Below are positions 1 to 64,000 of a DNA stretch of 64,000 bases, one piece after another; positions within the stretch are counted from its first letter, which is position 1; each line of letters starts with the position of its first letter. A model generated the notes under the pieces. That model ran no database searches, had not been told where the DNA came from, and saw nothing but the letters and a program-made list of their open reading frames with translations. The position numbers were made by a program, and so were the translations under genes. The stretch is from Patescibacteria group bacterium. GTDB lineage: Bacteria; Patescibacteriota; Saccharimonadia; UBA4664. Location: NCBI GenBank assembly GCA_028288925.1, contig JAQGHG010000005.1:15991-79990 (forward strand), written 5' to 3'.

Positions 1-458
1 TAGGCGTAACCCTTGTCGAGGAGGCGCTGGACGATGTCGATCTGGGTGTCGATGAACTCGGTGGCGCGGGCGAAGGTGTCTTTGTAGCGCGGGCTGTGGT
101 AGGTGTTGGGGGGGAGGAGATTGAGCTTGAGCGCGTCGGCTTTGAAGGCTTCGGTGTATCTGTCGGCGACTTCACGGACGGTTTTGCCTTCGCGTTTGGC
201 ACCTTTTTCGGACTTATCCTCGCCTTCGTCAGCGTCACTGGTGAGGTGACCGACGTCGGTGATGTTCATGGTGTGTTTAACGGTATAGCCGGCGGTTTTA
301 AGAGTCCGGCGCAAGGTATCTTCGAAAATGAAGGTGCGAAGATTGCCGATTTGGGCGAAGTCGTACACGGTGGGGCCGCAGGTGTAGAGCGTGACCTCAC
401 CGGGCTTTTGGGGCTTAAAGTCTTCGACGTTACGCGTCAGGGTGTTGTACAGCCGCAT
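1..458 (-). CDS. cysS: Cysteinyl-tRNA synthetase, N-terminal 152 aa (gene continues beyond window start)
   Basis: Reverse translation from ATG at 458-456 gives [43 protein letters not shown]..., which aligns with the CysS N-terminus. An SD-like aggagc lies at 461-470 on the gene strand. This gene is not in the ORF track because it is truncated by the window edge. Confidence 0.8.
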
Positions 459-1452
459 CTTGTTGCTCCTTGTATTGCGTGAAGGTTTTGATTAATGTGT
501 CGATTTCGGCGCGGACATCGAGGCTTTTACAGCGATAGGCGGCCGCGTTGGGGTGGCCTCCCCCGCCGAATTTCTCGGCGATGGGCGCGGCGGCCTGGAT
601 GGTAGAGCGCAGGGGTACATTGATCTTGGTGCCGTAGTTTTTAAATACTGCTACGAGTTCGACGCCCTTGGTCCACTGCATCTCGTTGAGGATGAGGGTG
701 TAGGGCTCGGCGACGTCTTTGTATTTTGCGACCATGTCGGGAGTGATTTCGGCAATGGCGAGGTGGCCGTCCACATGGAATTCGACCGATTGCAGGAGTT
801 TGCCTTTGAGGTGGAGCAGATCGGAGGAGAGGGCGCTGGCTTCGCGTTTGGCTTTGTAGAGCTCGTGGAGGTTGGCGCCGGCTCGGGTGAGCTCGGCTAG
901 CATGGCCACGCTGTGGGCGGTGGTGCCGGAGGTGGTGAGGTTGAGCGAGTCGCTGAGCAGCGCGAAGGTGAGCTTGCCGGCGGCTTGTTGATTGATGGGC
1001 CACTCCAGGTCGAGGCAGATTTGGGTGATGAGCTCGGAGGTGGCGACGTCTTCAGTGACGATGTCGATGGTGTCGAAGCCGAAGGGATTGCGGCTGGCGT
1101 GGTGGTCGATGACGACCACGGGCTTGGCGGTGAGCGCGGTGAAGTGGTGCTCGAGGGTGGATTTGATGAGGGCCGGCGCGCCGGTATCTACCAGGATGGT
1201 AAGGTCGAACCGCTTGGGGAAGGCTTGCGACACACGGTCCCAGCCTTCGAGGTGGCGGAGGTAGGGTTCGGGCTCGCGGTAGGCGAACAGCGCCACCTCT
1301 TTACCAAGGTCACCGAGGATTTCTTCGAGACCGAGCGCCGAGCCGATGCTATCACCGTCGGGACTGTCGGGCTGGAGGACGAGAATGGTTTTGGCTTCGG
1401 CGACGAGGGTTTGAAGCTGCTTGATATTGGCTTGAGATTCGGATGAGTTCAT
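430..1452 (-). CDS. nrnA: DHH/DHHA1 phosphoesterase (NrnA-like oligoribonuclease/pAp phosphatase)
   Basis: DHH motif [10 protein letters not shown] and DHHA1 motif GGGGHPNAA. 340 aa. Confidence 0.8.
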
Positions 1453-1501
1453 GTTGTAGGATTATACCTGTTTTAGCCTCGACAACCAAGGTAGCGGCCG
1501 G

Positions 1502-2101
1502 TCAGAAGGATTGCCTGCCTTGGAGCGCCCGGCCGAGGGTGATCTGGTCGGCGTATTCAAGGTCGCCACCGACCGGCAGGCCGCGGGCCAGGCGGGTGAG
1601 CTTGATGCCGGTGGGCTCGAGCTGCCCGCGGATATACATGGCGGTGGATTCGCCCTCCAGTGAAGGATTGGTGGCGAGGATGATTTCTTCGACCTCGCCG
1701 TTTTGGGCGCGCTGGACGAGACTGGCGATCTCTAGGCGGTCGGGGCCGACGCCGTCCATGGGCGAGATGACGCCGCCGAGCACGTGGTAAAGACCCTGGT
1801 AGAGGCCGGTTTTCTCGATGGCCACCACGTCGAACGGCTCTTCGACGACGGCGATGGTGGTGCGGTGGCGTGTGAGCGAGCCGCAGACTTCGCACTCTTC
1901 GGCTTCCGCGAAGTTGAAGCAGGTGCGGCAGGCGTGCACGCCGGCGTGCAGGCCGTCGATGGCCGCTCCGAGCGTGGTCGCGCGGACCGGATCGCTTTTG
2001 AGCATGTGAAAAGCCAATCGCTCGGCCGTGCGCGGACCAATACCGGGTAGTTTGCCCAGCTCTTCGATGAGGCGTTCAACTGACGAGGGGACGATTTTCA
2101 C
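1502..2101 (-). CDS. recR: Recombination protein RecR
   Basis: HhH (GIGPRTAERLAF), C4 zinc finger (CRTCFNFAEAEECEVC) and Toprim region. 199 aa. Confidence 0.9.
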   Translation of the reverse strand: MKIVPSSVERLIEELGKLPGIGPRTAERLAFHMLKSDPVRATTLGAAIDGLHAGVHACRTCFNFAEAEECEVCGSLTRHRTTIAVVEEPFDVVAIEKTGLYQGLYHVLGGVISPMDGVGPDRLEIASLVQRAQNGEVEEIILATNPSLEGESTAMYIRGQLEPTGIKLTRLARGLPVGGDLEYADQITLGRALQGRQSF

Positions 2102-2107
2102 GGTAGA

Positions 2108-2395
2108 CTACAGCCCGGGCAAGCCTAGGCCGCCGGCGACCGCTTTCATCTTCTCGGCGGCGAGTTGCTGTGAGCGGGTGATGGCTTGGGTGACGGCCGA
2201 CTCGATCCACTTCTCTACCTTGCTGAGCTCGACTTCGCGCAGGAGCTCTTCGTCGAGGGAGATTTTCTGGATCTTCTGCTCGCCGTTGATGCGCACCTTC
2301 ACAGCGCCATTGCCGGCTTCGGTTTCGATGGTTTCTTTGGCTAACGCCGATTGGATCTTCTTTAGCTCGAATATCGCTTTGCTCTTCTCGAACAT
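2108..2395 (-). CDS. ybaB: Nucleoid-associated protein YbaB/EbfC
   Basis: 95 aa with typical YbaB length and composition, directly upstream of recR in the canonical order. Confidence 0.85.
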   Translation of the reverse strand: MFEKSKAIFELKKIQSALAKETIETEAGNGAVKVRINGEQKIQKISLDEELLREVELSKVEKWIESAVTQAITRSQQLAAEKMKAVAGGLGLPGL

Positions 2396-2449
2396 ATACT
2401 GTCTCCGTTTCCTCTTATGCTAGAATAACTTCAACGTAAGGATACCGCT

Positions 2450-4303
2450 ATGAAGTCTTTGTACCATCGTACCATAGGATTGCTGTCTGAGTTCGCACGG
2501 AGCCGCCATGGCCTAATCGCTGCCGTTATGCTGGCGGCGATGTTTGGTTTGGGTTTGGGCAGCATGGCCGGAAATTCGGCGATTGTCGACGAGATCGCCC
2601 ATATTCCGGCTGGGTACTCGTATTTGCATTATGGCGACTACCGGTTGAATCCAGAGCACCCGCCGCTTATTAAGGATTTGGCCGGCCTGCCCTTGCAGTT
2701 CATGCATTTGCGCTTCCCGGACGACCAGGTGTCTTGGACGACCGACGTAAATGGCCAGTGGGAGGCGGGTTGGAATTTCCTTTATCACGTCGGCAATAAC
2801 GCGGATATGATTCTGTTTTGGTCGCGGCTGCCCGTGTTGCTGCTGGCAATTGTTTTTGGCGGTCTGTTGTACTGGATCTGCCGCCGCCGGTGGGGTACGG
2901 GAGTGGCGCTTTTGACGCTGTTTTTCTATACCTTGAGTCCGAATATTTTGGCACATTCGAGCTTGGTGACCACCGACTTGGGCGCGACAGTGTTTATATT
3001 TTTGGCGATCGTGGCGTTCGCGCGGTTTGTGGAACGGCCTAACCGTAATAATTTTATCCTTCTGTCGCTTGGATTGGGTGGAGCGCAGATTGCTAAGTTC
3101 TCGGCCTTTTTGTTGTATCCGTTTTTGGGCTTGGTGGTGCTGGGCGTGGTATGGCTGGCCAAGAATCCGAAGAAGCTGGCCGAACGGTTCAAGATATATT
3201 TGGGGGGATTTATTGGAGCTTCGGCGGTGAGTATTGGCTGGGTGTGGCTGTTTTATATTCCTCATACCTGGAACATGTCGAACGCGGTTCAGGACCGGCT
3301 TATCGAGGGGTCGCTGACCAATCCGAATGTGCTAGGTATAGCGCACATGTTGACGAGTCTGAATGATATACCGATCCTGAAGTCGCTTGTGCAGTATGTA
3401 TTGGGCCTCACTATGGTCTTTGGGCGTGTGGCCGGCGGCAACGTCACTTACTTTAACGGCCAAGTGACGGATCAAAGCTTCCATGCCTATTTCCCTGAGC
3501 TTTTCGCGGTTAAGACTCAAGTGGCGTTGCTGATATTGCTTTTGGTGGTGATCGCAGTGGGCTTAGGGCGCTTCGTGTGGTACCGGCAGGTGCTGAAGCG
3601 GGCCAAGGACCATTTCCGAAGCCATGTGCTGGAGTGGACGCTGGGCTTGTTCGCTGCTTTTTACTTCCTGGTATCGGTGGCGGGCAATTTGAACTTGGGT
3701 ATCCGGCATGTTCTACCTATCTACGTTCCGATCTTCATTTTGGTGGCAATCGCGACGGTCAAGTACTGGCGGCAGCTGGCTAAGACCCGCTGGGCCAAGA
3801 CGAGTAGCGTTGTGCTGGCTCTCTTGCTTCTGTGGTACGGCGGCAGCACGGTGGCGGCGTACCCGTCGTATCTCTCATATTTCAACGAGCTGATCGGCGG
3901 CTCGGCCAACGCCGATAAATACTTTTCGGATTCCAGTGTGGACTGGGGTCAGGATTTGCGCCGGTTGAAGGTTTACACTGACCAGCATCCGGAGATTAAT
4001 CGCATAGCGGTTGATTACTTTGGCGGTGGGGTCCCGGCCTACTATTTTTGTAATCGTAAGTATGATGCGGAAGGACGGCTCGTTGCTTCGGCGGCGGGCT
4101 ACGACTGCTCAAATAGCGTATTCGAGGAGTGGCACTCCCAATATGGGCGGTATACCGGCCAGTACATCGCGATATCCGAAACGTTTCTGGAGAATGATCT
4201 GTGGTACTCGGAGGTCAATGGTACGCCCGGGTATGATTACTTGCGTCAACGGAAGCCTATCGCCAAGATTGGCGGCAGTATCTACGTCTACAAACTTTAC
4301 TAA
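2450..4303 (+). CDS. GT-C fold membrane glycosyltransferase (GT39/PMT_2/ArnT-like), polyprenyl-phosphate-sugar dependent
   Basis: 617 aa with multiple N-terminal TM helices. Has a DE motif in the first extracytoplasmic loop (VDEIAH) and a large C-terminal non-membrane domain, resembling protein O-mannosyltransferase / ArnT family members. Confidence 0.6.
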   Translation: MKSLYHRTIGLLSEFARSRHGLIAAVMLAAMFGLGLGSMAGNSAIVDEIAHIPAGYSYLHYGDYRLNPEHPPLIKDLAGLPLQFMHLRFPDDQVSWTTDVNGQWEAGWNFLYHVGNNADMILFWSRLPVLLLAIVFGGLLYWICRRRWGTGVALLTLFFYTLSPNILAHSSLVTTDLGATVFIFLAIVAFARFVERPNRNNFILLSLGLGGAQIAKFSAFLLYPFLGLVVLGVVWLAKNPKKLAERFKIYLGGFIGASAVSIGWVWLFYIPHTWNMSNAVQDRLIEGSLTNPNVLGIAHMLTSLNDIPILKSLVQYVLGLTMVFGRVAGGNVTYFNGQVTDQSFHAYFPELFAVKTQVALLILLLVVIAVGLGRFVWYRQVLKRAKDHFRSHVLEWTLGLFAAFYFLVSVAGNLNLGIRHVLPIYVPIFILVAIATVKYWRQLAKTRWAKTSSVVLALLLLWYGGSTVAAYPSYLSYFNELIGGSANADKYFSDSSVDWGQDLRRLKVYTDQHPEINRIAVDYFGGGVPAYYFCNRKYDAEGRLVASAAGYDCSNSVFEEWHSQYGRYTGQYIAISETFLENDLWYSEVNGTPGYDYLRQRKPIAKIGGSIYVYKLY

Positions 4304-4325
4304 ACGTTAGCGGGACGGCCCGGCG

Positions 4326-4862
4326 TTATTGGCGGCGGAGGCCTTTGGCCAGCTGGATTGCTTCGGATTCGCTGAAACGGTGGCGGCTGGTGATGATGAT
4401 CCACGTGGTGGTGGTCTCGATGCTTACTGCCCGGCGCCCATTGCTTTTGAGGGTGCCCAGGATGGCGGTGTACGGGGTTTTGGATTGGAGATTCTTAGCA
4501 TCTTGGAAGTTCTTATCGTAGAAGGAGGTGAAGTCGAACTTGGGCGGTAAGGCGGTCTCGGTGACGGCAATATTCTCGCCCGCGGGAGTGATAGCCTGGA
4601 ATATGAGCGCGCCGTCTTGTACGGCGTAGGAGTTTTGGTCAAGGGTAAAGCCGGCCGGCACGTAGGTGAGACGGTAGATGGGAAAGAGGGTTCTTTCGGC
4701 GACGTTAGCGGGGACGGTGGCTAGGCTGTGTGTGGACCGCCAGGCCGCTATGCCGCCGCCGGCCAAGAGTAGCGTGAGCAATAGGCCACCGGCGCTGATG
4801 TATGCCCAGCGGGGTGGTCGGCGGCGAGTTGGTCCGGTTGGTGATGGAGCATCATTGGGCAT
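4326..4862 (-). CDS. N-terminally membrane-anchored hypothetical protein (paralog of 7914-8435)
   Basis: Single TM (AYISAGGLLLTLLLAGGGIAAW) followed by an extracytoplasmic domain. It shares the motif pattern P.Y.P.GF...Y....G.LIF......GENI.V..TA.PP.F with the protein at 7914-8435. Confidence 0.45.
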   Translation of the reverse strand: MPNDAPSPTGPTRRRPPRWAYISAGGLLLTLLLAGGGIAAWRSTHSLATVPANVAERTLFPIYRLTYVPAGFTLDQNSYAVQDGALIFQAITPAGENIAVTETALPPKFDFTSFYDKNFQDAKNLQSKTPYTAILGTLKSNGRRAVSIETTTTWIIITSRHRFSESEAIQLAKGLRRQ

Positions 4863-4907
4863 GTGGTTATTCTATCATTAGTAAGCTGGGCGTAGTGAGC
4901 GGCTCGG

Positions 4908-4936
4908 TTGAGTCTAGCCTCGAATCGAGGTACAAT
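4908..4936 (+). promoter_or_regulatory. Sigma70-like promoter for the large secreted protein gene
   Basis: TTGAGT (4908-4913), 17-nt spacer, TACAAT (4931-4936). The spacer contains the inverted repeat cctcgaatcgagg, and a second palindrome cgtctatcgctagacg lies in the 5' UTR around 4974-4989. Confidence 0.35.
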
Positions 4937-5030
4937 TTAAGCGTTAGCATTTTGTTGTGAGGGCACGATTAGTACGTCTATCGCTAGACGAATACGTAAT
5001 CTTTGTAATCCTCGTACTTCCCTGCCCGTT

Positions 5031-7862
5031 ATGGTGTTTGGGCTTATTCTGGTTGGAATGACCGGTATAATAACGGCTCTTGTCCCCGCCCCCGCCCTGG
5101 CCGCCGCCGGCATCAACAAAACCATTGGCTTCCAGGGCCGGCTGCTGACCGCTACCGGGGCGGTAGTACCGGACGGTAACTACAACTTGAAGTTCAAAAT
5201 CTACCAGGATGGTAGTGGCCGCCTTGCGAGTGACGCGGTAGACGGCGCCACCCCGGCCGGTACCCTGATGTGGACAGAACTATGGCAAAACTCGGTAGCT
5301 ACCGGGTCTTCGAGCGGGGTAACGGTCAAGAACGGTTACTTCTCCGTAACTCTGGGTACCTACTGCGTCCTGGCCGGATCGAGCTGCCAAGGCAATTCCA
5401 ACACCGGAGTGAGCTTCAACCAAGACACCCTCTGGCTATCCATGGATGTCGGTGGCACCGCCGTAAGTAACACCCCCACCTACGACGGGGAGATGCTCCC
5501 CATGAAGCGGCTGACTTCGGCCGTGTACGCGCTGCAGGCGGATAACGCTAACACTCTGGGCGGGTTGACGAGTAGCGGCTTTATCCAGAATACGGCGACC
5601 GTCCAGACGAACGCGAATATTGCTATCCAAAGTGTGGCGGACGCGAGTGTGACCCTGCTCCTGAAGGAGCGGGCAACGCAGTCGGCGGATATTTTGCGCG
5701 TTACTGATTCTAGCAACGTCCTGATTTTCGATATCGATACGTTTGGCAAGCTCCACCAGGCGTACGCGGCTACCTTCGACGGGGCGGTGGGCATCGGGAT
5801 GGCAAGCAGTTCGGGCGAGCAGCTGCGGGTAGCGGTCGCGAGCGCTTCTACGGTTGGATTCGCCGTCTATGGCAGTACCGGCCAGACGGCCGATCTGATC
5901 AACGTGGACGCCGAGGGTACCAAGGCGCTGAACTACACCGGAGCCGGTACACTGGCCGTAACCGCCGGGTCGGGGCAGACCGCCGACCTCCTGCAGGTCA
6001 AAGACACGACGGGGGCGAACTTGCTCAAGGTGGATTCGGGAGGCAACCAGGAAGGGACCGGGTATATCAATAATGGGTATGGCGGGGTTGGTCAGTTTGG
6101 GAATCTGCTGACTTATAGTGAGCAGTTCGATAATGGCGCCTGGACGAAGACGAGCGTGACGGCCCCGACGGCTGATACGATCGTGGCGCTGGATGGGCAG
6201 ACGACGGCCGAGAGTCTGGCCGATAGCGGCAGCGGGGGAAGTGTGAGCCAGACCTCCGGAACGGCCCCGACTAATGCCAACTACACGTTTAGCGTGTGGT
6301 TGAAAACGGCGAGTGGTACTCAGCCGGCCGATTTGCGCATCGACGGCGCGACCACCGGCACGGGCACCAAGGTCACGGTTACCGCTACCAGTACCTGGCA
6401 ACGGTTTAGTGTAACGCAGAATACCAACGGTTTTACGGGTAACATTAAACCCTTGATCTTTCCGGGAGGTACTGCTGGTAGCGGCACGGTACACGCTTGG
6501 GGCGCGCAGCTCGTTCTGGCCTCGGTACCCCAGGTGTACGTCCGGGCGACGGCTACCACCGTGGCGGCCGGCCAGGGTGTGGTGAGCAATGGCGGGGCAT
6601 TTATTTCGAGCCTTAATGCTACTGATATTCCATTGGTGGTACAGGGGTCGCCGTCGCAGAGTGGAGATCTGCTGCAGCTTCAGAATTCGAGTGCTACGAG
6701 CTTGTTTAAGGTGGGTGCGGTTGGTGGGCTGACGATAGCCGAGGCTTCGTTTGGCGCGGGGGCCGCTCCCGTGGCGCTATCGGTGACGGGCGCCGGCGGT
6801 GGTACGGGCGTCACGGGTGGCGCGGGTGGCGCTATCTCGCTGGTGACCGGCAACGGCGCGAACGGCACTACTAACGGCGGCGCGGGTGGCGCGGTCACGA
6901 TCACGGCGGGCAATGGAGGCTCCAACTCCGCTAACGGAGCCGGTGGCACCATTACCCTGGCGGCGGGCAATGGCGGCACCACGGCGGTTAGCGGCGGCAA
7001 CGGCGGCTCGGTGATCTTGCAGGGTGGCGCGGCTCAAGGTGGCGGTACGGTGGGCAAGGTGCTGGTAAAACCGCTCGCGAACGCCGACTCCACGGCGGCT
7101 TTCCAGGTACAGAAGGCCGGTGGCGCGGCGATGTTCGCGGTGGATACGACCAACCAGGCTGTAATAGTCGGTACGCCCGCAGGCGATAGCGTCGGCACCG
7201 TTTTGCAACTAGGGGTCAAATCGAATGCGGGCGATCCAGCCGGTGGGTATGTAGTGGACGGGGCGATATATTACAACAGTTCGACAGATTCGTTCCGCTG
7301 CTACAACAATAGTTTCTGGGTGAGCTGCATCGGCGGTATGCGGTATTCGCAGACTAGCCAGGGTGGTGCGAGTAACAACCCGCCGGCTGGTGATACCGTC
7401 GGCAACACCACTACCGCTACGACTTTTGCTGAATCTTACTCGGTTCCGGCTAACGACTGTATCCCGGGCCGGGTGTATCGGATAACGGCTGGTGGTTTAT
7501 GGGGCGATGCTGCTACGTCGGTCTTTACACTTAAGGTATTATGGGGCGCGACAACGGTGGCGGTAACAGACGCGGGCGCGACTCTGAATTATGCTAGTCA
7601 GACGGCTCAGTATTGGCACGCTCAGATTATGCTTACATGTTTCACTAATGCTTCGGCGGTTACAGCAATAGAGGCGACGGGGCAAGTGTTCTTTAACGCC
7701 AATAACGTGGGTCAGGTGATGGGCATTGGAACGAGTGTTAAAGGACAGGCTGTGACTACGAATAGCAGTCAGACGCTTAAACTCCAGGTGACGTGGGCAA
7801 ACTTGAGCGCATCAAATACTATTACGCTCCGTACTTATGTTGTCGAGTCTATGGGGCCGTAG
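5031..7862 (+). CDS. Large secreted Gly-rich repeat protein with central CBM-like beta-sandwich (putative surface/adhesin or fiber-like protein)
   Basis: 943 aa with an N-terminal signal peptide (MVFGLILVGMTGIITALVPAPALAAAG). Contains four copies of a GQTADLLQVKDTTGANLLKVD-type motif and a CBM4/9-like segment (NANYTFSVWLKT...TWQRFSVT). Also has roughly 15-aa Gly-rich tandem repeats (GGAGGAISLVTGNGA and similar) and a Cys pair near the C-terminus. Confidence 0.6.
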   Translation: MVFGLILVGMTGIITALVPAPALAAAGINKTIGFQGRLLTATGAVVPDGNYNLKFKIYQDGSGRLASDAVDGATPAGTLMWTELWQNSVATGSSSGVTVKNGYFSVTLGTYCVLAGSSCQGNSNTGVSFNQDTLWLSMDVGGTAVSNTPTYDGEMLPMKRLTSAVYALQADNANTLGGLTSSGFIQNTATVQTNANIAIQSVADASVTLLLKERATQSADILRVTDSSNVLIFDIDTFGKLHQAYAATFDGAVGIGMASSSGEQLRVAVASASTVGFAVYGSTGQTADLINVDAEGTKALNYTGAGTLAVTAGSGQTADLLQVKDTTGANLLKVDSGGNQEGTGYINNGYGGVGQFGNLLTYSEQFDNGAWTKTSVTAPTADTIVALDGQTTAESLADSGSGGSVSQTSGTAPTNANYTFSVWLKTASGTQPADLRIDGATTGTGTKVTVTATSTWQRFSVTQNTNGFTGNIKPLIFPGGTAGSGTVHAWGAQLVLASVPQVYVRATATTVAAGQGVVSNGGAFISSLNATDIPLVVQGSPSQSGDLLQLQNSSATSLFKVGAVGGLTIAEASFGAGAAPVALSVTGAGGGTGVTGGAGGAISLVTGNGANGTTNGGAGGAVTITAGNGGSNSANGAGGTITLAAGNGGTTAVSGGNGGSVILQGGAAQGGGTVGKVLVKPLANADSTAAFQVQKAGGAAMFAVDTTNQAVIVGTPAGDSVGTVLQLGVKSNAGDPAGGYVVDGAIYYNSSTDSFRCYNNSFWVSCIGGMRYSQTSQGGASNNPPAGDTVGNTTTATTFAESYSVPANDCIPGRVYRITAGGLWGDAATSVFTLKVLWGATTVAVTDAGATLNYASQTAQYWHAQIMLTCFTNASAVTAIEATGQVFFNANNVGQVMGIGTSVKGQAVTTNSSQTLKLQVTWANLSASNTITLRTYVVESMGP
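6780..7045 (+). repeat. Imperfect in-frame tandem DNA repeats (about 45-60 nt units) encoding GGxGGx(I/V)(S/T)(L/I)xxGNGG
   Basis: Repeated ggcggcgcgggtggcgc...ggcaacggcg units are visible in the sequence. They are coding, inside 5031-7862. Confidence 0.5.
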
Positions 7863-7913
7863 GGGCTGATACTTCGTGGTTGGCGCCGGATACATGGCTA
7901 ACGCCAATTCATC

Positions 7914-8435
7914 TTATTTTGCCAGAATGAGTTTATGAGCGATGGATTCGAGCGTGCTCGTGGGTACGTTGGCGCTGGTGTTCATGAGTATCCAGGTTTT
8001 GTTGCTGCCGGTGGTAAGGCTGGCGATTTGCTGGATTTGAGAGCCGTCTTGGGCCTGGCCGATGTAGCCTTGGCCCGCCGGGGCGGCGAGTTTGGTGGAA
8101 TGCTGGAGGTTTTTGTGGAAGGTGTCGAGTTTGAGCTTTTTGCCGTTGGGCGGCGCTTGCTGGCTGATGTAGATGGTCGGTTTATCATCGCTGCGGATTT
8201 CGAAGATGGTAATCCCCTTTTCGGGTTGACTGACGGATCCGTAATTTATGGAATAGCTTTTGGGCAGCTTGCCGGGGTAGTACAGCGGGATATCGCTGGC
8301 ATTGATAATGCGGGACGCGAAGGGACTGTGGGGCTGAGCATGCCGGTATACGAGTATTATGCCGGCTGCCGCGCTGAGTGCAATTATGGCTGCGATAGTT
8401 AAGCTAATCTTGAGATTGAGCCGGGGCCATGTCAT
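7914..8435 (-). CDS. N-terminally membrane-anchored hypothetical protein (paralog of 4326-4862)
   Basis: TM (ISLTIAAIIALSAAAGIILVY) plus an extracytoplasmic domain similar to 4326-4862. Its start overlaps the stop of the upstream GH130 gene by 4 nt. Confidence 0.45.
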   Translation of the reverse strand: MTWPRLNLKISLTIAAIIALSAAAGIILVYRHAQPHSPFASRIINASDIPLYYPGKLPKSYSINYGSVSQPEKGITIFEIRSDDKPTIYISQQAPPNGKKLKLDTFHKNLQHSTKLAAPAGQGYIGQAQDGSQIQQIASLTTGSNKTWILMNTSANVPTSTLESIAHKLILAK

Positions 8436-9424
8436 GGGGTGAGGTTTCCGAGAAGTTCATCTAGCTTACAAGTAGCAAGACAAACGCCTTGATCACCGGA
8501 GCCGTAGTAGACGTAGAGGTCTTCGCCTACGATGACCGCGCCGGAGGGGAAGGTTACATGGTCGACGACGCCTTCGAGCTCTTCGGGGGTTTCGGGCCGC
8601 AGGATGGGCTCGGACGTGGTGGCGAGGACTTTCCAGGGCTCGTTGAGGTCGAGGAGGGCGGCGTTTATTTGCCATTCGCGATGGTCTTCGGTGTTTGAGG
8701 GGCAGTAAATGAAGAGCCAGCCGTCCTTGGTGCGGATGGGCGGCGCTCCGAGCTCCGGACCGCGCTGGACGCCGGTGACATGGCCGTCGTGCTCGATGGC
8801 GGTTGGTTTGAGTACGGCGTACTCATCGTAATGCTCGAGGGTATTGGCGATGAGGCCGGCCGGCGGTTTTTTGAGCTCGGCTACAGAGCCGAATCTTGCG
8901 TGCATAATGGTGGATTCGGGCCGGTCAGCGCGCCAGGTGTAGTACCAAATGTATTGACCGTTGACCGGCTCGGGCAGGAGCGCGGCGGCCTTGGAGCGCG
9001 AGCCGTGTGGGCCGACGACGCCATGTTTGGTAACGGTTTTGAAGTCGGTGGTAGTGGCGAGGGCGACGCGGACGTTCTTGATGTTGTCGTGCCACTCGAC
9101 GGCGGTGTAGTAAATGAAGTACTCCTCCCCTATCTTGGTGACGCGGGGGTCTTCGCAGCCGAGACCTTGTTCGTAGGGCTGGTCTGGTGTGATGAGCGGC
9201 TCAGACCGGCGTTCGAAGTGGATACCGTCGGTGCTTTCGGCATACCCGATTGACGAGATGTATTGACCGCTGACGCTGGTTTTGACGTCGTTTGTGGCCC
9301 GGTACAGCATGCGGAATAGCCCGTCTTCGTAAAAGACGTTAGCATTGAAGACCGATCCAGCCTCCCAGGTGTTTGCGGGGTTCTTTTGGAGAATGGGGTT
9401 TTGGGGGTGGCGGATGAGTCGCAT
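8432..9424 (-). CDS. GH130 family protein (beta-mannoside phosphorylase/DUF377-like), single domain, cytoplasmic
   Basis: GCEDPRV signature and a five-bladed propeller-like pattern (WLFIY, YVYYGSGD). No signal peptide. 330 aa. Confidence 0.8.
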   Translation of the reverse strand: MRLIRHPQNPILQKNPANTWEAGSVFNANVFYEDGLFRMLYRATNDVKTSVSGQYISSIGYAESTDGIHFERRSEPLITPDQPYEQGLGCEDPRVTKIGEEYFIYYTAVEWHDNIKNVRVALATTTDFKTVTKHGVVGPHGSRSKAAALLPEPVNGQYIWYYTWRADRPESTIMHARFGSVAELKKPPAGLIANTLEHYDEYAVLKPTAIEHDGHVTGVQRGPELGAPPIRTKDGWLFIYCPSNTEDHREWQINAALLDLNEPWKVLATTSEPILRPETPEELEGVVDHVTFPSGAVIVGEDLYVYYGSGDQGVCLATCKLDELLGNLTP

Positions 9425-9442
9425 GGTTTTATGATACCAGAG

Positions 9443-11359
9443 CTAGCCGCGCAGGGCGCCTAGCAGGTCGCGCAGGCGCATGGTGGCTACGGCTACCACA
9501 TGGTCGGCGCCGCCGTAGTAGAGGTAAATGGTGTCGCCGCGCAGCACTTGGCCGCACGGGAAGACGACGTTGCCGATCCAGCCTTCGCGCTCCCAGGGCT
9601 CGACGGGCGTCATGATGGGCTGGCTGGCGCGGCCAAGCACTTTGGTGGGGTCTTTGCGGTCCAGGAGTACGGCGCCCAGGCAGTAACGGCCCTCGGCGGT
9701 GATGCCGTGATAGAAGAGGATCCAGCCGAGGGGTGTTTTGAGGGGCGGCCCGGCGATGCCGACTTTGCGGCTGTCCCACATGCCGCGCCGAGCGCCGAAG
9801 AGCTGGATGCAGCGGGTGAGTTTTTCTTTGCGGAAGTCGAGGGTGGTTACGTAGTCGGCGCAGACGTGGCCGTCGACCCGGTGCAGAACCATGTAGCGGC
9901 CGTGGATTTTCTCGGGGAAGATGCAGGCGTCTTTGTCGTCGACGCCATCTGGGCTGACGGTTTCGGGCATGGTCCAGGCATCGAAGCGGCGGGCTAGGAA
10001 GTCGGCGACGCTGATGGAGCTTTCGGCTACCTGCGGCGAGCTTACGCTGTCGAAGGCGGTGTAGGTGACGTGCAGGCGGTCGCCGATGCGCACGACGCGG
10101 GCGTCTTCGCAGCCGGAGTTGTCGGTGGGGCCGGCGTGTTTTTGCTCGAAGCCGACCCGGGGTACATAGATGGGCTCGGGCAATCGTTCGTCGATGTGGA
10201 CGCCGTCTCGTGAGGTGGCCAGGCCGATGACTGAAGTGTTTTCGGGGCCGACGGCGCGGTAGAGAATGTTGATCGTGCCGTCGATCTCGACGGCGGTGGG
10301 GTTGAGGACGTGGGCGGCTTCCCAGGGGTGGTCCGCGATGGGCTCGAGGATGGGATTTTCGGGCGGGCGCTGAACGTGCTGTTTAATACTCCCGTCGGCC
10401 GACATACTGGCCATAAGGGCCTTGAAGCTTAGGGCGGCGCGGCAGCTGGTGGTGTCGGTGCCGCCGTAGTAGACGGTGAGCCGGTCGCCGTGGCGCAGGG
10501 CGCCGCTCGGGAAGATGATGTTGGGCAGCCGGCCGTAGCGCTCGTAGCCTTCCTCGGGCACCATGAAGGGATAGATGGTGCGTTTGAGGACTTTGGTGGG
10601 GTCGTGCAGATCGAGCAGGGCGGCTTCGATGCCGAAGATTTTGTGGTCGGTGAAGTATTCTTGAATGTGTGAGTACAGTAGCAGCCAGCCGTCCTTGGTC
10701 CAGATGGGCGGCGCGCCGACTTCGACGTGATCGGTGTCGCCGCGGACGAGGTTGAGGGTGCGATCATCGAGGTGTTCGCGCCAGTTTTCCCAGTACTTGG
10801 GCGACCACATGTCTTCGGGCCGGTCGAATTCGGCGATGGCTATCTTGGAGGGCGGCCGGTCGGAGTCGACTGTCAGGATGGCGCGGAGTTTGCCGTTGAC
10901 GCGCTCGGGGAACAGCGCCATAGCCTTGGCGTTGAAGGGCGTGACGAGGTGCTTTTGGTCGATAGTCTTGAGGTCTTTGGAGGTGGCGACGGCGACTTTG
11001 ATGTTGTCGGGCCCAAACGGAAATCCGCCCAGCGCCGTATAGAAGATGTAGTAAGTGTCGCCGAGCTTGGTAACGCGCGGGTCTTCGCAGCCGAATTCAT
11101 CCCAGGGTTCGCTGGGTACGATGAGCTGCCGAGGCTCGCCAAACGTCTGTCCCCCATCCGTGCTGGAGGCGATGGCGACCGTGGAGAGCTCGACATCGTG
11201 GCCGTGGTAGAGCGCCGGATGGCTGGCGGCGCGGTAGATGAGGTGGAGGGTCTCGCCTTGCATGACCGGTGAGGGGTTGAAGGCCGCCTCGGCCAGCCAC
11301 GGCGTATTGGGGTCTGGGCTGATGAGCGGATTACGGGGGTCGCGGGTAACATTGAACAT
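9443..11359 (-). CDS. Tandem double GH130-domain protein
   Basis: 638 aa. Two complete GH130 units, each with its own signature (FGCEDPRVTKLGDTYYIFYTA and SGCEDARVVRIGDRLHVTYTAF) and a terminal YYGG(T/A)D motif. Confidence 0.8.
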   Translation of the reverse strand: MFNVTRDPRNPLISPDPNTPWLAEAAFNPSPVMQGETLHLIYRAASHPALYHGHDVELSTVAIASSTDGGQTFGEPRQLIVPSEPWDEFGCEDPRVTKLGDTYYIFYTALGGFPFGPDNIKVAVATSKDLKTIDQKHLVTPFNAKAMALFPERVNGKLRAILTVDSDRPPSKIAIAEFDRPEDMWSPKYWENWREHLDDRTLNLVRGDTDHVEVGAPPIWTKDGWLLLYSHIQEYFTDHKIFGIEAALLDLHDPTKVLKRTIYPFMVPEEGYERYGRLPNIIFPSGALRHGDRLTVYYGGTDTTSCRAALSFKALMASMSADGSIKQHVQRPPENPILEPIADHPWEAAHVLNPTAVEIDGTINILYRAVGPENTSVIGLATSRDGVHIDERLPEPIYVPRVGFEQKHAGPTDNSGCEDARVVRIGDRLHVTYTAFDSVSSPQVAESSISVADFLARRFDAWTMPETVSPDGVDDKDACIFPEKIHGRYMVLHRVDGHVCADYVTTLDFRKEKLTRCIQLFGARRGMWDSRKVGIAGPPLKTPLGWILFYHGITAEGRYCLGAVLLDRKDPTKVLGRASQPIMTPVEPWEREGWIGNVVFPCGQVLRGDTIYLYYGGADHVVAVATMRLRDLLGALRG

Positions 11360-11363
11360 AGTG

Positions 11364-13232
11364 TTATGCTACGTCGCCGGCCGAAGTGAGCACAAGGGCA
11401 TGGTCTTTGACGAGCGCGTCTAGGAAGGCGTCGACATTGGCGCGGGCGGCGGCTACCCGCTTGTCCCCGCCGCCGTAATACACGATGAGGTTTTCGCCCA
11501 GGACGACCGCGCCACAGGTGTAGACCACGCCGGGTTTGCCGTCGTTCTCGTACCATTCCTTGGGCTCGAGGATGGGAGCGTTGGTGCGGTAGAGAATTTT
11601 GGTGGGGTCGTCCAGATCGAGCAGCATGGCGCCGAGCTTGTATTTGCCGGGGTCAAACTTGTCGTTGGCGTGGTAAAACAGGAGCCAGCCCATGGCGGTC
11701 TTGATGGGCGGCGCGCCGGTGCCACGGACCCGGCTGTCCCAGTGGTCTTTGCGGCGGGGGTCGCCGTAGCCGCCACCGTGAGCCGGCGGCAGGCTGTCGA
11801 TGAAGGTTTTGCCGTCGAGGGCGTCGAGGCTGTCGACGTATTCGATGTGGATCTTGGGGCTGAGGCCGTGCAGAATGGCGTATTTGCCGTTTACTTTTTC
11901 CGGGAAGATCACCCAGTTTTTATTGGTCTCCTTGGGACGGGAAATCATGACGGATTTGCGCCAGTTCCATTTCTTGAGCTTAATGTTTTCAAGCGAGATT
12001 GAGGTAAGAGCGATGCGCATGTTGTCCCAGCCGCAAAAGGCGGTAAACGACATGTAGGCGTGGCCGTCGAGCACTACCGCCCGGGGGTCTTCGCAGCCGG
12101 CCCAGCCGCCGCCGGAGGGATGCTCGGCGAGGTTGTAGCCTTGTTCGGGGCGGATGTGTCCGGGGTCGGGCGTGCCGATGCCGTGGCTGGGGGTATATAC
12201 GGGGTGGCTCAGGCGGTCGTCAAAGTGGATGCCGTCGGCGCTGGAGGCGTAGCCGATGCGCGAGACGCCGTCGGGCCCCATGGCGCGGTAGAGCAAATGC
12301 ACCCGTCCGTCGCTCACAAAGGCGGCGGGGTTGAAGACCGCCTCGGATTCCCACTCGTAGGCGCTGGGCTCCATGATGGGATTGTGCATGGAGCGGTGGA
12401 GTTGGGTGCGGCGGCGGCCGCGGGCACGGACGGCGAAGGGATTAGGCAGTCGCAGGGTGATGAGCTTTTCGGTATTGCTGGTGAGATACACCACTATTTC
12501 GTGATCGGACACCACCGCGCCTAGACTGCGGGGCTGGTCTCTTTCGGCGGTAGAAAATTGGTGGAGCGGCTCGTCGGAACGCCAGAGGACGTGCTCGGGG
12601 TTGTCGGCGGCGCAGAGCAACACACCGATTGAGACGGTGGTCTGCTTGTGTTTGGTTTCCCGAGTCTCGTAAAGCACCACTATCCCCTGCTCGACGTGGG
12701 CGGTGGTGACGACCTGGAGGGTGTGGGCGTCGAAACGGTCTTTGCGCGGGGCGGCGACGGCGTGGCCGGTGTTGTGCCAAGCTACGAGGTTTTTGGAGAA
12801 GGCTACGTGCAGTTCCCGCTCGCCGTAGTACAGAACGTGCTGGCCGTTGTGCAGATACTCGGGGACCACCATACCGGCGCCGGTGAGGTGATGGTTAAAG
12901 GATGGGACGTTCCAGATATCGATCTCGTCGTCGGGGTCGCGAATCGCGATTCTCAACTCGGGCCGGCCCTCGTGCTCGATGGTGTAGGCCATGATGCTTT
13001 CGTCTAGCACATGCGAAACGCGCACATTTTGGATGTGCGCGAGGTGTTCTTTGCGCCCGAGTGGCAGCACGATGGACGGGCCGGCTGATTCCAGACGAAA
13101 AGTCTGATCATCCCCGTGACCCAGTACGAGGCGGTAGGTTTCCGAATACTTTTCGCGACCGATAAGACCTACGGAGTCATTGTCGCGAAATATGCCTAGC
13201 GGATGAGTTCGTCGTAATGCGGAATGACTCAA
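11364..13232 (-). CDS. Double-propeller protein: degenerate GH130-like N-domain + canonical GH130 C-domain
   Basis: The C-terminal half has GCEDPRAVVLDGHAYMSFTAF and LIVYYGGGD. The N-terminal half is propeller-like but lacks the GCEDPR signature. 622 aa. Confidence 0.7.
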   Translation of the reverse strand: MSHSALRRTHPLGIFRDNDSVGLIGREKYSETYRLVLGHGDDQTFRLESAGPSIVLPLGRKEHLAHIQNVRVSHVLDESIMAYTIEHEGRPELRIAIRDPDDEIDIWNVPSFNHHLTGAGMVVPEYLHNGQHVLYYGERELHVAFSKNLVAWHNTGHAVAAPRKDRFDAHTLQVVTTAHVEQGIVVLYETRETKHKQTTVSIGVLLCAADNPEHVLWRSDEPLHQFSTAERDQPRSLGAVVSDHEIVVYLTSNTEKLITLRLPNPFAVRARGRRRTQLHRSMHNPIMEPSAYEWESEAVFNPAAFVSDGRVHLLYRAMGPDGVSRIGYASSADGIHFDDRLSHPVYTPSHGIGTPDPGHIRPEQGYNLAEHPSGGGWAGCEDPRAVVLDGHAYMSFTAFCGWDNMRIALTSISLENIKLKKWNWRKSVMISRPKETNKNWVIFPEKVNGKYAILHGLSPKIHIEYVDSLDALDGKTFIDSLPPAHGGGYGDPRRKDHWDSRVRGTGAPPIKTAMGWLLFYHANDKFDPGKYKLGAMLLDLDDPTKILYRTNAPILEPKEWYENDGKPGVVYTCGAVVLGENLIVYYGGGDKRVAAARANVDAFLDALVKDHALVLTSAGDVA

Positions 13233-13309
13233 TTGTCCGAAAATCCTCAGTTCACGTTAATTTTAGCACAAGCATTATGGTGTCCGCTAGACGAAAATGT
13301 CAGCGAATA

Positions 13310-14086
13310 TTAATACATTGGTTTATGGACGTAATTGGGTTTTTTGTATTTGCCGATGATGGCGTTCCAGCGGATTATCCAGAGATCGAGGAAGCCACTA
13401 AGGGCGGCTTTGATAGGATTATCCCCTACTAACCCCATGCCCGCGGCTTTTGGATCCTTCCAGTCTGGCGCTTCGATGGAAACAATTTTGTAGTGGAGCA
13501 ACCGGGCGATTAATATAATTTCGGCGTCAAAGCTCCAAGAGAGCATGGTCATGCGGCCGAAGATTACTTCGGCGGTGTCGGCCCGAAAAACCTTGAAGCC
13601 ACATTGCGTATCTTTGATACCGGGTGCGACTAGGATTTGCGCGGCGACGTTGCTGGTGCTGGATATGAGCTTGCGGATAAGCCCTTTGTGAATCTTCCAT
13701 AAGTCGCGGGTGGCGATGCCGATGTGGGCGTTTTTGTCGATCACGAGGCGCTTAACGTCGTCGAGGTGCTCCAGCGGCGTGGCGAGATCGGCGTCCATGA
13801 AGATCTTGTAGTGGCCGCGGGATTCGTACATTCCCAGTCGGACATCGCGGCCTTTGCCGACACGCGGGCCGGCGTGGACGAGGCGAAAATGCTGGAACAG
13901 CTTGGCGCGGCTTTCGGCGATTTTGGCGGTACCGTCGGGACTGTCTGGTACTACCACGACTACCTCGACGGCGCCATAATCACGGGTTTTGAGAAAGGCG
14001 GCGAGTTTTTCGAGGTCATCGGCGATGCCGGCGGCCTCCATATAGGCGGGGATGATGATACTGAGATCGATGGGGGCGGTGGTCAT
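13310..14086 (-). CDS. GT2 glycosyltransferase, polyprenyl-phosphate sugar synthase (DPM1/GtrB/ArnC-like)
   Basis: LSIIIPAYMEA...VEVVVV.DSPDGT...DADL: a GT-A DxD-type fold of about 258 aa. Confidence 0.75.
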   Translation of the reverse strand: MTTAPIDLSIIIPAYMEAAGIADDLEKLAAFLKTRDYGAVEVVVVVPDSPDGTAKIAESRAKLFQHFRLVHAGPRVGKGRDVRLGMYESRGHYKIFMDADLATPLEHLDDVKRLVIDKNAHIGIATRDLWKIHKGLIRKLISSTSNVAAQILVAPGIKDTQCGFKVFRADTAEVIFGRMTMLSWSFDAEIILIARLLHYKIVSIEAPDWKDPKAAGMGLVGDNPIKAALSGFLDLWIIRWNAIIGKYKKPNYVHKPMY

Positions 14087-15624
14087 TTGGCGACCTCGTA
14101 GGTGTAATAGATCTCGGCCTGGTTAAACGATGAGTAGTGGGGTCGCAGTACGCCGCCAGGGAACTTAATCTTGAGGATTTTTACCGATTCGTCGCGGGAA
14201 GTGCTGGTGATCATAAACTGGCGGTTGACGGCGGGGATGGGGAGGCCGGCAATGTCTTGGGCCTGGATCGCTTGGTAAGGTATCTTGCCTGGATTGAGAA
14301 AGGCTACGACCGGCTGTTCGTCCTTGCTTGCTACGAGGTAGCGCTCGCCCTTGAATTTGTCAGTTTGAAGATTGGCGGCGATCTGGGCGGAGCCTTCGTT
14401 GTAGGCAGCGTAAACTTCGCTCGATCCGGCCCAGGCACGGAAGTACTGGGTGTAGCCTTGGAAGAGCGTCAGCGCCAGGAGTAGTATGACGGCCGCTTGG
14501 CCGCTTGCCCGGGCGGCGGAGTTGATCGGGAAGGTGGTGTACCACAGCTCGAGCATGTAGGAGATGCCAATGGCGGCGAGCACTAGGACAAACGGGAGGG
14601 CGCCGGCCGCGCGGGCGGCGTTGGGGACGCCGGCGGTGGTAAGCAAGGCCGGCAGGAGCATGATGAAGGTGAAGGCGATCGCTACCTGGTAGCGGCGTTC
14701 GTGGAGGCGTGAGATACCTACGAGCAGGCCGGCTACGAGCATCAGCCCTACAAAGGCGTTGAGCATTGGTTCGCCGGCTAGATTGTGGCGGTAGTTTTCG
14801 TCGCCGCGGACATTGAACATGAGGAGCGTGCGGCCAAGATTGCCGCCCAGTGTACTGAGGCTGGCGGTGAGCCCGCTAGCCGTGGGCAGGTGTTTGAGCG
14901 CGTCCGCGGAAGTGCCGGCTAGGTAGCCAAAGAGCCCAATCCCGGCGGCCAATCCGGCAGCGCCGACAAGGCGGGGCTTGGTGATGGCCCGGAGAGGCTT
15001 TTCGCGCAGTAGCCAGATTGCTCCGGTCGCGAGTACGAGGAGCACTAGCAGCCAGCCAATGGGGCCGCTCAGGAGGTCGAGCGTCAGGGTAGCTGCTAGC
15101 GCTACGTACCGCCAGAGGCTGGGTCGCCGCCGGACGAGGGTGGCTAGCCAGAGCGTGAGTGGTACCAGTAGCGGGATGACGGCCGCGCTCTGCCCGTTGC
15201 GTGAGAGCATGACGGCCCATGGCGTGATGGCGACGAGCAGTGATGCCAACCAGGCGACGCGAATGCCAAACCATGAACGCGCCCATAGCCAGGTAGCCGG
15301 TATGGCCAGGGTGCCCAACAGAGCCGGCCAGAGGTGCAACGCCAAGCTGGTGTGACCGAAGAATTTGACACTAAGCGCCTGTAGCCAGACCCACAGAGGC
15401 GCGTAGCCATTGGTGGCGTTCATGGCGATGAATTTGCCGTGCTCGGCCAGGCCGGCGGCCTGTAGACCTAGCGTGGCGGTGCCTTGGTAGAGCCCGGGCG
15501 GCAACGTGCTTAGCTGGTAGAAGCGAAAGAACGCGCCAATGGCGAGTACCAACGTTGTACTAATGGGGACTGTGTACCGGCCGAGCCAGACGAAGGGCGG
15601 CCGAATTTTGGTTGCCGATGCCAT
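14083..15624 (-). CDS. GT-C fold membrane glycosyltransferase (GT39/PMT_2/ArnT-like)
   Basis: 513 aa, polytopic. Has an N-terminal FRFYQLSTLPPGLYQGTATLGLQAAGLAEHG loop region typical of the PMT_2 family. Overlaps the GT2 gene by 4 nt. Confidence 0.65.
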   Translation of the reverse strand: MASATKIRPPFVWLGRYTVPISTTLVLAIGAFFRFYQLSTLPPGLYQGTATLGLQAAGLAEHGKFIAMNATNGYAPLWVWLQALSVKFFGHTSLALHLWPALLGTLAIPATWLWARSWFGIRVAWLASLLVAITPWAVMLSRNGQSAAVIPLLVPLTLWLATLVRRRPSLWRYVALAATLTLDLLSGPIGWLLVLLVLATGAIWLLREKPLRAITKPRLVGAAGLAAGIGLFGYLAGTSADALKHLPTASGLTASLSTLGGNLGRTLLMFNVRGDENYRHNLAGEPMLNAFVGLMLVAGLLVGISRLHERRYQVAIAFTFIMLLPALLTTAGVPNAARAAGALPFVLVLAAIGISYMLELWYTTFPINSAARASGQAAVILLLALTLFQGYTQYFRAWAGSSEVYAAYNEGSAQIAANLQTDKFKGERYLVASKDEQPVVAFLNPGKIPYQAIQAQDIAGLPIPAVNRQFMITSTSRDESVKILKIKFPGGVLRPHYSSFNQAEIYYTYEVAK

Positions 15625-16112
15625 TACTTAAATACCACCTTTTTATACATTATATAATTCCAGGTCAGGCTGATGACGGTAGCGATGGCCTTCGCGCCAT
15701 TTTTTATCAGAAAATCATCGTGTCCGCGGACGCCTATCGCGTGAGCTACCAGGATGCCAGTTTGCATTGGGTAGAGCCAGACGTCGGTCAGGAGCTTAAT
15801 GGTACCGGTTTGGAGGACGTACAGGCCAAACGCGGTTACCAACAAGAAGCTAATGGATTGCCGGACAAGAGGGCTGTCGTGTTTCTTAAATACCAGGTGC
15901 CGGTTGGCCATGAAGCTAAAGGCCATGGCGATGGTGGTTGAGATAATATTTGATTGTACAAGCGAGAGACCGATTTTGCTCGACAGCAGATTATAGATGA
16001 CGAAGTCGAGAAGGGTGTTGAGTACGCCGACTAAACCAAATTTACTGACACGCCGGAATTCGCTTCTTCGGGATGTGGCTACCACCTTGACCTCTTTGTT
16101 CTTCGTAAGCAT
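15624..16112 (-). CDS. GtrA-family small membrane protein (polyprenyl-P-sugar flippase-like)
   Basis: About 160 aa with 4 TM helices (FGLVGVLNTLLDFVIYNLL...). Start re-assigned to ATG at 16112 (MLTKNK); the track ORF extends further upstream in the same frame. Confidence 0.7.
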   Translation of the reverse strand: MLTKNKEVKVVATSRRSEFRRVSKFGLVGVLNTLLDFVIYNLLSSKIGLSLVQSNIISTTIAMAFSFMANRHLVFKKHDSPLVRQSISFLLVTAFGLYVLQTGTIKLLTDVWLYPMQTGILVAHAIGVRGHDDFLIKNGAKAIATVISLTWNYIMYKKVVFK

Positions 16113-16143
16113 AACTGATTTGGCTTCCAGCTGTAAATAGGCT

Positions 16144-16656
16144 CTATGTGGGCCATGAGCGTCCGCTGGCGAGCCAGCCCGCTTTGATGACGGGTTGATC
16201 TGGTGTTTGGAGCATTGGAATCTCACTAATGGTAAAGCTGGCACTCTCGATAATCTCTTCGCCGTAGTGCAGTGCTAGTGCTTGATCGGTCGTGGCCCAG
16301 TAGTAGGCCATGTAGCTGACGGGGAAGGGGTAGGTTTTGCCTGCCTGAGGGTGCGGGGCTGGTGTAAGATGGGTGATCTCGCGGATAGCAAAAAGCTGGT
16401 AGCTGTCGATAGTGAAACCACCCTCTTCGAGCGCTTCCCGGCGGAGGGCGTCCTCAGGGGTTTCCCCCTCCTCGATGTGGCCGCCGAGCATGCCCCAGCC
16501 GCGTTGGCTGCGGGCTAGTCTGATTTTATCCCTGGTGATGGCTACGCACATGACGGCGGTGCATAATTCCGTGGGCGGAGGGGTTGAGGCTGTATAGAGC
16601 TCCCAAGTGACGTTTTTGCCCCAGTCCCCCGTCTTGATAGTGGTGCGGCTCGTCAT
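16144..16656 (-). CDS. NUDIX hydrolase
   Basis: Nudix box GGHIEEGETPEDALRREALEEGG. Confidence 0.75.
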   Translation of the reverse strand: MTSRTTIKTGDWGKNVTWELYTASTPPPTELCTAVMCVAITRDKIRLARSQRGWGMLGGHIEEGETPEDALRREALEEGGFTIDSYQLFAIREITHLTPAPHPQAGKTYPFPVSYMAYYWATTDQALALHYGEEIIESASFTISEIPMLQTPDQPVIKAGWLASGRSWPT

Positions 16657-17387
16657 GTTCGATCTTTGGGCCGAAGGGCTATGAGTAAATTATCTGATTC
16701 GGTCTGGGCGGCCATGATGGATACTAATAAATGATCCGACGGGATCCAACGGTGGTGGTTTGTTTCTTTGGGTGGGTCGGGATCGACAATGAGAAATTGG
16801 TCTTCTTTGTAGCCGGCGCAGGTTACGGCGTGTGTGGTGGACCGGCCGCGAATGGAATCGTCTTCGAACGCATCGGTCTTTTGGTCGTAGCGGCTCTTTG
16901 GCTTTTGGTTTAGGTACGTGGAGTTTACCATCATCAGATAGGGGCCGTCGTTGAGGAGGTTGCGCAGAAGCTTTGTGGTTAACGGCTGAAACGAGAAGGC
17001 TCCCCCGGCGTTAGCGTATTGCTCCCATCCGTTTACGAGGATGTGGTGGTATTTTGCGAGCCAGGAGTTAGCAGGGATGTGAGGTTGGCGCTGGCGCAGG
17101 CTGGATACGACTTGATGTGCGTCTAGGTTCCCCCAACTGCGGTCGAATAACTCCGTGTCGAAGATGTAGGTGGTGGTTTGGTAGTTGTTTTTGGCAAAGT
17201 AGGCGGCTAAATGGCCGGGAGAAGTGCCAATTTTCTCGCCATTTTCGACGTATAGCGGCACGTCGCGCAAGACGTCAGCCAGGTTGACGGACGGGTCGAA
17301 GTACGACAGGGTTTGCGTGGCGGCGGTTTGCATGCACTCGCTGGTGCTTTGCTGGATGGCTTTGATTTGGTATTCGAGGGGAGACAT
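16653..17387 (-). CDS. Peptidase C39-like (papain-fold) domain protein
   Basis: Q...C motif (QQSTSECMQTAATQTLSYF) and a downstream His motif (THAVTCAGY), resembling Peptidase_C39_2. The weak match lowers confidence. Confidence 0.45.
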   Translation of the reverse strand: MSPLEYQIKAIQQSTSECMQTAATQTLSYFDPSVNLADVLRDVPLYVENGEKIGTSPGHLAAYFAKNNYQTTTYIFDTELFDRSWGNLDAHQVVSSLRQRQPHIPANSWLAKYHHILVNGWEQYANAGGAFSFQPLTTKLLRNLLNDGPYLMMVNSTYLNQKPKSRYDQKTDAFEDDSIRGRSTTHAVTCAGYKEDQFLIVDPDPPKETNHHRWIPSDHLLVSIMAAQTESDNLLIALRPKDRT

Positions 17388-17392
17388 AAGTA

Positions 17393-18799
17393 CTAGCTGT
17401 GGAACCTATCCAGATCGGTGAAACGGCGCTGGTCGGCCTGGAAGAAGAGTTCGACGTCGCCGATAGGGCCGTTACGATGTTTTTTGATGAGGATTTCGGT
17501 GATGTTTTCGTCTTCTTGCTTATCATAGTACCAGGGGCGATAGATGAAGGCGACGACGTCGGCGTCTTGCTCGATGGAGCCGGAGTCGCGCAGGTCGGAG
17601 AGCTGGGGTTTGGGGGGCGTGCGGGACTCCACGGCGCGCGAGAGTTGGCTGAGGGCGATGACTGGCACATTGAGCTCGCGCGCCAGACCTTTGAGGCCAC
17701 GCGAGATCTCTGAGACTTCTTGCTGGCGGCCTTCTTGGCTGCGGGCGCTGCCGGAGATGAGCTGGAGATAGTCGATGATGACGAGACCCAGTCCGTGCTC
17801 GGCTTGCAGGCGGCGGGCTTTGGTGCGCATTTCCATGACGTTGGTCATGGCGGAGTCGTCGATGTAGATGGGGGCTTCCGAGAGCTCGGCCATGGCTTCG
17901 TTGATGCGCGGGAAGTCGTCGTCTTCGAGCTCACCGGTGCGGAGCTTCCAGGAGTCGACGCCGGACTCGATGGCCAGGAGCTGGTCGATGAGTTGCTCCT
18001 TGGAGACTTCAAGCGAGAAGAAGCCGACGGGTATCCCCTCTTTGGTCGCCACGTGGTGGGCAATGTTCATGACGAGGGTGGTCTTACCCATGGAAGGACG
18101 GGCAGCTAGGATGAAGAGGTCGGAATTTTGCAGGCCGGCCAGAATTTTGTCCAGATCGCGAAAGCCGGTGGGGATGCCGCGAAGTTTGCCGGTGTTGGCG
18201 TGGAGCTCGTTGAGCCGGTCGAAGGAGTCGGCCAGGACGGATTGGATGGGAATGAAGTTTTGTTTGAGGTTTTTTTGGGAGACCTCAAAGATGGTCTGCT
18301 CGGCTTTATCGAGGAGCTGGTCGAGTGGGGCGGCTTCGTCGTAGCCCATTTGCGAGATGTTGGAAGCGGCGCCGATGAGGCGGCGGAGGGTGGCCTTATG
18401 CGCCACGATGCTGGCGTAGTGGACGACATGGCCGGCGTTTGGCACGGCCGAGGTGAAATCGGTGACGGCCGCCGATCCGCCGACCCGCTCGAGCTCGCCG
18501 GCCTCGGCCAGTTTGTTGGAGAGGCTCACGACATCGATGGGCTGGCGCTGTTCGTAGAGGTCCATGATGGCCGCGAAGATCAGGCCGTTGCGGTCGTCGT
18601 AGAAATCCTCCGGCGCGACGATGTCGGCGATGCGGATGATGGCGTCTTTTTCGATGAGCACCGAGCCGAGCAGGCTGACCTCGGCTTCGAGGTTCTGGGG
18701 CGGAAGTTTGCCTTTGGCAAGCTCGCCGTCGAGTACCTCTTTGATGGATGGCAGGCGCTTTTCGCGGGAGCGTTCTTTGGATGAGGCGGCTTGGGCCAT
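17393..18799 (-). CDS. dnaB: Replicative DNA helicase DnaB
   Basis: DnaB N-domain followed by a RecA-like domain with Walker A (GKTTLVMNIAHH). 468 aa. Confidence 0.9.
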   Translation of the reverse strand: MAQAASSKERSREKRLPSIKEVLDGELAKGKLPPQNLEAEVSLLGSVLIEKDAIIRIADIVAPEDFYDDRNGLIFAAIMDLYEQRQPIDVVSLSNKLAEAGELERVGGSAAVTDFTSAVPNAGHVVHYASIVAHKATLRRLIGAASNISQMGYDEAAPLDQLLDKAEQTIFEVSQKNLKQNFIPIQSVLADSFDRLNELHANTGKLRGIPTGFRDLDKILAGLQNSDLFILAARPSMGKTTLVMNIAHHVATKEGIPVGFFSLEVSKEQLIDQLLAIESGVDSWKLRTGELEDDDFPRINEAMAELSEAPIYIDDSAMTNVMEMRTKARRLQAEHGLGLVIIDYLQLISGSARSQEGRQQEVSEISRGLKGLARELNVPVIALSQLSRAVESRTPPKPQLSDLRDSGSIEQDADVVAFIYRPWYYDKQEDENITEILIKKHRNGPIGDVELFFQADQRRFTDLDRFHS

Positions 18800-20301
18800 T
18801 ATTCGACGATTTCTCCACCTAATATTTCGAGAGCTGATGATACAAGTTCGGCGCTGGGGTCGGGTTTGGTGCTCTTGCGGCGGGCGCCGGATTTGCCGTC
18901 GTCTTCGGTGCGGGCGTGGACCCTGATGGCCCGGCCGTAGACTTTGGTGGCGGCCGCTTCGATGGATGTTCGGTTGGTACCTTTCAGAAAGAGGTCACGA
19001 TGAAAATTGAAGCGGGGTTTAATAGTAACCTCCCCATCGCCAAAGTCAACGGGATACATCTGGAGCAGAGCGCCGAGGGAGTTGTTGTTGGATTTAATGA
19101 GCACCAGAACTTTGGGCCATAATTCCGGCTGGAGGTTGCCGGCGGTGGCCGCTGGTGGCGCTGGAGTTTCGGCCGGGGCCGGTTGTTCCGGTGCTTTGAC
19201 GGCGGCGGGAGCCACCGACGCTATCCGGCGGGCGCCGGGCTTGGGTTCGGCTGGTTCGTGGGGCGCCGCGAGCCTGACCACGGTGGCTTCGAGGCTGAGC
19301 TGCGGCCAAGCCGACCGGGTGATCTCCAGCAGGGCTTCGACGATCTGGGCCACACGGGCCGGTGCCACGCTGCCGGCGAGCTCTTGGACTACCGGTTCGC
19401 TGGGTTCGGCAGTTTTGGCTCCGGCCAGCAGGATGGCACGCCACTGGGTGGCGAGCTGGGTGGCGACCTGGCCGGGCTGGGCGCCCTGGGCTTCGAGCCG
19501 GGCTAGCACGGTGAGCGCGGCCGGAGCGTCGCCACCGGCGATGGCGCGGCTGAGCGTGGCGATCTCTTCGGCATCGGAGTAGCCCAGGAGGCCGCGCACG
19601 GTTTCGGCGGTGATCGGCGAAACGCCGCTGGCGGCCAGCTGGTCGAGCAGGCTAATGGCGTCGCGAAAGCCGCCGCGCGAGGCTTCGGCGATGATCTCGA
19701 GCGCGGCCGGTTCGGTCTGGATATCTTCGGCTTTGGCAATACTGGTCAGGTGGCTCACGAGATCGCGCATGCCGATGGCTTTAAAGTTAAAGCGCTGGGT
19801 ACGCGAAATGATGGTCTCGGGAAGCTTGTGGGCTTCGGTGGTGGCCAAAATGAACACGGCGTGCGCCGGCGGTTCCTCCAGCGTCTTGAGGAGGGCGTTA
19901 AAGGCCTCGGTGGTGAGCATGTGGACTTCGTCGATGATGTAGATTTTGTACTTGCCCTGGCTGGGCGCGAGGCTGACCTTTTCGCGCAGATCGCGGACGG
20001 CGTCGATCGAGCGGTTGCTGGCGGCGTCGATTTCCACCACGTCGAGCGAGGAATTGATGGCGGCTAGACAGTTGGCACACATATTGCAGGGTTTTTGGTC
20101 CGCGCTGGTGCAATTGAGAGCTCTAGCTAGCAGCCGGGCCGTGCTTGTCTTCCCTGTTCCTCGCGGACCAGTAAAGAGATAGGCGTGCGAAAGCCGGCCA
20201 TTCGCGATAGCCGAGGTTAATGTCGTGACGACATGCTCTTGTCCAACTAATTCCGAAAAATTAGCACTGCGATATTTTCTGTAGAGCGCTTGACCCGACA
20301 T
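18799..20301 (-). CDS. dnaX: DNA polymerase III subunit gamma/tau
   Basis: N-terminus MSGQALYRKYRSANFSELVGQEHV...GPRGTGKTS with a Cys4 zinc module, and a Pro/Ala-rich C-terminus. Its stop overlaps the dnaB start (TAATG). Confidence 0.9.
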   Translation of the reverse strand: MSGQALYRKYRSANFSELVGQEHVVTTLTSAIANGRLSHAYLFTGPRGTGKTSTARLLARALNCTSADQKPCNMCANCLAAINSSLDVVEIDAASNRSIDAVRDLREKVSLAPSQGKYKIYIIDEVHMLTTEAFNALLKTLEEPPAHAVFILATTEAHKLPETIISRTQRFNFKAIGMRDLVSHLTSIAKAEDIQTEPAALEIIAEASRGGFRDAISLLDQLAASGVSPITAETVRGLLGYSDAEEIATLSRAIAGGDAPAALTVLARLEAQGAQPGQVATQLATQWRAILLAGAKTAEPSEPVVQELAGSVAPARVAQIVEALLEITRSAWPQLSLEATVVRLAAPHEPAEPKPGARRIASVAPAAVKAPEQPAPAETPAPPAATAGNLQPELWPKVLVLIKSNNNSLGALLQMYPVDFGDGEVTIKPRFNFHRDLFLKGTNRTSIEAAATKVYGRAIRVHARTEDDGKSGARRKSTKPDPSAELVSSALEILGGEIVE

Positions 20302-20366
20302 TCACCCACCTGTTACTTGATCTATTATATCTGAGTGGATGAAGTGCGGGTAGTGGATAAGGCGGG

Positions 20367-20900
20367 TTAGCTGGCGAGGAGTTCTTTGAGCTGGTCGATG
20401 GCCTGGCGGCGGTGGCTGATGGTGCTTTTGAGCTCGGGACCGAGCTCGCCGAAAGTCTGGTCGTAGCCTTCGGGCACAAAGATGGCGTCCCAGCCAAAGC
20501 CGTCGCCCCGAGGCGCGACGATGCGGCCTCTAATCTCGCCGGTCACGACGTGGTTTCGGCCCTTGGCGTCGCGGTAGCCGATGGTAGCGCGGGCGGTGGC
20601 GGACTGATCGGGGTATTTGGCGGCTAATTCGGCGATGCCGTCTAGCCCGAGGGCTTCCTGAAACCATTTGACGCAGGTGCCAGGCAGTCCGCCCAGGCAG
20701 TCGAGGGACAATGAAGTGTCTTCGACAATAAATTCACCATTGTGATACTGGGCGGCCTGGTTGAGCTTATGCTCGATAACGACGTGCGGATCGAGGCTTT
20801 GGATCTCGTCGAGATCGAGTTTGAGTTGTTCGATTTCGGGAATAAAACCTTGGACTTCGCGGAATTTGTTGGTGTTGCCGGTGACGAAGTAGAGTGGCAT
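20367..20900 (-). CDS. rdgB: Non-canonical purine NTP pyrophosphatase (RdgB/Ham1)
   Basis: FVTGNTNKFREV...FGWDAIFVPEGYDQTFGEL is a typical ITPase motif. Confidence 0.85.
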   Translation of the reverse strand: MPLYFVTGNTNKFREVQGFIPEIEQLKLDLDEIQSLDPHVVIEHKLNQAAQYHNGEFIVEDTSLSLDCLGGLPGTCVKWFQEALGLDGIAELAAKYPDQSATARATIGYRDAKGRNHVVTGEIRGRIVAPRGDGFGWDAIFVPEGYDQTFGELGPELKSTISHRRQAIDQLKELLAS

Positions 20901-21563
20901 TTAGACGTTTTCTCTTATAAGTAGCGGTGGGATCTCGCTAAGGCTGTCTATGAGATGGTTGGGCCGAGCTTGCTCGAGGTCTTTGCGCCGGCCAAATCCG
21001 TGGGTAATTCCAACGGTGAGGGCGAGATTGGCGGCTTGTCCGGCCTGGATGTCTACGACGGCATCGCCCAGCATGGCAGACGACTGTGGTTCGATCGAAA
21101 GTTGTTTGAGCGCTTTTTCTATACCCTCTGGGTGGGGTTTTCCCTGGGCGACTTCATCTCCGCGCACAATAACATCAAAATAATCTGCGATGCCGGTATT
21201 TTTTAATGACGGAATAAGTGACACGGTGCGACCGCTGACAATGCCGAGTTTAAATCCAGCTGATTTAAGTGCGCCTAGCATTTCATGTAAGCCTTCGTAC
21301 CCCTGGATGAGGTGAAGTATTTTCGGCCGGTAGCGATCGTCGGCGGCAATGAGAGCCTGGGGATCGCAGCCTGGCGCGAAAGCCTCGTAGCATTCGGCTT
21401 GGGACCGGCCGATGTAGCTGTCTATGAGCATGCGATCTATAGGCGGGTAGCCATGCTCCCGGAGGATATGTTCGTATCCTTGATACATAAATTCGTGAGT
21501 GTCGAGCAGCATACCGTCGACATCAAATATAGCGGCTTTTAGAAGGCTGGAGGCTTGTGCCAT
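20901..21563 (-). CDS. HAD-IA family hydrolase (phosphatase / phosphomutase-like)
   Basis: Motif I AAIFDVDGMLLDT. Start taken at ATG 21563 (MAQASS...), which overlaps the stop of the upstream gene by 1 nt (TAATG). Confidence 0.7.
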   Translation of the reverse strand: MAQASSLLKAAIFDVDGMLLDTHEFMYQGYEHILREHGYPPIDRMLIDSYIGRSQAECYEAFAPGCDPQALIAADDRYRPKILHLIQGYEGLHEMLGALKSAGFKLGIVSGRTVSLIPSLKNTGIADYFDVIVRGDEVAQGKPHPEGIEKALKQLSIEPQSSAMLGDAVVDIQAGQAANLALTVGITHGFGRRKDLEQARPNHLIDSLSEIPPLLIRENV

Positions 21564-22084
21564 TAGCCGATAACGGCCTCGATAGCGGCCCACTCGGCTT
21601 CGCCCTCTTCGGGGATCACCATGGTGACCTGGTCGCCGGGCTGGGCCTTGAAGTACGTGACGCTGGCGAAGAGGACGTGATACTCTGTGCCGCGGGCTTC
21701 TACGAAGTAGGCGCCGTCTTTGAGATTGAGGGTGCCGATGAGCTTTTTGCGTTCGATGGGGCCGATTTGCTTGTAGATGAAGGTGCCGTCGTCGCCGATG
21801 ATGAGCTTGAGGAGGTCGCCCTGGACGAGTTTAGACTTGCTGGCGTAGTTGGCCGGCACGGGATACGATTTGCCGTCGGGGCCGATCATGTGCTGGCCGT
21901 CGAAGGCGCCTTCGATGACTTTGCCGGTCGACATCGTGGCCATTTTGGCTTCACTAGGCGTGACGGTGCCGTCGGAACCAATGAGGCTGGCGAGCAGCTC
22001 CTTAGCTCCAGACAGGTTTGTTTCGGCTGTCTCGATGAGTTTCTTGAGGGTCTTGAGTTGTTTCTCGGTAATATCTGCCACCAA
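21563..22084 (-). CDS. Hypothetical protein
   Basis: 173 aa ORF starting at TTG 22084 (or GTG 22081). An AAAGGA SD lies 5 nt upstream and a good promoter precedes it. No recognisable domain. Confidence 0.4.
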   Translation of the reverse strand: MVADITEKQLKTLKKLIETAETNLSGAKELLASLIGSDGTVTPSEAKMATMSTGKVIEGAFDGQHMIGPDGKSYPVPANYASKSKLVQGDLLKLIIGDDGTFIYKQIGPIERKKLIGTLNLKDGAYFVEARGTEYHVLFASVTYFKAQPGDQVTMVIPEEGEAEWAAIEAVIG

Positions 22085-22116
22085 AATTCCTTTGGTATTG
22101 GTTTTCTGTTGGTCTA

Positions 22117-22145
22117 TTCATACTACGGGACGCGATTAATGTCAA
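22117..22145 (-). promoter_or_regulatory. Sigma70-like promoter for 21563-22084
   Basis: On the minus strand: TTGACA (22145-22140), 17-nt spacer, TATGAA (22122-22117). Confidence 0.4.
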
Positions 22146-22212
22146 AACATTTCGGTATTTTGACGGTATCTCCAAGGTTTGGACGAGATGTAGTATAAAG
22201 CTTTACCGCAGC

Positions 22213-22243
22213 AAAAAAACAGGCCCGGTTGGGCCTGTTTTTT
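22213..22243 (-). terminator. Rho-independent terminator downstream of rplL (bidirectional-capable hairpin)
   Basis: caggccc-ggtt-gggcctg stem-loop flanked by A7 on one side and T6 on the other. Confidence 0.6.
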
Positions 22244-22263
22244 GATCGGTCAGAGACGGAGAA

Positions 22264-22683
22264 CTACTGCATCTCGACGGTGGCGCCGGCAGCTTCGAGC
22301 TTGCTCTTGGCGTCGTCGGCGGTAGCTTTGTCGACGTTCTCTTTGACGGGCTTGGGGGCGCCGTCTACGAGGGCCTTGGACTCAGCCAGGCCGAGGCCGG
22401 TGATTTCACGAACGGCCTTGATGACGTTGATCTTCTGGTCGCCGGCAGCAGCCAGGACGACGGTGAAGGACGACTTCTCTTCGACAGCCTCAGCGGCTTC
22501 GCCGGCGGGGGCGGCAGCTGCGGCAGCGGGGGCGGCAGCGGACACGCCGTAGTGCTTCTCGAGAATCTTGACGAGCTCGGACAGCTCGAGGACGCTCAGC
22601 TTGTCGATGGTTTCGACCAGCTCTTTAAATTTCTTGGGAATTACTACTTCTTCGGTAGCTTCTACCTTCTCTTCTTCAGCCAT
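22264..22683 (-). CDS. rplL: 50S ribosomal protein L7/L12
   Basis: Ala/Pro hinge ([18 protein letters not shown]) and C-terminal domain ([27 protein letters not shown]). Confidence 0.9.
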
Positions 22684-22696
22684 TTGGGGCTCCTTG

Positions 22697-23227
22697 TTAC
22701 GCTTTTGCTTCGCTCAGCGCGTTTAATACATTGATGATCGAACGGACGTTGCCGCTCATGACTCCGACGAATCCAGACAGAGGCGCGGCGATGGTACCGA
22801 CCACCTGAGCAATAAGCTGCTCGCGGGTGGGGAGGGTGGCCAACGCTTTGACCTGAGCTGCATCGAGGACCACGCCTTCGCCGGTGATGGCGCCCACAAT
22901 TTCCAGAGCCTGGTGCTGCTTGGCGTACTGGAAGATAACGCGGGCCGGAGCCACTTCGTCATCGAATCCCAGCGCCAGAGCCATCGGGCCTGTAAAACTG
23001 GTGGGGTCGACATCGGCCAGCGCGGGGTTGTTTTTGGCGGCTAGGCGCAGCAGCGTGTTTTTGGTCACCCGGTAGGTGATACCTTCATCGCGCAGCAAGC
23101 CTCGCAGCTCTTCAACCTCGGGCACGGTCAGCCCTCGATAGTCGGTCATGACGGCCAGTTTGATGCGGCCTAGATCATCCGATAGCTTGGCTACCGCTTG
23201 CTCTTTTGCCTCACGAGAAATGGCCAT
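22697..23227 (-). CDS. rplJ: 50S ribosomal protein L10
   Basis: [19 protein letters not shown]... Start re-assigned to ATG at 23227; the track ORF carries a spurious N-terminal extension. Confidence 0.85.
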
Positions 23228-23394
23228 GTCATTCCCTTTCTCATTAAAAAATCTCTCGGTGCTTCGCCAAGAGACAGTTCCAAGTGTTCCGGATATTCTA
23301 AAATCTGGATCGCCTCGGTAGCGCATTAAGCTCTTTGCGGAGCAGCTACTGTCTTTGGAGAACTTAGTTATTTTAGCTTAATGGGCTGTGGGCG
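23228..23394 (-). promoter_or_regulatory. Putative rplJ (L10) mRNA leader region
   Basis: A 167-nt untranslated gap directly upstream of rplJ. The assignment is positional only; no structure was verified. Confidence 0.3.
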
Positions 23395-23655
23395 TCAAGG
23401 TTTTGTATGCGCTATCGGATTGAGTGCGTGGGTTTGGGCTGCTTGCTCTAGGTCTCCAAATTTCTCGGCAAGCTCTTTGAAGCGTTTTCTTAACTGCTTG
23501 TCGCGTAGCTCGCCGCGATCACTGATGGCTACGAGGTCTTCGTTGATCATGCGCATGAGGCGATAGTTGTTTTCCGTAACAATCGCCGTGGTTATTTCTA
23601 TTATGTCGGCTCGTATGTCGGCTCGTAGTTCTTCATGGGTGTGATCAACTGTCAT
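23395..23655 (-). CDS. Small hypothetical protein (86 aa)
   Basis: An ORF co-directional with and upstream of rplJ. Charged and helical-looking, with no recognisable domain. Confidence 0.35.
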   Translation of the reverse strand: MTVDHTHEELRADIRADIIEITTAIVTENNYRLMRMINEDLVAISDRGELRDKQLRKRFKELAEKFGDLEQAAQTHALNPIAHTKP

Positions 23656-23708
23656 GGCGTCTCCTGAGTATTATTATATCGCGATCGCACATCGAATATA
23701 CCGAACGC

Positions 23709-23737
23709 TTGCCGAACATGCAACGGTTTGGTATGAT
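23709..23737 (+). promoter_or_regulatory. Sigma70 promoter with extended -10, probably producing a leaderless mRNA for the HD-domain gene
   Basis: TTGCCG (23709-23714), 17-nt spacer, TGgTATGAT (23729-23737). The ATG at 23744 is only 6 nt after the -10 element. Confidence 0.5.
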
Positions 23738-23743
23738 CAGCCT

Positions 23744-24343
23744 ATGAATAAGCCTTCTACATCTGAGATTGTGGCTGTGGCTAGCGAGCTTCTCGTTCCG
23801 ATGTCGGCGGTGGAGCGGACGATTCGGTATCCGGTTTTGGGCCGGTGGGAGAACGACGCGGATCATAGCTATCTGCTAGCGACACTGGGCTGCGCTTTGG
23901 CCTGTCAGATTGATCAGAAGCTTGATCTTGGCAAGATTAGCCAATACGCGCTGGTTCACGATTTAGTGGAGGTGCATGCCGGCGATACTACGATTTGGGC
24001 GGAGGAAGAGTGGCGCGAGAGCAAGACTCGGAGAGAGGCTGACGCATTACAGCACATCGAGAAGAGGTTTGGTACTTCTTTCCCGTGGATTGCTAAAACA
24101 ATCCATGTGTATGAGCGGCTTGATGAACCGGAAAGCTGCTTTGTCTACGCCCTTGATAAGCTCTTGCCCTATATTGTTATGGATGTAGTCGACCACCAGC
24201 CGTTTCCGCCTACCCGGGACGTTTATGAAGAAAAAATGGCGACGGCCCGCCAAAAGATTTCTCGCTATCCGAAGCTTTTGGCTTACTTCGAAGATTTGTA
24301 TGCTCAGCATAAGGACAAACCGCATTTCTTTGCGTCGGATTAG
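23744..24343 (+). CDS. HD-domain phosphohydrolase (YfbR-like 5'-deoxynucleotidase family)
   Basis: H...HD motif (ADHSYLLATLG...ALVHDLVEVHAGD). Start taken at the internal ATG 23744, which is promoter-supported. Confidence 0.7.
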   Translation: MNKPSTSEIVAVASELLVPMSAVERTIRYPVLGRWENDADHSYLLATLGCALACQIDQKLDLGKISQYALVHDLVEVHAGDTTIWAEEEWRESKTRREADALQHIEKRFGTSFPWIAKTIHVYERLDEPESCFVYALDKLLPYIVMDVVDHQPFPPTRDVYEEKMATARQKISRYPKLLAYFEDLYAQHKDKPHFFASD

Positions 24344-24423
24344 CTAGCTAGTCTTAATGCTTTTACCTGAACCGGGTGGTGAGCAGGCCATCGCGATCTT
24401 GTTGAGCGGCAGCGACCGACCAA

Positions 24424-24456
24424 GGACCCTGGAAGCAATACTCCAGGGTCCTTTTT
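24424..24456 (+). terminator. Rho-independent terminator after the HD-domain gene
   Basis: ggaccctgga-agcaatac-tccagggtcc followed by TTTTT. Confidence 0.6.
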
Positions 24457-24461
24457 CCGAT

Positions 24462-25745
24462 TTAGGCGGCTGGGCTTTCGGTGTAGTACCAGTTGAGCTG
24501 CTTTGCTAGGGCTGTGGAACGCTCTTTCGCGGCGTCTTCGGTGGTACGGCTGTGGGCTAAGTCGCCGATGAGGCGGCCGAGTTCCTTGGCTTGCGGTACG
24601 GTCAGGCCGCGGCTGGCGAGGGCGGCGGTACCGAGACGGATTCCGCTGGGCCGCCAGGCGGACTTGGTGTCGAAGGGTATCATGTTGCGATTAGTAATGA
24701 TACCGGCGCGCTCCAATAGGCGCTGGAATTCGAGGCTGTCGGTTTGCTCGGGGAGTTTGAGGAGGCAGAGGTGGTTCTGGGTGGGGCTGACAACGGTGAG
24801 TCCGGCTTCGGCCGCGCCCTGCTCCAACGCCTGGCAGGTGTCTAGGACGGCTTGGGAGTATTCGCGGAAGGTGCGCCCGTCTGGATACTGGTCTTCGCCG
24901 AGGATTTCGAGCAGGGCCTGGCCGGTAGCGGCAATCTGGTGTAGGTGTGGGCCGCCCGAAGTGCCGGGGAAGATGGTTTTGTTGATGGTGGGCATGTGCT
25001 GGGTCTTGGCGAAGAGCATGGCGCTGCGTGGTCCGCGGAAGGTCTTGTGCGTGGTCATGGAGACGAAGTCGGCGCCGGCGTCTCCCGCCTGGAACGGCGT
25101 GTCGTGCAGACCGGCCGCGACCAAGCCGTTGATGTGGGCGATGTCGGCTAGTACCAGGGCGCCGGCTTCGTGGGCCCACTTGGCCATTTGGGCAAATTCG
25201 TATTTACGCGGATAGGCCGAGAAACCCAAGATTACCAGTTTTGGCTTGTGCTCGCGTAATTTGGCGCGGTAATCATCTTGGTCGATCTCGAAGGTTCCGG
25301 GCGCGGTTTCGGTGACATCGTAGTTTACGAGCTTGAAAAATTTGAGAAAGTTGGAGGTGGCGTGCATGTGGGAGAGGTGTCCACCATTGGCCAGATTGAG
25401 GCTCATGATGGTGTCGCCGGCCTCGAGCATGGCCAGGAAGACCATGGCGTTGGCGGGTGAGCCGGACAGCACCTGGACGTTGACGCCGTATTCGCCGGTT
25501 TTATCGAAGACCTCAAGCGCCTTTTGTTGGACGTAGGTTTCCATCTCGTCGGCGTGAATGTTTCCGGCGTAATAGCGCTTGCCGGGGGTGCCTTCGGCGT
25601 ATTTGTTCATCCAGACGCTGCCGAGGAGTTGGAGTACCTTGGGTGAGGGATAGTTTTCGGAGGCTATGAGGTTGAGCGTATCGCGTTGTTTGGCGAATTC
25701 TTGGGCGGTGAGCTGAAAAAGCTTGTTCTGGTTGGTTTGAACCAT
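24462..25745 (-). CDS. glyA: Serine hydroxymethyltransferase
   Basis: Full-length SHMT (427 aa) with a PLP-lysine region (...SMTTHKTFRGPR...). AAGGAG SD lies 8 nt upstream. Confidence 0.9.
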   Translation of the reverse strand: MVQTNQNKLFQLTAQEFAKQRDTLNLIASENYPSPKVLQLLGSVWMNKYAEGTPGKRYYAGNIHADEMETYVQQKALEVFDKTGEYGVNVQVLSGSPANAMVFLAMLEAGDTIMSLNLANGGHLSHMHATSNFLKFFKLVNYDVTETAPGTFEIDQDDYRAKLREHKPKLVILGFSAYPRKYEFAQMAKWAHEAGALVLADIAHINGLVAAGLHDTPFQAGDAGADFVSMTTHKTFRGPRSAMLFAKTQHMPTINKTIFPGTSGGPHLHQIAATGQALLEILGEDQYPDGRTFREYSQAVLDTCQALEQGAAEAGLTVVSPTQNHLCLLKLPEQTDSLEFQRLLERAGIITNRNMIPFDTKSAWRPSGIRLGTAALASRGLTVPQAKELGRLIGDLAHSRTTEDAAKERSTALAKQLNWYYTESPAA

Positions 25746-25811
25746 TATGGAATCTCCTTAGTCGCGGTCAGTAATGATCGCGGTTAGCGGCCGGTCATAC
25801 GTTGCTGCTTT

Positions 25812-25826
25812 TTAAGGGTGTTTCAT
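25812..25826 (-). promoter_or_regulatory. Mini-ORF MKHP-stop (ATG AAA CAC CCT TAA), copy 1, 66 nt upstream of glyA
   Basis: Reverse complement of ttaagggtgtttcat. The same tetrapeptide mini-ORF recurs at 26491-26505 and 30034-30048. Confidence 0.45.
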
Positions 25827-25886
25827 GGCGTAAAAATTGAGCTTAATCAGTATAGGGTTTAAGTGTACCAGATTGTTAGTGAGGTC

Positions 25887-26438
25887 CTAATTGGCGGGGC
25901 TTTGCATGAGCCGGAATAGTTCATCACGCGCTGCGGGTTTGACTTTGTACTCACCTATTAAGCATGATGTCGTGGTTTGAACGCCGGATTTCTGGATACC
26001 TCTCATCTCCATGCAGAGGTGCCGGGCTGTCAGCTCTACTGCTACGCCTTTTGGGCTGAGCTCATTCTCGAGGAAGCGTGCAGTTTGGGTTGTGATCCTC
26101 TCCTGGTTTTGAAGTCTGCGGCTAAAGTGGTCGAGCGTGCGGGCGAGTTTTGAGAGCCCGACAATCTTGGTTGACGGGATGTAGGCTATGGTTCCATGTC
26201 CGAAGAATGGGACCAGATGGTGCTCGCAGATGCTATAGAAAGGTATGCCGGCCTGAACGATCATTTCGTCGTACCCGTCGCTCTCGAATGTGGTCATCGT
26301 GAAAGGCTTGGGTTGCATAAACTCGGTGAGGAATTTTTCGTGGCGTCTGGGTGTGTTTCGGAGCCCTTCGCGGCTAGGCTCACTATCAATATGGCCAATG
26401 AGATGCCGGATGGCTTCCTCGGTAGTAATGGTAGTCAT
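25887..26438 (-). CDS. folE: GTP cyclohydrolase I
   Basis: 183 aa with the FolE core (...SICEHHLVPFFGHGTIAYIP...). Confidence 0.9.
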   Translation of the reverse strand: MTTITTEEAIRHLIGHIDSEPSREGLRNTPRRHEKFLTEFMQPKPFTMTTFESDGYDEMIVQAGIPFYSICEHHLVPFFGHGTIAYIPSTKIVGLSKLARTLDHFSRRLQNQERITTQTARFLENELSPKGVAVELTARHLCMEMRGIQKSGVQTTTSCLIGEYKVKPAARDELFRLMQSPAN

Positions 26439-26490
26439 AAAACTATCCTTGCTTGATTAAGCGGTATGGGTGACTTGAGTTGAGAGAGGT

Positions 26491-26505
26491 TTATGGGTGC
26501 TTCAT
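26491..26505 (-). promoter_or_regulatory. Mini-ORF MKHP-stop (ATG AAG CAC CCA TAA), copy 2, 52 nt upstream of folE and 6 nt after the folC stop codon
   Basis: Reverse complement of ttatgggtgcttcat. A second CACCCATA lies 19 nt further downstream on the gene strand. Confidence 0.45.
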
Positions 26506-26511
26506 GGCTGG

Positions 26512-27771
26512 TTACTTACGGATAACTTCGTTAAGCATGGGTCGGATTTGGCGTATTAGGTAAATAGACCCGGTGATGAGCAGAGTTTTTTGGGGTTGGG
26601 CGAGGAAGCTTCGCAGCGCTTGGCTGGTTGTTGAGAATTCCCGTGTATAGGTAACTCCGGCTTGCTTGGCGGCTTCAGCGATAACATGCGCCGGTAATGA
26701 TTCTTTGTACTGATCCTGCTGGTCTGAAAATTCCGTGATGAACAATTTGGAGCATATCGGTGCCAGGGCGGCGATTCGTTGAGCGAGGACATACTCTGGG
26801 ACACTCACGAAGCCCATAAGGGTGGGCAGCGGCGCGAGGCCTTGATTGGCCAGTTCGACGCCCAAGGCCGCTAGCTTTTGAGGATTGTGAGCCCCATCGA
26901 GGATGACTGTTTTGTCGCCGATATGATATCTCTCGAAGCGGCCGGGGGGTACCTGCGAGCTTACTTCCTGGATGTCGGCGGCGGTCGTAGCGGGAAGATT
27001 ATCCCGGCCGGCTAGATGGTGGTAAGCCGTGAGTGCCAGAGCCAGATTGCGTTGCTGAAACGATACGAGGCCAGGCAGGGGCGCGGCCCGTGTGGCGTAT
27101 TCTATGGTAGCCCCTTGCTCTTTCGCGCGTTGGCTGAACATACGGGCTACTCGCGGCGGTTGAGGTGAAGTAACAAGGTGATTGCCGGCCTGGATGATGC
27201 CGGCTTTTTGAGCGGCGATTTCTTCGATTGAGGTCCCCAAGATCTCGGTGTGCTCAAGGCCGATGTCGCAGATGACACAGAGTTTGTCCTCGCGGTTCAC
27301 GACATTTGAACCGTCGAGGAGTCCACCTAGGCCGGTTTCAATAATCGCGTAATCGACGCCTTCCTTGGCGAAGAACCAGTACGCGAACGCCATGAGCAGT
27401 TCGTAGTAGGTCGGTGCGATCTTCGTCGCCGCTACCTGGTGCATAAACAGGTCGAGCTCTTCGGCGAACCGGGCGTCGCTGAGCGGCACGCCATCGAGCT
27501 GGATTCGCTCGTTGATGGCGACGATGTGAGGCGAGATGGTCAAGCCGGTTCGTTTGCCGGCTTTCTGGAGGAGGCCTCTTATGAAGTACGCCGTGGAGGT
27601 CTTTCCGGAAGTTCCCGCTATATGTATGACCTTGAGCTGATTTTGTGGATTACCCAGCAACCCTAACAGTGTGCGCATGCGGTCGAGCGTGTAGTTTTCC
27701 TTCAGGCTAGTCTTCGGCACGAAGGAGCGTAAGGTCGCGTTGATGTCATAGTGAGTAGGTATATTTGTCAT
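26512..27771 (-). CDS. folC: Folylpolyglutamate synthase / dihydrofolate synthase (Mur ligase family)
   Basis: P-loop GTSGKTSTAYFIRGLL and Mur-ligase central and C-terminal domains. 419 aa. Confidence 0.8.
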   Translation of the reverse strand: MTNIPTHYDINATLRSFVPKTSLKENYTLDRMRTLLGLLGNPQNQLKVIHIAGTSGKTSTAYFIRGLLQKAGKRTGLTISPHIVAINERIQLDGVPLSDARFAEELDLFMHQVAATKIAPTYYELLMAFAYWFFAKEGVDYAIIETGLGGLLDGSNVVNREDKLCVICDIGLEHTEILGTSIEEIAAQKAGIIQAGNHLVTSPQPPRVARMFSQRAKEQGATIEYATRAAPLPGLVSFQQRNLALALTAYHHLAGRDNLPATTAADIQEVSSQVPPGRFERYHIGDKTVILDGAHNPQKLAALGVELANQGLAPLPTLMGFVSVPEYVLAQRIAALAPICSKLFITEFSDQQDQYKESLPAHVIAEAAKQAGVTYTREFSTTSQALRSFLAQPQKTLLITGSIYLIRQIRPMLNEVIRK

Positions 27772-28598
27772 GACAGCGGCTCTTTATCGGTGGATTGAAG
27801 CGCCTCAACAATGGCGCGGGTCTGGACCGCGGCCTTCACGTCGTGGGCACGGATGATCCCGGCCCCGTGTAGCATGGCGTAAGATTGGACGACGGCCGTG
27901 GCGACGCGGCGTTCTTCGAGCGGCGCGGCGACTCCATTTGTAGCTAGGGCCTTGCCCAGAAAACTTTTCTGCGACGCGCCGTAGAGGACTTTGTAGCCAA
28001 GTTTGGCGAAGGTTCTCATTTCGCGGGTGAGCTCGAAGCTTTGAGCGGCGGTCTTGGCGAACCCGATCCCTGGGTCGATGATGATGTTGCCGGGAGACAC
28101 CCCTAGAGTCTCCAAGTCTTGGGCACGGTTAAGCAGAAAGTTTTTTACCTCACCGACAACCCCGCCGGGATAGTGAGTCAGTCGCGACATGGTCGTGGGG
28201 GTTCCTCTGGAATGCATGATTACGACCCGGACACCGCTGTGGGCGACGAGCTGACGCATCATCAAGTCTTCGCAGCCATGAACGTCGTTGATGAGGCTGG
28301 CTCCAGCCTTGAGGGCGGCCGCCGCTACCAGAGGCTTAAATGTATCAATCGATATCGGAATATTGGTGAGGTCGCGGGCCAACATTATGGCCGGAATCAC
28401 CCGGCTCTGTTCGTCCGCGGCGCTAATGACCTCTGCTCCAGGACGGGTACTCTGGCCGCCGATGTCCAGTATATCGGCCCCCTCGGCGATGGCGGCCTCA
28501 ACTCGCTGACGCAGCGCTGTTTCGTTGCCGATGTTGACGCCGTCTTTGTTGAATGAATCTGGCGAAGTATTGATGATCGCCATAATTTGAATTGACAT
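27768..28598 (-). CDS. folP: Dihydropteroate synthase
   Basis: Pterin-binding TIM barrel (MAIINTSPDSF...DIGGQSTRPGA...). 276 aa. Overlaps folC by 4 nt. Confidence 0.85.
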   Translation of the reverse strand: MSIQIMAIINTSPDSFNKDGVNIGNETALRQRVEAAIAEGADILDIGGQSTRPGAEVISAADEQSRVIPAIMLARDLTNIPISIDTFKPLVAAAALKAGASLINDVHGCEDLMMRQLVAHSGVRVVIMHSRGTPTTMSRLTHYPGGVVGEVKNFLLNRAQDLETLGVSPGNIIIDPGIGFAKTAAQSFELTREMRTFAKLGYKVLYGASQKSFLGKALATNGVAAPLEERRVATAVVQSYAMLHGAGIIRAHDVKAAVQTRAIVEALQSTDKEPLS

Positions 28599-28601
28599 GG
28601 T

Positions 28602-29459
28602 TCACTCCGCGCTTTCGGATGGTTGGCTCGCGAAACAAGCTTGGACGGCATTATCATAGGTGCGCTGAACAAGTGGTTCGAAGGCTTCGAAAAGTGCCAG
28701 CTTGCTAAGGGAAAACGCGGCGTTAACTTCCATGACTTTTAGTCCCTCAGTTGTCGTTACGATGTCGACGGCCGCGAAATGGAGCTGGATCGCAGTCAGT
28801 GTTGCCTGGGCTAGTTTGATGAGCTCGCTTTTTAAACGTCCATCGGCGACTTCGGACGGTAGGGCGCCAAATTGCAGATTGTGCCGCCACTCCCCTCCGC
28901 CTGGTGGCCGTACTTTCCGGAAGAGCAGTTGTGGCTGCTGGTTCAGTAGGACGATTCGGTATTCGTCGATAATATCCTCGAAGGGCGAGGCTGCGATGGT
29001 CCGATAGTGCGAGGACATGGTTTCCAAAATGGCCTGCAGCTCCTTGGGTGTAGTGGCTTTGTAGACGTCGGCGCCGCCGCCCCTGTCGCAGGGTTTTAAT
29101 ACAAGCGGCAACTGGGCGTTGCTCAACGTGGCTTGGATGGTTGCCTCCACCGTTTGCTGAGGAGGAAACCTAATTAACCAGTGGGGAATCGTTGGTATCT
29201 GAGCATCTTTCAGAACATGATAGGTCGCGACTTTGTCACGGGCGATCCCCGCTGAAGCCGCGTTATTGAGCGGAAAGAGAAGCGAGGAGATGTGGGTTAC
29301 GCGGCCGTTTTTGGTAAGACGGCATATCCAGTAGTCCGAGAGCCAATCAACCGTTACTTGCTGGCGGCGACAAGCCGTCTCTATGTGACCAACGAAGGTC
29401 TCACGGGTTTTCCATTCGCTAAGCTTAAACAAGCTATGCGCTGTATCGGTGGAGTGCAT
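28602..29459 (-). CDS. ATP-grasp family ligase (RimK/GshB-like) embedded in the folate operon
   Basis: ATP-grasp motifs LVLKPCDRGGGADVY and MEVNAAFS. Probable start is the internal ATG at 29459 (MHSTDTA...), which avoids overlap with the upstream gene; the track ORF runs to 29528. Confidence 0.6.
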   Translation of the reverse strand: MHSTDTAHSLFKLSEWKTRETFVGHIETACRRQQVTVDWLSDYWICRLTKNGRVTHISSLLFPLNNAASAGIARDKVATYHVLKDAQIPTIPHWLIRFPPQQTVEATIQATLSNAQLPLVLKPCDRGGGADVYKATTPKELQAILETMSSHYRTIAASPFEDIIDEYRIVLLNQQPQLLFRKVRPPGGGEWRHNLQFGALPSEVADGRLKSELIKLAQATLTAIQLHFAAVDIVTTTEGLKVMEVNAAFSLSKLALFEAFEPLVQRTYDNAVQACFASQPSESAE

Positions 29460-29472
29460 ATTTGAAAAAGAC

Positions 29473-29988
29473 CTAGTTAGTGGTTGTAATGATGTAGTGA
29501 TTGACGACCGTGCCATCGGAGACTTCAACTTGGCTGTCGAGAAGCTCGAGTTTGACGTCCATATTCAGATCGAACAGCGGCATACCCCGGCCGAATAGTA
29601 CGGGCTGAATGGAAAGATAGAGCTCGGTGATGAGGCCGGCTTCCATGTATTGGTTGTAGATTTGCAGACCGCCGGCGACTATGACGCTCTTGGCGCCTTC
29701 GTTTTCGAGGCGTTCTAGCAGCTGGGCCGGTGAGTCACTGGTGTATTCGACTCCTTCGACGGTTTCGTGGTCTTTGCGTGTGAGCACGATGAGACGGCGG
29801 CCGGGCAGGGCTTTCCCGAAGGTGGCGAAGGTGTTGTAGCCCATCACGACGATGCCGGCTTGTTTGGTGACGCGGGTAAAGAACCGTTTGTCACTAGATG
29901 TGGTCCAGGTGGTAGACAGGTGCTCCCGGTCGCGGGCGATGTAGCCATCGGCCGTTTGGGTCGCTAAAAGTATGATTTTCATGATCAT
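29473..29988 (-). CDS. Dihydrofolate reductase-like protein (RibD_C / DHFR family)
   Basis: KIILLATQTADGYIARD...GYNTF...LIVLTR...VIVAGGLQIYNQYM matches the RibD C-terminal / DHFR-like reductase pattern. 171 aa. Confidence 0.65.
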   Translation of the reverse strand: MIMKIILLATQTADGYIARDREHLSTTWTTSSDKRFFTRVTKQAGIVVMGYNTFATFGKALPGRRLIVLTRKDHETVEGVEYTSDSPAQLLERLENEGAKSVIVAGGLQIYNQYMEAGLITELYLSIQPVLFGRGMPLFDLNMDVKLELLDSQVEVSDGTVVNHYIITTTN

Positions 29989-30033
29989 CCCTTGGTTTTT
30001 AAGTAGATGCGGGTACTTAGGGAGATGATTGGT

Positions 30034-30048
30034 CTATGGGTGCTTCAT
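30034..30048 (-). promoter_or_regulatory. Mini-ORF MKHP-stop (ATG AAG CAC CCA TAG), copy 3, 45 nt upstream of the DHFR-like gene that heads the folate operon
   Basis: Reverse complement of ctatgggtgcttcat. A candidate -10 TATACT (30079-30074, minus strand) lies upstream of it. Confidence 0.45.
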
Positions 30049-30088
30049 AGTTAGTGGCCTGTCTTTCCTCATTAGTATAGCAAATTCT

Positions 30089-30116
30089 TTACAGTTGGCC
30101 CCTCCCCCGCCATAAT
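30089..30116 (+). promoter_or_regulatory. Candidate promoter for small acidic ORF
   Basis: TTACAG (30089-30094), 16-nt spacer, CATAAT (30111-30116). Confidence 0.35.
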
Positions 30117-30142
30117 TTGGTTAATCTAATTGGACATACGCT

Positions 30143-30304
30143 ATGGAAGAACCCAAGAACCCGCAAGGAACTACCCCCGAAGATGCCACGCAGGCCGATG
30201 GCTACTACGGTGAGGATGAGCTAGAGATGGACGAGCTGGATCTGAGCTTTTTGGACGAAGACGACGAGGCTGACGCGCCGAAGAAGTCTGATAAGGCCGC
30301 GTAG
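30143..30304 (+). CDS. Small acidic protein, 53 aa (not in ORF track; below length cutoff)
   Basis: ATG 30143 to TAG 30304 encodes MEEPKNPQGTTPEDATQADGYYGEDELEMDELDLSFLDEDDEADAPKKSDKAA. A promoter-like element lies upstream, and the ORF occupies an otherwise empty 360-nt gap. Confidence 0.4.
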   Translation: MEEPKNPQGTTPEDATQADGYYGEDELEMDELDLSFLDEDDEADAPKKSDKAA

Positions 30305-30348
30305 TTATCGCTTCTGAGCGGCTAAAAGTTGGCATTGTCGCGCCCCAT

Positions 30349-31479
30349 ATGTTTATGCATGAGGATATTTTGTCGCGGGTGATTTTCTCGCCGGGACAGC
30401 TGGCGATTAATCTGGCTGAGGGGGTGCGGAAGCTGGGCGCGGACGTGACGTTATTTACGCCCGGCCCGCTTAAGGTGGGAGCGCGCAATGTGACGGCTGA
30501 TTTGAGTTATTTTGAACGGGAACTAGCCGGGCGGGGCGATTCGTATATTGATTTGCTCAAGAAGCACCCGCTCACCTTCATTACACTCGCGCGCCAGGTC
30601 CAGAGTGAACTCATCGCCAAAGCTTATGCTATGGCAAATGCCGGCGAGCTGGATGTGGTGCATATTTATACCAATGAGGAGGATATCGCGCTGCCGTTCG
30701 CGCGGTTATGTACTAAGCCGGTAGTGTTTACGCATCATGACCCGTTTAATTTCCTAGTGAAGTACAAGAGCGTCTTCCCGAAGTACGCGGACTTGAATTG
30801 GATCTCGATGTCGTTGGCGCAGCGACGTGGGATGCCGGAGGATACGGATTGGGTGGGTAATATTTACCATGGGCTCGATCCGGATGTATGGGCTCCGAAT
30901 TACACTCCCAAAGGTGATTATGCCGTGTACATGGGGCGGATCATTGAGCCGAAAGGTGTGCACCTGGCGATCGCGGCGGTGAAGCGCCATAATTTGGCGC
31001 ATCCAGACGACAAACTGAGGCTCAAAATCGCCGGCAAGCACTACGCTGGCGTCAAAGACGCCTACTGGACGGAGCAAATTGAGCCGCAGATCGACGGCCG
31101 CGAGATTGAATATGTGGGGTTTGTGGCTGATCAGAAGCAAAAACAAGACTTATTGAGCAGTGCGCGGGCACTCGTGGTCCCATCGCTGTTCGAGGAGCCC
31201 TTTGGTATGGTGATGATCGAGGCGCTGGCTTGCGGAACACCCGTGATTGGGCTGGATTCAGGTGCGATCCCGGAGGTCATTCGTGATGGCGAAACCGGCG
31301 TGTTGGTGCGCAAAGCCGCGGATGAAGCTACGATAGCCCAGGGGCTGGCTGATGCCATTGGTCGCGTAGGAGCTATTGACCGCCGAGCCTGCCGTCGCGA
31401 TTTTGAAGCTCGATTTACGTTGGATCGAATGGGCCGAGAGCACTTAGGTGTCTATAATACCTTGACATTAGCATCATAG
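30349..31479 (+). CDS. Glycosyltransferase family 4 (GT-B fold)
   Basis: EX7E-type C-terminal motif (LFEEPFGMVMIEALACGTPVIG). 376 aa. The in-frame upstream codons read KVGIVAPH, which is typical of a GT4 N-terminus but has no canonical start codon. Confidence 0.75.
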   Translation: MFMHEDILSRVIFSPGQLAINLAEGVRKLGADVTLFTPGPLKVGARNVTADLSYFERELAGRGDSYIDLLKKHPLTFITLARQVQSELIAKAYAMANAGELDVVHIYTNEEDIALPFARLCTKPVVFTHHDPFNFLVKYKSVFPKYADLNWISMSLAQRRGMPEDTDWVGNIYHGLDPDVWAPNYTPKGDYAVYMGRIIEPKGVHLAIAAVKRHNLAHPDDKLRLKIAGKHYAGVKDAYWTEQIEPQIDGREIEYVGFVADQKQKQDLLSSARALVVPSLFEEPFGMVMIEALACGTPVIGLDSGAIPEVIRDGETGVLVRKAADEATIAQGLADAIGRVGAIDRRACRRDFEARFTLDRMGREHLGVYNTLTLAS

Positions 31480-31591
31480 ATAGCTGACACTACTTTTGTC
31501 CTTGAAAAGTCAAAAGTACTCCACTAGCGCACCCTGGAAGGGGGCTGTGAAGATGTGCGGGTTTCTGCCCCCCGAGCTGCGTGGAATAGCC

Positions 31592-32785
31592 ATGTCGAAG
31601 GTCTTGGCGAGTTCCGCCGTCCAGCTGACCAGTGTGTTTCTGGCGGTTCTGCTGTTTGGTCGTGGACTCAGACTTTGGCAGGTCTGTGGATTTTATGTAC
31701 TCTATTCGATTGCGGGGATAGTTCTCATCTACCCTTGCTGCCGGATTATAAACCGCTACGGAGCCCGCCTCGGTTTTGTGGTGAGCTACATAGGGCTGGC
31801 CGCTCAGGCGGTTCTGCTTTCCACCTACACGGCCGGAGCCCAAGGCTGGACGATCGCTGTAATGGCGGTGGTGTTTGCTTTGGCGGCTGCGTTTCGTTTG
31901 TGTTCAACCGCGTTCCATGTGTCGAGGCTGATGGTTCGCGGTCGCGAGGGTCGCGACCTCGCATGGCTCGAGGTTCTGACCTTGGTGGCTGTGTGGGGCG
32001 TGTCCGTAGCCTGCTGGATAGTGGCTGTGGCGCGAGGTAAGGAGTGGCTCGGTGTAGCATCGGCCCTCCTGGCTATCGCGGCTATCGTGCCGGTCTGGCA
32101 CGGGGACAAGCTTGGTAACGGCCGTCGGACGGCGTCGTCTGTGCGCTTTCGATCCCATGCGCCTTGGCGTGACCTAGTTGCTTGCTTCGGCTGGAACTTC
32201 CAGTCAGGCGTAGGCTTCTGGGCGTGGTCGATGTATCTGGCGATCGTCATCCCGAGTTTTAGGATACTGGGAGTCATCGCGGCGATTTCTTCAATCGCGA
32301 TGGGCATACTCACGATGTTGGCCGGACGCTGGATCGACAGGCACCATAAGGGTGTGCGGGTAGTGCTTGTGGCGACTGTCTGCCTGGGCTCGGTGGTGCA
32401 TCTGCTTCGCATTGGCGTAGCGGTTGTCTCAGACCGGCTGGCCGCAGCGCCCATGGTCGCTACGGTCGTCCTGACCTTGTCCACTATTGTCTATGGGGTA
32501 GTGGCTAGTCTGCTTCAAGTGAGCTGGCAGAAGAGTTACTACTCGTGGGCCTCGGAGCAGGACATCAACTACGTGGCGAGTATGGAGAGCTCCGCGATGT
32601 TTTCGCAGCTCGTGCTGTGGAGTGGGCTCTGCGCGCTGGCATATTTCGGCCAGAGCGCGAACGTCGTCTTCGTGACAGCCTTTGCCTACGCTGGCGTAGT
32701 GACGGGGTGTTGCGTGCTCATTCGGCGCCATAGCGGGCAGATGAGCCACGACCAAGCAGACACGCTGCTGACGAAGTCCAAGTGA
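31592..32785 (+). CDS. 12-TM transporter, MFS-like
   Basis: 12 predicted hydrophobic helices in a 6+6 arrangement with a central loop. Start taken at ATG 31592 (MSKVLASS...). Confidence 0.55.
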   Translation: MSKVLASSAVQLTSVFLAVLLFGRGLRLWQVCGFYVLYSIAGIVLIYPCCRIINRYGARLGFVVSYIGLAAQAVLLSTYTAGAQGWTIAVMAVVFALAAAFRLCSTAFHVSRLMVRGREGRDLAWLEVLTLVAVWGVSVACWIVAVARGKEWLGVASALLAIAAIVPVWHGDKLGNGRRTASSVRFRSHAPWRDLVACFGWNFQSGVGFWAWSMYLAIVIPSFRILGVIAAISSIAMGILTMLAGRWIDRHHKGVRVVLVATVCLGSVVHLLRIGVAVVSDRLAAAPMVATVVLTLSTIVYGVVASLLQVSWQKSYYSWASEQDINYVASMESSAMFSQLVLWSGLCALAYFGQSANVVFVTAFAYAGVVTGCCVLIRRHSGQMSHDQADTLLTKSK

Positions 32786-32826
32786 CGCAGGCGGCCCGAT
32801 CCTTGAGGATCGGGCCGCTTAGACTT

Positions 32827-33627
32827 TTATAACGCAATTTTTTCTAATTGTACGGGTCGCCCAAAAAGCTGCTTTGCCACTTCGCCGGTGCTGGGCGCCA
32901 GATCGGTTGTGAGCAGCCGGTGGGTTTCGTGGCGGGTGAGCTTTTGCTCGATTTCGGGGTGTCGTCGCAGGTAATCGTTGAGCTTGGCCGAAATGATGGT
33001 GTCTTGGCCGATGACGGCTATTTTGTCGCCGATTCTGGCTTGGATTTGTTGTTTGAGCAGAGGGTAATGGGTGCATCCCAGGATGAGGGTATCGATATTT
33101 TTCGCGAGGAGCGGGGCGAGATAGTCGTCGAGGATGGGCGCGGCGTACTTGAGCGAGTCGTTTTCGATGAGCGGGACGAGCAAGGGAGTGGCTTGTTGGA
33201 ATACGTTCGCGTCAGGTTGAAGTTTATGGATTTCGCGGGGGTAGGCATCGGATTGGACGGTACCTTGGGTGGCTATTACGCCGATGTTGCCGTTTTTGGT
33301 TTGCTTGACGGCTTCTTCGGCGGCTGGGATGAGAACACCAAGTACGCGCCGGTCCGGATAAGCCTGGGGCAAGTATTCTTGCTGGATCCGGCGAAGGGCT
33401 TGGGCTGACGCGGTGTTACAGGCTACGATGACGAGTTGGCAGTCCTGCCCGAGCAAATATTCGACGGCATCACGGGTAAACTGGTAGATCATCTCCTGAG
33501 AGCGGTTGCCGTAGGGTACGCGGGCGGTGTCGCCTAGGTAGATGTAATCGTATTTGGGTAGGGCTCGCAGGAGGCCGTGCGTGACGATGAGCCCACCCAG
33601 TCCGGAGTCGAAGAGGCCGATCTTCAC
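32827..33627 (-). CDS. murI: Glutamate racemase
   Basis: MKIGLFDSGLGGL...VIVACNTAS...LGCTHYP; the catalytic Cys motifs are present. Confidence 0.9.
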   Translation of the reverse strand: MKIGLFDSGLGGLIVTHGLLRALPKYDYIYLGDTARVPYGNRSQEMIYQFTRDAVEYLLGQDCQLVIVACNTASAQALRRIQQEYLPQAYPDRRVLGVLIPAAEEAVKQTKNGNIGVIATQGTVQSDAYPREIHKLQPDANVFQQATPLLVPLIENDSLKYAAPILDDYLAPLLAKNIDTLILGCTHYPLLKQQIQARIGDKIAVIGQDTIISAKLNDYLRRHPEIEQKLTRHETHRLLTTDLAPSTGEVAKQLFGRPVQLEKIAL

Positions 33628-33628
33628 G

Positions 33629-34471
33629 TTAGAGAATTACCAAGTCGGTCTTGATGTGCGGGTGCGGGTCGTAGCCCTCGAGCACGAAGTTTTCTTCTTT
33701 GAAGTCGTCGATGGTTTTGACGTCGCCGACGATTTTGAGCTTGGGGAAGGGTCGGGGCTTGCGGTGGAGCTGCTCCTTGGCGGCTTCGATGTGGTTGCGG
33801 TAGAGGTGGGCGTTGCCGGCCGAGATGATGAGCTCGCGCGGCTCGGCGCCCACCAGGTGCGCCACCATATACAGCAGCATGGCGTACTGGGCGATGTTGA
33901 AGGGCGCGCCTAGGAAGACGTCCCACGAGCGCTGGTAGAGATGCAGGCGGAGTTTGCCGTCGGTCAGATCAAATTGGAACATGGTGTGGCACGGGGGCAG
34001 GCGAATATCGCCGTAGTCGTCGGGATTCCAGCGCTTGTCGCCGAGCTCGCCGGCATTCCATGCGCTTACGATGATGCCCTTGGAGTCCGGATTGGTTTTG
34101 AGCTGATCAATGGCCCAGGCTAGCTGGTCAAATTCGGTGCCGTTGGGCCGTAGCCAGTGCCGCCATTGCACGCCGTAGATGCGGCCGAGGTCGTTGGAGC
34201 CTTCGTGTAGGAAGCCGTCCCAGTAGCGGATTTTGTGCTCGTGGAGGTAGGTGACGTCGGAACTGCCGGAGATGAACCAGAGCAGCTCGTGGAGCAGAAT
34301 TTTAAACGGCATTTTCTTGGTGGTAAGCAGCGGGAAGCCGTAGCGCAGGTCGAAGTGGACCTGGGCGCCGAAGACCGACTTGAGTGGCCAAATGCCGCGT
34401 GACGGCTTGCTGCGGCCGTCCTTGAGGATGGTGGCCATGAGTTTGAGGTATTCGTATTCTGGATGTTTCAT
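33629..34471 (-). CDS. thyA: Thymidylate synthase
   Basis: ThyA hallmarks: LPPCHTMFQFDL...RSWDVFLGAPFNIAQYAML. 280 aa. Confidence 0.9.
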   Translation of the reverse strand: MKHPEYEYLKLMATILKDGRSKPSRGIWPLKSVFGAQVHFDLRYGFPLLTTKKMPFKILLHELLWFISGSSDVTYLHEHKIRYWDGFLHEGSNDLGRIYGVQWRHWLRPNGTEFDQLAWAIDQLKTNPDSKGIIVSAWNAGELGDKRWNPDDYGDIRLPPCHTMFQFDLTDGKLRLHLYQRSWDVFLGAPFNIAQYAMLLYMVAHLVGAEPRELIISAGNAHLYRNHIEAAKEQLHRKPRPFPKLKIVGDVKTIDDFKEENFVLEGYDPHPHIKTDLVIL

Positions 34472-34851
34472 GCGGTTCCTTCGTAGCGCACGGTGGCGCC
34501 GAGCGTTTTATTGTCTAATTCAATGTAGGCGAGCTGCGTTATCTGCGGCGCGAGCTTTTGGTAGGTCCAGCGTGCTACCTGCTCAAAGGTGGGCCGGAAT
34601 TCAAACAGCTCGGTCCATTTTTGGCTGGAGAGGTGGCTAGCTGTGGCAGCGAGTATATCATCCAGGCTATCGGTGTCTACGAACCAACCTCGTTCCCCCA
34701 TCTGGTCATCGTCGAAGCGAATGGCTGCCGTCAGGGTGATGCTGTAGCCGTCTACGGGCTGGAGTGGGGCTAGCTTTTTAGCGTCGCGAATGGGTGATTT
34801 AAGTCCCTGGAGAGCTTTAAATTCTTTTCGTAGCGTTACAACATAACTCAT
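34468..34851 (-). CDS. PTPS/QueD (T-fold)-like protein lacking the canonical zinc-binding His/Cys residues
   Basis: Similar to 6-pyruvoyl-tetrahydropterin synthase at GWFVDTDSLDDIL (compare GMVxDFxDLK) and at PTFEQVARW (compare PTxENLAxW). However AAIRF replaces AAHRL, there is no HGH triad and the protein has no Cys. Overlaps thyA by 4 nt. Confidence 0.45.
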   Translation of the reverse strand: MSYVVTLRKEFKALQGLKSPIRDAKKLAPLQPVDGYSITLTAAIRFDDDQMGERGWFVDTDSLDDILAATASHLSSQKWTELFEFRPTFEQVARWTYQKLAPQITQLAYIELDNKTLGATVRYEGTA

Positions 34852-34935
34852 CAGACGCCCCTTATTTGTTAATTATTGTAGCATTAGGATCTTATTTTTT
34901 ACCCATACACTTTGGGCATAGGTTAGGATAATTAC

Positions 34936-35511
34936 ATGCTGAAAGATTTGCCAGTCGTGCTGTTCGAATCGTCCGGGTATTGGGAGCAGTGGCTCAACGC
35001 CCATCACGCCCAACCACAGGGCCTTTGGCTCAAGATTGCCAAGAAAGCTTCGGGTACGCCGTCGGTTTCTTATGCCGAGGCGCTGGATGTCGCCCTCTGC
35101 TATGGCTGGATTGACGGGCAAAAGCAATCATTTGACGAGCAGTATTATCTGCAGAAGTTTACGCCGCGCCGCCCCCGGAGTATTTGGTCGAAGGTTAATG
35201 TCGGGAAGATTGCCGTGCTGACTGCCGCGGGCAAGATGATGCCGTCTGGATTGGCTGCGGTCGAGGCTGCCCAACAGGATGGGCGGTGGGATCAAGCTTA
35301 TGATTCGCACCGTACTAGCACAGTGCCGGCTGACTTTCAGGAGGCTCTCGACCAAAGCCCTCAAGCCAAGACCTTCTTTGTTACGCTTAATAAAACCAAC
35401 GCGTACGCTATATTGTGGCGTATTCAAACTGCCAAAAAGCCGGAGACACGACGGGCCAGGATAGAGAAGTTTATCGTAATGTTAAGTGCGGGAAAGAAAT
35501 TTTATCCCTGA
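34936..35511 (+). CDS. YdeI/OmpD-associated family protein (DUF1801-like)
   Basis: WEQWLNAHHAQ...LWLKIAKKASG...ALCYGWIDGQK and a C-terminal ...RIEKFIVML motif typical of the family. Confidence 0.6.
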   Translation: MLKDLPVVLFESSGYWEQWLNAHHAQPQGLWLKIAKKASGTPSVSYAEALDVALCYGWIDGQKQSFDEQYYLQKFTPRRPRSIWSKVNVGKIAVLTAAGKMMPSGLAAVEAAQQDGRWDQAYDSHRTSTVPADFQEALDQSPQAKTFFVTLNKTNAYAILWRIQTAKKPETRRARIEKFIVMLSAGKKFYP

Positions 35512-36512
35512 GCAACGACACGCCGTACCACCTTGCCGGCCCGCTCGAGCATTTGGACGGCGTAGCCTTCGGAGTGATCAACACTATAGACGAATTCGGC
35601 GATATCGGTCTCGGTGAACATGCGGGCGCAGGCGGGACACGGCAAGAGGTTGATGAAGAGCGTGGCGCCGCGCAGGTCAATCCCCTCTTTTTGGGCTTTG
35701 ATGATCATTTCGACCTCGGCGTGGACGGTGTCGTAGTGGTTGAGGTCGTGCGGCGGCGAGAAGTTAGTCTCGCGTGAGGCGCCGTAGTGCATGGCGTAGG
35801 TTTGGAACGGTACCACCCGGTTGAAGGCGGCGGCGAGGTATTCGTAGGTACCGGCGGCCTTGGCGGCGCGGCCCAGCGTAACGCCGGTCTGGAAACTGTA
35901 GTCGAAGGAGAGCTTGGCCGTGTCGCCGGCGAGGGCGAGCATTTCGGCTTCGGAATGTGTTTCTCCCGTCTTGGGCGCGATCAGGGCGAGCATTTCGGGC
36001 ATCACGCGGGCTTCGTACTCGCGGGCTTCGGCTTCGTCGGTGAAGGGCGAGATCATTTCGTACGGGATATGCCGGTTGATGAGCGTGTAATAATTTTCGG
36101 TGGTGTGGAAGGCCTGCTTCCAGGAGCCGTTGATGAGCACGACGCGCTGGAGCGCGAGCTTCTCTAGAATATATTTGGTCTCACGCTGGGCATAGCTGAG
36201 GGCGGCGATGGTGTGTTTGCCGCTGGATGCGTTTACTTTGTCGATAATTGGCTGGACGGTGGCGGCTTGGAGCGTACGAAACTGCGGTTGGCCTTCGAAC
36301 CCGGCGATGTAATCTTCTTTGGCTAGTCCGAGGATGATATTACCCCGCGGCAAGTAGGTTTTGATGAGCTGGGTGAAGCGTTTCACAGAGATTTCACGCG
36401 GGGCGGCAATGAAGGTGGCCTTCAATTCATTGAGCGGCTTCTTGCTTTGGAAAGCCATATCCGACCAATCGAAGACGTAATTATTCATAACTTTAGGCTT
36501 TGGATGGACCAT
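35502..36512 (-). CDS. dCMP/cytidine deaminase-fold protein with about 190-aa N-terminal domain of unknown function
   Basis: The C-terminal region carries HAEVEMI...LLPCPACARM, a zinc-dependent CDA motif of the dCMP-deaminase type. No match was recognised for the N-terminal half. The alternative start at ATG 36488 abuts the upstream gene's stop. Confidence 0.7.
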   Translation of the reverse strand: MVHPKPKVMNNYVFDWSDMAFQSKKPLNELKATFIAAPREISVKRFTQLIKTYLPRGNIILGLAKEDYIAGFEGQPQFRTLQAATVQPIIDKVNASSGKHTIAALSYAQRETKYILEKLALQRVVLINGSWKQAFHTTENYYTLINRHIPYEMISPFTDEAEAREYEARVMPEMLALIAPKTGETHSEAEMLALAGDTAKLSFDYSFQTGVTLGRAAKAAGTYEYLAAAFNRVVPFQTYAMHYGASRETNFSPPHDLNHYDTVHAEVEMIIKAQKEGIDLRGATLFINLLPCPACARMFTETDIAEFVYSVDHSEGYAVQMLERAGKVVRRVVAQG

Positions 36513-37477
36513 TTAAGCCCGTCGGAGATGCGCGGATGATTGGCGACCTCGCCGCGAGGCACCCATAGCGTGCTCTCGCAGTCGTCGCCGGGCGTAAGGG
36601 GCGTGGCCGAATCAAACCCGGTGAGCACATAGGTGTTGCGCAAGGAGCGATTTTGGGGCTTGTGCCCGGCATACAAGTGGTGGGTAGTGGCGAGGGCCGG
36701 GGCTATCTCGACGAGCGAGCTCACGAGTGTGATCGCTCGCGGGTCGATGCCGATGCCGATTTCTTCGGCGACTTCGCGGGCTAGCTCGACTTCCAAGGTT
36801 TCACTGAAGTCGTCGATACCGCCGCCCGGGATGGTGATGTAGTCCGGCGCGAACTTGGCCCAATCTACGCGCTCCTCGAAGAGGATCTCGTCCTTCTCAT
36901 TGATAATGATGAGGTCGCAAACGATCCTGAGGCCGCTGGGTTTTTTGTATTTTTGGTCGAATTTAGTGCTGAGTTTGGCGATCTTTTTGTGGGCGGTGCG
37001 ATACAGCTCGGCGTTTTCAAGCGGCGTGTGTTTGAGTTTGCGGTAGTTCCAGACGGCCAGATCGGGTGCGTCGAATGGTACGCAGTGGAAGTGCAGATGT
37101 TGGTCGACGGTGCTTTGGGCGTTGGCGCCGTCCTTCTGGACGAGCTGCATGCCGCTGATACCATAGACTTCCTTGATGAGTTTCTTGGCGATGTAGGTGA
37201 ATTTGCGGATGGTGTCCCACTCGGCCTGGGTGAGCTCCTTGATGGAGCGGATATGGCGGCGCGGCACGATCATGAAGTGCCCGTCGATGTAGGCATAGAG
37301 GCTGACGGTCATAACTATGCCGTTTTCTTCGAAGAAGACGTATTTGTCGCGCAGATCGCAAAACACGCATTTGCCGACGGACTTCCAGATGTCGTCGTAG
37401 GCGCCGGAGGACCGGGCGTCGCGATAGCGGATTTGTTTGGCTTGTTCGCCGGGGGTAAGGGAGGTGGAATGCGCCAT
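36485..37477 (-). CDS. HIT (histidine triad) - NUDIX fusion hydrolase
   Basis: N-terminal half has CVFCDL...HLHFHCVP (HxHxHxx). C-terminal half has the Nudix box GGGIDDFSETLEVELAREVAEEIG. 330 aa. Confidence 0.75.
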   Translation of the reverse strand: MAHSTSLTPGEQAKQIRYRDARSSGAYDDIWKSVGKCVFCDLRDKYVFFEENGIVMTVSLYAYIDGHFMIVPRRHIRSIKELTQAEWDTIRKFTYIAKKLIKEVYGISGMQLVQKDGANAQSTVDQHLHFHCVPFDAPDLAVWNYRKLKHTPLENAELYRTAHKKIAKLSTKFDQKYKKPSGLRIVCDLIIINEKDEILFEERVDWAKFAPDYITIPGGGIDDFSETLEVELAREVAEEIGIGIDPRAITLVSSLVEIAPALATTHHLYAGHKPQNRSLRNTYVLTGFDSATPLTPGDDCESTLWVPRGEVANHPRISDGLKWSIQSLKL

Positions 37478-37482
37478 GATGG

Positions 37483-38040
37483 TTATTTTTCCTTGAGCGG
37501 ATCTTTGCGCATTTCCATGAAGTCTTTGAAGACGCTGCCGAGTTCGCCGCCGATGGCGCGTTGAACTATCTTGGTGGTGGAAAGCACGGTGGATTGGCGG
37601 TCGACCACCTTCACTTCGCCGCCGTACTTGGTGACGGTTTTGTATTCTTTGGACTGCTTATAGTTTTCGGTCCAGTCTTCTTTGACGGTAATGAAGATGT
37701 CGGGGCGCAGCAGGCCGAGAGTCGGCTGGCAGCTGGGTTCGGGCAATATGGTGACGAAGTCGATGGAGCGGATGTAGGTGAGCATTTCGGCGCGGATTTT
37801 CTCGCCGAGGATGGGTTTGTTGGGGCCTTTCACGCGGCGGATGGCGTCGTCGCTGCTTACGCCTACTACCAGGATGTCGCCGTGGTTTTTGGCTTCTTCG
37901 AAGTAGCGGCAGTGGCCCACATGCAGGAGGTCCCAGGAGCCGGCGGTGAAGACAACCTTTTTGCCCTTTTCTTTGAGTTTTTCTTGCAGGACCATGAGAT
38001 CGCTCTGGGACACGAGGCGTTTTTTCCAGGACGTAGGCAT
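37483..38040 (-). CDS. HIGH-motif nucleotidyltransferase (CTP_transf_like: TagD/ECT/HldE-domain-II-like)
   Basis: VVFTAGSWDLLHVGHCRYF...RSIDFVTIL...STTKIV corresponds to the cytidylyl/adenylyl-transferase core. 185 aa. Confidence 0.75.
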   Translation of the reverse strand: MPTSWKKRLVSQSDLMVLQEKLKEKGKKVVFTAGSWDLLHVGHCRYFEEAKNHGDILVVGVSSDDAIRRVKGPNKPILGEKIRAEMLTYIRSIDFVTILPEPSCQPTLGLLRPDIFITVKEDWTENYKQSKEYKTVTKYGGEVKVVDRQSTVLSTTKIVQRAIGGELGSVFKDFMEMRKDPLKEK

Positions 38041-38087
38041 GCGAGAATCTCCGGTGCGTTAGGGTGTTTTGAATATCACTACCAATT

Positions 38088-39233
38088 CTATACGGTTTTG
38101 CCGATCTTATCGAGAACCTTGAGCGGTGTTATGATGCCTCGTTCCATTAATATGCCGGTTGTGCGGACATAATGTTCATTTTGGTCCAAATATTCGTAAG
38201 GATTGTGGCGGAGAAATTTGTACCAGTCGTAGATCAGGAAGAGATCTACTAATTCTTCGAGCACATCGAGCTGATGATTGTGCGACTTCAGAACCGGGGT
38301 ATCAAAGTGCGCCTGGCCGCGGCGATTGTAGCCCGAGACGAGGAAGTATTTGCGGATTTGGGCCTCGGTCTTGTATTTGCAGTCGACGAGCAGGAAGGCC
38401 AGGGTGCGGGCGATGTCGAACACCGGGTGGCCGGTGGCGGTTTTCTCGAAATCGAGGATGCCGGAGATGTACAGGCCCTCCCCCGCTCCCCCGAACAGAA
38501 TATTGCCGCGTACGAAGTCCATGTGGAGCGCCTGCGAGCTCGGTAGCGCGCGGCAGAGGCGGAGGACGTGCCGCATACGGCCGAGGGTGGCGGGCCGGGG
38601 GACGTAGCCGATCTTGGCGGCCAGCGCGGTGCGGACCTCCCGCATGCCGAAATAGGTCGACAGTCGGCCTATAATGGCTTCGTATTCGTCCTCCACCGGA
38701 TTGAGCTGGACGCCGGTGGGCAATTCGCGCAGTGCGGCATGCATGGCGCTGAGGGTACCGCCCAGTAGCTTGATGTGCGCCTGAGTGTAGGCTTCCCAGG
38801 GGATGGTGCGGCCGGGCAGGTAGCGATACAGCGCGCCGTACTTGTCCCGGGTGGGCGCGCGCAGGCGGATAATGCGCGGGTCGTAGGTACCGCGCGCGGG
38901 CAGCCCCCGACCGGCCAGGAAATCCGATACATGATTGGCGTGCCTGATCTTGACGACGATGCCGGGCTCGGACTTGTAGAGAATGAGGTTGAGCGCTGTC
39001 TGATCCGGCAGGATTACGGGGTAGGCTCTGTTGCGGTAGCCGGATTGGGGCGCGAGGATGCGGGCGGCGGGGATGCCGTAGCCGGATAGAATTCGCCCGA
39101 TGATTAAGATTTCTTTTGGCTTTATGATAGTCGGCACTCCGTATAGGCACAATTGTAACATTGGGACGAAGCCGGCTGGTGCCGGTATGACCGGTGTGCT
39201 ACTTTTATAGGTAATATGTTGATACATAAGCAT
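38088..39233 (-). CDS. APH/choline-ethanolamine-kinase-like small-molecule kinase
   Basis: Catalytic loop HMDFVRGNILF and DFE (ILDFEKT) motif, in a protein-kinase-like fold. Probable start is an internal Met near 39161, since the track ORF overlaps the divergent gene. Confidence 0.65.
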   Translation of the reverse strand: MLMYQHITYKSSTPVIPAPAGFVPMLQLCLYGVPTIIKPKEILIIGRILSGYGIPAARILAPQSGYRNRAYPVILPDQTALNLILYKSEPGIVVKIRHANHVSDFLAGRGLPARGTYDPRIIRLRAPTRDKYGALYRYLPGRTIPWEAYTQAHIKLLGGTLSAMHAALRELPTGVQLNPVEDEYEAIIGRLSTYFGMREVRTALAAKIGYVPRPATLGRMRHVLRLCRALPSSQALHMDFVRGNILFGGAGEGLYISGILDFEKTATGHPVFDIARTLAFLLVDCKYKTEAQIRKYFLVSGYNRRGQAHFDTPVLKSHNHQLDVLEELVDLFLIYDWYKFLRHNPYEYLDQNEHYVRTTGILMERGIITPLKVLDKIGKTV

Positions 39234-40232
39234 TTTCGGCGACGGTTGGGTTTGGCGATTTGGCTGGGACTAGCCGGCTCTCTGGGTATTCTGGCCAATC
39301 TTTTGGCGCTATCATCGGCTAGCGCGGCCTGTACGGCGCTGCCTACGGGGAGCGGTACGGTGACATTTTCGGTGAGCGCCCCCTCTACTACGAATTACCG
39401 GTTCTGGGCCCATATGTACTCACCTTCCTCGGGTAATAACGCCGTGTATTTGCAGATCGACAATAGTTACTGCCAGATTACGGTTGGTAACGCCGCTATG
39501 ACCGCGGGACAGTTCACGTGGGTGGATTACCAAAGCGGCACTACTACTAACAAGATTAATGTGAGCCTGACGGGCGGAAGCCATACTATTGAGCTGGCTG
39601 GGCTGGATCCGGGTGTGGGCGTGGATAAGGTGATGCTCCTGACCGACACTAGTTGTACGCCTACCGGCGACGGCAGTAACTGCGTGGACGCGGTGAGCGG
39701 TACACCGACTCCGGTTCCGGTGGGAGGCGCGTCGCCAACGCCCGTCCCTACCTCGGTGGTGAAGCCGGCTCCAGGTGCTACTCCTGGACCAAATGGCGCC
39801 ACCCCTGTGTCGGGTACGATCTCGCTTCCCAAAGCGTCTCCAAATACCACCCGAACCTACTACCTGGACGACAAGCTCGTGACGAGCGACAAACTGGACA
39901 CCACGAAGCTCTCGGACGGCACGCATACGCTTAAGATTGTCGAAACGGACGCCAACGGTCAGACTAAGGTTTCGACTCAGAAGTTAGCAGTTAAAAATAA
40001 TAAAGGTTGGTTGGCCCAGGTACTCGGGTGGTTCGGCCACCCGCTGAATACGGCCGGGGTGGTCGTGGCGGTGGTGCTGCTGGCGAGTGGCGGGTTCGCG
40101 CTCTGGCGTTTCAAATTTAGGGTTCGGCCCAGCCTGCCGGTATCACTCGGCGGTTCGGCTAGCCCCGTGTCCGCGGTGTCTCCGGCGGCCACGACAATTG
40201 TCTATCCTGATGCGCCAGTTCCCAAGCCATGA
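39216..40232 (+). CDS. Secreted/anchored protein with CBM-like beta-sandwich, Pro/Thr linker and C-terminal TM
   Basis: Signal peptide present. NYRFWAHMYSP...VYLQIDN...GGSHTIELAGLD is a CBM-like region. A PT-rich linker and a C-terminal hydrophobic helix (VVVAVVLLASGGFALW) followed by basic residues. Confidence 0.5.
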   Translation: MLIHKHFRRRLGLAIWLGLAGSLGILANLLALSSASAACTALPTGSGTVTFSVSAPSTTNYRFWAHMYSPSSGNNAVYLQIDNSYCQITVGNAAMTAGQFTWVDYQSGTTTNKINVSLTGGSHTIELAGLDPGVGVDKVMLLTDTSCTPTGDGSNCVDAVSGTPTPVPVGGASPTPVPTSVVKPAPGATPGPNGATPVSGTISLPKASPNTTRTYYLDDKLVTSDKLDTTKLSDGTHTLKIVETDANGQTKVSTQKLAVKNNKGWLAQVLGWFGHPLNTAGVVVAVVLLASGGFALWRFKFRVRPSLPVSLGGSASPVSAVSPAATTIVYPDAPVPKP

Positions 40233-41356
40233 GGTATATAAAGCCGAAGTCTGCCTTGAGAACGTGGTGGGCTATACCGGGAATAATGACGAGCTTGCTG
40301 GTGGGCTATGTGGTGGTGCGCATCTTCGCGGCGGGGCCGGCCGCGACGTTCTTGGTGCCAGGGGGTGTCTTGGCGGGCAACGCGGCGATAACGAGCAATG
40401 GCTCGGCGATCGGCGGGCGGATGGTGACGTTTGGCGTGACGCCGGTACCGACGCCAGCGCCAACTCCGGCGCCGACACCCGCACCGACATCCACACCTGT
40501 CGCCGGTGGTGCCGGCCTCTGCGCTACTATACCTAGCACGCCCGGCGTACTGCCCACCGCCGCCAATACCGGCATTCCGGCCGGCACTACCCTTAGCACC
40601 GCTGCCCCGGCCGGCGTTCAAGTAACGGCTGACTCCTGGAAGGTTGTTACCGACGGAACCGTCATTAACGGCAAAGACATCATCGATAAGTGGGTCGACA
40701 TTGAAGCCAACAACGTGACTATTAAAAATTCGCGTATTAAGGCGCCTACCGGCACTTATTGGGCAGTTTATAACGCGAATGAGAATAAATCTGGCCTAAC
40801 GGTGCTTAATAGCGAGGTTTATTCTTCTGGAGGCGCCCACAACGGCATCATTAGCGAAGATAATACGACAGTGTGCGGCGTCAACGGCCACGGATTCGAG
40901 AATATCGTTAGTATTCAGGGGAATAACATTGTCTTCCAAGCCAATTACTTTCATATCAACTTAGCTGCTCCCGCTACCAGCGATCCTCATAACGATGTCA
41001 TGGAAGTACGCGTCGGTACCAACATTAAGATTCTTGGCAATCGTCTGGTGCAGACCAATACTAATGAAAGCTGGCAACATAACACCAGCGCGTTATACCT
41101 CGGGGCAACATATGGCAATATTGACCAGGTAGTAGTGAACGGCAATTGGTTTGGCGGCGGCACCTACTCGCTCTACATGGTGACGGTTAAGGTTGGAACG
41201 CCGGCCGTACTGAAGACGATCGATGTCACCAATAATAAGTGGTACCGGAGCAGCTATCAGTACGGTACTGTTTCCACGGACGACGGTAGCTCTTGGAGAC
41301 CGCGCACCTGGAGCGGGAACGCTTTTGAGGATAACGGCCAGGTTATATCGTTCTAG
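40229..41356 (+). CDS. Secreted right-handed beta-helix (pectate-lyase-fold) protein
   Basis: N-terminal TM/signal, then a PVPTPAPTPAPTPAPT linker. The repeated NVTIKNSRI / NNIVFQANYFH / NIKILGNRL units are typical of parallel beta-helix coils. Confidence 0.5.
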   Translation: MRYIKPKSALRTWWAIPGIMTSLLVGYVVVRIFAAGPAATFLVPGGVLAGNAAITSNGSAIGGRMVTFGVTPVPTPAPTPAPTPAPTSTPVAGGAGLCATIPSTPGVLPTAANTGIPAGTTLSTAAPAGVQVTADSWKVVTDGTVINGKDIIDKWVDIEANNVTIKNSRIKAPTGTYWAVYNANENKSGLTVLNSEVYSSGGAHNGIISEDNTTVCGVNGHGFENIVSIQGNNIVFQANYFHINLAAPATSDPHNDVMEVRVGTNIKILGNRLVQTNTNESWQHNTSALYLGATYGNIDQVVVNGNWFGGGTYSLYMVTVKVGTPAVLKTIDVTNNKWYRSSYQYGTVSTDDGSSWRPRTWSGNAFEDNGQVISF

Positions 41357-41487
41357 GATGATGAGATCACCTATCCCCGCGCCGCAGCAGCAGCACGATT
41401 AGTGTGGCCGGATACGTGCTTGCGCAAGCGATGCGAATTGCTTAATCCACTACGCCTGCTATGGTAAGCATAAGAGGAATTTGATAA

Positions 41488-42117
41488 ATGCATATGTTGC
41501 CGTTCTTTATTATCAACTACGCGGTAACTATTGGCCTGGCTGTTTTGGCCTGGAGAGTGTTGCCGACTACGCGAACCCGGGTGCTCTTCGTTGCGACGTT
41601 AGTACTGTTGGCGAGCTACCGGCTTTATAACGTGCCGGAAGGTGATGTCACCGACTGGCTGCACCATGTGCCGTTTTATATCGGCGAGGTCGTGTTTTAC
41701 TTTTTCCTGGTGGCGTTCGGGCAGCATTATATCGCGAAAGACGCCCAAGCTACCTCGTCTTCGGCGCCGGCCCGGCTGGGTCTGCCGGCGGTGGCGGCCG
41801 GCGGCAGTTGGTTTGACTTTCTCACCAACCAAGGGTTGCATCACATTGTGACATTCCCCCTGTATTTCCTGATTCTGGCCGCGAACCGGATGAACTACAT
41901 GACGATGGATGAGCGCTACCAAGGAGTGGCCAAATGGCTGATGTGGGGTGTGTTTTTCTTCATCGCGGTACATATTGGCGAGTTTCTTATTGAGAGCCAG
42001 AACTTGGCGCCGGTATTGAAGGGCTATGTGGAATACCTGGAATTTGGCTGGGTGTATTTGGCTTCGGCTTGTTTGGCGGTGGCGCTTCTGAAATTGCGGA
42101 AGGTTAGCCGTGTTTAA
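41488..42117 (+). CDS. Polytopic membrane protein (hypothetical), translationally coupled to downstream histidine kinase
   Basis: About 6 TM helices. Overlaps the HK start by 8 nt. Confidence 0.45.
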   Translation: MHMLPFFIINYAVTIGLAVLAWRVLPTTRTRVLFVATLVLLASYRLYNVPEGDVTDWLHHVPFYIGEVVFYFFLVAFGQHYIAKDAQATSSSAPARLGLPAVAAGGSWFDFLTNQGLHHIVTFPLYFLILAANRMNYMTMDERYQGVAKWLMWGVFFFIAVHIGEFLIESQNLAPVLKGYVEYLEFGWVYLASACLAVALLKLRKVSRV

Positions 42118-43660
42118 GGGATTGTCGCAGGTTCGCACGCAGCTTATTATCAGTTTCTCGCTGGCGATTGTGATCGTGGCGGCCTATGGTTTCTATAGTT
42201 TCTCGCTAGCTAGTCAGGCCAGCCAGATATTGCACGGCGTGCTGGCTCACAACCAGACGCTGAGTGGTAGCGAAGGCGCCCAGCTGGACGCGCTGATTCA
42301 GCAGCTGCTTAAGGCTTCCTTTATCTTTTTGAGTGTGGGGATCGTGGTGTTTTCGGCGATTCTGGTGAATTTGCTGTTTACGATTACGCCGGCGCTGCGC
42401 TTGATCTTGGGCGGTATTAATGAGGTGGTGCGGGGAAACTTGAAGTACCGCATCCGGCTGCAGTCTCATAATGAGTTTGGCAGTATCGCCGGCTTCTTTA
42501 ACCAAGCTATCGCGGAAGTGGAGCAGCTGCACGAGGAGCTCAAGAAAGAGAAGGCCGGGGTGGAGCGTCAGGTGGATGACCGCACTCAGGAGTTGTCGCG
42601 GGAGAAGGCGCGGTTTTTGGCGTCGATCAACAGCTTGCCGTTGGGCTTCATCATGACCAATGTGAGCGGGGCGATTCACACGATCAACCCGGCGATGCAG
42701 CACATGCTCGATCTGCGAGCCGGCGACTTGAGCCTGGAAGACATCTCTAAGCGGCTGGAGGGCCGAGTTGGTCTACTGGAGGAACTGCTGACCCAGGCGG
42801 CTAAATGTGTGAAGAAGAAATCAATTATTACGCTCAATGAGATCAATGATAACAGCCGGATTTACCGGGCGCTGATCGCGCCGGTGCTTGTCCCCCATAC
42901 CAAGGAGATTATCGGCACAGCGGTGCTGGTGGAGGATGTGACGGAGGAGCGGGTGATGGCACGGTCCAAGGATGAGTTTTTCTCGATCGCGTCGCACGAA
43001 TTGCGCACACCGCTGACGGCTATCCGCGGCAATACTTCGATGATCGAGCAGTTTTATACCGAGCAGCTCAAGGACAAGGAATTGCACGAGATGGTGGGCG
43101 ACATCCATGACTCGAGCGTGCGCTTGATCCAGATCGTCAACGACTTCCTGGATATGTCGCGCATTGAGCAGGGCAAGATGAAGTTTGACCTGAGCGACTT
43201 TGACATGCAGAGTGTGGTGCACGATGTGTTTTACGATCTGGGTAGTATACGCGACCAGAAGCACATTTTCTTGAAGTCTGAGCTCGACAAGGGTCTGATG
43301 GTGCACGCCGACAAGAGCCGGATTACGCAGGTGGTTTACAACCTAGTGGGCAATGCGATGCGGTTTGTGGAGACGGGCGGGATTACGATCTCGGGTGCGG
43401 CCGAGGGCAAGCTCCTGAAGGTGTCTATTACTGATACCGGCCGGGGTATCTCGCCCGAGGGACAGCAGCTGCTGTTCCATAAGTTTCAGCAGGCCAATAA
43501 CAATATCCTGACGCGTGACGATACGCGTGGTACGGGCCTGGGGCTGTATATCTCGCGGCTGCTGGTAGAGCACATGGGCGGCAAGATCGCGCTGGAGCGG
43601 TCCGAGGTGGGCAAGGGGTCGACGTTTAGCTTTACAGTGCCTTTGGTGAAGAAGAAGTAG
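42110..43660 (+). CDS. Sensor histidine kinase (TM-HAMP-PAS-like-HisKA-HATPase_c)
   Basis: H-box FFSIASHELRTPLTAIRGN and N/G boxes (VGNAMRF...TRGTGLGLYIS). Confidence 0.85.
   Translation: MFKGLSQVRTQLIISFSLAIVIVAAYGFYSFSLASQASQILHGVLAHNQTLSGSEGAQLDALIQQLLKASFIFLSVGIVVFSAILVNLLFTITPALRLILGGINEVVRGNLKYRIRLQSHNEFGSIAGFFNQAIAEVEQLHEELKKEKAGVERQVDDRTQELSREKARFLASINSLPLGFIMTNVSGAIHTINPAMQHMLDLRAGDLSLEDISKRLEGRVGLLEELLTQAAKCVKKKSIITLNEINDNSRIYRALIAPVLVPHTKEIIGTAVLVEDVTEERVMARSKDEFFSIASHELRTPLTAIRGNTSMIEQFYTEQLKDKELHEMVGDIHDSSVRLIQIVNDFLDMSRIEQGKMKFDLSDFDMQSVVHDVFYDLGSIRDQKHIFLKSELDKGLMVHADKSRITQVVYNLVGNAMRFVETGGITISGAAEGKLLKVSITDTGRGISPEGQQLLFHKFQQANNNILTRDDTRGTGLGLYISRLLVEHMGGKIALERSEVGKGSTFSFTVPLVKKK
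42959..43660 (+). repeat. Paralogous kinase-core segment (about 0.7 kb), similar at DNA level to 57855-58560
   Basis: gatgagtttttctcgatcgcgtcgcacgaattgcgcacaccgctgacggc aligns with gatgagtttttctctatcgcctcgcacgaattacgcacaccactcacggc. The proteins are about 65 percent identical across HisKA-HATPase. Confidence 0.4.
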
Positions 43661-43808
43661 GGCTTTCGCAGTATATGTGCCAGTGGAGGTGCTTGGTGTG
43701 CTGGTACTCCCCTACGTTGGTCATGAGACGAGTATAGCATTGACTTTGGGCTGGAAGTCGAAAATCGGCTTAGTGCGGTGTAATAGTAGGGCATGAATGA
43801 ACCACGGC

Positions 43809-44987
43809 TTACCCACCTTCATAACTCGTAATCCAACTGTACGATTCCGGTACCCGCTCCAGGAGATCGCCCCTAGGGCCGACAATCGCGCTACAGCCAT
43901 ATGCTAATGTGTCGCTATCCTGGTGAATTACATCCGAAGAGACAATATAGCACTTAGATTCAGTTGCACGATCAATTAAGTTAGGTAGATGTTTGTTGCG
44001 GTACTTGACCGCTTTCTCGGTGGCAAGACGGTTATTGAGTGGGTAGAAGATGACCTGTGCGCCTTGCGCTGCTAATGCAAGTGCTCCTTCTGGAAAACGA
44101 GCATCATAGCAGATGTTTATACCGAAGGTTACGTTATTGATGGTAAAGATGGGGCATTGCTCGCCTGGCGTGAAGTTCTCTTCAAAAATGTGCACTTTGC
44201 GATATTTACCAAGAAGTTTTCCCTTGTGTATGACGACGGCTGTATTAAAATAACCCCCATCCTCTTCTTCGATGAGGCCAATAATCGCAGCTGTCTTGTA
44301 CCGCTTCAATTTCTTCAGCACTGCCTGGAATTCGTCTGAAGTTAATGAAATTGCTCGGTTTTTGGTGAGTGATTTGTCGAGAGTGTACCCCTGGAGGAAA
44401 CATTCAGGAAAACAGAGCACATCAACCCGCTGTACGTCCGCATATGCCATATACGCTTCAATAACCTGCAAGGCAGCTGGAATGTCACCCTGAATATCTT
44501 GGAGCTGCGTAGCAGCTACTTTCCACTTCCAGGATTTTTTCACCGGGTCTTTTGGAGACTGCGAGGGGAACTGCTGGATATATTTATAGGCTCGCTCCCA
44601 GGGTGGGTATGGGAAGAACTGAGGTGGCAGATGACCTTCCACGTTGTCGAGCAAACCATTCTCGAGCACGATTTTCGTACAGTTCCAGTCTGGGAAGTGT
44701 GTCTTATACGCTGCGGTATGTGTTTCGAGCAGCTCTTTCTCAAGTGTCCAACCGTTAAAGTCGAAAGCCCATGTACCATCACTGGCGTACATATGGCTCC
44801 CGGGAAAGCCCTCGTTAGGTTTTATATAGACGAGCTTGAACCCCTCGTCACGATGCATCCAAGAAAACAAATGGCCTAATATGTGACAGGCGCCTGCGGC
44901 AAAGAACGCTTTATCTGGCCGGTTCCAGGCCTTAAAGATATCTAGTCTTTCTTCGCGTGTACGTCCAACAATCCCGGGTTGATACAT
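43809..44987 (-). CDS. Carbon-nitrogen hydrolase (nitrilase superfamily) with about 150-aa N-terminal extension
   Basis: E-K-C triad context: CFPECF, YRKVHIFE, NICYDARFPE. Confidence 0.75.
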   Translation of the reverse strand: MYQPGIVGRTREERLDIFKAWNRPDKAFFAAGACHILGHLFSWMHRDEGFKLVYIKPNEGFPGSHMYASDGTWAFDFNGWTLEKELLETHTAAYKTHFPDWNCTKIVLENGLLDNVEGHLPPQFFPYPPWERAYKYIQQFPSQSPKDPVKKSWKWKVAATQLQDIQGDIPAALQVIEAYMAYADVQRVDVLCFPECFLQGYTLDKSLTKNRAISLTSDEFQAVLKKLKRYKTAAIIGLIEEEDGGYFNTAVVIHKGKLLGKYRKVHIFEENFTPGEQCPIFTINNVTFGINICYDARFPEGALALAAQGAQVIFYPLNNRLATEKAVKYRNKHLPNLIDRATESKCYIVSSDVIHQDSDTLAYGCSAIVGPRGDLLERVPESYSWITSYEGG

Positions 44988-45118
44988 GGGTAGCTCCTTT
45001 TTTTATTTTTGTTCAAAAGACGATTTGTATAAACCTCTCACAGCTTGCCATTAGTGTAGCATTGCCAGGTAAACCATCAACTAAAGACCTAGGATCCTAA
45101 AACATCGGGCGCTATATC

Positions 45119-45145
45119 AAAAAGACCCCCGAAGGAGTCTTTTTT
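45119..45145 (-). terminator. Candidate rho-independent terminator after rplA
   Basis: agac-cc/cgaa/gg-agtct hairpin with flanking A and T runs. Confidence 0.45.
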
Positions 45146-45171
45146 GATTCGGACTAAATGTCGAGAATCGA

Positions 45172-46212
45172 CTAACGCTTGCCGGTAGAAACGGCCGAGA
45201 TGGTCGCGGCGGCGTCGACTTTGATGCCGGGGCCCATGGAGGTGGTGGCCGACATGGCCTTCACGTAGGTGCCCTTGGCGGAGGAAGGCTTGGCCTTCAT
45301 GACCGCGCTCAGGAAGGCGGTGGCGTTTTCGCGCAGCTGCTCGGGCTTGAAGCTGGCTTTGCCGATGACCTGGTGCAGGATGGCTTGCTTGTCGATGCGG
45401 AATTCGACCTTACCGGCTTTGGCTTCTTTGACGGCCTTGGCGGGGTCGGGGGTGACGGTGCCGGACTTGGGGTTCGGCATCAGGCCGCGCGGCCCCAGGA
45501 TCTTGGCGACTTTGCCGAGGGTAGCCATGCCGGCGGGAGTGGAGATGAGCATGTCGAAGTCGGTTTTGCCTTTTTCGATAGCGGCGATCAGCTCGTCGGT
45601 GCCTACGAGGTCGGCGCCGGCGGCTTTGGCTTTGTCGGCGGCTTCACCGTCGGCGAAGACGGCCACACGGATGGTCTTGCCGGTGCCGTGGGGCAGCACT
45701 ACGCTGGAGCGGACCATCTGGTCGGCCTGGCGGGGGTCGACGCCCAGGTTGATGTGCAGCTCGACGGAGCTGTCAAACTTGGTCGTGGCGGTCTTTTGGG
45801 CCAGGTCGAGGGCGTCGTCGAGACTGTAGAACAAGTTTCGGTCGACCAGCTCGGCGGCCTTGCGGTACTTCTTGCCGTGTTGGTGCAGCGGGTTGGGCTG
45901 CTGGCGCTGACGAACCTTGGGGGTTTCATCTTCGTTTTCGACGTGCAGCTCTTTGGCGGCTAGGCGAGCGGCCTCTTCTTCGGCTTCGCGGAGGGCTTTG
46001 GCGCTGTGCTTGCCGGCCTTGGCGAGTTTGACCGCTTCGGCAGCTTCGGCCTGCTCTTCGGTTTCGGCTTCGTCGTCTTTGACCTCGGTCTTGGCGACGT
46101 CGTCGCTGAGCTCGATCTCGGGAGCGTCCTCGCGGACCTCGGCGATTTCGGCGGCCTTCTCGTCGTCGGCTTTAATTTCTTCTACTACTTCGGCAGTCTT
46201 GTCTTTTGCCAT
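45172..46212 (-). CDS. rplA: 50S ribosomal protein L1 with about 115-aa acidic/Lys-rich N-terminal extension
   Basis: The C-terminal 230 aa is canonical L1. The N-terminal portion ([29 protein letters not shown]...) is low-complexity and rich in E/A/K. Confidence 0.85.
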
Positions 46213-46268
46213 AATGATTTCTCCTCGTGGTTCGAGCGGCGCTCGTGAGCGCCTCCCACGTTAGTTAA
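46213..46268 (-). promoter_or_regulatory. Structured rplK-rplA intercistronic leader, candidate L1-binding autoregulatory site (copy 2)
   Basis: Gene strand reads CGTGGGAGGCGCTCACGAGCGCCGCTCGAACCACGAGGAGAA: an outer CGTGG/CCACG helix, a GGGAG loop and an inner 7-bp hairpin. Highly similar to the element upstream of rplK. Confidence 0.35.
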
Positions 46269-46703
46269 TTAACCTTCGACTTCGATGCCCATGCTGCGGG
46301 CTTGGCCGGCCACGATCTTGGCGGCGCCTTCGAGGCTGTGGGCGTTCATGTCTTTCATTTTCTTCTCGGCCAGTTCGTTGACCTGAGCCTGGGTGAGGGT
46401 GCCAACTTTGGTCTTGTTGGGTACGCCCGAGCCCTTGGCGACGCCGGCGGCTTTGCGGATCTGGCTGGCCATGGTCTCCGAGGTGTAGGTGAAGGTAAAC
46501 GAGCGGTCTTCGAAGATGCGGACGCGGACGGTCAGCACTTGGTCGCCGAGGTCGCGGGTCTGTTCGTTGAACGCACCGATGAATTCCATCATGTTTACGC
46601 CGTGCGCACCCAGCATGGAACCGACCGGCGGGGCGGGGGTAGCCTTGCCGGCGGGAACGCGGAATTTAATATTGCCTTTAACTTTTTTGGTGGCTTTTGC
46701 CAT
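46269..46703 (-). CDS. rplK: 50S ribosomal protein L11
   Basis: MAKATKKVKGNIKFRVPAGKATPAPPVGSMLG... is canonical L11. Confidence 0.9.
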   Translation of the reverse strand: MAKATKKVKGNIKFRVPAGKATPAPPVGSMLGAHGVNMMEFIGAFNEQTRDLGDQVLTVRVRIFEDRSFTFTYTSETMASQIRKAAGVAKGSGVPNKTKVGTLTQAQVNELAEKKMKDMNAHSLEGAAKIVAGQARSMGIEVEG

Positions 46704-46760
46704 GGGGTTCTCCTTTGTGGTGCAAGCGGCCCGGGTGAGCCTCCCACTGATTATTAATAG
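46704..46760 (-). promoter_or_regulatory. Structured rplK leader, candidate L1-binding autoregulatory site (copy 1)
   Basis: Gene strand reads GTGGGAGGCTCACCCGGGCCGCTTGCACCACAAAGGAGAA directly before the rplK ATG. Confidence 0.35.
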
Positions 46761-46775
46761 CTAAATGATTGAGGC

Positions 46776-47318
46776 CTAAAGCTTCTTGACCTGCAGGCTG
46801 TCGAGCTCGACGGGGGTCTCGCGGCCAAACATGTTGACCAAGACCTTGATCTTGCCCTTGTTCTCGTCGATCTCGTTGACCATGCCGTCGAAGCCTTTGA
46901 AAGGCCCGTCGACGATATTGACCGACTCGCCAATGGTGAAGTCGATCTTAAACTTGGGCTCTTCGACGCCCATGCGCTTCTGGATGTGTTTGACCTCATC
47001 TTGGCTGATGGGCGTAGGCGTGGTGCCCGAGCCGACGAAGCCGGTGACATTGGGGGTGTTGCGGACGACGTACCAAGAATCTTCGGTGACATCCATCTCG
47101 ACCAGCACGTAGCCGGGGAAGATGCGGCGCTCGACGATGCGGCGACGGCCGTTTTTGATTTCGATCTGGTTTTCTTTGGGTACGATGACGTCGAAGATCT
47201 TGTCGGCCATGTGCATCGTCTCGATGCGCTGGCGCAGATTTTCGGCGACGCGGTCTTCGTAGCCCGAATAGGTATGAATCACGTACCAGTTCTTATTCTT
47301 GGTGTCTTTGACAGCCAT
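46776..47318 (-). CDS. nusG: Transcription antiterminator NusG
   Basis: NGN domain (WYVIHTYSGYE) plus KOW (GESVNIVDGPFKGFDGMVNEID). Confidence 0.9.
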   Translation of the reverse strand: MAVKDTKNKNWYVIHTYSGYEDRVAENLRQRIETMHMADKIFDVIVPKENQIEIKNGRRRIVERRIFPGYVLVEMDVTEDSWYVVRNTPNVTGFVGSGTTPTPISQDEVKHIQKRMGVEEPKFKIDFTIGESVNIVDGPFKGFDGMVNEIDENKGKIKVLVNMFGRETPVELDSLQVKKL

Positions 47319-47320
47319 GC

Positions 47321-47563
47321 TTATCCTTTAACGATTATTTTTTGAACGAGGGTGGTAAAAACGAAATCGAGTGAGCCGAGAACGGCCGACATGATGATCG
47401 AAAAGATGATAACCAGAATCGTGAGGCGCATGGTTTGGCGCCGGGTGGGCCAGGCGACTTTAGCGAGCTCGGCCCGCGAGGCGGCAAAGTACTCAATAAG
47501 TGGCTTCACGTGTTTGGTTCTCTCCTTTGATGGCCAAATTAAAAAAGCCCGTGGCTTTGTCAA
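47321..47563 (-). CDS. secE: Preprotein translocase subunit SecE
   Basis: Small single-TM protein immediately upstream of nusG, with the motif VAWPTRRQTMRLTILVIIFSIIM. The true start may be internal (a GTG at VKPLIEYF). Confidence 0.7.
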   Translation of the reverse strand: MTKPRAFLIWPSKERTKHVKPLIEYFAASRAELAKVAWPTRRQTMRLTILVIIFSIIMSAVLGSLDFVFTTLVQKIIVKG

Positions 47564-47597
47564 TAAATATGCCTGAAATGAGGGAAAATGTCAATGG

Positions 47598-49199
47598 CTA
47601 AAAGGCTTTGAGCCACGGCAAGGCCAGGGCGGCGGCAACGAGGAGTGTGGTGAGTGCGACAATCAGGCTCAGTGCGCCGCGGTTGGCGTCGCTGGGCTGG
47701 CGGCTGGAGAGGAGTGAGACGAGTGCGTCTGGTTGGTCTACGGTGATGAGCCGGCGGTAGAGCGCCGTCCACCAGGTGGCCGTGCCGGCGCCGAAGAGCG
47801 CCCCGGCTAGCCAGGCGAGGATGGTGACACCGGCGATGACCGCCCAGTGCCAGTGGGGTGGTGCCGCCAGGACGAAGGCTATGGCCAGTGCGGCGAGCGG
47901 CACCGCTAGGATGAGCTCCAGGGCGGCAGACATAAAGCGTAGGCCCAGGAGCTCGAAGCGGTGGCTGAAGAGACGCCAGCCGAGCTTGGCGGCGGCTACG
48001 GGCGTCTGCTGGGTGAGTACTATGGCGACCGCTGCTAAGCCACGGGAGAGGGCTAAGGCGGTAAGGAGGTATAGCAACACCAGGAAGGCCGTGAAGATGG
48101 CGGCTATTTGGAGCTGGGTGTCGACCGGCCAGCTACCTCCGCCCGCGACCAAGAGGGCGCCCATGCCCGCCAAGAGCACTAGCTCAGCCAGGCCGAAGCC
48201 TAGATCGAGTAGTAGACGGCGGCCGAAGGTATTGACACCGACGCCGAGCTGACGCGTGAACGGGACGGGGCGTTGGTCGGCCTCGCGAGCGACGCCATAG
48301 GTGATGGCGGCTTGGCCGACGCTGCGGCCGATGTAGTACAAGACGGCTAGGAGGGTGGCCTCGATGAGCAGGGGCGGCCCGCCGTGGCTCAGGCGTGTAG
48401 CCATAGTGGAGAGGCCGCCGGTGAGCAGCAGCCAAGCCCCGTAGGCGCCGGCGGCGGCAAAGCTTAGCGCGCCCAGGGAGGCCAAGACGATGAGCCGGGG
48501 GCGCATGCGCGCGCGCATACTAAAGGTCAGTACGGCGCCGAAGTGCAAGGGCGGTACCCCGACTTTGTGAACGGCGTGGTGTGGTTTCTTGAACGGGCGG
48601 ATTTTTTGGACCGTCGGGGCCGGGGCGGAAGGTTGTGGCGCCGGCGTGGCTTTGGCGGCCGCCGGGACGTGCGCGTGGCGCGTGTGTACGCCGCGAGGGG
48701 CAATGTCGCTCATGCGGCGCGGGCCACCGGCGGGAGTGGGCGCGGCGGCAGCCAATTTGGGCGCCGAGGGTAGCGGGGCGGGCGCGGCCGACGCGATGGT
48801 ACGGGGTACGTCCAGGCGGCCGGATTTAGGGCGGCCGGCCTTGCGTTTCTTGGGCTTGGCCTCCCCCGTGGGTTTGGGATCTGATGATTTGGAGACGGCC
48901 TTGAGTGGGTTTATGCGTGAGCGCGGTTTGATGATGCCGGCGACATCCTCCGATACGGGAGGTGTCCCGGGCTCATCCGATTCGAGGGCGGCTAGCACGG
49001 GAGGCCCGGCCGTGGGTTCGTCCGGATTGACCGGCAGGATCTTGACCCCTTCGGGAAGACCGTTTTCTTGCACCGCTACGCCGGCCGTGCTTTTCTTGAC
49101 GGCTGACTCGGGTACCATTTGGCCACAGTTAATGCAGAAATGCTGATCCTGCACGGCTATGACTTGATCTGAATGACAATTTGGGCAAACCATTAGCAT
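47598..49199 (-). CDS. Zinc-ribbon + Pro/Ala-rich linker + polytopic membrane-domain protein (hypothetical)
   Basis: N-terminal CPNCHSDQ...CINCGQ zinc ribbon, a PAPTP/AAAP-rich linker, then at least 6 TM helices. 533 aa. Confidence 0.5.
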   Translation of the reverse strand: MLMVCPNCHSDQVIAVQDQHFCINCGQMVPESAVKKSTAGVAVQENGLPEGVKILPVNPDEPTAGPPVLAALESDEPGTPPVSEDVAGIIKPRSRINPLKAVSKSSDPKPTGEAKPKKRKAGRPKSGRLDVPRTIASAAPAPLPSAPKLAAAAPTPAGGPRRMSDIAPRGVHTRHAHVPAAAKATPAPQPSAPAPTVQKIRPFKKPHHAVHKVGVPPLHFGAVLTFSMRARMRPRLIVLASLGALSFAAAGAYGAWLLLTGGLSTMATRLSHGGPPLLIEATLLAVLYYIGRSVGQAAITYGVAREADQRPVPFTRQLGVGVNTFGRRLLLDLGFGLAELVLLAGMGALLVAGGGSWPVDTQLQIAAIFTAFLVLLYLLTALALSRGLAAVAIVLTQQTPVAAAKLGWRLFSHRFELLGLRFMSAALELILAVPLAALAIAFVLAAPPHWHWAVIAGVTILAWLAGALFGAGTATWWTALYRRLITVDQPDALVSLLSSRQPSDANRGALSLIVALTTLLVAAALALPWLKAF

Positions 49200-49332
49200 T
49201 ATTTAAGCATCCCTGGGCAAACTTCTCAACGTGGCTATGCTTCGGAAGTTATCCCCCGCTATCCCCAGAATTTTTGTACGTTCTACCAACAAAGGGGGTA
49301 TTGGCTTTAGTGATTTGTCTAAAGTACCCATG

Positions 49333-51018
49333 TTATCTCCGGTGTAGGGGCTGCGCGGCGGCGGCTTGGGCCGAGGCGGTTATTTTTTCGGGTTCGGCGG
49401 TGTCGATATAATTTGGCACGGACACTCTAAAGGTGGAGCCGTGATTTAGACGCGACGTGAAGGTAATGTCGGCATTGAGTTTCTCGGCTAGTTTGTGGGT
49501 GATGTAAAGCCCGAGCCCAGTGCCGCCGGTTTGGCGGGTACGGAAGTCTTCGGAGCGGTAGAATTTGGTGAAGATCTTGGATTTATCGCTGGCGGATATG
49601 CCGATGCCGGTATCGGAGACGGCGAATTGAACCCCGCCGGGAATTTTCTCCGCTTCCAGGGTGACGGTTCCGCTGTCCGTGTATTTGATGGCATTGGTGA
49701 GGAAGTTTTGCAGGATTTCGTGAAGTTCGTGCTCGCTGGTGACGAGGTTGCCGAGATCTTCGCTTAGTTTGGTCTCTAGCTTTAGCTGTTTGGCTTCGGC
49801 CTGGGCGCGGTAGTCGCGGGCCAGCTGCTCCAAAAACTGGCGTGTGTCGATGATCTCATGGTTGAGCTTGAGCGCCCCCCGTTCGGCTCGCGAAAGTGTG
49901 GTGAGGTCCTGGATGAGCTCGCCGAGGAAGACGATATTCTCGTGAGTTTGGTTGAGAAGTTTTTTGGCTTTGGGATCGATTTTGGCGAAGCCGGGTAACA
50001 GAGCGGTGGACAGATTGGCCTCGGCTATCGCCAGGGGCGTGCGCAGTTCGTGCGAGGCGACTGATATAAACTCATCGCGCTCTTCGTCGAGGGATTTTTG
50101 CTTAGTGATGTCGCGGAAGACGACCATATACCCGCCCCAATTGTCGGAGCCGTAGCCGAAGACATGCACCGGAGAGACGGTGAGGTCGAGGATCATTTTG
50201 GAGCCGTCGCCGGCTTCGTACTGCAGGTCTTGACGGCTCATGGCGTGGTCGTCGTGAGTGATGAGCTTGAGCAGATTGACGCGTTTGCCCCGGCTGTTTT
50301 GGAGCGGCAAGAGCTCGTTGATGGAGTTGCCGCTGATGTCGCGGTTGGTGTTGAGGAGCTCGAGAGCCGCCGCGTTGTAGAGGTAGACCTTGCCTTCGGC
50401 GTCGACGGCCAGCACGGCGTTGGAGAGGCTGTTGATGAGGCTGAGCAGCCGCTGCCGTTCGTTTTCGATGCGCCGAGTAAAGCGTGATTCTAGTAGATAT
50501 TCTTCGTCGCGGCTGCGTACAGACTGCTCGGCCACCAAGCTAAATACCACTAGCAGGACGAGCTTGATGATGAACTGGAATTCAGGAGTGTTGGGCAGCG
50601 GCGCGAGCCCGACCTTGAGCAGAATGAGGGTAATGAAGACCTGGGCGCTCAGCGAGAAGGCGAACCCGGCGATGCCGAATGAGGCAATAACAGCGATAAT
50701 GAGGAGGAAAAATAATGGGTAGTATGGGCTGGAAAGGCCGCCGGACAAAACCGCCAGCGACAGCACGAACACATGATCTACCGCCAGCGAGTTCATGCGC
50801 GAATTAAAGAACGGCAACTGGGCGACGCGGCGGTTGTAGCGGATGCCATTGTAGATCGCCATGAGGATAATCATGGTCATAACGACCAGTCCGTTGGACG
50901 AGGCGTCAAAGGGGAAGGTGATCAGGACGAGTACGAGACAAATCCAGCGAATCGTCCGTGAAGATGATTCGAAGTATTCGTCCCGGTCAAAGACTGGCGG
51001 AGTAAGGTGGGCCTTCAT
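49333..51018 (-). CDS. Sensor histidine kinase (multi-TM sensor, PAS, HisKA, HATPase_c)
   Basis: H-box FISVASHELRTPLAIAE and G-box GGTGLGLYITHKLAEKL. Confidence 0.8.
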   Translation of the reverse strand: MKAHLTPPVFDRDEYFESSSRTIRWICLVLVLITFPFDASSNGLVVMTMIILMAIYNGIRYNRRVAQLPFFNSRMNSLAVDHVFVLSLAVLSGGLSSPYYPLFFLLIIAVIASFGIAGFAFSLSAQVFITLILLKVGLAPLPNTPEFQFIIKLVLLVVFSLVAEQSVRSRDEEYLLESRFTRRIENERQRLLSLINSLSNAVLAVDAEGKVYLYNAAALELLNTNRDISGNSINELLPLQNSRGKRVNLLKLITHDDHAMSRQDLQYEAGDGSKMILDLTVSPVHVFGYGSDNWGGYMVVFRDITKQKSLDEERDEFISVASHELRTPLAIAEANLSTALLPGFAKIDPKAKKLLNQTHENIVFLGELIQDLTTLSRAERGALKLNHEIIDTRQFLEQLARDYRAQAEAKQLKLETKLSEDLGNLVTSEHELHEILQNFLTNAIKYTDSGTVTLEAEKIPGGVQFAVSDTGIGISASDKSKIFTKFYRSEDFRTRQTGGTGLGLYITHKLAEKLNADITFTSRLNHGSTFRVSVPNYIDTAEPEKITASAQAAAAQPLHRR

Positions 51019-51056
51019 ATCTATGTATTAGCATAACCGTAATGCGGGGGCTTTGA

Positions 51057-51494
51057 CTAGGGGCGTTTTAGGAAGCGGCCGCGGTAACGGTAGGCCAGCC
51101 AGCCGAGAATAGCGATAAGGCCGAAGCCAAGCGAAAACCATAGCCACCCCCAGAGGTTGCCGGATTCGCCATCGGTCTGGTGGGGCGCGCCGTCGGCCTC
51201 GCCGGCTAGCACGCGCAGAGCGTCGCTGGTGGTGGGCGCTTGCAGGGCGCTGGCGTTGGGGGCGGTTAAGCCGGTGGCATCGCTGGTGGTCGATTGCAGA
51301 GGCGATAGGCCGGCTGGTTGCAGCGAGGCGGCGTCGGCACTAGACCCGCCGGCTTGTGTGGTAGACTGCGGCCCCAGGCCGGAGGCGGGGTTGGGCGTTG
51401 GCGCCGGCGAAGCTAGGGTGTCGTCGGCCAAGATTGTGGCTGGAGCAAGGGTAAATGCTGCTATGAGGAGAGGGATGATGAAGCGTTTTGACAT
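51057..51494 (-). CDS. Small secreted low-complexity protein with C-terminal TM anchor
   Basis: Start re-assigned to ATG 51494 (MSKRFIIPLLIAAFTLAPATILA signal peptide). An S/T/A/P-rich region is followed by WGWLWFSLGFGLIAILGWLAYRYRGRFLKRP. Confidence 0.4.
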   Translation of the reverse strand: MSKRFIIPLLIAAFTLAPATILADDTLASPAPTPNPASGLGPQSTTQAGGSSADAASLQPAGLSPLQSTTSDATGLTAPNASALQAPTTSDALRVLAGEADGAPHQTDGESGNLWGWLWFSLGFGLIAILGWLAYRYRGRFLKRP

Positions 51495-51563
51495 GTGGTC
51501 ATTGTAACCGTTCCCCCATCCGGCTTCAAACCAGGTTAGGTAAAACGCCTGTGCTTTGGCATA

Positions 51564-52607
51564 ATGGGACGTATGATAACTCCTCCCCGCCGGTCGCGAT
51601 GGTATTTGGTGTGGTATCCGATCATCGCGGTAGCTGTGATCGATGTGGTGTACCAGCTGCTCATCTCGTGGCGTCAAGCAGACCTTATCCTTCACGCCCG
51701 GCCGGGGTCGTTGTTGCTCGCGATGCTCAATCAAGTGGCGGTTTATGTAGTGCTAGTGCCGGCCATGCAGCAATTCTTCGAGACGGCGAATATCCGGCTA
51801 TCGGGCTGGCGGGTTTTTAGCCTGATCGGAACGGGACTAGCCTTGGCCAAAATCGTGCCAGCTGGTGAGTATGTGGTGTGGCGTACGCAGCTGCGGCGGT
51901 TCCGTGGAGGCGTGGGGGCCGCGACTCAGTGGCAAGTCATGTACTACGTCTGGATGTTTGGCTGCTTGATAGGATTGTTCTTTGTAGGGGAGGTTCTGAC
52001 GCTCCTGATCCGGCCCCACGCTCACTCCGCTACGGTTATTGGAAATTTGCGCTTTATTCCCATAGGCGCTAGCTTGGTATTTTTGCTCCTGCTACTGCTG
52101 TCGCGTTTTTCTCGGGCGCGGTCGGCTTTGGTGAAGTTCGCGGCTGATAAGCTGGGGAGCCGGACGCTCTCCCCGCTTGGAATTATTCGGGACCGGCGTC
52201 TGAACCGGGGATTTTTGGCTACACTGACGTTCGCTTCGGTCTCGGTGTGGCTGATCGAAGCGTTTACGATGTTTTTGTGCTTGCGATCGGTGGGCGTACA
52301 CGTGCCTCTGACGCTGGCGCTGTTTGGTTTTACCTTTGCCCGGATCTTTACCTTCTTGCCGCTGACGCCGGGTGGAATTGGCGAAATCGAGGCTGGGATG
52401 AGCTTGTTTTTCGCGGCGTATGGCTTCCATGTGCTGCCGGTGCTGACGGGTACAGTGCTATACCGGCTGATTACATACTGGGTGCCGTTATTTTTGGGCG
52501 TGGGGACATACGCTGGCTTGCGGTGGGGATCTTCGTCCGGAAGCGGTACGGCCGGTACACCGCTATTCGCCGCGCAGTTGCACAGACGAGGGGGCGTTCG
52601 GGCTTAG
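51564..52607 (+). CDS. UPF0104 / lysylphosphatidylglycerol-synthase-TM-region-like (flippase-like) membrane protein
   Basis: Polytopic protein with the family motif PLTPGGIGEIE. Confidence 0.6.
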   Translation: MGRMITPPRRSRWYLVWYPIIAVAVIDVVYQLLISWRQADLILHARPGSLLLAMLNQVAVYVVLVPAMQQFFETANIRLSGWRVFSLIGTGLALAKIVPAGEYVVWRTQLRRFRGGVGAATQWQVMYYVWMFGCLIGLFFVGEVLTLLIRPHAHSATVIGNLRFIPIGASLVFLLLLLLSRFSRARSALVKFAADKLGSRTLSPLGIIRDRRLNRGFLATLTFASVSVWLIEAFTMFLCLRSVGVHVPLTLALFGFTFARIFTFLPLTPGGIGEIEAGMSLFFAAYGFHVLPVLTGTVLYRLITYWVPLFLGVGTYAGLRWGSSSGSGTAGTPLFAAQLHRRGGVRA

Positions 52608-54445
52608 CCGGCGCGGTGGCGCTTGCGTTCGTTGTTGGTGAGGTAGCGCTTGCGCATGCGGAGATTTTGAGGGGTCACTTCGAGCAGTTCGTCGTTTTCG
52701 ATGAAGTCGAGAGCTTCTTCCAGGGTGAGCTGGGTGAAGGGCGTGAGCTGGGTGGTCATGTCGGTGGAAGAGGCGCGTACGTTGGTAAGCTTCTTTTCCT
52801 TGGCGACGTTGATTTCCATGTCTTCGCCGCGGCGGTTGATACCGATGATCATGCCTTCGTAGACCTTGGTACCAGGCCCGATAAAGGCGTTGCCGCGCTC
52901 TTCGACGGTACCGAGGCTGTAGGTGGTGGAGGAGCCGGCTTCGCTGGCGATGAGCACACCGTTGCGGAGCTGCTGGAGAGCCGCGCCGAGGGGCTCGTAG
53001 CCTTTGAGGAGGCTGTTGACGATAGCGGTGCCTTTGGTGCCCGTGAGTAGAACGTTGCGCAGGCCCAAGAGGGTGCGGGTGGGCAGCGTGTAGATGAGCT
53101 GGGTAGTGTTCTTGGTGGTGGGCTCCATGGTGATCATGTTGGCCTTGCGGCGGCCGAGCTCGGAGGTGACGGCGCCGACGTATTCTTCGGGGACTTCAAC
53201 GGTGAGCTCTTCGATGGGCTCCATGACCTTGCCGTTTTCTTCCTTGGTGACGACCTGGGGCCGGCCGACTTCCATTTCGAAGCCTTCGCGGCGCAGCGTC
53301 TCGATGAGGACGGAGAGGTGGAGCTCGCCGCGTCCGGATACCAGGAAGTCGGTGCCGCGGTCGATGACGCGCAGGCCGACATTGGTCTCAAGCTCGCGCT
53401 CGAGGCGGGCGCCGATCTGACGGCTGGTGGTGAACTTACCTTCTTTGCCGGCAAACGGGCTGGTGTTGGGTCCGATCTGGATCTGAAGCGTGGGAGCTTC
53501 GATTTCCATGACGGGCAGCGCCTCGGGGGTCTCGGGGTCGGTCAGGCTACCGCCGATGTTGGCGGCGCCGATGCCGGTGATCCAGACGATATCGCCGGCG
53601 ACGGCTTCGGTAACTTCGATGCGCTCGAGGCCTTGGGCTACGAAAAGCTTGTCGGCCTTGGCGCCCGACACGGTGCCGTCGCGGTGGATGTAGGCGAGCG
53701 CCTGGCCGGCCTTAATGCTGCCGCGCTGAATGCGGCCGATGGCGTATTTGCCCTGGTACGAGTCCCAGGAGAGCGACGTGACGAGCATCTGGTAGGGGCC
53801 GTTGAGGTCGACGCGCGGAGCTGGAATATGGTTGATGATGGCGTCAAAGATAGGGTTTAGATCGCCGGTGGCTTCGACTTCGGCTTCGGTGGGCTCGTGG
53901 TCCCAAGCTTTGCCGTCGCGGCCGATGGCGTAGTACACGGGGAATTCGAGCTGGTCGTCGGAGACGGCGAGGTCTAAGAACAAGTGCTCGATCTCTTCGA
54001 CGACTTCCTTGGCGCGTTGGTCGCGTTTGTCGATTTTGTTGACCACTACGACGGGCTTGAGGCCGAGGGCCAGGGCGCGGGTGAGCACGAACTTGGTCTG
54101 GGGCATGGGGCCTTCTTGGGCGTCGACGATGAGCAGGCAGCCGTCGGCCATGTTGAGGGTGCGCTCGACCTCACCGGAGAAGTCGGCGTGACCCGGAGTG
54201 TCGATGATGTTGATTTTGAATCCGTTGTGATTGACCGCGATGGTCTTGGCCGAGATAGTAATCCCCCGCTCGCGCTCCAGGTCGCCGGTGTCGAGGATGG
54301 CGGTCTGCTGCATTTCGGCTTGGTTGTCGCGGAAGGTCTTGGACTGCTTGAGCAGGCCGTCTACGAGCGTGGTCTTGCCGTGGTCGACGTGCGCGATAAT
54401 GGCGACGTTGCGGATCTGATCGGTTTTGATGATGGTGGGATTCAT
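52604..54445 (-). CDS. typA: Translational GTPase TypA/BipA
   Basis: IRNVAIIAHVDHGKTTLVDGLL followed by EF-G-like domains. 613 aa. Confidence 0.9.
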   Translation of the reverse strand: MNPTIIKTDQIRNVAIIAHVDHGKTTLVDGLLKQSKTFRDNQAEMQQTAILDTGDLERERGITISAKTIAVNHNGFKINIIDTPGHADFSGEVERTLNMADGCLLIVDAQEGPMPQTKFVLTRALALGLKPVVVVNKIDKRDQRAKEVVEEIEHLFLDLAVSDDQLEFPVYYAIGRDGKAWDHEPTEAEVEATGDLNPIFDAIINHIPAPRVDLNGPYQMLVTSLSWDSYQGKYAIGRIQRGSIKAGQALAYIHRDGTVSGAKADKLFVAQGLERIEVTEAVAGDIVWITGIGAANIGGSLTDPETPEALPVMEIEAPTLQIQIGPNTSPFAGKEGKFTTSRQIGARLERELETNVGLRVIDRGTDFLVSGRGELHLSVLIETLRREGFEMEVGRPQVVTKEENGKVMEPIEELTVEVPEEYVGAVTSELGRRKANMITMEPTTKNTTQLIYTLPTRTLLGLRNVLLTGTKGTAIVNSLLKGYEPLGAALQQLRNGVLIASEAGSSTTYSLGTVEERGNAFIGPGTKVYEGMIIGINRRGEDMEINVAKEKKLTNVRASSTDMTTQLTPFTQLTLEEALDFIENDELLEVTPQNLRMRKRYLTNNERKRHRAG

Positions 54446-54769
54446 ATGGTATGGCTCACAATTTAAAACGCCCGAGCAGTAATGATCACGCTCGCGCGGG
54501 TATGTATTGCTGATATTTTAACATATCTCATTTGGTTTGTCAGGTGTTATTATACTACCATATTCAGTGCTATAGGTCAATAGTGTTCCCGTGAATTGGG
54601 GCGGACAGAAGGCAAACTCGCGTTCGGTTACTATTACGAACTTCGGAAACCTAAGGACGGGAGGGTTATATTTAGGCTCATCTGGTGAGTTCCATTCATA
54701 GTGATGTCCGAACTTCGTACATCGCGCGAGATACTTGAACCCAGTCCTCATTCATGGTAAAAAATGATT

Positions 54770-54965
54770 ACAGGCAATGACGCGGCCGACACCGCACGAG
54801 CTGGGAAAAGAACACCACATTGGTCATTAGAACTCCCCGGGTATGCCCGTAATAGCTGACATGAAGGCTGCGCTGGCGCAGCAAAGCAAGGTGGCACCAC
54901 GGAATTATTTCGTCCTTGCGGGCTTTTCGCTGATTTTCGGCTGGAAAGCGCGCAAGGATTTTTTG
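54770..54965 (+). promoter_or_regulatory. T-box riboswitch leader controlling aspS
   Basis: T-box sequence AAGGTGGCACCACGG (54888-54902; compare the consensus AGGGUGGNACCGCG). It is preceded by a small stem gctgcgc-tgg-cgcagc and followed by an intrinsic terminator ccttgcgggc...gcgcgcaagg + TTTTTT (54914-54964). A candidate -35 TTGAAC lies at 54734. Confidence 0.6.
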
Positions 54966-54987
54966 ATTGAGAAGGAGAACGTTTTTA

Positions 54988-56301
54988 ATGAATGACACAA
55001 CGGTTCGGGAATTAAAAGAGCACATTGGTAAGACCACCACGGTTCGGGGCTGGCTGCACAAGCGGCGGGATATGGGCGGCATTGTGTTTGTGATATTGCG
55101 CGATCGTACCGGCGTGGTGCAAGCGGTGGTCAAGGATGAAGTTGAGGTTGCTAAACTTGGCGGTTTGCAGAATGGTTCGGTCCTACGCCTGACCGGCAAC
55201 GTAGTAGACGAACCGCGCGCCGCCGGTGGCGTGGAGCTGCATGAGCCAAAGCTGGAGATCGTTTCGGCGGTTTCCGAGGTAATGCCGATCGAGATCGACA
55301 AGCCGATCGACCACAAAAGCGAAAACTTCGACACCTTGTTTGAAAACCGGGCGATAAACCTGCGCAACCTGAGTGAGCGGGCGATCTTTCGGGTGCAGGC
55401 TGCCATGGGTCAAGGTTTTCGCAAGTTCTTTGAAGAGCGTGAGTTTACCGAGATTCACACCCCTAAGTTGTTGGCGGGTGCTACTGAGGGTGGCGCCGAG
55501 GTCTTCAAAACTGAATATTTTGGGCAAATGGCTACCTTGGCCCAATCGCCGCAGTTTTATAAGCAGATGATGGTGGGCGTATTCGAGCGCGTGTTTGAGA
55601 TGGGGCCGGTGTACCGTGCCGAGCCAAGTGTCACTACGCGCCATATGAGTGAATATATTTCGCTGGACGCCGAGATTGGTTTTGTTGATTTTGATGAATT
55701 GCTGACGATGATATCTGAAGCTCTCAACTTCATGGTGGATTATGCCTGGAAACACACCCGCGAAGAGCTTGAGCTGCTCGGCGCCCAAAAGCCGAAGCTG
55801 GCCAAAGAATTACCGCGGCTAACAATGGCCGAGATCCATGATTTGTATTCCAAGGCTACGGGCGAGAATACTCGCGATGAGCTCGATCTCTTTCCCGCTG
55901 AAGAGCGCTGGATTTGTGAATACGCGGCCAAAGAGCTGGGTTCCGAAGCGGTGTTCGTGACGGAATGGCCGATGCGGGATGCGAAATTTTACCATCTAGG
56001 TGACGAAAAGCACCCCGAAGTGGCTGTAAGAGCCGACCTGCTGTTCCGGGGGATTGAGATTGTGACAGCCAGTATGCGAGAGCACCGTTATGACGTCCTC
56101 GTGAAACAGCTGCGTGAAATGGCCAATGGCGACCCAGAGAGCGAAGGTTTCAAGTATTATCTGAGTGCTTTTAAGTACGGGATGCCGCCGCACGGCGGGT
56201 TTGCCATGGGCTTGGAGCGCGTGACGCAGGAGATGATCGGTTTGAGTAACGTCAAAGAAGCTACTCTCTTCCCGCGCGACACCAAACGCTTGGCGCCGTA
56301 G
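54988..56301 (+). CDS. aspS: Aspartyl-tRNA synthetase, archaeal/eukaryal-type (possibly non-discriminating)
   Basis: Class II motifs and the AspRS-specific flipping loop LAQSPQFYKQMMV. GAAGGAG SD lies 10 nt upstream of ATG 54988; the track ORF starts at an upstream TTG. Confidence 0.85.
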   Translation: MNDTTVRELKEHIGKTTTVRGWLHKRRDMGGIVFVILRDRTGVVQAVVKDEVEVAKLGGLQNGSVLRLTGNVVDEPRAAGGVELHEPKLEIVSAVSEVMPIEIDKPIDHKSENFDTLFENRAINLRNLSERAIFRVQAAMGQGFRKFFEEREFTEIHTPKLLAGATEGGAEVFKTEYFGQMATLAQSPQFYKQMMVGVFERVFEMGPVYRAEPSVTTRHMSEYISLDAEIGFVDFDELLTMISEALNFMVDYAWKHTREELELLGAQKPKLAKELPRLTMAEIHDLYSKATGENTRDELDLFPAEERWICEYAAKELGSEAVFVTEWPMRDAKFYHLGDEKHPEVAVRADLLFRGIEIVTASMREHRYDVLVKQLREMANGDPESEGFKYYLSAFKYGMPPHGGFAMGLERVTQEMIGLSNVKEATLFPRDTKRLAP

Positions 56302-56371
56302 ATTTCCGGCTCGTATAACGCTTAAGCTTCCTGTATTATGCTGGTATAAGACTGAGTTGGTGGCGAGGTGA

Positions 56372-58618
56372 ATGAAGTTATCGTTTAAACTTCTTACAGT
56401 TACGGTGGGTATTGCCGTGGTGTGCTTGGGCGTGGCGCTCGCGCTGGTGTACGGTGCTATCACTACGGCTATCCAAGGGCAAATTAACGCCCGGCAGCTC
56501 GAGATTAGCCATCAGACCATCGACAAGATTGACCGTTTTATGGCTGAGCGCCAGGTCGATATTCAGGCTTTGGGTCAGCAGGATCAACTGCAGCGCTTTA
56601 TCTCCGCGCGTCTGACTGACACGTCTAAGGCCGAGGCTACTAATAATATGAACGCTTTCAAGGCCTACGCTGCCGACTGGAGCGATTTGGGTATTCTGGA
56701 TTTGAACGGCAGCATCGTGGCCTCGACGAACGCGAAGCTATTGGGACCGAAGCTGCTCAGTGATTACCCTCAGCTGAGCGAGCTCTACCAAAGAGCCCGC
56801 AAAGGTGAGATAGCGTATTCGGATGCGTTTCCGTCACTGGGTACCCACAAAGCGGTGTTCGTATATATGGCGCCGATCCGCCGCAACGGCACGGTCGTGG
56901 GTGTGGTCGGTGGAAATGTCGCTTGGTCTTCGGTGATTAGCATCCTCCAGAGCGTCAAAGGTTCGACGGCCAATTTGGTGAACCGGGATGGTCTGTTGCT
57001 TGGAGATAACGAACCCAATGATGAGGCTGAATTTTTGTACAAAGATTACAGCAACACGGCGGCTTTTGCCCACGCCCGGTCAAAAGCCGCCGACTCGACT
57101 GTACTGCCGGAACTCGATCACCCCAAGAAACAAGCGGTAAACTCGCACGTTGTTGAGTCGGGGTACAAGTCGTATCGCGGCAATGGTTGGATCTTGATAC
57201 TGGACACACCCACGGACGTGGCGTTTGGTCCGGCTCGCCGGTTGACGTTTAGTGTCTTTGGTATTATCGCCGCCGTGGTGGTGTTGGGTATTTTGGCTAT
57301 CTTCTTCTTCGTGAATCGCAGCATTATGCAGCCGATCCGATTGCTGAGCCGGGCCGTAAACCGGGTGGCGTTGGGGGATTTGACCCAAACGGTAAATGTA
57401 AAGTCGAGAGACGAGCTAGGGGTATTGGGCCGTAACTTCAACGAAATGACGTTTCAGTTAGCCGACACTCACCGGGGCCTAGAGACGGCCAGCCGGGCCG
57501 CCAAGGAAGATCGCGCGCAGCTGGAGTCGTCGATCAACAGTCTACGGCAGGGCTTTATTTTGACCGATGGTAGCGGCGGGACAACTATCCTCAACCAATC
57601 GGCGCGCAAGATGTTTGGCGCGCGTAACGACTCGGACGAGCTTTCTCTGGAGACTATCGCCAAGGTGCTGCCGGAAGATCTCAACTTAGTGGAGCAGGTT
57701 CACCAGACGTTGTTTAAGCATAAGCCCGCGAAATTCACGTATTTGCCGATCCGCAACCGGTTTGTGAGTCTCTATCTGACTCCGGTACTCAATGAGAACA
57801 GCCCGATTGGCTGTGTGCTGCTGTTTGACGACGTGACCGAGGAGCGGATTTTGCAGCGGTCGCGCGATGAGTTTTTCTCTATCGCCTCGCACGAATTACG
57901 CACACCACTCACGGCCATCCGGGGCAACGCGGCGCTGATTGAGCAGTATTATCCCAAGATGCTGGAGGATTCAAACTTGCGCGAGATGGTGCAGGATATC
58001 CATGCGTCGAGTACCCGCCTGATCGAAATCGTGAACGACTTCCTGGACGCATCACGGCTGGAGCAAGGCAAGATGAAGTTTGAATACTCGGTGTTTTCGG
58101 TAGAGGAGGTGATCGAGAAAGTAATCTATGAGCTGGCGGGCGTGAGCCGCGACAAGAAGCTGTACTTGCGCTTTGAGCACAACCCGAAGAGCTTGCCCCA
58201 AGTCTACGCCGACCTAAACCGTGTAAAGCAGATCGTCTACAACTTGATCGGAAACGCTATGAAGTTTACTGAGACCGGTGGGATCACTATTCGGGCCGAG
58301 ATTGACGGCCGCAATCTGAAAGTGTTGATAAACGATTCCGGCCGTGGCATCTCAGAAGAAGGTCAGCAGTTGCTGTTCCATAAGTTTCAGCAGACCGGCG
58401 CGAGTTTGATTACACGGGACACCACTCGTGGCACCGGCCTGGGCCTGTATATCTCAAAGCTTCTGGCCGAGCGGATGGGCGGCCGGATTCGGCTGGAGAA
58501 GTCTGAGATTGATAAGGGCAGCGTATTTAGCTTCTCCCTGCCCCTAGCGGAGGTAGTGAACGCTATGACGAAGCCGGCTTCCGCCGCCGCCCCTACCAAG
58601 GCCAAGCGTAAGGCCTAG
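56372..58618 (+). CDS. Sensor histidine kinase with large extracytoplasmic (Cache-like) sensor, HAMP, PAS, HisKA, HATPase_c
   Basis: Two TM helices flank a roughly 260-aa periplasmic domain. H-box FFSIASHELRTPLTAIRGN. The kinase core is paralogous to the HK at 42110. Confidence 0.85.
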   Translation: MKLSFKLLTVTVGIAVVCLGVALALVYGAITTAIQGQINARQLEISHQTIDKIDRFMAERQVDIQALGQQDQLQRFISARLTDTSKAEATNNMNAFKAYAADWSDLGILDLNGSIVASTNAKLLGPKLLSDYPQLSELYQRARKGEIAYSDAFPSLGTHKAVFVYMAPIRRNGTVVGVVGGNVAWSSVISILQSVKGSTANLVNRDGLLLGDNEPNDEAEFLYKDYSNTAAFAHARSKAADSTVLPELDHPKKQAVNSHVVESGYKSYRGNGWILILDTPTDVAFGPARRLTFSVFGIIAAVVVLGILAIFFFVNRSIMQPIRLLSRAVNRVALGDLTQTVNVKSRDELGVLGRNFNEMTFQLADTHRGLETASRAAKEDRAQLESSINSLRQGFILTDGSGGTTILNQSARKMFGARNDSDELSLETIAKVLPEDLNLVEQVHQTLFKHKPAKFTYLPIRNRFVSLYLTPVLNENSPIGCVLLFDDVTEERILQRSRDEFFSIASHELRTPLTAIRGNAALIEQYYPKMLEDSNLREMVQDIHASSTRLIEIVNDFLDASRLEQGKMKFEYSVFSVEEVIEKVIYELAGVSRDKKLYLRFEHNPKSLPQVYADLNRVKQIVYNLIGNAMKFTETGGITIRAEIDGRNLKVLINDSGRGISEEGQQLLFHKFQQTGASLITRDTTRGTGLGLYISKLLAERMGGRIRLEKSEIDKGSVFSFSLPLAEVVNAMTKPASAAAPTKAKRKA

Positions 58619-59334
58619 CCGATAGTCGTGTGGAACAGGCGGCCGATGAAGTAGGTGGCGCCGGCCGCGATGATGAGGACGAGTAGCTGGCGCGCTGCGG
58701 CGCGGACCCAGCGGCCGTTGGTGGTGTTGCCGAGGTAGGCGCCGATGCCGAGCGCCGCCAGGGCCGACACCGCGAGCGAGGTGACAATGGCTGTTCCGCC
58801 GCGCAGCGGAAACCAAGGGATGAGCGGTACGAGCGCACCAAGCGAGAACATTACAAAGGAAGAGCCGGCTGAGCCCCAGGCTGAGCCGAGCTCGTCGGGG
58901 TTGATGCCGAGTTTGCCGCGCGCGTATACGGCCATGGCCTTTTCTGGATCGCGCGAGATCTCTTGACTGGCGGCGGTGGCGGTGGCGGGCGTCATGCCGT
59001 CTTCGATCATGACATCCCGGAGGATGGCCTTGGCGTTTCCCGGGTCGCTGCGGAGTTGCTCGCGCTCGGCCTCGAGGATGCTTGAGAGCAGTTCTACCTG
59101 ACCGCGCATCGAGATGTACTCCCCCACCGCCATCGAGCAGGCCCCAGCGATGAGGCTGGCGATACCCGCTACTTGGATGATGCCCGGCGAGGCGCCGGCG
59201 CCGGCCACGCCCAGAATGAGCGATACGTTCGTCACCAAGCCGTCGCTCACGCCGAGCAGGGCCGCGCGGGCGGTGCCGCTCTGGGCCTGCTCAATTTTCT
59301 TGTGGGATTTGGGCTTGGGTGTAGTGGCCTTCAT
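58615..59334 (-). CDS. VIT1/CCC1-family Fe/Mn transporter
   Basis: GVSDGLVTNVSLILGVAGA followed by C-terminal TM helices. Confidence 0.75.
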   Translation of the reverse strand: MKATTPKPKSHKKIEQAQSGTARAALLGVSDGLVTNVSLILGVAGAGASPGIIQVAGIASLIAGACSMAVGEYISMRGQVELLSSILEAEREQLRSDPGNAKAILRDVMIEDGMTPATATAASQEISRDPEKAMAVYARGKLGINPDELGSAWGSAGSSFVMFSLGALVPLIPWFPLRGGTAIVTSLAVSALAALGIGAYLGNTTNGRWVRAAARQLLVLIIAAGATYFIGRLFHTTIG

Positions 59335-59354
59335 GTAGCCTATTTTACCAACGA

Positions 59355-60005
59355 CTAGCCGAGGATGCTAATGGCGCGGGCAGCCACTAGTACTACGGTC
59401 ACAAGCGCGGTGATCGATTGGATCATCATGAGGATCTTGGCCCGGTGGGATAGCGGCACCGTATCGGCCGAGGCGAAGTTGGTGACATTGGTGGCCGAGA
59501 GGTAGAGATAGTCGGTAAATCCTGGCAACCAGCCGGCGGGAGAAAATTTGGGGTGAGCCATCTGGGTGAAGAGAAAGTCCACTCCGGAACGCCGCGTAGT
59601 TCGCCGGTCCGGCCCGCCTCCGTCCATCTCCCAGTAGCCGAGCGCGAACATAAAGATATTGGTGACATAAATGGCCACTCCATTGGCCAGAAGTTCGCGT
59701 CCGGTGAGGGTGGTATGGCCGTTTATGAGGACTTCGAGCAGGAGAAGTAGCGACACCATATTTACCACGGCGATGATGGTGATGAGCGACATGGTGAGGG
59801 TACGGCGTGGGCGGGAGACCCGGTGGTAGGCGTCCGGCGTCACTACGGCCAGGGCGGCCATCAGGAGTATCTCCAGGCCGATGAGCAGGAATTTGTTGTA
59901 GGGCAAAAGGGCCGGCGCGGTGAGGAGCTGCAAGATGATTACGACGATCACTCCGAGCTGCAAGTGCCAGATGGGGTCGTGCGTGCGGCGGAATATTTTG
60001 CTCAT
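59355..60005 (-). CDS. DUF1345 family membrane protein
   Basis: WEMDGGGP...YLYLSATNVTNFASAD is a family-typical motif block. Confidence 0.6.
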   Translation of the reverse strand: MSKIFRRTHDPIWHLQLGVIVVIILQLLTAPALLPYNKFLLIGLEILLMAALAVVTPDAYHRVSRPRRTLTMSLITIIAVVNMVSLLLLLEVLINGHTTLTGRELLANGVAIYVTNIFMFALGYWEMDGGGPDRRTTRRSGVDFLFTQMAHPKFSPAGWLPGFTDYLYLSATNVTNFASADTVPLSHRAKILMMIQSITALVTVVLVAARAISILG

Positions 60006-60126
60006 GTAAAGATACCGAGCAATCCGTGCAGAAGGCCAATAATGGCGTCGATGAAGGCCTTGGCGAGGTTAAGAATGGCTTCGAAGAAGTGAACGATGAG
60101 GGTGAGGAGGCTGGTAATGAGATCCA
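60004..60126 (-). CDS. Small hydrophobic protein, 40 aa (not in ORF track), translationally coupled to DUF1345 gene
   Basis: ATG 60126 to TGA 60004 encodes MDLITSLLTLIVHFFEAILNLAKAFIDAIIGLLHGLLGIFT. Its stop overlaps the downstream start (ATGA). Confidence 0.3.
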
Positions 60127-60136
60127 TGTTTTTATT

Positions 60137-61216
60137 CTAGTTGATGTAGCCCTTAGCGACCAGGAGTTCGGCCATTAGTATGGCGCCTCCGGCCGCGCCT
60201 CGGATGGTGTTGTGAGAGAGCGCGATAAACTGCCAGTCATGTGCGCGGCCGGGGCGAAGCCTGCCCATGGTAATGCCCATGCCGCCGTATATTCCCCGGT
60301 CGAGGCCGGTCTGAGGGCGGTCGGGCTCGTCGAAGTAGGTGATGAATTGCTTGGGCGCCGAGGGGAGATTCAGGCCGGCGATGGGATTAAGGTACCGCGT
60401 GACGGATTCGAGGATCTGGTCTTTGGTGGGGTTTCGGTCAAACGTAACGCTGACGCTTGCCAGGTGGCCGTCGGCTACCGGGACGCGAATGCAGGTGGCC
60501 GCGATGGCGGGCGCCGTGGCCGGCTGGAGTTTGCCGTCGTGGAGGGAGCCCCAGATTTTGAGCGGTTCTTGCTCCGATTTTTCCTCTTCACCCCCGATGA
60601 ACGGAATGACGTTGTCGGTCATTTCGGGCCAAGTAGCGAAGGTTTTTCCGGCTCCGGATATCGCTTGCAAGCTAGTGACTACAACGTGGGCCGGGCCGAA
60701 CTGTCGCAGCGCCGTCAATACAGGGACGTAGGTCTGGATGGAGCAGTTTGGCTTGACGGCGATGAGACCGGCTTTCCATCCCCGCTTGCGGCGTTGGATG
60801 GGTATGAGCTCGGCATGCTCCGGGTTTACTTCTGGTATCAGCATGGGAATATCGTCTGTCCAGCGGTGCGCTGAATTGTTGGAAATTACCGGGATTCCGG
60901 CGGCGGCGTAGGCGATCTCAATATCTTTAATGGCGGCTTTGTCCATGTCGAGGGCGCAAAACACCAGATCGGCCTGGGCGGCGATGCTGCTGAGGTCTTC
61001 TCCGACCGCCTGGACCTTGAGCTTCGCTAGGGGCGCGGGGATGGCGTCGGCCATCGCCCAGCGGCCGGCTACGGCCTGAGCGTAGGTCTTGCCGCGCGAA
61101 CGCGGCGAGGCGGCCAGAGCGGTAATCTGGAACCAAGGATGACCCGTGAGCAAGGTGACGAAGCGCTGTCCGACCATGCCAGTCGCTCCAAGAATACCGA
61201 CGCGAAGCTTCTTCAT
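60137..61216 (-). CDS. asd: Aspartate-semialdehyde dehydrogenase
   Basis: LRVGILGATGMVGQRF...KPNCSIQ...SGAGK. Confidence 0.9.
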   Translation of the reverse strand: MKKLRVGILGATGMVGQRFVTLLTGHPWFQITALAASPRSRGKTYAQAVAGRWAMADAIPAPLAKLKVQAVGEDLSSIAAQADLVFCALDMDKAAIKDIEIAYAAAGIPVISNNSAHRWTDDIPMLIPEVNPEHAELIPIQRRKRGWKAGLIAVKPNCSIQTYVPVLTALRQFGPAHVVVTSLQAISGAGKTFATWPEMTDNVIPFIGGEEEKSEQEPLKIWGSLHDGKLQPATAPAIAATCIRVPVADGHLASVSVTFDRNPTKDQILESVTRYLNPIAGLNLPSAPKQFITYFDEPDRPQTGLDRGIYGGMGITMGRLRPGRAHDWQFIALSHNTIRGAAGGAILMAELLVAKGYIN

Positions 61217-62247
61217 AGTGCCTTGGTAGCCTCCAGGATGTCGCCAAACACACCGGCGGCTGTGACTTCCGCTCCTGCGCCGGCCCCCTGAACTACCAAG
61301 GGCGTTTCGTGGTAGCGCTCGGTAGTCATGACGACGATGTTATCGGCGCCCTTGAGGCTGCCGACGGCGGTGGCTTGGCCGACTGCCTCCAGGCCGACCC
61401 GGCACGAGGCGGGACCGACGGTGGCGACATAGCGCAGTACTTGGCCGTTTTGGCGGGCGGCTTCGGTTTTACGGCGGTAGCTCTCGTCAAGTTCGGGCAG
61501 ATTTTTGATAAATTCTTCTTTGGAAAGGGTCTGCATTGTCTCAGGATATAGTTTTTCTATCTTGATGTCGCTAAGTTCAATTGATTGCCCAAGTATCCGG
61601 GCCAATATTAAGGCCTTGCGCGCGACGTCTATACCGGAGAGGTCATCTCTGGGGTCGGGCTCGGTGAACCCGCGTTTTTTGGCTTCGAGGACAGCTTGCG
61701 AGAACAGGCTGCCGCTCTCTAGTTGAGAGAATATAAAGCCTAATGTGCCGCTAAAGCAACCTTGGATACCGGCTACTTCGTCGCCGGTGGCGAGCAGGGC
61801 TTTAAGGGTTTGTATCACCGGCAAGCCGGCTCCCACCGTGGTCTCGTAAAACAGGCGCTTGCCACCGGCGGCGTGCAACGCGTTGAAGTTATCGGAGGAG
61901 CCGCTCAGAGGCCTCTTGTTGGCTGTCACGACAGCCCCTCCCCGGCCGAGAGCCTGGAATATGACGGGCAGGGTTCGATCGGATGAGGTGGTATCGATGA
62001 GTATAAATGGCTGTGGTACGCGCTCGATGCACTGTGCCAGCTCTGCTGAGTCTGCGCTGGGGAAGGCTTTGATCTGTGCGGCGGTAAGGCCGCGCGGCTC
62101 AAAGACGCCGGCGCTGCCCGTAAACAGCCCGCTGTAGACAAGTTCGATATCCATATCATGCTTGAGCCTGGGCGCGCTGTCGATAATCTGGCGCAGGACG
62201 GCGCGCCCAACGTTTCCGACTCCCATGTGTAGTACGTGATAGCGCAT
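61213..62247 (-). CDS. hom: Homoserine dehydrogenase
   Basis: N-terminal NAD-binding motif GVGNVGRAV, followed by a catalytic domain typical of Hom. 344 aa. Confidence 0.85.
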   Translation of the reverse strand: MRYHVLHMGVGNVGRAVLRQIIDSAPRLKHDMDIELVYSGLFTGSAGVFEPRGLTAAQIKAFPSADSAELAQCIERVPQPFILIDTTSSDRTLPVIFQALGRGGAVVTANKRPLSGSSDNFNALHAAGGKRLFYETTVGAGLPVIQTLKALLATGDEVAGIQGCFSGTLGFIFSQLESGSLFSQAVLEAKKRGFTEPDPRDDLSGIDVARKALILARILGQSIELSDIKIEKLYPETMQTLSKEEFIKNLPELDESYRRKTEAARQNGQVLRYVATVGPASCRVGLEAVGQATAVGSLKGADNIVVMTTERYHETPLVVQGAGAGAEVTAAGVFGDILEATKAL

Positions 62248-63671
62248 TACAGTGACACCTTGGCTTTGCCCATCTTGAAGGCGCGATGGGTGCTCTGGGC
62301 GGCTTCGCTCACGTCGTCCATGGAGATTACAAGGGAAATGTTCCGCTCAGAGGAGCCTTGGGCGATGGCCATGATATTGATCTGCGCGTCGCCCAACGCA
62401 GTGAAAATCCGGCCGGCCACACCAAAGTGTCCTTTCATCCCCTCCCCTACCACGGCTACGATGGCCAAGCTCTCTTGAATAGCGACGGCTTCGATGGTGT
62501 TCTCGGTAAGATTTTGATGGAAGGCTTTTTGGAGAATCTTTACGGCTTTGCCACCGTCTTGGTGCATGACGATGAATGAAATATTGAATTCTGATGAAGC
62601 TTGGGAAATGAAGAGAACGTTGATATCGGCCCTAGCTACCTCGCCGAAGACTCTGCCGGCAACACCCGGCACACCTAGCATGCCTTTGCCCTGAACCGTA
62701 ATGAGTGAGACGTTTTTGAGGATGGAGATAGCTTTGCCGCCATACTCGGACGCATGGATTTGTCCGGATATTTTGGTGCCGGGGTGAGTGGGGTTGAAGG
62801 TGTTTTTGATCCAAATCGGGATCATTTTGCGCGCAGCCGGCACCATCGTCAGAGGATGTAGCACGTTGGCGCCAAAGTACGATAGCTCCGCGGCTTCATT
62901 GTAGGATAACGCGCCGATGGTGTGGGCGTCGGAGACCATCTTTGGATCGGCCGTCATGACGCCGTCGACGTCGGTCCAGATTTCGACCGCGGCGGCGTCT
63001 AAGCAGTAGCCCAGAATGGTGGCCGAATAATCCGAAGCGCCGCGCCCCAGGGTGGTGGTAATGCCGCCGGCGGTGGCGCCCATATACCCGGTAACGACGG
63101 GAATGCGGCCTTTTTTGAACAATTCTTGGATGATAGGTCTGGCTTGGCGCTGGGATTCCTCGAGATGGGGAGCGGCGTTCCCGAAAGTATCGGACGTCAC
63201 GATGAGTGCGCCGGCGTCTATCGGATCCGCGGGGACACCTATGGCCGTTAGGGCCTGCGCCAGGAGCCGGACGCTGATCCGCTCGCCGAACGACACAATG
63301 AGATCGTGGGCCCTGGGCGTGAGCTCTCCCAGCTCAAGAATGCTATCAAGCAGCTTGCGAAGATGCGCCAGGTGCGCTTCCACGGTGGTGCGGAGACCGG
63401 CGGCGGCCGCGTCATCGAGCCGTAAGCCTGATATTGCTTCCAGGTGAATGGTTTGGAGATGCTTGAAATCGCGGTTGAGACCGGCCATATTCTTGCCCGC
63501 GGCGTGCCGGCCGGCGCTCACGAGTGTGTTGGTGACTGAGCTCATGGCCGAGATTACCACCACGACGTTGCGTTGCTTCTTGGCTTTGGCCACGATGCCG
63601 GCGACAGTCCGGATGCGGTCTGCGCTGCCGACCGACGTACCGCCAAACTTCATGATTATAGGGCCGGTCAT
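62247..63671 (-). CDS. lysC: Aspartate kinase with tandem ACT domains
   Basis: IIMKFGGTSV at the N-terminus and ACT repeats at the C-terminus. Confidence 0.9.
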   Translation of the reverse strand: MTGPIIMKFGGTSVGSADRIRTVAGIVAKAKKQRNVVVVISAMSSVTNTLVSAGRHAAGKNMAGLNRDFKHLQTIHLEAISGLRLDDAAAAGLRTTVEAHLAHLRKLLDSILELGELTPRAHDLIVSFGERISVRLLAQALTAIGVPADPIDAGALIVTSDTFGNAAPHLEESQRQARPIIQELFKKGRIPVVTGYMGATAGGITTTLGRGASDYSATILGYCLDAAAVEIWTDVDGVMTADPKMVSDAHTIGALSYNEAAELSYFGANVLHPLTMVPAARKMIPIWIKNTFNPTHPGTKISGQIHASEYGGKAISILKNVSLITVQGKGMLGVPGVAGRVFGEVARADINVLFISQASSEFNISFIVMHQDGGKAVKILQKAFHQNLTENTIEAVAIQESLAIVAVVGEGMKGHFGVAGRIFTALGDAQINIMAIAQGSSERNISLVISMDDVSEAAQSTHRAFKMGKAKVSL

Positions 63672-64000
63672 AGCGAAGCCTCCAGGGCGGCGAGGCTGCC
63701 TTCTACCACGCGGTAGGGATTGGCGAACGGGCCGTCTGTCTGGTGGTATTTAACGCCGGCTTCGGTAAACTTGAGGGCCGAGGCGGTCGATATGGCCACC
63801 ACCGTGTCGGACGGCTTCACGATTCCCTGTGCCCGCGCTTGCAACACGGCATGCACGGCGACGGCTCCCTGGGGGCAGATATTGGCTCCGCCGCGCATGA
63901 ATCTGGCCCAGGTGTCGGTGATTTCGGCCTCGCTGGAGCGGTAGAACCGCAAGTCGAATTTATCGTGTAGCTTCTTGATGCGCGGGAAGCTCACAGGATC
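63668..64000 (-). CDS. thrC: Threonine synthase, C-terminal part (gene starts beyond window end)
   Basis: PLP-enzyme C-terminal region lying upstream of lysC-hom-asd. Truncated by the window edge. Confidence 0.7.
   Translation of the reverse strand, partial: DPVSFPRIKKLHDKFDLRFYRSSEAEITDTWARFMRGGANICPQGAVAVHAVLQARAQGIVKPSDTVVAISTASALKFTEAGVKYHQTDGPFANPYRVVEGSLAALEASL

Follow-up and report, generated by a model that had tools for sequence, protein, structure and literature searches.

In a Saccharimonadia bacterium (candidate phyla radiation), three adjoining genes code for one fold, the GH130 propeller, five times over, and the question that this locus raises is whether the five units can be read as one activity repeated or as several, and what they would accomplish together. 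The genes, here called g1, g2 and g3 (with A and B for the N- and C-terminal units of the two-domain products), lie within a window of 64,000 nucleotides, the whole stretch of DNA that was analysed (Table 1).

Gene row and unit architecture

Table 1. Features of the GH130 locus and its flanks, in window coordinates.
Feature	Position	Strand	Remarks
173-aa protein, N-terminal membrane anchor	7914..8435	minus	start overlaps g1 stop by 4 nt
g1 ORF, single-domain GH130	8432..9424	minus	330 aa; carboxylate type like g2A; Pfam E = 2.4e-43
g2 ORF (g2A-g2B tandem)	9443..11359	minus	638 aa
g2B, C-terminal unit, residues 325-638	9443..10387	minus	canonical beta-1,2-mannoside phosphorylase signature
g2A, N-terminal unit, residues 1-324	10388..11359	minus	carboxylate type, predicted hydrolase-like beta-1,2 unit
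g3 ORF (g3A-g3B)	11364..13232	minus	622 aa, TTG start
g3B, C-terminal catalytic unit, residues 276-622	11364..12407	minus	beta-1,2-type, rearranged phosphate site
g3A, N-terminal degenerate propeller, residues 1-275	12408..13232	minus	predicted non-catalytic pseudo-enzyme domain
Promoter-like site	13274..13303	minus	CTGACA-18-CATAAT, 10/12 matches, upstream of g3
GT2 glycosyltransferase, polyprenyl-phosphate sugar synthase-like	13310..14086	minus	258 aa; PF00535 E = 2.2e-17
GT-C fold membrane glycosyltransferase, PMT_2 family	14083..15624	minus	513 aa; PF13231 E = 8.2e-9
GtrA-family small membrane protein, putative lipid-linked sugar translocase	15624..16244	minus	PF04138 E = 1.1e-20, residues 68-205

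An earlier note on this DNA had described three adjacent GH130 genes with five propeller domains, and the three open reading frames stand exactly where it had placed them, all on the minus strand, encoding five five-bladed propellers; two of the three genes, g2 and g3, are indeed tandem fusions. PF04041 (Glyco_hydro_130) matched g1 at the E value of Table 1, g2 at 7.2e-88 over two stretches and g3 at 4.1e-45, and each half of g2 scanned alone gave E ~1e-43 to 1e-45. Scores were 148.8 bits for g1 and, for the units scanned singly, 146.6 for g2A, 153.2 for g2B and 136.7 for g3B, all above the gathering cut-off of 26 bits; g3A alone reached 22.2 bits, below it. Against the curated whole-protein cut-offs of NCBIfam, all three proteins fell short both of the beta-1,2-mannobiose phosphorylase equivalog NF052550 (g1 212.7, g3 239.6 and g2 405.9 bits, the last summed over two units; cut-off 450) and of NF058598, the GH130_3 beta-1,2-mannosidase family of BT3780 type (112, 141.8 and 175.3 bits, respectively; cut-off 550). 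Neither a signal peptide nor a membrane segment was found in g1, g2 or g3 by hydropathy.

Structure prediction, which the earlier note had proposed as a check on the fusions, gave a confident model of g2 (pLDDT 94.6, pTM 0.90) with no disordered linker and a confidently predicted junction. The tandem has this length of 638 aa in 109 protein clusters and in every one of 80 species-level Patescibacteria genomes. Given same-length fusions in so many independent assemblies and a model that is confident across the junction, we regard the fusions as genuine, and a frameshifted assembly or gene-calling artefact deserves practically no credence. In the related locus L004 the g3 orthologue comes in two pieces, of 463 and 173 aa, which shows errors or decay in the opposite direction.

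The premise that GH130 proteins are normally single-domain holds for the literature, where >99% of GH130 sequences have a single module and GH130-GH130 proteins make up four of 6308 (PMC7660257), but not for Patescibacteria, where fusion is the norm. Those four CAZy sequences share the tandem architecture; their two modules, however, belong to one similarity meta-node, whereas each protein here combines different active-site types.

Active-site states of the five units

We scored each unit with published residue rules for linkage and for phosphorolysis versus hydrolysis (PMC7660257 Table 2, PMC4599007, PMC12814180). The catalytic proton-donor Asp (D104 of Uhgb_MP) is invariant as D92 in g1, D93 in g2A, D419 in g2B and D382 in g3B. 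Invariant in the same four units is the pair that determines beta-1,2 linkage (PMC7660257), the Glu preceding the catalytic Asp and a Lys at the position of Uhgb_MP R150, so the suggestion that the units differ in linkage found no support. The phosphate-binding Arg/His pair (R168/H231 of Uhgb_MP) is complete in g2B only, and because of this the locus, judged by its signatures, cannot as a set be filed as five phosphorylases. Scoring separated phosphorylase, carboxylate, shifted-Arg and dead types, and the five units thus occupy four active-site states, each kept in its own orthologues, which bears out the idea of sub-functionalisation.

The predicted canonical phosphorylase is g2B, in which R368, E418, D419, K476, H493-R494, K532, H551, Y559 and D619 are invariant (109 proteins, 80 genomes) and whose best PDB match is Teth514_1788 (E = 1.8e-51). 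The earlier note had assigned two complete GCEDPR-containing units to this protein; the motif of the second, however, reads GCEDAR.

In g2A, by contrast, the canonical phosphate site is gone. Across the same 109 proteins and 80 genomes R43, E92, D93, K145 and D302 are invariant, while the canonical Arg position holds T, S or A and never R, the His is replaced by S or A and the Tyr by F (T163 and S230 occupy the Arg and His positions in the present unit). Of the carboxylates, D167 and E213 never vary and E245 hardly does, and E213 aligns with E268, the catalytic-base candidate of BT3780, in both pairwise and profile alignments.

The stand-alone g1 is of the same type, its profile lying nearest to g2A (hhalign score 523, versus 404 to g2B). 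Invariant in 120 homologues are R42, E91, D92, K145, T163 (at the Arg position), R221, E224 (aligned to BT3780 E268), W251 (at the Tyr position) and D311; the His position holds C241 in 107 and Ser in 13. For the second base of BT3780, E227, the counterpart D167 (invariant in g2A, kept in 119 of 120 g1 homologues) is a candidate only, since BT3780 carries an extra hairpin and the alignments disagree.

With Arg, His and Tyr lost and invariant carboxylates in place, one of them aligned with the base Glu of BT3780, g2A and g1 look like hydrolases by prediction. The established GH130_3 hydrolases BT3780 and BACOVA_03624 (PMC4599007; PDB 5a7v, 3qc2) resemble them in the catalytic Asp, the +1 Glu and the Lys, in the missing phosphate-binding basic residues and in the Glu aligned with E268. 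On the other hand, identity is only 24-28%, the scores lie far below the NCBIfam cut-off, and g2A and g1 are cytoplasmic and fused to or beside phosphorylases rather than placed in a polysaccharide utilisation locus. They are also nearer to the phosphorylase subfamily than to GH130_3, which suggests that their hydrolase type arose by independent conversion.

It could instead be proposed that all four catalytic units are phosphorylases differing only in chain length or acceptor, as Teth514_1788 differs from Teth514_1789, with the odd residues of g2A and g1 forming an alternative phosphate site. Every catalytic unit is indeed nearest to the GH130_6 beta-1,2 phosphorylases (31-39% identity), g1 has an invariant R221 near the site, and g3B, described below, offers an example of a phosphate site rebuilt from other residues. 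However, in g2A and g1 Arg, His and Tyr are missing together and two or three invariant carboxylates, which should repel phosphate, have been acquired in the same region; this is the defining pattern of GH130 hydrolases (PMC4599007). The canonical state, moreover, occurs in none of the 109 proteins and 80 genomes for g2A and none of the 120 homologues for g1, whereas g3B shows both states, and we consider this proposal distinctly improbable.

In g3B the residues R316, E381, D382, K438, H455, H521, Y531 and D590 are invariant among 82 two-domain and 22 single-domain relatives, and the closest PDB entry is again Teth514_1788 (39% identity). The His of the phosphate-binding pair is retained, but the canonical Arg position is occupied by G, S, N or A, here by G456 (LHG for LHR). 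An Arg is found instead at position 503, two strands away: among 79 genomes 69 have R503 only, 10 have R456 only, none has both and none has neither, a sequence covariation read without coordinates whose apparent significance is inflated by the relatedness of the genomes. R503 thus looks like a relocated phosphate site, and the offsetting of the lost canonical Arg by a covarying one points to retained phosphate chemistry rather than to a transferase. The earlier description of g3 as a degenerate unit plus a canonical one therefore stands for the first unit and not for the second, which keeps GCEDPR but has LHG.

The fold, the catalytic Asp and the E136/K184-type specificity for beta-1,2 linkages recur in the enzymes Uhgb_MS and Lin0857 of GH130_4, as does a short L2-type stretch following the HR motif, but in the units here the 48-residue GH130_4 lid loop is not evident. 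In the decision tree of PMC12814180 fewer phosphate contacts move activity away from phosphorolysis; g3B lacks the equivalent of R202, with R503 compensating, a state absent from that work.

The degenerate unit g3A is predicted to be a well-folded but dead propeller, homologous to GH130 in fold and descent. Its profile was matched to those of the GH130 units with hhalign probabilities of 95-98.6%, its AlphaFold2 model is confident (pLDDT 91.8, pTM 0.90), and the best 34 Foldseek matches in the PDB are all GH130 structures. Nevertheless, ED has become QN here and S/T/Q followed by D/S/N among orthologues, the catalytic Asp position is a variable N69, the +1 Lys is an invariant Gly, the Arg/His pair is represented by Tyr/Glu and the equivalent of D304 varies. 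The domain occurs in 36 of 79 genomes and its family numbers 408 representatives at E<=1e-10. One of the two fusions accordingly joins a catalytic unit to a non-catalytic module, as the earlier note had allowed.

The retention of dead GH130 domains such as g3A lends some colour to the view that only g2B is an enzyme and that g2A, g1 and g3B are sugar-binding or regulatory propellers. Yet in g2A, g1 and g3B neither the catalytic Asp nor any -1/+1 subsite residue varies across hundreds of sequences, and the replacement residues are just as fixed, at positions that drift freely in g3A; we judge this view very improbable.

Conservation and genomic setting

In every one of 79 genomes the gene immediately upstream of the g2A-g2B fusion is of g3B type, and single-chain g3B-g2A-g2B and g3B-g2B fusions exist in which the three site types are kept. 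The GH130 units are 28-37% identical to one another, no closer than each is to the Thermoanaerobacter enzymes. From this distribution we infer that g3B followed by g2A-g2B is an ancient operon unit across Patescibacteria. A g1-type gene adjoins g2 only at the present locus, L004 and L049, and g1 homologues with 57% identity occur in Catenulispora; by this comparison g1 is the only lineage-specific addition to the cluster. The earlier reading of a local expansion consequently finds no support, the units being divergent and the g3B and g2A-g2B arrangement old and widespread.

Elsewhere the usual neighbours of the module are a PMI (mannose-6-phosphate-isomerase)-like cupin, in 39-49 of 80 genomes, and a HAD-IIB PMM (phosphomannomutase)-like protein, in 29-36 of 80, both of which emerged without prior choice of families. 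In L008 a ManC gene overlaps the triple fusion. None of the conserved neighbours in the 80 genome loci is a sugar transporter.

At the present locus the module is preceded by genes for a GT2, a GT-C and a GtrA protein (13310-16244), which are consecutive and overlapping and resemble the three-component GtrA/GtrB/GtrC-type glycosylation systems in their families (PF00535, PF13231, PF04138). NCBIfam models of dolichyl-/polyprenyl-phosphate hexose transferases match the GT2 weakly; the gene for the strongly hydrophobic GT-C protein shares its last 4 nt with the start of GT2; and for GtrA the ATG at 16112 is the probable true start (the L004 orthologue has 154 aa). Their combination with GH130 genes was seen in a single Saccharimonadia clade (L004 and 4 of the 80 genome loci), the GT2 gene being conserved upstream of g3 only in the nearest relatives, L004 and L009-L012, and the link may be positional only. 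Between GT2 and g3 lies the only sizeable intergenic gap of the row (77 nt), which holds the promoter-like site, and an SD-like GAGGA precedes the TTG at 13232 by 11 nt; promoter-like sites are no commoner in the region than expected by chance, so the site counts for little. At the other end of the row, the 173-aa protein has its hydropathy maximum (2.45) at residue 10, and neither a Pfam or NCBIfam match nor a phmmer match in the 80 module loci was found for it.

A proposed module for beta-1,2-mannoside turnover

With slightly more confidence than doubt we read the locus as a cytoplasmic module for beta-1,2-mannoside turnover built from mechanistically diverged GH130 propellers, its activities, substrate and flux being deduced from conserved residues and gene order; the module probably recycles beta-linked mannose sugars. 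Counting against this reading are the rarity of beta-1,2-mannans in nature, the lack of a conserved sugar transporter close by, and the placing of the characterised GH130 hydrolases in a different subfamily from g1 and g2A. In this scheme g2B would be an inverting phosphorylase interconverting a beta-1,2-mannoside and Pi with alpha-Man-1-P and the shortened acceptor. A second phosphate-dependent unit would be g3B, its phosphate-binding Arg shifted from the 'HR' strand to position 503, probably handling another chain length or acceptor by analogy with the Teth514_1788/1789 pair. Having kept the catalytic Asp and sugar-binding residues and exchanged the phosphate Arg/His/Tyr for invariant carboxylates, g2A and g1 would most likely use water, as beta-1,2-mannosidase-like hydrolases acting on compounds or end products that the phosphorylases cannot clear. 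The dead propeller g3A would be kept for structure, taking by covalent attachment the place of the second subunit in a GH130 dimer. Man-1-P would pass to the PMM-like HAD and PMI-like cupin proteins in most lineages, and in the present Saccharimonadia lineage to the GDP-mannose pool and the adjacent GT2/GT-C/GtrA surface-glycosylation genes.

The closest precedent is the GDP-mannose salvage cluster of Thermoanaerobacter, Teth514_1788/1789, in which adjacent beta-1,2 phosphorylases feed GDP-mannose and a glycosyltransferase (PMC4264767). Among solved structures, these enzymes are the nearest to all four catalytic units; like those units, they bear the Glu/Lys determinants and are cytoplasmic. 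In both cases several GH130 genes stand side by side with mannose-activating or glycosyltransferase genes adjoining, and g2B has all of their catalytic and phosphate-site residues. In contrast to that cluster, the present units are only 31-39% identical to its enzymes, are fused in two-domain proteins, include a carboxylate site, a relocated Arg and a dead unit, and have no ABC transporter or GH5 gene nearby, the usual partners being the PMI-like cupin and the PMM-like HAD protein.

The same neighbours could serve an endogenous reserve cycle, in which an intracellular beta-1,2-mannan is made and degraded as is mannogen in Leishmania: g3B and/or g2B would build the polymer from Man-1-P or GDP-mannose in the synthetic direction, phosphorolysis would mobilise it, the hydrolase-like units would trim it, and PMI and PMM would connect it to fructose-6-phosphate. 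Every unit is cytoplasmic, no transporter is conserved nearby, the main neighbours (PMI-like and PMM-like) are both reversible, and ManC is adjacent in L008. In addition, all tested beta-1,2 GH130 phosphorylases weakly use GDP-mannose and Teth514_1788 makes long chains by reverse phosphorolysis (PMC12814180), and the related GT108 propellers run exactly such a cycle (PMC10913872). The GT108 enzymes (Leishmania MTP1-7) share the five-bladed propeller, the use of several paralogues with different donor chemistry on one beta-1,2-mannan, and the same Arg position as a functional marker. The strict transferases among them, however, have His at that position, where g3B has Gly, Ser, Asn or Ala and a compensating Arg that favours ordinary phosphate chemistry over a dedicated transferase, and a search of the PDB with the profile of g3B-type proteins brought up no chain of GT108 at E <= 1. 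The authors of PMC12814180 consider that the GT side activity seen in GH130 enzymes may have no physiological relevance, and no report of a beta-1,2-mannan from these bacteria was found in the literature searched. On balance we think such a cycle unlikely, and prefer turnover.

The bolder proposal that Patescibacteria keep an intracellular beta-1,2-mannan reserve, which g3B, g2B and g2A build, phosphorolyse and hydrolyse and which PMI-like and PMM-like enzymes link directly to glycolysis, is more doubtful still. Were it true, three co-evolved site types, always encoded together and at times in one chain, would serve such a reserve in organisms with minimal metabolism; the carboxylate units would represent an independent invention of hydrolysis within a phosphorylase lineage, and the Arg456-to-Arg503 switch a phosphorylase phosphate site re-engineered in nature.

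Domain content of the GH130 genes and reality of the fusions

The three neighbouring glycoside hydrolase family 130 (GH130) genes, referred to here as g1, g2 and g3, lie exactly where an earlier note had placed them, all on the minus strand, and are separated by gaps of 18 and 4 nt. Signal peptides and membrane segments are absent from all three products. When the propeller units were scanned one by one against Pfam PF04041, both units of g2 (g2A, N-terminal, and g2B, C-terminal) and the C-terminal unit of g3 (g3B) each gave a full-length match; the GCEDPR motif that the note had ascribed to both halves of g2 is present in g2A, and reads GCEDAR in g2B.

Features of the window discussed in the text
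Feature	Position	Strand	Remarks
g1	8432-9424	-	330 aa; PF04041 E = 2.4e-43
g2	9443-11359	-	638 aa; PF04041 E = 7.2e-88
g3	11364-13232	-	622 aa, TTG start; PF04041 E = 4.1e-45
GtrA ORF	15624-16244	-	listed GTG start 16244; overlaps upstream NUDIX gene by 100 nt
NUDIX gene	16144-16656
Small gene, 173 aa	7914-8435	-	no family match
943-aa protein	5031-7862	+	NCBIfam "phage head spike fiber domain" NF048003 E = 1.1e-21; no Pfam family
Small gene	4326-4862	-	no family match
Second GT-C (PMT_2) gene	2450-4303
HIT-NUDIX protein	36485-37477	-

The N-terminal half of g3 (g3A) scored 22.2 bits against PF04041, slightly below the cut-off. It is nevertheless predicted to be a GH130 propeller, given a profile-profile match to GH130 at 95-98.6% probability, an AlphaFold2 model built from 19 orthologous N-halves (pLDDT 91.8, pTM 0.90), and a Foldseek search of the PDB with that model in which the best 34 matches were all GH130 structures, at 10-17% identity. 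In the NCBI annotation g3 starts 54 codons later (P0121, 568 aa). Given that alignment with the orthologues begins near residue 5 of the 622-aa ORF, with the upstream residues LRRT.PLG.FRD kept, and that GAGGA stands ahead of the TTG at 13232, the 622-aa form appears more likely.

That tandem GH130-GH130 fusions are genuine, as the note had it, was borne out when the domain boundaries were checked for artefacts. The g2 product, from a metagenome-assembled genome of Saccharimonadia (Patescibacteria), matches an NCBI entry named "hypothetical protein" at 100% identity, 109 of its best 120 relatives (52-100% identity) are 620-670 aa long, and proteins resembling g3, at 600-660 aa, are just as common. 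A scan with one genome per species found a relative in at least 597 genomes, and the full two-unit protein was present in all 80 loci that were kept, which are labelled Saccharimonadia, Adlerbacteria, Paceibacterota, Moraniibacteriota, and Nomura-, Zambryski-, Campbell-, Taylor- and Lloydbacteria, together with a few unusual labels on MAGs. The model of g2 is confident (pLDDT 94.6, pTM 0.90), with no weak stretch in the linker between the units. The lengths of the relatives, the 80 loci and this model together exclude an assembly or frameshift artefact as the origin of the fusions.

Two variations on these architectures were also seen. The degenerate g3A-type domain matches the C-terminal rather than the N-terminal half of three homologues (P0385, P0405 and P0502), suggesting that their domain order is reversed, and in L004 (7541-9422), a 74%-identical relative, the g3 orthologue is split into ORFs of 463 and 173 aa, which reflects either a sequencing frameshift or a gene in decay.

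Active-site states of the five units

GH130 enzymes are described by a proton-donor Asp, a phosphate-binding Arg (in "HR") and His (in "YHG"), and, in the +1 subsite, Arg, Glu/Tyr, Lys/Arg and Asp; hydrolases instead carry the carboxylate bases E227 and E268 where the basic residues would be (PMC7660257, PMC4599007, PMC12814180). We set the numbering by HMMER alignments to Uhgb_MS, Teth514_1788/1789, Lin0857 and the GH130_3 beta-1,2-mannosidase BT3780, and then read the columns in sets of orthologues.

Across 109 proteins and across 80 genomes every position of g2B is canonical and invariant. In the same two sets g2A has invariant Asp and +1 residues, but its Arg is replaced by Thr, Ser or Ala (never Arg), its His by Ser or Ala and its Tyr by Phe, and it carries the carboxylates D167 and E213, both invariant, and E245, nearly so. 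The design of g1 is the same among 120 homologues, with T163 at the Arg position, W251 at the Tyr position and C241 at the His position (Cys in 107, Ser in the rest); D167 is found in 119 of the 120, and R221 and E224 are invariant. BT3780 E268 is matched by E213 in g2A and by E224 in g1 whichever alignment is used, whereas MAFFT, phmmer and hmmalign place BT3780 E227 in mutually inconsistent registers. In g3A the catalytic positions drift (ED to QN in this window), Lys has become an invariant Gly and His has become Glu, as read in 51 close and 31 distant orthologues.

The note had also offered different linkages as one explanation for the multiple units. This idea is unsupported, since all four catalytic units (g1, g2A, g2B and g3B) carry the Glu/Lys pair indicative of beta-1,2 specificity.

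The C-terminal unit of g3 had been called canonical, and this holds for its Asp, Glu, Lys, His and Tyr, which are invariant in 82 two-domain proteins, 22 single-domain proteins and 79 genomes; it fails at the phosphate-binding Arg, which is Gly in this window and Ser, Asn, Gly or Ala in most relatives. When position 456 (the canonical Arg) and position 503 were read by hmmalign across the 79 genomes, 69 had Arg at 503 and another residue at 456, and the other 10 had Arg at 456, a residue other than Arg at 503, and at 502 the Lys that g2B and Teth514_1789 also have. No genome had Arg at both positions, and none at neither. The naive probability of this alternation is about 1e-12, a figure inflated by the relatedness of the genomes. 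The ten Arg456 genomes (L016, L030, L035, L044, L045, L048, L054, L056, L073 and L074), ancestral-looking in that they keep HR and Lys and lack Arg503, span all three g3 architectures.

Set beside Leishmania MTP1/2 and the PMC12814180 decision tree, the loss of the canonical Arg could suggest that g3B is a natural transferase. The strict alternation weakens that proposal; it fits a relocated phosphate-binding Arg better, and argues instead that g3B still handles a phosphate, be it Pi, Man-1-P or a nucleotide sugar.

Conservation of the module and its neighbourhood

The note had read the cluster as a local expansion, and the relationships of the units do not agree with this. The five units are mutually 28-37% identical (g3A about 20%), as far apart as they are from the Thermoanaerobacter enzymes, from which each is equally distant at 31-39% identity. 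By profile score the unit nearest to g2A is g1, and that nearest to g3B is g2B. When all GH130 units in 88 loci were assigned to types by unit-specific HMMs, g2A-g2B proved to be immediately preceded, on the same strand, by a g3B-type gene in 79 of 79 genomes with upstream DNA; the product of this g3B-type gene is single-domain in 43 and carries the degenerate N-terminal g3A domain in 36. Single chains that join g3B-g2A-g2B (971-1110 aa) or g3B-g2B (704 aa) were also found (P0065, P0077, P0086, P0089 and P0187), with the same site types kept. A g1-type gene stands next to g2 only in this window, L004 and L049. From this synteny, the single-chain fusions and the restricted occurrence of g1, it follows that the conserved unit is g3B followed by g2A-g2B, that g3A is an optional accessory, and that g1 is a recent addition. 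The g3A-type domain family has 408 representatives at E <= 1e-10. The g1 family is widespread outside Patescibacteria, for example in Catenulispora (57% identity), where its neighbours are fatty-acid synthesis genes and nothing informative.

We clustered all neighbours within 5 kb in the 80 genomes without prior choice, and two families stood out. One is a 117-aa cupin that resembles the mannose-6-phosphate isomerase (PMI) domain (PF01050, E = 2e-20), present in 39-49 genomes and mostly directly upstream of the module; the other is a HAD-IIB protein matching eukaryotic-type phosphomannomutase (PMM; PF03332, 40.6 bits, cut-off 22.4) that directly flanks the module in 29-36. All other families occur in at most 9 genomes. 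In L008 a triple fusion (8001-10916) overlaps the stop of a mannose-1-phosphate guanylyltransferase (ManC) gene; it comes after a large processive GT2 and sugar-nucleotide-modifying genes.

The upstream genes differ in this window and in its closest relatives, L004 and L009-L012, where they are GtrA, a PMT_2-type GT-C and a small GT2, which form a three-component polyprenyl-phosphate-sugar glycosylation set; homologues of PMI, PMM and ManC are absent from the 64-kb window. Given that the Pfam match of the GtrA ORF starts at residue 68 and its orthologue has 154 aa, translation more likely begins from the ATG at 16112. The NUDIX hydrolase encoded immediately upstream of this operon could act on a nucleotide sugar. 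A promoter-like site (13274-13303) in the 77-nt gap ahead of g3 is weak evidence for a promoter there.

Downstream of g1, the 173-aa protein is not conserved at the module elsewhere in the 80 genomes. Together with the 943-aa gene and the other small gene it stands between g1 and the second PMT_2 gene, and since in L004 the PMT_2 gene directly follows g1, some 5.5 kb seem to have been inserted in the window.

In L001, a Saccharibacteria genome, a GH63 / MGH1-like glycoside hydrolase gene (11921-13276) follows g2, its best NCBIfam match being glucosylglycerate hydrolase, below cut-off. The link to mannosylglycerate that this gene and the HAD-IIB genes raised was rejected: such a GH63 gene occurs in 0 of 80 species genomes, and the HAD-IIB protein matches no mannosyl-3-phosphoglycerate phosphatase model.

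Elsewhere in the window, a single protein carries a HIT and a NUDIX domain, each a nucleotide-hydrolase fold. Every 2-kb bin of the window shows positive GC skew (0.06-0.23), with a cumulative curve that climbs monotonically, and genes lie mostly on the minus strand; a strong asymmetry between strands of this sort has been described for another CPR genome (PMC7143001).

A candidate pathway and its significance

Among systems already described, the nearest counterpart is the Thermoanaerobacter cluster, where two phosphorylases encoded side by side, Teth514_1788 for oligomannan and Teth514_1789 for mannobiose, provide Man-1-P for a guanylyltransferase and a mannosyltransferase with no ATP spent (PMC4264767). 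We propose a patescibacterial version with more division of labour, in which activity, substrate and direction are all inferred: it would have two phosphate-dependent units, g2B canonical and g3B rebuilt, and a hydrolase-like g2A fused to a phosphate-dependent unit, with g1 duplicating g2A in kind. Man-1-P would pass to PMM/PMI in most lineages, and in this lineage to a GDP-mannose pool used by GT2. As for g3A, it would be a dead propeller and a structural partner of g3B; because GH130 enzymes of the beta-1,2 kind form dimers, with the donor site shaped by a loop at the interface (PMC12814180), a covalent pseudo-partner is a plausible inference.

The main rival reading is an endogenous, mannogen-like beta-1,2-mannan reserve cycle, which is favoured by the cytoplasmic location of the module proteins and the lack of a conserved transporter among neighbours within 5 kb in 80 genomes, although no such polymer is known in these bacteria. 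No sequence link to GT108 emerged when the PDB was searched with a profile of g3B-type proteins (E <= 1).

GH130-GH130 tandems in CAZy are rare and uncharacterised, with both modules of the same type (PMC7660257). The literature searched on GH130 proteins of Saccharibacteria or Patescibacteria yielded only a gene count, and that on new GH130 mannosidases nothing on these proteins. Four features appear new, all of them inside a long-established family and a type of pathway already described: the obligatory association of three unit types (g3B, g2A and g2B), a carboxylate-type clade (g2A and g1) nearer the phosphorylases than the known GH130_3 hydrolases, the probable Arg relocation in g3B, and the retained pseudo-enzyme domain g3A.

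GH130 is a textbook case of one fold that supports phosphorolysis, hydrolysis and weak nucleotide-sugar transfer. Here nature would have covalently linked a predicted phosphorylase to a hydrolase-like unit, joined a catalytic unit to a dead one, and rebuilt a phosphate site through a relocated Arg, and all three states are kept over many genomes, making them test cases for sequence-to-mechanism rules. The module genes are currently annotated "hypothetical" or "GH43/DUF377" in CPR metabolic reconstructions, and the widespread operon, linked to genes resembling PMI and PMM, suggests a mannose route that these reconstructions lack. Should the cell synthesise the substrate itself, that substrate would represent a storage or osmolyte polymer new to bacteria.

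Follow-up and report, generated by a model that had tools for sequence, protein, structure and literature searches.

We report a four-codon open reading frame, fMet-X-His-Pro-stop, that precedes folate and thymidylate-cycle genes in the genome of an uncultured member of the Saccharimonadales (CPR) and its relatives. Its sequence conservation makes it very likely to be a translated regulatory leader, of a kind not described before. In our preferred reading, held with moderate confidence, this mini-ORF would act in cis to control the adjacent downstream genes, by slow termination at the Pro-stop and unmasking of the main Shine-Dalgarno (SD) sequence. Riboswitches (THF and ZTP) and regulatory proteins are the known means of control for folate and one-carbon genes. 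The searchable literature gave no description of a leader-peptide mechanism for these genes and none of a comparable leader, as the initial annotation had supposed for an MKHP system. To our knowledge, almost nothing is known of gene regulation in Saccharimonadales. Few biosynthetic modules are retained in this group; the thymidylate cycle (ThyA, DHFR, SHMT) is among them, perhaps in connection with dependence on a host.

The window (the whole 64,000-nucleotide stretch of DNA analysed) holds three exact copies of a mini-ORF encoding MKHP-stop on the minus strand, ahead of glyA, folE and the DHFR operon, just as they had been written out earlier. The copies and the genes behind them are:

25812-25826 (read 25826-25812), minus strand: mini-ORF 1, ATG AAA CAC CCT TAA (ATGAAACACCCTTAA), 66 nt before the glyA start

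26491-26505 (read 26505-26491), minus strand: mini-ORF 2, ATG AAG CAC CCA TAA (ATGAAGCACCCATAA), 52 nt before the folE start

30034-30048 (read 30048-30034), minus strand: mini-ORF 3, ATG AAG CAC CCA TAG (ATGAAGCACCCATAG), before DHFR

24462-25745, minus strand: glyA (serine hydroxymethyltransferase, SHMT), downstream of leader 1 (Pfam PF00464, E = 4.6e-108)

25887-26438, minus strand: folE (GTP cyclohydrolase I), downstream of leader 2 (Pfam PF01227, E = 2.5e-58)

26512-29988, minus strand: operon of DHFR-like, RimK-like ATP-grasp, folP and folC genes (Pfam), downstream of leader 3

29473-29988, minus strand: DHFR-like (dihydrofolate reductase) gene, with a likelier start at 29982, followed by the RimK-like ATP-grasp gene, folP and folC

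Pfam searches confirmed the gene names first proposed (glyA, folE and a folA-like operon). The operon behind leader 3 carries DHFR_1/RibD_C, RimK, Pterin_bind and Mur ligase domains, and P0001 carries the name folylpolyglutamate synthase. Mini-ORF 2 begins 6 nt beyond the stop codon of folC. The spacers measured 66, 52 and 45-51 nt, in agreement with the range of 45-66 nt given previously; the last figure is 51 nt from the likely DHFR start at 29982 and 45 nt from the ATG at 29988. Chance is excluded as the origin of the three copies. With 12 fixed and 2 twofold positions, the pattern should match exactly only about 0.002 times per window (our own arithmetic), and a search of the whole window allowing up to two mismatches returned three exact and two two-mismatch matches against 0.81 expected. 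Approximately 22 other ATG ORFs of at most eight codons occur in 3.6 kb of window leaders, and MKHP alone recurs. Leader 2 aligns with leader 3 over the full length, which suggests that the module was duplicated within the genome.

Relatives with 78-89% identical SHMT were then compared, and in these a four-codon ORF precedes glyA or a DHFR-glyA operon:

L165, before glyA: ATG AAG CAT CCC TAA

L168, before glyA: ATG AAG CAT CCC TAA, identical to L165

L172/L173, before glyA: ATG AAG CAT CCG TAA

L169, before glyA: ATG AGA CAC CCA TAA

L174, before glyA: ATG AAG CAC CCG TAA

L166, before the DHFR-glyA operon: ATG TTT CAC CCT TAG (MFHP-stop)

With the three window copies these make nine independent mini-ORFs from about seven lineages, all four codons long (9/9). 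Tabulated column by column, positions 1-3, 7-8, 10-11 and 13-14 are invariant, while the wobble columns vary: C/T at position 9, all four bases at position 12 and A/G at position 15. Histidine is encoded by CAC or CAT, proline by CCT, CCA, CCC or CCG and the stop by TAA or TAG, all copies ending in CCN-TAA or CCN-TAG. Codon 2 may be Lys, Arg or Phe, and its complete replacement (AAG to TTT) is seen. Each flanking position from -8 to -1 and from +16 to +24 is variable, and conservation is bounded exactly by the ATG and the stop. Start-to-stop conservation with wobble-only change is a coding signature, and the inference of selection on a translated mini-ORF therefore holds. The proposal that selection acts on a peptide and not on RNA sequence alone, first made from the window copies, is thus strongly backed by nine copies with invariant codon positions 1-2 of Met, His, Pro and stop and randomised flanks; between orthologues the conservation is codon-like, with substitutions silent apart from codon 2. 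The peptide itself has to be redefined in part: His-Pro and the four-codon length of MKHP are fixed, but Lys is not, and M-[K/R/F]-H-P describes it better.

The motif is confined to a narrow set of genes. Across 2.0 Mb scanned on both strands, every ATG-X-His-Pro-stop lay ahead of DHFR, folE or glyA, at a distance of 35-73 nt, and its link to folate genes is exclusive in this sample. Within 395 kb of Saccharimonadales DNA, just one unrelated short ORF ends in His-Pro-stop. The mini-ORF is absent in Saccharimonadales with 73% identical SHMT and in those with ~60% identical folE, and by these sequence comparisons the element is restricted to a sub-clade. The glyA leader is the ancestral and most widespread site.

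Sequences upstream of two of the window copies, read from the sequence, resemble -10 boxes and are putative promoters:

30074-30079, minus strand: TATACT -10-like box (TGcTATACT, extended -10 type), 25 nt upstream of mini-ORF 3

25849-25867, minus strand: TACACT (25867-25862) and TATACT (25854-25849) -10-like boxes, 22-35 nt upstream of mini-ORF 1

In L165 and L168, too, TACACT is found 26-27 nt ahead of the mini-ORF, and in relatives boxes of the TAYACT type precede folE and glyA. The L166 mini-ORF shares bases with the start codon of a divergent gene and has a -10-like box on its downstream side; this copy may therefore not be transcribed with DHFR. In three of the nine copies the mini-ORF starts 0-6 nt past the stop of the upstream gene (with an ATGA overlap in L169), an arrangement typical of termination-reinitiation. 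An SD sequence is absent at seven of the nine mini-ORFs and present at eight of the nine main genes, which speaks against the proposed leader, although 41% of window genes are also SD-poor.

We propose that a ribosome would initiate on the mini-ORF without an SD, either close to the 5' end of the mRNA, at a distance of about 20 nt, or as a re-initiating ribosome just past the stop of the preceding gene. Having made the tetrapeptide, it would come to the stop codon with its P site occupied by peptidyl-tRNA-Pro, a slow-release context, and while dwelling there it would cover the 3' end of the mini-ORF and ~12 nt beyond. Since the covered stretch is complementary to the main SD/start region in most leaders, the dwelling ribosome would free the main ribosome-binding site for translation of the main gene. 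That His-Pro and the four-codon length are so strictly conserved suggests modulation of release itself, for which the candidates are a small ligand of the peptidyl-transferase centre or of the upper tunnel, formylation of the N-terminal Met, and release-factor methylation. A point against this reading is that we know of no metabolite-sensing arrest peptide nearly as short as this four-residue nascent chain.

The pairing on which unmasking would depend was assessed in the spacers between mini-ORF and main gene:

25746-25811, minus strand: glyA leader spacer; the minimum-energy fold pairs the Pro-stop CCUUA with the glyA SD UAAGG (z = -0.54 against shuffles)

26439-26490, minus strand: folE leader spacer, C-rich and G-poor (C16, G3 among 40 nt counted)

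29989-30033, minus strand: DHFR leader spacer, C-rich and G-poor (C14, G2)

In the folE leader, GUUUUAUG at the start of folE is complementary in part to CAUAAAC, with which the mini-ORF ends on its 3' side (duplex energy -7.4 kcal/mol, p = 0.07 against shuffles). In the DHFR leader an anti-SD, AUCAUCUCCCU, lies 5 nt past the mini-ORF stop and pairs with the ribosome-binding site AGGGAUGAU; it is the best SD partner among all segments of that leader (-9.8 kcal/mol, shuffle p = 0.10). The best case is L174, with a perfect UCUCCG/CGGAGA pair beginning 1 nt past the stop. Clear pairing is shown by L174, L165 and the DHFR and glyA leaders of the window; that in L169, L166 and L172 is weak. The summed duplex energy of stop-proximal segment and main SD/start is -69.2 kcal/mol, compared with -48.7 +/- 5.6 kcal/mol for shuffles (p ~0.001), a signal that becomes modest without L174 (p = 0.027 by shuffling, p = 0.10 by cross-leader permutation).

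The same anti-SD complementarity, together with the three copies placed 0-6 nt after an upstream stop and the failure to find any ligand-binding structure, would also suit a constitutive element that captures ribosomes and passes them on by re-initiation or SD unmasking, setting a fixed level of expression and sensing no signal. Simple coupling of this kind needs neither an invariant His-Pro nor a fixed four-codon length, however, and the peptide recurs only at DHFR, folE and glyA, in none of ~30 other window leaders. We regard a pure delivery function as unlikely.

One of the closest known parallels to the proposed leader is TnaC of the E. coli tryptophanase operon, likewise an upstream ORF that ends in Pro-stop. 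A terminal Pro is typical of arrest peptides that stall at termination; in TnaC the release of peptidyl-tRNA-Pro is inhibited at the stop codon, and the stalled ribosome alters the fate of the downstream message (PMC8450073). The two show no sequence relationship: TnaC has 24 residues, with conserved Trp12 and Asp16 forming a tryptophan pocket in the exit tunnel, and uses UGA with RF2, whereas the mini-ORF always encodes four residues and ends in TAA or TAG. TnaC furthermore acts through Rho, while the likeliest output here would be SD unmasking, on folate/thymidylate genes. A translated mini-ORF could nonetheless act on transcription in the tna manner if a ribosome held at the Pro-stop blocked Rho from a C-rich, G-poor spacer and so prevented premature termination. 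The parallel Pro-stop layout (PMC8450073), the resemblance of the folE (C16/G3) and DHFR (C14/G2) spacers to a rut site and the NusG encoded within the window speak for such a route. Only these two of the nine leaders have C-rich, G-poor spacers, however, the rest not being G-poor (L168, for instance, has C18/G15); spacers of 43-73 nt leave little room for Rho to load, the genes seen in the window do not include rho and the leaders carry no intrinsic terminator. Control through Rho therefore seems to us improbable.

SD exposure by a stalled ribosome has its own precedents in the erm, cat and cmlA leaders and the minimal ErmDL-type MRLR arrest, where arrest after a few residues melts an SD-sequestering helix and turns the downstream gene on. 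These share with our proposal a very short ORF, ribosome arrest and SD exposure, but they arrest in elongation with a ribosome-bound antibiotic, while the event proposed here would occur at termination and concern metabolic genes; nothing in the gene context of the window suggests a link with antibiotic resistance. The trpL, hisL and pheL attenuators likewise govern a downstream biosynthetic operon through translation of a short leader ORF, as proposed for the mini-ORF, yet they depend on runs of regulatory codons and on terminator/antiterminator hairpins, whereas the mini-ORF has single His, Pro and Lys codons and no terminator. With no tandem codons and no terminator-like or intrinsic terminator site on the gene strand of the leaders, the mini-ORF does not fit the pattern of a classical transcription-attenuation leader.

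The THF-I, THF-II (folE motif) and ZTP riboswitches occupy the same niche as the mini-ORF: they regulate in cis from the 5' leaders of one-carbon genes, folE, folC and glyA among them. They are structured RNA aptamers, whereas conservation of the mini-ORF is codon-like and without a conserved fold. At the Rfam gathering threshold the L10 leader is the sole match in the whole window; between 25600 and 30300, with E values up to 10, Rfam 15 gave no match besides two chance ones, which lay on the opposite strand and were to eukaryotic and archaeal families. The three window leaders fold no better than shuffles (z = -0.54, -0.17 and +0.06), and RNAalifold predicted 0 pairs over the nine leaders. 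Identity with THF-I, THF-II or ZTP riboswitches was rejected, there being neither a covariance-model match nor a covariation-supported structure; the initial annotation had named a THF-riboswitch-like fold as a competing explanation, and neither a known riboswitch nor a conserved fold was found.

The thymidylate synthase gene of the window itself begins with the codons of the mini-ORF:

33629-34471, minus strand: thyA (Pfam PF00303, E = 2.6e-95), first codons ATG AAA CAT CCA, then GAA (MKHPE)

Autoregulatory mRNA binding by ThyA, DHFR or SHMT has been reported in other organisms. The 15 nt could be an untranslated RNA or DNA operator that merely resembles an ORF, bound by one of these enzymes or by a transcription factor of a thymidylate regulon. 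The mini-ORFs mostly lack an SD, and ATGAAACATCC, common to the thyA start, could as a single recognition sequence unite thyA, DHFR, folE and glyA. An operator would not explain why the variable positions are exactly the wobble sites, with bases within the limits of the code (Y, N, R), why conservation runs exactly from ATG to stop or why codon 2 is fully replaceable (AAG to TTT). The 15-nt site also lacks dyad symmetry, and the sequence shared with thyA encodes HPE, found at the N-termini of relatives' ThyA as well, which may reflect a constraint on the protein. We consider an operator very unlikely. It is scarcely credible that the mini-ORFs are non-functional, decayed remnants of the 5' end of thyA, left behind when an ancestral thyA-DHFR-glyA operon was rearranged. 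In favour of this, thyA begins MKHPE in the window genome, a single substitution turns GAA into TAA and thyA-DHFR-glyA operons are present in L167 and L168. Against it, the 15 nt are kept with only silent changes among randomised neighbours across lineages down to 78% SHMT identity, L168 has the MKHP mini-ORF with a ThyA of the MKQYL type, and the module appears to have been duplicated to folE within the window genome. Decay may account for the element's origin but not for its maintenance, and the conservation pattern already disfavours a relic. It is possible that the MKHP start of thyA is the evolutionary source or a functional relative of the mini-ORF, and thyA might be tuned by the same nascent sequence.

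Returning to the translated cis-acting leader, a more specific version is tentative and, in our estimate, rather doubtful: the ribosome holding fMet-X-His-Pro tetrapeptidyl-tRNA at the stop could serve as a one-carbon sensor, through Met formylation (10-formyl-THF), a folate-related small molecule bound beside His-Pro or SAM-dependent methylation of the release factor GGQ. With a chain of only four residues the N-terminal formyl group would lie within reach of the peptidyl-transferase centre, so that release, dwell time and downstream expression could depend on one-carbon status. Simple feedback is argued against by its sign: if the mini-ORF activates the main gene, loss of formyl-Met initiation would lower folate-gene expression, which is the wrong direction. 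If such a sensor exists, no shorter metabolite-responsive arrest peptide would be known, and the thymidylate/folate cycle would have its first translational sensor. Even apart from sensing, a strictly conserved four-codon ORF would rank among the smallest known cis-regulatory coding elements, and it would mean that a nascent chain too short for the exit tunnel proper could still be under strong selection, a point of relevance to the modulation of Pro-stop termination. A simple signature by which to search for the element is ATG-NNN-CAY-CCN-TAR at most 100 nt upstream of glyA, folA or folE.

Three four-codon open reading frames spelling Met-Lys-His-Pro-stop (MKHP) lie on the minus strand of the window, each before a folate transcription unit. 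The initial annotation had pointed them out, and Pfam agrees on the genes that follow: glyA, folE, and an operon composed of a DHFR-like gene, a RimK-like ATP-grasp gene, folP and folC. These mini-ORFs, their main genes and thyA are located as follows.

25826-25812, minus strand: mini-ORF copy 1, ATGAAACACCCTTAA, Met-Lys-His-Pro-stop as read from the sequence
24462-25745, minus strand: SHMT gene glyA (Pfam), following copy 1
26505-26491, minus strand: mini-ORF copy 2, ATGAAGCACCCATAA, Met-Lys-His-Pro-stop as read from the sequence
25887-26438, minus strand: GTP cyclohydrolase I gene folE (Pfam), following copy 2
30048-30034, minus strand: mini-ORF copy 3, ATGAAGCACCCATAG, Met-Lys-His-Pro-stop as read from the sequence
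29473-29988, minus strand: DHFR-like gene (Pfam), likely start 29982, following copy 3
33629-34471, minus strand: thyA (Pfam E = 2.6e-95), its start coinciding with a two-mismatch match to the mini-ORF pattern at 34471

We confirmed that the three mini-ORFs are real and not chance occurrences. A degenerate form of the pattern gave three exact and two two-mismatch matches across the whole window, versus 0.81 expected at up to two mismatches; by our own arithmetic, about 0.002 exact matches per window are expected by chance. Short ATG-initiated ORFs arise frequently by chance in the leaders of this window, and MKHP alone recurs. The leaders of folE and the DHFR operon are alike from end to end, which makes a duplication of the module inside this genome probable. 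A 12-codon version of copy 3, beginning at an in-frame ATG at 30072, was rejected, since this ATG is 2 nt past the -10 box and thus probably untranscribed.

The window belongs to a metagenome-assembled genome of the Saccharimonadales (Patescibacteria/CPR). A search with SHMT retrieved many relatives (70-89% identity) and was the query that yielded DNA bearing the mini-ORF, upstream of glyA in five relatives and of a DHFR-glyA operon in L166.

L165, glyA leader: ATG AAG CAT CCC TAA (SHMT identity 89%)
L168, glyA leader: ATG AAG CAT CCC TAA, the same as in L165 (SHMT identity 85%)
L172/L173, glyA leader: ATG AAG CAT CCG TAA (SHMT identity 84%)
L169, glyA leader: ATG AGA CAC CCA TAA (SHMT identity 84%)
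L174, glyA leader: ATG AAG CAC CCG TAA (SHMT identity 78%)
L166, before the DHFR-glyA operon: ATG TTT CAC CCT TAG

Where glyA belongs to a tight operon (L167, L170/L171) there is no mini-ORF, nor is there one in a lineage with 73% SHMT identity (L175/L176) or in Saccharimonadales L001-L006, which carry folE. The best folE relatives in genome and metagenome collections are 60-64% identical, with short leaders, other synteny and the mini-ORF in none; many of the metagenome matches are likely to be folE genes of marine or phage origin. Identity to the nearest other FolC is 57%, and the FolC relatives L161-L164 have neither the mini-ORF nor conserved context. TATACT or TATAAT boxes lie just 6-14 nt before the start codons of folE in L002, L004 and L005 and of glyA in L175, which suggests that, in other Saccharimonadales, the genes that bear the mini-ORF leader in the window clade have mRNAs with no leader or almost none.

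The gene order of L166 (GT4 glycosyltransferase, small acidic ORF, DHFR, glyA, HD_3, L10/L12) is ancestral-looking. In the window, DHFR and glyA are separated by an insertion of the ATP-grasp gene, folP, folC and folE (26512-29528, minus strand, versus L166 9483-11266; DHFR adjoins glyA in syntenic relatives). The insert resembles an acquired module for de novo folate synthesis, in which the RimK-like protein might be a glutamate ligase. A very acidic ORF of 53 aa (30143-30304, plus strand; MEEPKNPQ...DEDDEADAPKKSDKAA) diverges from the DHFR leader and precedes a GT4 gene. It has homologues of 40-60 aa at the same position in L166, L169, L172 and L174, and no Pfam family was found for a longer frame overlapping it.

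Nine distinct copies, from the window and its relatives, were aligned on the ATG and compared by column. Positions 1-3, 7-8, 10-11 and 13-14 are invariant, position 9 is C or T only, position 12 takes all four bases and position 15 is A or G only. Codon 2 is AAA, AAG, AGA or TTT, and the flanks vary at every position, -8 to -1 as well as +16 to +24. Conservation thus spans start codon to stop codon, and the changes allowed within it are exactly those that the genetic code permits. All copies are four codons long; among ORFs of up to 10 codons that end in His-Pro-stop across 395 kb of Saccharimonadales DNA, we found only the four-codon leaders and one unrelated site. Silent variation at wobble positions, with frame and length fixed and flanks randomised, bears out the earlier proposal that selection acts on the peptide. 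The suggested link to folate genes also held: in 2.0 Mb, the ATG-started pattern is confined to sites 35-73 nt before DHFR, folE or glyA, and the three GTG- or TTG-started matches are at unrelated loci with no downstream gene. From these comparisons, the element is probably a mini-ORF that is translated and functions in regulation.

The mini-ORF may have originated as a 5' stub of thyA from an ancestral thyA-DHFR-glyA operon, a type found in L167 and L168. In the window, thyA opens ATG AAA CAT CCA GAA (M-K-H-P-E), its first four codons spelling the MKHP of the mini-ORF, so that one substitution, GAA to TAA, would turn it into the mini-ORF. ThyA N-termini in relatives read MTKHPE, MATHPE or MAHPEY; L168 has an MKQYL-type ThyA and nevertheless keeps an MKHP mini-ORF. 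Retention with silent-only change argues for a present function. The ATG of thyA overlaps, as ATGA, the stop of a translationally coupled 6-pyruvoyl-tetrahydropterin synthase-like (PTPS) gene (34468-34851, minus strand; Pfam E = 7.5e-07), which may replace FolB in pterin synthesis. We saw no folK in the window, and the 84-nt leader of the PTPS-thyA unit has no mini-ORF.

Conservation of an RNA fold, for example a THF-type or ZTP-type riboswitch, is not supported. With Rfam 15 at the gathering threshold, the single match in the whole window was an L10 leader elsewhere, and at E up to 10 nothing credible appeared in 25600-30300. The three window leaders fold no better than their dinucleotide shuffles (z = -0.54, -0.17 and +0.06), and none of the leaders contains a terminator-like hairpin. 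The THF-riboswitch-like structure that the initial annotation had considered relatives might share did not emerge, RNAalifold finding zero conserved pairs among nine orthologous or paralogous leaders. A general anti-Shine-Dalgarno (anti-SD) role, the motif mimicking the 16S 3' end, was rejected because pairing with the SD is good in some leaders only. An operator or palindrome was dismissed because the 15-mer has no dyad symmetry.

Where the mini-ORF opens a transcription unit, TAYACT -10-like boxes lie 22-35 nt upstream, a placement that would put it some 20 nt downstream of the mRNA 5' end. Three of the nine copies begin 0-6 nt past a preceding stop codon, as is typical of re-initiation; copy 2 starts 6 nt past the folC stop, the L174 copy begins 4 nt past the stop of the preceding gene, and in L169 the ATG shares an ATGA with the stop of the HD_3 gene before it. 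An SD is missing from seven of nine mini-ORFs and present in eight of nine main genes (41% of genes in the window are SD-poor). Spacers to the main start codon measure 43-73 nt. The glyA leaders of L165 (885-905), L168 (5496-5516) and L172 (9974-9994; all approximate) have in common a U-rich stretch followed by GAUUG-N2-3-A(A/U)A-GGR, adjoining the SD on its upstream side and preceded in L168 and L172 by a short GC hairpin (GACCG...CGGUC and ACCGG...CCGGU, respectively). This may be a second conserved leader element; the window glyA leader does not have it.

A ribosome at the mini-ORF stop would hold peptidyl-tRNA-Pro in the P site. A C-terminal proline is found repeatedly in arrest peptides whose stalling occurs at termination, and in TnaC it is the residue at which the peptide acts (PMC8450073). 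In several leaders, the stalled ribosome would cover a stretch complementary to the main SD or start region and so unmask the SD. In L174, UCUCCG pairs with CGGAGA from 1 nt past the stop (-16 kcal/mol); in the window DHFR leader, AUCAUCUCCCU is complementary to AGGGAUGAU; in L165, UCCCUA inside the His-Pro-stop codons is complementary to UAGGGA; and in the window glyA leader, CCUUA is complementary to UAAGG. Duplex energies summed over nine leaders reach -69.2 kcal/mol, versus -48.7 +/- 5.6 for shuffles (p about 0.001); leaving out L174 gives p = 0.027 by shuffling and p = 0.10 by cross-leader permutation. Judged on such complementarity, SD unmasking is the best available model, although we hold it as tentative and rather doubtful, not as established.

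An invariant His and a constant length speak for specific tuning of the release step. Candidate inputs would be whether the nearby N-terminal Met is formylated (which sharpens the original idea of a folate-reporting leader), a small ligand close to the peptidyl-transferase centre, or methylation at the release factor GGQ motif, which reportedly matters most for C-terminal Pro and Gly. That the mini-ORF senses one-carbon status is a reasonable possibility short of probable. If its translation activates the main gene, less formyl-Met initiation would lower, not raise, folate-gene expression. None of fmt, folD, fhs or rho is among the genes of the window.

We classified the element as a new form of leader-ORF control; literature searches for an MKHP leader or a folate leader peptide found nothing relevant. 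By comparison of features, it appears to combine TnaC-like and erm/cat-like logic as a member of neither family. TnaC would be closest in working, through the proposed control of termination at Pro-stop, but it has 24 residues and a Trp12/Asp16 pocket, whereas the element has four residues and no pocket, and stop codons and target genes also differ. The erm and cat leaders would share the SD-unmasking logic but are linked to antibiotics, unlike the element. THF and ZTP riboswitches occupy the same regulatory niche in other bacteria, by means of an aptamer that the element does not have.

The window's CPR genome has kept a known cis-regulator, a ribosomal protein L10 leader (Rfam RF00557, 54.4 bits; 23237-23376, minus strand) upstream of rplJ-rplL. 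Three consecutive GH130 (beta-1,4-mannooligosaccharide phosphorylase) genes (8432-13232, minus strand) adjoin glycosyltransferase and PMT_2 genes.

What the first reader, a model, noticed from the sequence alone, without database searches (positions are those of the whole stretch)
36485..39233. Candidate undescribed nucleotide-activation module: APH/choline-kinase-like kinase, HIGH-type cytidylyltransferase and HIT-NUDIX fusion
A small-molecule kinase of the APH/ChoK fold followed by a CTP_transf_like nucleotidyltransferase is the logic of the Kennedy pathway (X gives X-P gives CDP-X) or of AmgK/MurU-type sugar-1-P activation. Immediately downstream, a single polypeptide fuses two families that cleave nucleoside-diphosphate-X or phosphoramidate bonds. 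This looks like a built-in editing or turnover enzyme for the activated product. All four genes, counting the deaminase fusion, are co-directional and tightly spaced. The obvious use for the product would be envelope decoration (phosphocholine, phosphoethanolamine, glycerol-P or sugar-P) in cooperation with the nearby GT4 or the GT-C enzymes.
Basis: inference. Interest (0 to 1): 0.65.

Follow-up and report, generated by a model that had tools for sequence, protein, structure and literature searches.

The report
Kinase–cytidylyltransferase–HIT module tied to thymidylate synthesis
A small-molecule kinase, a cytidylyltransferase and a HIT-NUDIX hydrolase form a real, conserved and so far undescribed gene module in Saccharibacteria and other ultra-small (CPR) bacteria. 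It is wired to dCMP deaminase and thymidylate synthase rather than to the cell envelope, so it may be a new way of feeding DNA thymine synthesis.

Summary
On the minus strand lie an APH-fold kinase (38088-39161), an HxGH cytidylyltransferase (CT, 37483-38040), a HIT-NUDIX fusion (36485-37477) and an unknown-domain/dCMP-deaminase fusion (35502-36488). The last three are separated by 5 nt or overlap by 4 nt.

The source is a Saccharimonadia (Patescibacteria) genome. Kinase>CT>HIT>deaminase is kept in 76 of 78 species-level genomes. ThyA and a DHFR-like gene stay linked through several rearrangements.

Other Patescibacteria carry fusions: kinase-CT-CT-HIT, CT-HIT, HIT-deaminase and ATP-cone-CT-NUDIX-dCMP deaminase. 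These always sit beside dCMP deaminase and a thymidylate-synthase-like gene, and once directly after NrdD-NrdG.

So the "Kennedy-like activation plus built-in cleavage" logic is supported. The proposed envelope-decoration purpose is not.

My best model is inferred, not shown. The kinase makes X-phosphate, CT makes (d)CDP-X from (d)CTP, and HIT or NUDIX releases (d)CMP for deamination to dUMP and methylation to dTMP. This would be a carrier-mediated counterpart of phage T4 dCTPase or of Dcd+Dut.

The substrate X is unknown. I found no description of the module in the literature searched.

The parts
38088..39161 (-). APH/ELK-fold small-molecule kinase (KIN), 357 aa. The longest ORF runs to 39233.
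   Evidence: PF01636, E=3e-16. Catalytic HMDFVRGN and DFE motifs. AlphaFold2 pLDDT 91. Foldseek best hits are homoserine kinase II, YtaA, amicoumacin kinase and aminopropanol kinase, with TM about 0.6 and 13-15% identity. More than 1200 homologues, about 55% identical among those listed, all named ones Saccharimonadales. Homologous to the kinase domain of the KIN-CT-CT-HIT fusions.
37483..38040 (-). HxGH (HIGH-type) cytidylyltransferase-like nucleotidyltransferase (CT), 185 aa.
   Evidence: PF01467. rfaE_dom_II scores 121.8 bits, below its 181.5 cut-off. PDB best hits are human ECT 3elb and HldC 5x9q. The 120 best homologues listed are 81-93% identical. It is 36-45% identical to the CT domains of the fusion proteins.
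37070..37372 (-). HIT domain of the HIT-NUDIX protein (the whole ORF is 36485-37477).
   Evidence: PF01230, E=2e-10. HLHFHCV motif at residue 127. Closest solved structures are Ap4A-phosphorylase-type HIT proteins. It is 37-41% identical to the HIT domains fused to CT in other Patescibacteria.
36545..36919 (-). NUDIX domain of the HIT-NUDIX protein. The Nudix box is at 36752-36820.
   Evidence: PF00293, E=4.5e-8. Complete GX5EX7REUXEEXGU box. Present in only 14 of 80 related genomes.
35949..36488 (-). N-terminal domain (about 180 aa) of the deaminase protein. No Pfam match. It looks like a Rossmann-type (HUP-class) nucleotide-binding domain.
   Evidence: No Pfam family even at E<=10. AlphaFold2 pLDDT 91. 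Weak Foldseek hits to Fom1 CyTase, HldC, PPAT and PP-loop ATPases. hhalign aligns VVLINGSWKQAFH with VVFTAGSWDLLHVGH of the CT, at only 33% probability.
35502..35948 (-). dCMP-deaminase domain of the same protein.
   Evidence: PF00383. HAE and PCPAC motifs. Profile best hits are T4, human, cyanophage and Streptococcus mutans dCMP deaminases. ATGA overlap with the HIT-NUDIX stop codon. HIT-deaminase fusions P0247, P0254, P0277 and P0291 exist.
33629..34471 (-). Thymidylate synthase ThyA, a linked partner of the module.
   Evidence: PF00303 at 319 bits. TIGR03284 at 303 bits, above its 108 cut-off. Found within 9 kb of the kinase in 65 of 80 genomes, in at least three arrangements.
29473..29988 (-). 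Divergent DHFR-like reductase, a linked partner of the module.
   Evidence: Best NCBIfam hits are DHFRs at about 40 bits; RibD_C scores 27 bits. Found within 9 kb in 50 of 80 genomes. In L003 and L002 it directly follows the deaminase with a 4-nt overlap.

Best explanation
The four genes are one operon-level module of pyrimidine deoxynucleotide metabolism in Patescibacteria.

Shown:
- The kinase, CT, HIT (with or without NUDIX) and dCMP-deaminase genes are kept together.
- They are fused to one another in various combinations.
- They are always linked to thymidylate synthase.

Inferred mechanism:
1. The APH-fold kinase phosphorylates a small hydroxyl compound X, possibly an amino-alcohol or a sugar.
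2. The ECT/TagD-like CT condenses X-phosphate with dCTP (or CTP), giving (d)CDP-X and PPi.
3. The HIT and/or NUDIX hydrolase splits (d)CDP-X into (d)CMP and X-phosphate.
4. The deaminase, fused or translationally coupled, turns dCMP into dUMP.
5. ThyA, with DHFR and SHMT, turns dUMP into dTMP.

The net effect is dCTP to dCMP to dUMP to dTMP. That is the step done by phage T4 gp56 dCTPase, or by Dcd plus Dut, in other organisms. X-phosphate would act as a recyclable carrier, and CT would supply the specificity for cytosine nucleotides. The N-terminal HUP-like domain of the deaminase may be a degenerate second CT domain or a nucleotide sensor.
For: 1. Order KIN>CT>HIT>(NUDIX)>deaminase in 76 of 78 Saccharimonadia genomes (deaminase 68 of 71). 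ThyA (65 of 80) and DHFR (50 of 80) remain linked through inversions and relocations.
2. Chain of fusion proteins: KIN-CT-CT-HIT (P0368, P0372), CT-CT-HIT (P0364), CT-HIT (P0382, P0387), KIN-CT (L092), HIT-NUDIX (window), HIT-deaminase (P0247 and others), ATP-cone-CT-NUDIX-dCMP deaminase (P0381) and ATP-cone-CT-NUDIX (P0380). The window's HIT, CT and KIN are homologous to these (E=1e-43 to 8e-15).
3. Operons in other Patescibacteria, mostly with overlapping stop and start codons: NrdD-NrdG-KIN-CT2-HIT-dCMP deaminase-ThyA-like (L089); GT-[KIN-CT-CT-HIT]-deaminase-ThyA-Tmk (L084); the same core in L090 and L092; [ATP-cone-CT-NUDIX-deaminase]-ThyA (L087). Class III ribonucleotide reductase makes dNTPs (established knowledge). 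The module therefore sits exactly at the dCTP-to-dCMP gap.
4. HIT and NUDIX substitute for each other next to CT. Both families cleave NMP-X or NDP-X bonds (established knowledge).
5. Positional replacement: in Southlakia, which appears to lack the module, dCTP deaminase lies between Tmk and DHFR-ThyA.
6. CT groups with CDP-alcohol-forming enzymes. The best solved-structure match is ECT, and a neighbouring family is fused to a CDP-alcohol phosphatidyltransferase.
7. The ATP-cone is a nucleotide-sensing domain typical of ribonucleotide reductases and NrdR (established knowledge). It is fused to CT in 3 of the 40 nearest representative clusters.
Against: - No enzyme was assayed. X is unknown, and the nucleotide used by CT (dCTP, CTP or ATP) was not determined.
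- A carrier-mediated route looks needlessly complex, because a NUDIX or MazG enzyme can hydrolyse dCTP directly.
- If X-phosphate is recycled, a dedicated kinase is needed only for priming.
- The second His of the HxGH motif is Gln in many orthologues.
- A GT-B glycosyltransferase recurs near the module in several lineages and is unexplained by this model.
- Saccharimonadia genomes are broadly syntenic: ribosomal-protein genes are also conserved nearby. Order conservation within that class alone is therefore weak evidence. The weight rests on the fusions and on the other lineages.
- Absence of Dcd, Dut or other dCTPases in module-bearing genomes was not tested genome-wide.
- The Southlakia supplementary tables may have been truncated when stored, so the module's absence there is not certain.
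Confidence: 0.4

Rival explanations
1. Envelope decoration. Kinase plus CT make CDP-choline, CDP-ethanolamine, CDP-glycerol or an NDP-sugar for a cell-surface polymer, used by the nearby GT4 or GT-C enzymes. HIT-NUDIX only edits or turns over the product. The deaminase merely recycles the released CMP or dCMP.
For: - CT is closest to ECT, TagD and HldE-II.
- Its relatives have the tandem-CT (ECT) architecture, and a neighbouring family is fused to CDP-OH_P_transf and GT2.
- A GT-B glycosyltransferase lies near the module in Saccharimonadia (58 of 80 loci) and directly upstream in L084 and L090.
- In Southlakia the only PF01467 protein found sits beside an essential GT4 in an envelope cluster.
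Against: - No phosphotransferase of the CDP-alcohol, LicD or TagF type is seen in any module neighbourhood examined.
- The constant partners are dCMP deaminase, ThyA, DHFR, Tmk and NrdDG.
- CT is fused to ATP-cone, NUDIX and dCMP deaminase.
- The window GT4 and the L084 glycosyltransferase are only 27% identical over 135 residues.
- In Saccharimonadia the GT4 is convergent with ThyA, not co-transcribed with the module.
Confidence: 0.17
2. Deoxynucleoside or nucleotide salvage with a different division of labour. The kinase is a novel deoxycytidine or deoxyuridine kinase supplying dCMP directly. CT makes a dinucleotide (NMNAT-like, ATP + dNMP) or a regulatory nucleotide. HIT and NUDIX degrade that product.
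For: - The nucleotide-metabolism context is the same as for the best explanation.
- These organisms lack de novo nucleotide synthesis and live on salvaged nucleosides (PMC6031116).
- The kinase's invariant residues include many Arg, Lys and His, which may point to an anionic or polar substrate.
Against: - I know of no nucleoside kinase with the APH fold; this rests on my own knowledge and was not tested.
- The CT branch (ECT, TagD, HldE-II) uses alcohol-phosphate or sugar-phosphate acceptors.
- No NMNAT or NadM model is matched.
- The model gives no productive role to the CT-HIT pairing.
Confidence: 0.13
3. Cofactor salvage. Kinase plus CT act as riboflavin kinase and a RibL-like FMN adenylyltransferase (or as NR kinase plus NMNAT, or pantetheine kinase plus PPAT). 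NUDIX and HIT act as FAD or NAD pyrophosphatases. The deaminase and the DHFR-like protein are RibD-like.
For: - Weak CT hits to archaeal PPAT and RibF models.
- Faint FAD_syn hits in tandem-CT relatives.
- The DHFR-like protein also hits RibD_C.
- CT-NUDIX is the architecture of NadM-Nudix proteins (my own knowledge).
- A Tmk-ThyX fusion (ThyX needs FAD) lies nearby in 31 loci.
Against: - All such hits are far below their cut-offs.
- The deaminase matches dCMP deaminases better than RibD.
- No RibA, RibB, RibH or RibE gene is in any neighbourhood examined.
- The ATP-cone fusion and the NrdDG, ThyA and Tmk context point to deoxynucleotides.
Confidence: 0.08
4. Unrelated housekeeping genes kept together only by the strong synteny of reduced genomes. 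The kinase would be a type II homoserine kinase (ThrB), as NCBI names it.
For: - NCBI calls P0001 'thrB'.
- The Foldseek top hit is homoserine kinase 2ppq.
- The window encodes aspartate kinase, homoserine dehydrogenase and aspartate-semialdehyde dehydrogenase at 60137-63671.
- Ribosomal-protein genes are also syntenic near the module.
Against: - The homoserine-kinase equivalog scores 37 bits against a cut-off of 271.
- Kinase domains are physically fused to CT and HIT in other lineages.
- The module recurs with a different gene order and different fusions in distant Patescibacteria.
Confidence: 0.04
5. Pyrimidine hypermodification, like T-even phages. The module builds a nucleotide-linked group that ends up on hydroxymethyl-pyrimidine DNA bases, together with the ThyA-like enzyme and the GT-B glycosyltransferase.
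For: - In non-Saccharimonadia lineages the ThyA-like protein is very divergent (25% identity to the window ThyA) and is fused to MtrA-like and pterin-binding domains.
- A GT-B enzyme is adjacent there.
- The gene set resembles the T4 set of NrdDG, dCTPase, cd, td and frd (my own knowledge).
Against: - The window ThyA is a canonical thymidylate synthase (above the TIGR03284 cut-off) with a DHFR-like gene and SHMT nearby.
- No DNA-modifying enzyme is seen in the neighbourhoods.
- This reading is purely speculative.
Confidence: 0.04

Closest known systems
Eukaryotic Kennedy pathway (choline/ethanolamine kinase plus CCT/ECT)
   Same: An APH/ChoK-fold kinase is followed by an HxGH cytidylyltransferase. 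The best solved-structure match of the CT is human ECT. Its nearest relatives have ECT's tandem-CT architecture.
   Different: No CDP-alcohol phosphotransferase partner is seen. The window CT has a single domain. It is coupled to HIT, NUDIX, dCMP deaminase and thymidylate synthase instead of lipid genes. The kinase does not reach any ChoK or EtnK model.
Phage T4 dCTPase (gp56) with dCMP deaminase, thymidylate synthase and DHFR; and the bacterial Dcd+Dut route to dUMP
   Same: It holds the same position in pathway logic and in the operon: after ribonucleotide reductase and before dCMP deaminase and ThyA. In Southlakia, Dcd sits at the corresponding genomic place.
   Different: The enzyme families are entirely different. 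The proposed route goes through a (d)CDP-X intermediate made by a nucleotidyltransferase, not by direct hydrolysis or deamination of dCTP.
HldE domain II / HldC heptose-1-phosphate nucleotidyltransferases
   Same: This is the best NCBIfam match (rfaE_dom_II, 121.8 bits, covering 140 of 144 profile positions), including the N-terminal linker region.
   Different: The score is below the family cut-off of 181.5. The (F/L)XXGRSTT 'STTR5' motif reads QSTVLSTT. No GmhA, GmhB or ribokinase-type HldA gene is nearby.
LicA/LicC and AmgK/MurU (bacterial kinase plus nucleotidyltransferase pairs)
   Same: Both pair an APH-fold kinase with a nucleotidyltransferase to activate choline or MurNAc.
   Different: LicC and MurU belong to the unrelated NTP_transferase fold (my own knowledge). 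Neither pair has HIT, NUDIX or deaminase partners.
NadM-Nudix bifunctional proteins (NMNAT fused to ADP-ribose pyrophosphatase)
   Same: The CT-NUDIX domain architecture is seen in P0380 and P0381.
   Different: No NMNAT model is matched. The CT-NUDIX proteins here are also fused to an ATP-cone and to dCMP deaminase.
Rv2613c-type Ap4A phosphorylase / Fhit-Hint HIT proteins
   Same: These are the best HIT matches. The HxHxHxx motif is conserved.
   Different: The score is 47.6 bits against a cut-off of 290. Here HIT is fused to NUDIX, to CT or to the deaminase.

Membership tests
APH / ELK-fold small-molecule kinase superfamily | Pfam PF01636 above the gathering score; HxDxxxxN catalytic loop plus a DFG-like Asp; bilobal kinase fold | tested here: met
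   60.3 bits against a 23.2 cut-off. HMDFVRGN and DFE motifs. Foldseek probability 1.0 to many APH-type kinases.
Type II homoserine kinase (ThrB-alt) | NCBIfam equivalog score at or above the cut-off | tested here: not met
   NF003558 scores 37.4 against 271. TIGR00938 scores 20.7 against 255.9.
Choline/ethanolamine kinase (PF01633) | Match to the Choline_kinase model | tested here: not met
   No PF01633 hit for the window protein at E<=0.01. Only 2 of the 120 listed homologues carry a precomputed hit.
CTP_transf_like HIGH-type nucleotidyltransferases | PF01467 above cut-off; HxGH motif after strand 1; C-terminal (R)xxxxSTT motif | tested here: met
   52.9 bits against 21. HVGH at residue 40 and RQSTVLSTT at 148-156. 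In many orthologues the second His is Gln.
HldE-II / HldC heptose-1-P nucleotidyltransferase | TIGR02199 at or above 181.5 bits; (F/L)XXGRSTT or GCSTT motif; heptose pathway genes present | tested here: not met
   121.8 bits. The motif reads QSTVLSTT. No GmhA, GmhB or HldA gene in the window or in the 80 loci.
Glycerol-3-phosphate cytidylyltransferase TagD | TIGR01518 at or above 165 bits | tested here: not met
   37.4 bits.
PPAT / NMNAT / FMN adenylyltransferase | Match to the corresponding equivalog models | tested here: not met
   Archaeal PPAT models score 30 and 23 bits against cut-offs of 104 and 290. RibF models score about 18 bits. No NMNAT model is listed.
HIT superfamily | PF01230 above cut-off; HxHxHxx histidine triad | tested here: met
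   41.6 bits against 21.5. HLHFHCV motif.
Ap4A phosphorylase (ATP adenylyltransferase) subfamily | NF052622 at or above 290 bits | tested here: not met
   47.6 bits.
NUDIX hydrolases | PF00293 above cut-off; Nudix box GX5EX7REUXEEXGU | tested here: met
   33.6 bits against 21.1. The box is complete at residues 220-242. No specific equivalog (MutT, RppH, NudB) is reached.
dCMP deaminase (ComEB/DCTD type) | CDA-fold zinc motifs HAE and PCxxC; best similarity to dCMP deaminases; activity on dCMP | tested here: inconclusive
   The motifs are present, and the best PDB profile hits are dCMP deaminases. However, the ComEB equivalog scores 34.7 against 219, and activity cannot be tested here.
Kennedy-type CDP-alcohol pathway | Kinase plus cytidylyltransferase plus a CDP-alcohol phosphotransferase that uses the product | tested here: inconclusive
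   The first two components are present. No CDP-OH_P_transf gene was seen in the window genes scanned or near any of the loci. Whole genomes could not be checked.
Anti-phage nucleotide-depletion systems (dCTP deaminase, Thoeris ThsC) | Match to PADLOC system models in a defence-island context | tested here: not met
   Only generic domain hits: HIT to ThsC2 at 37.6 bits and the deaminase to dCTPase at 30.9 bits. The kinase and CT have no hits. The context is housekeeping and is conserved across the class.

The most novel reading that the evidence does not exclude
Patescibacteria make dUMP for thymidylate synthesis by a previously unknown carrier-mediated route. An ECT-like cytidylyltransferase loads dCMP from dCTP onto a kinase-generated phospho-alcohol, giving dCDP-X. 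A HIT or NUDIX enzyme then releases dCMP for a coupled deaminase. Control is allosteric, through an ATP-cone in some lineages and a degenerate CT-like domain on the deaminase in Saccharimonadia. This would be a new branch of deoxynucleotide metabolism and the first physiological role for deoxy-CDP-alcohols.
Probability: 0.25. Interest if true: 0.85.

Novelty: new variant of a known kind. Interest (0 to 1): 0.7.

Why it matters
Patescibacteria (CPR) make up a large share of bacterial diversity. They cannot make nucleotides de novo, so how they balance their dNTP pools is central to their parasitic lifestyle and is poorly understood.

This module was found in 161 species-level Saccharimonadia genomes and in several other Patescibacteria lineages examined. 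Its CT is among the most conserved proteins of the region, with a median of about 81% identity. Multiple gene fusions wire it to dCMP deaminase, thymidylate synthase and ribonucleotide reductase.

If the proposed mechanism holds, it defines a new enzymatic route from dCTP to dUMP. It would also assign functions to four widespread "hypothetical" or mis-named genes: the kinase is named thrB or RdoA, and the CT is named rfaE. Finally, it would offer lineage-specific targets and markers.

Even if the mechanism is wrong, the fusion data turn a vague annotation into a directly testable biochemical hypothesis.

Tried and rejected
- A profile of 28 kinase homologues against PDB sequences gave only catalytic-loop matches at E>=0.015, so no subfamily could be assigned.
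- Foldseek of the kinase model gave only fold-level neighbours.
- The N-terminal domain of the deaminase has no Pfam match at E<=10. Its Foldseek hits are weak (best E=6e-3). Its hhalign match to the CT has only 33% probability. I treat the "degenerate CT domain" idea as suggestive only.
- Heptose nucleotidyltransferase idea: the STTR5 motif and the family cut-off are not met, and no heptose genes are nearby. Rejected.
- Folate idea (NUDIX as DHNTP pyrophosphatase; kinase plus CT replacing FolK): the folate genes FolE, FolP, FolC and the ATP-grasp gene lie next to the module only in this window. They are in none of the 80 other genomes' loci and do not track with NUDIX presence. Rejected as a general explanation.
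- Defence-system idea: PADLOC gives only generic domain hits. Rejected.
- Literature searches found no description of the module. Topics searched were Saccharibacteria nucleotide salvage; the T. rhizospherense genome paper; the Southlakia Tn-seq paper; ATP-cone/cytidylyltransferase/Nudix/deaminase; and CPR thymidylate metabolism.
- One genome (L055) has the kinase next to the DHFR-like gene but no CT, HIT or deaminase within 9 kb. This is an exception I did not resolve.

Full report
**What is in the window**

Four co-directional ORFs lie on the minus strand.
- Kinase (KIN), 38088-39233. It probably starts at 39161 and is 357 aa, as in the database protein P0001.
- Cytidylyltransferase-like protein (CT), 37483-38040, 185 aa.
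- HIT-NUDIX fusion, 36485-37477, 330 aa.
- A 328-aa protein, 35502-36488, whose C-terminal part is a CDA-fold deaminase.

Pfam confirms APH (E=3e-16), CTP_transf_like (5.6e-14), HIT (2e-10) plus NUDIX (4.5e-8), and dCMP_cyt_deam_1 (2e-9).

The catalytic signatures are intact:
- HMDFVRGN and DFE in the kinase
- HVGH and LSTT in the CT
- HLHFHCV in the HIT domain
- a complete Nudix box, GIDDFSETLEVELAREVAEEIGI
- HAE and PCPAC in the deaminase

Spacers are 47 nt and 5 nt. The HIT-NUDIX stop codon overlaps the deaminase start codon (ATGA). I see no convincing minus-strand terminator inside the block. The only adjustments are the kinase start and the fact that the deaminase lies just outside the stated range.

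**Where it comes from and how conserved it is**

The kinase has more than 1200 homologues; those listed are about 55% identical. All named ones are from Saccharimonadales or Patescibacteria, and P0001 is 100% identical to the window protein. Among its 120 best listed homologues the CT is far more conserved, at 81-93% identity.

A scan of one genome per species found the kinase in 161 genomes. Apart from a few bins with other labels, the records of the 80 loci kept are titled Saccharimonadia or Saccharibacteria. I compared the window proteins with the 80 best loci by tblastn.
- CT and HIT follow the kinase in 76 of 78 loci that have room for them.
- The deaminase follows in 68 of 71.
- ThyA is within 9 kb in 65 loci, a DHFR-like gene in 50, and a GT4 gene in 58.
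- ThyA is either divergent upstream or co-directional downstream.
- DHFR is upstream or downstream, on either strand.

The linkage therefore survives rearrangement. Ribosomal-protein genes are also syntenic nearby, so order conservation within this class alone is not strong evidence.

The NUDIX domain is present in only 14 of the 80 loci. Elsewhere HIT stands alone (for example 178 aa in L003) or is fused to the deaminase (P0247, P0254, P0277, P0291).

**What the individual proteins resemble**

*Kinase.* A profile search of PDB sequences finds only the catalytic loop. The AlphaFold2 model (pLDDT 91) matches type II homoserine kinase, YtaA, amicoumacin kinase, macrolide and aminoglycoside kinases and aminopropanol kinase, at TM about 0.6 and 13-15% identity. 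The homoserine-kinase equivalog scores 37 bits against a cut-off of 271. So this is an APH-fold small-molecule kinase of no known subfamily.

*CT.* The best matches are rfaE_dom_II (121.8 bits, cut-off 181.5), human ECT (3elb), HldC (5x9q), CCT and TagD. PPAT and RibF models match only faintly, and no NMNAT model matches. The heptose-transferase STTR5 motif, (F/L)XXGRSTT (PMC11573728), reads QSTVLSTT here.

*HIT.* It is closest to Ap4A-phosphorylase-type and Fhit/Hint-type proteins, far below any equivalog cut-off.

*Deaminase domain.* It is closest to the T4, human, cyanophage and Streptococcus mutans dCMP deaminases.

*N-terminal 180 residues of the deaminase protein.* There is no Pfam match. 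The confident model (pLDDT 91) resembles HUP-class Rossmann domains only weakly, including Fom1 CyTase and HldC. hhalign aligns its invariant NGSWKxxFH with the CT's AGSWDLLHVGH at 33% probability. This is suggestive of a degenerate CT-like domain, not proof.

**The decisive evidence: fusions and other lineages**

An exhaustive HMMER search with the CT shows that its nearest relatives outside Saccharimonadia are tandem-CT proteins, which is the ECT architecture. Their sequences and Pfam scans reveal the following fusions:
- KIN-CT-CT-HIT (P0368, P0372)
- CT-CT-HIT (P0364)
- CT-HIT (P0382, P0387)
- KIN-CT (L092)
- ATP-cone-CT-NUDIX (P0380)
- ATP-cone-CT-NUDIX-dCMP deaminase in a single chain (P0381)

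Among the 40 nearest representative clusters, 5 carry HIT, 3 an ATP-cone, 2 NUDIX, 2 APH and 1 a deaminase. The window's own proteins are homologous to these fused domains:
- HIT: 37-41% identical, E=1e-30 to 1e-43
- CT: 36-45% identical
- Kinase: 27% identical over 243 residues to the L089 kinase (E=8e-15)

The genomic contexts in these other Patescibacteria repeat one theme. Most of these genes have overlapping stop and start codons.
- L089: NrdD-NrdG-KIN-CT2-HIT-dCMP deaminase-ThyA-like
- L084: GT-[KIN-CT-CT-HIT]-dCMP deaminase-ThyA-Tmk
- L090 and L091: the same core
- L092: [KIN-CT]-[CT-HIT]-deaminase-ThyA
- L087 and L088: [ATP-cone-CT-NUDIX-deaminase]-ThyA

Together with the HIT-NUDIX fusion (window) and the HIT-deaminase fusions, every component is linked to the others by at least one fusion. 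The unit is always attached to dCMP deaminase and a thymidylate-synthase-like gene.

**Complementary case**

In the oral saccharibacterium Southlakia epibionticum, the published tables show no PF01636 protein. The only PF01467 protein is a different, 144-aa one, in an envelope cluster (PMC10633639). There the thymidylate cluster is Tmk-dCTP deaminase-DHFR-ThyA. The module and Dcd thus occupy equivalent genomic positions. This is one genome only, and the stored tables may be truncated.

**Interpretation**

*Shown.* This is a genuine, conserved multi-gene module. Its CT belongs to the CDP-alcohol/NDP-sugar-forming branch of HxGH transferases. HIT and NUDIX are interchangeable partners of the CT. 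The module is tied to dCMP deaminase, thymidylate synthase, DHFR, Tmk and, once, class III ribonucleotide reductase.

*Inferred.* Class III reductases deliver dNTPs, while dCMP deaminase needs dCMP. The module sits at the dCTP-to-dCMP step, which T4 covers with gp56 dCTPase and many bacteria bypass with Dcd+Dut. The simplest scheme that gives every part a role is:
1. kinase: X to X-P
2. CT: (d)CTP + X-P to (d)CDP-X + PPi
3. HIT or NUDIX: (d)CDP-X to (d)CMP + X-P
4. deaminase: dCMP to dUMP
5. ThyA with DHFR and SHMT: dUMP to dTMP

From memory, dCDP-choline and dCDP-ethanolamine are known natural products of Kennedy-type transferases. I did not verify this here.

Weak points of the scheme:
- X is unknown.
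- The nucleotide specificity of the CT is untested.
- The detour seems unnecessary, because a NUDIX enzyme could hydrolyse dCTP directly.
- A GT-B glycosyltransferase recurs near the module and is unexplained. The glycosyltransferases of different lineages are barely similar.

I put about 0.9 on "real functional module". I put about 0.65 on [quoted passage not shown]. I put about 0.3-0.4 on the specific carrier mechanism.

**Rivals**

It lacks any phosphotransferase partner and does not explain the ATP-cone, deaminase and NrdDG links.
- *Salvage variant.* The kinase would be a deoxynucleoside kinase. This leaves the CT-HIT pair without a productive role.
- *Cofactor salvage (FAD, NAD, CoA).* It rests only on sub-threshold hits.
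- *Unrelated housekeeping, kinase = ThrB.* This is contradicted by the fusions, although the window does encode aspartate kinase, homoserine dehydrogenase and Asd about 20 kb away.
- *T4-like base hypermodification.* This cannot be excluded for the lineages with the aberrant ThyA-pterin-binding fusion. The window ThyA is canonical.

**Novelty**

Five literature searches and two genome papers gave no description of this module. Public annotations call the genes thrB or RdoA, rfaE domain II or glycerol-3-phosphate cytidylyltransferase, and deoxycytidylate deaminase or hypothetical protein.

All the enzyme families are known. The combination, the fusions and the link to thymidylate synthesis are not. 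I rate it a new variant of a known kind (a Kennedy-type activation pair). There is a realistic chance, about 0.25, that it is a categorically new route of deoxynucleotide metabolism.

Noticed in passing
window 24462-29988 and 34468-34851: A folate and one-carbon gene island runs SHMT, GTP cyclohydrolase I (FolE), a FolC-like Mur ligase, dihydropteroate synthase (FolP), a RimK-like ATP-grasp protein and a DHFR-like gene. No FolB or FolK is recognisable in or beside the island. A 127-aa PTPS-like gene overlaps the ThyA start by 4 nt and might be a PTPS-III-type FolB bypass. The island is absent from the other loci examined. The PTPS-like gene recurs only in L081.
   Followed up: partly
L041:6382-8421 and 30 other loci: A 679-aa fusion of dTMP kinase with a ThyX-like C-terminal domain lies within 9 kb of the module in 31 of 84 loci (the window's own 64 kb has none). 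These loci also mostly carry a canonical ThyA.
   Followed up: partly
L084:10711-12180; L087:2515-3975; L090:9675-11147; L092:4144-5571: In other Patescibacteria the thymidylate-synthase-like protein is very divergent (25% identity to the window ThyA). It is fused to a pterin-binding DUF4346 domain, and in L084 and L087 also to an MtrA-like domain. It could be an unusual thymidylate synthase or a hydroxymethylase with a different C1 carrier.
   Followed up: no
CT orthologues in alignment A3 (for example P0170, P0187, P0222, P0234, P0367): In many orthologues of this otherwise extremely conserved CT, the second histidine of the HxGH motif is glutamine (HVGQ or HAGQ). The window protein has HVGH.
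   Followed up: no
window 8432-15624: There are three consecutive GH130 (mannoside phosphorylase-like) genes, two of them about 630 aa with extra N-terminal regions. A GT2 gene and a PMT_2 (GT-C) gene follow. A second PMT_2 gene lies at 2450-4303.
   Followed up: no
window 60137-63671: An aspartate kinase (with ACT domains), homoserine dehydrogenase and aspartate-semialdehyde dehydrogenase cluster. This is unexpected in a lineage described as unable to make amino acids de novo.
   Followed up: no
window 23654-24343: An HD-domain protein of the YfbR-like 5'-deoxynucleotidase type lies next to SHMT. It is another possible player in dNMP metabolism.
   Followed up: no
L055 (CAVUMM010000006.1), 8460-9978: This genome has the DHFR-like gene followed by the kinase, but no CT, HIT or deaminase within 9 kb downstream. 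It is one of two loci with room in which the CT does not follow the kinase (L004 is the other).
   Followed up: partly
whole window: GC skew is positive in every 2-kb bin (+0.06 to +0.23) and AT skew is mostly negative. Yet most genes lie on the minus strand, so coding strands are C- and A-rich. Many long spurious ORFs appear on the opposite strand.
   Followed up: no
P0389 / P0517: A neighbouring CT family is fused to a CDP-alcohol phosphatidyltransferase domain at the N-terminus and a GT2 domain at the C-terminus, up to 905 aa. It looks like a one-protein Kennedy-like membrane pathway.
   Followed up: no
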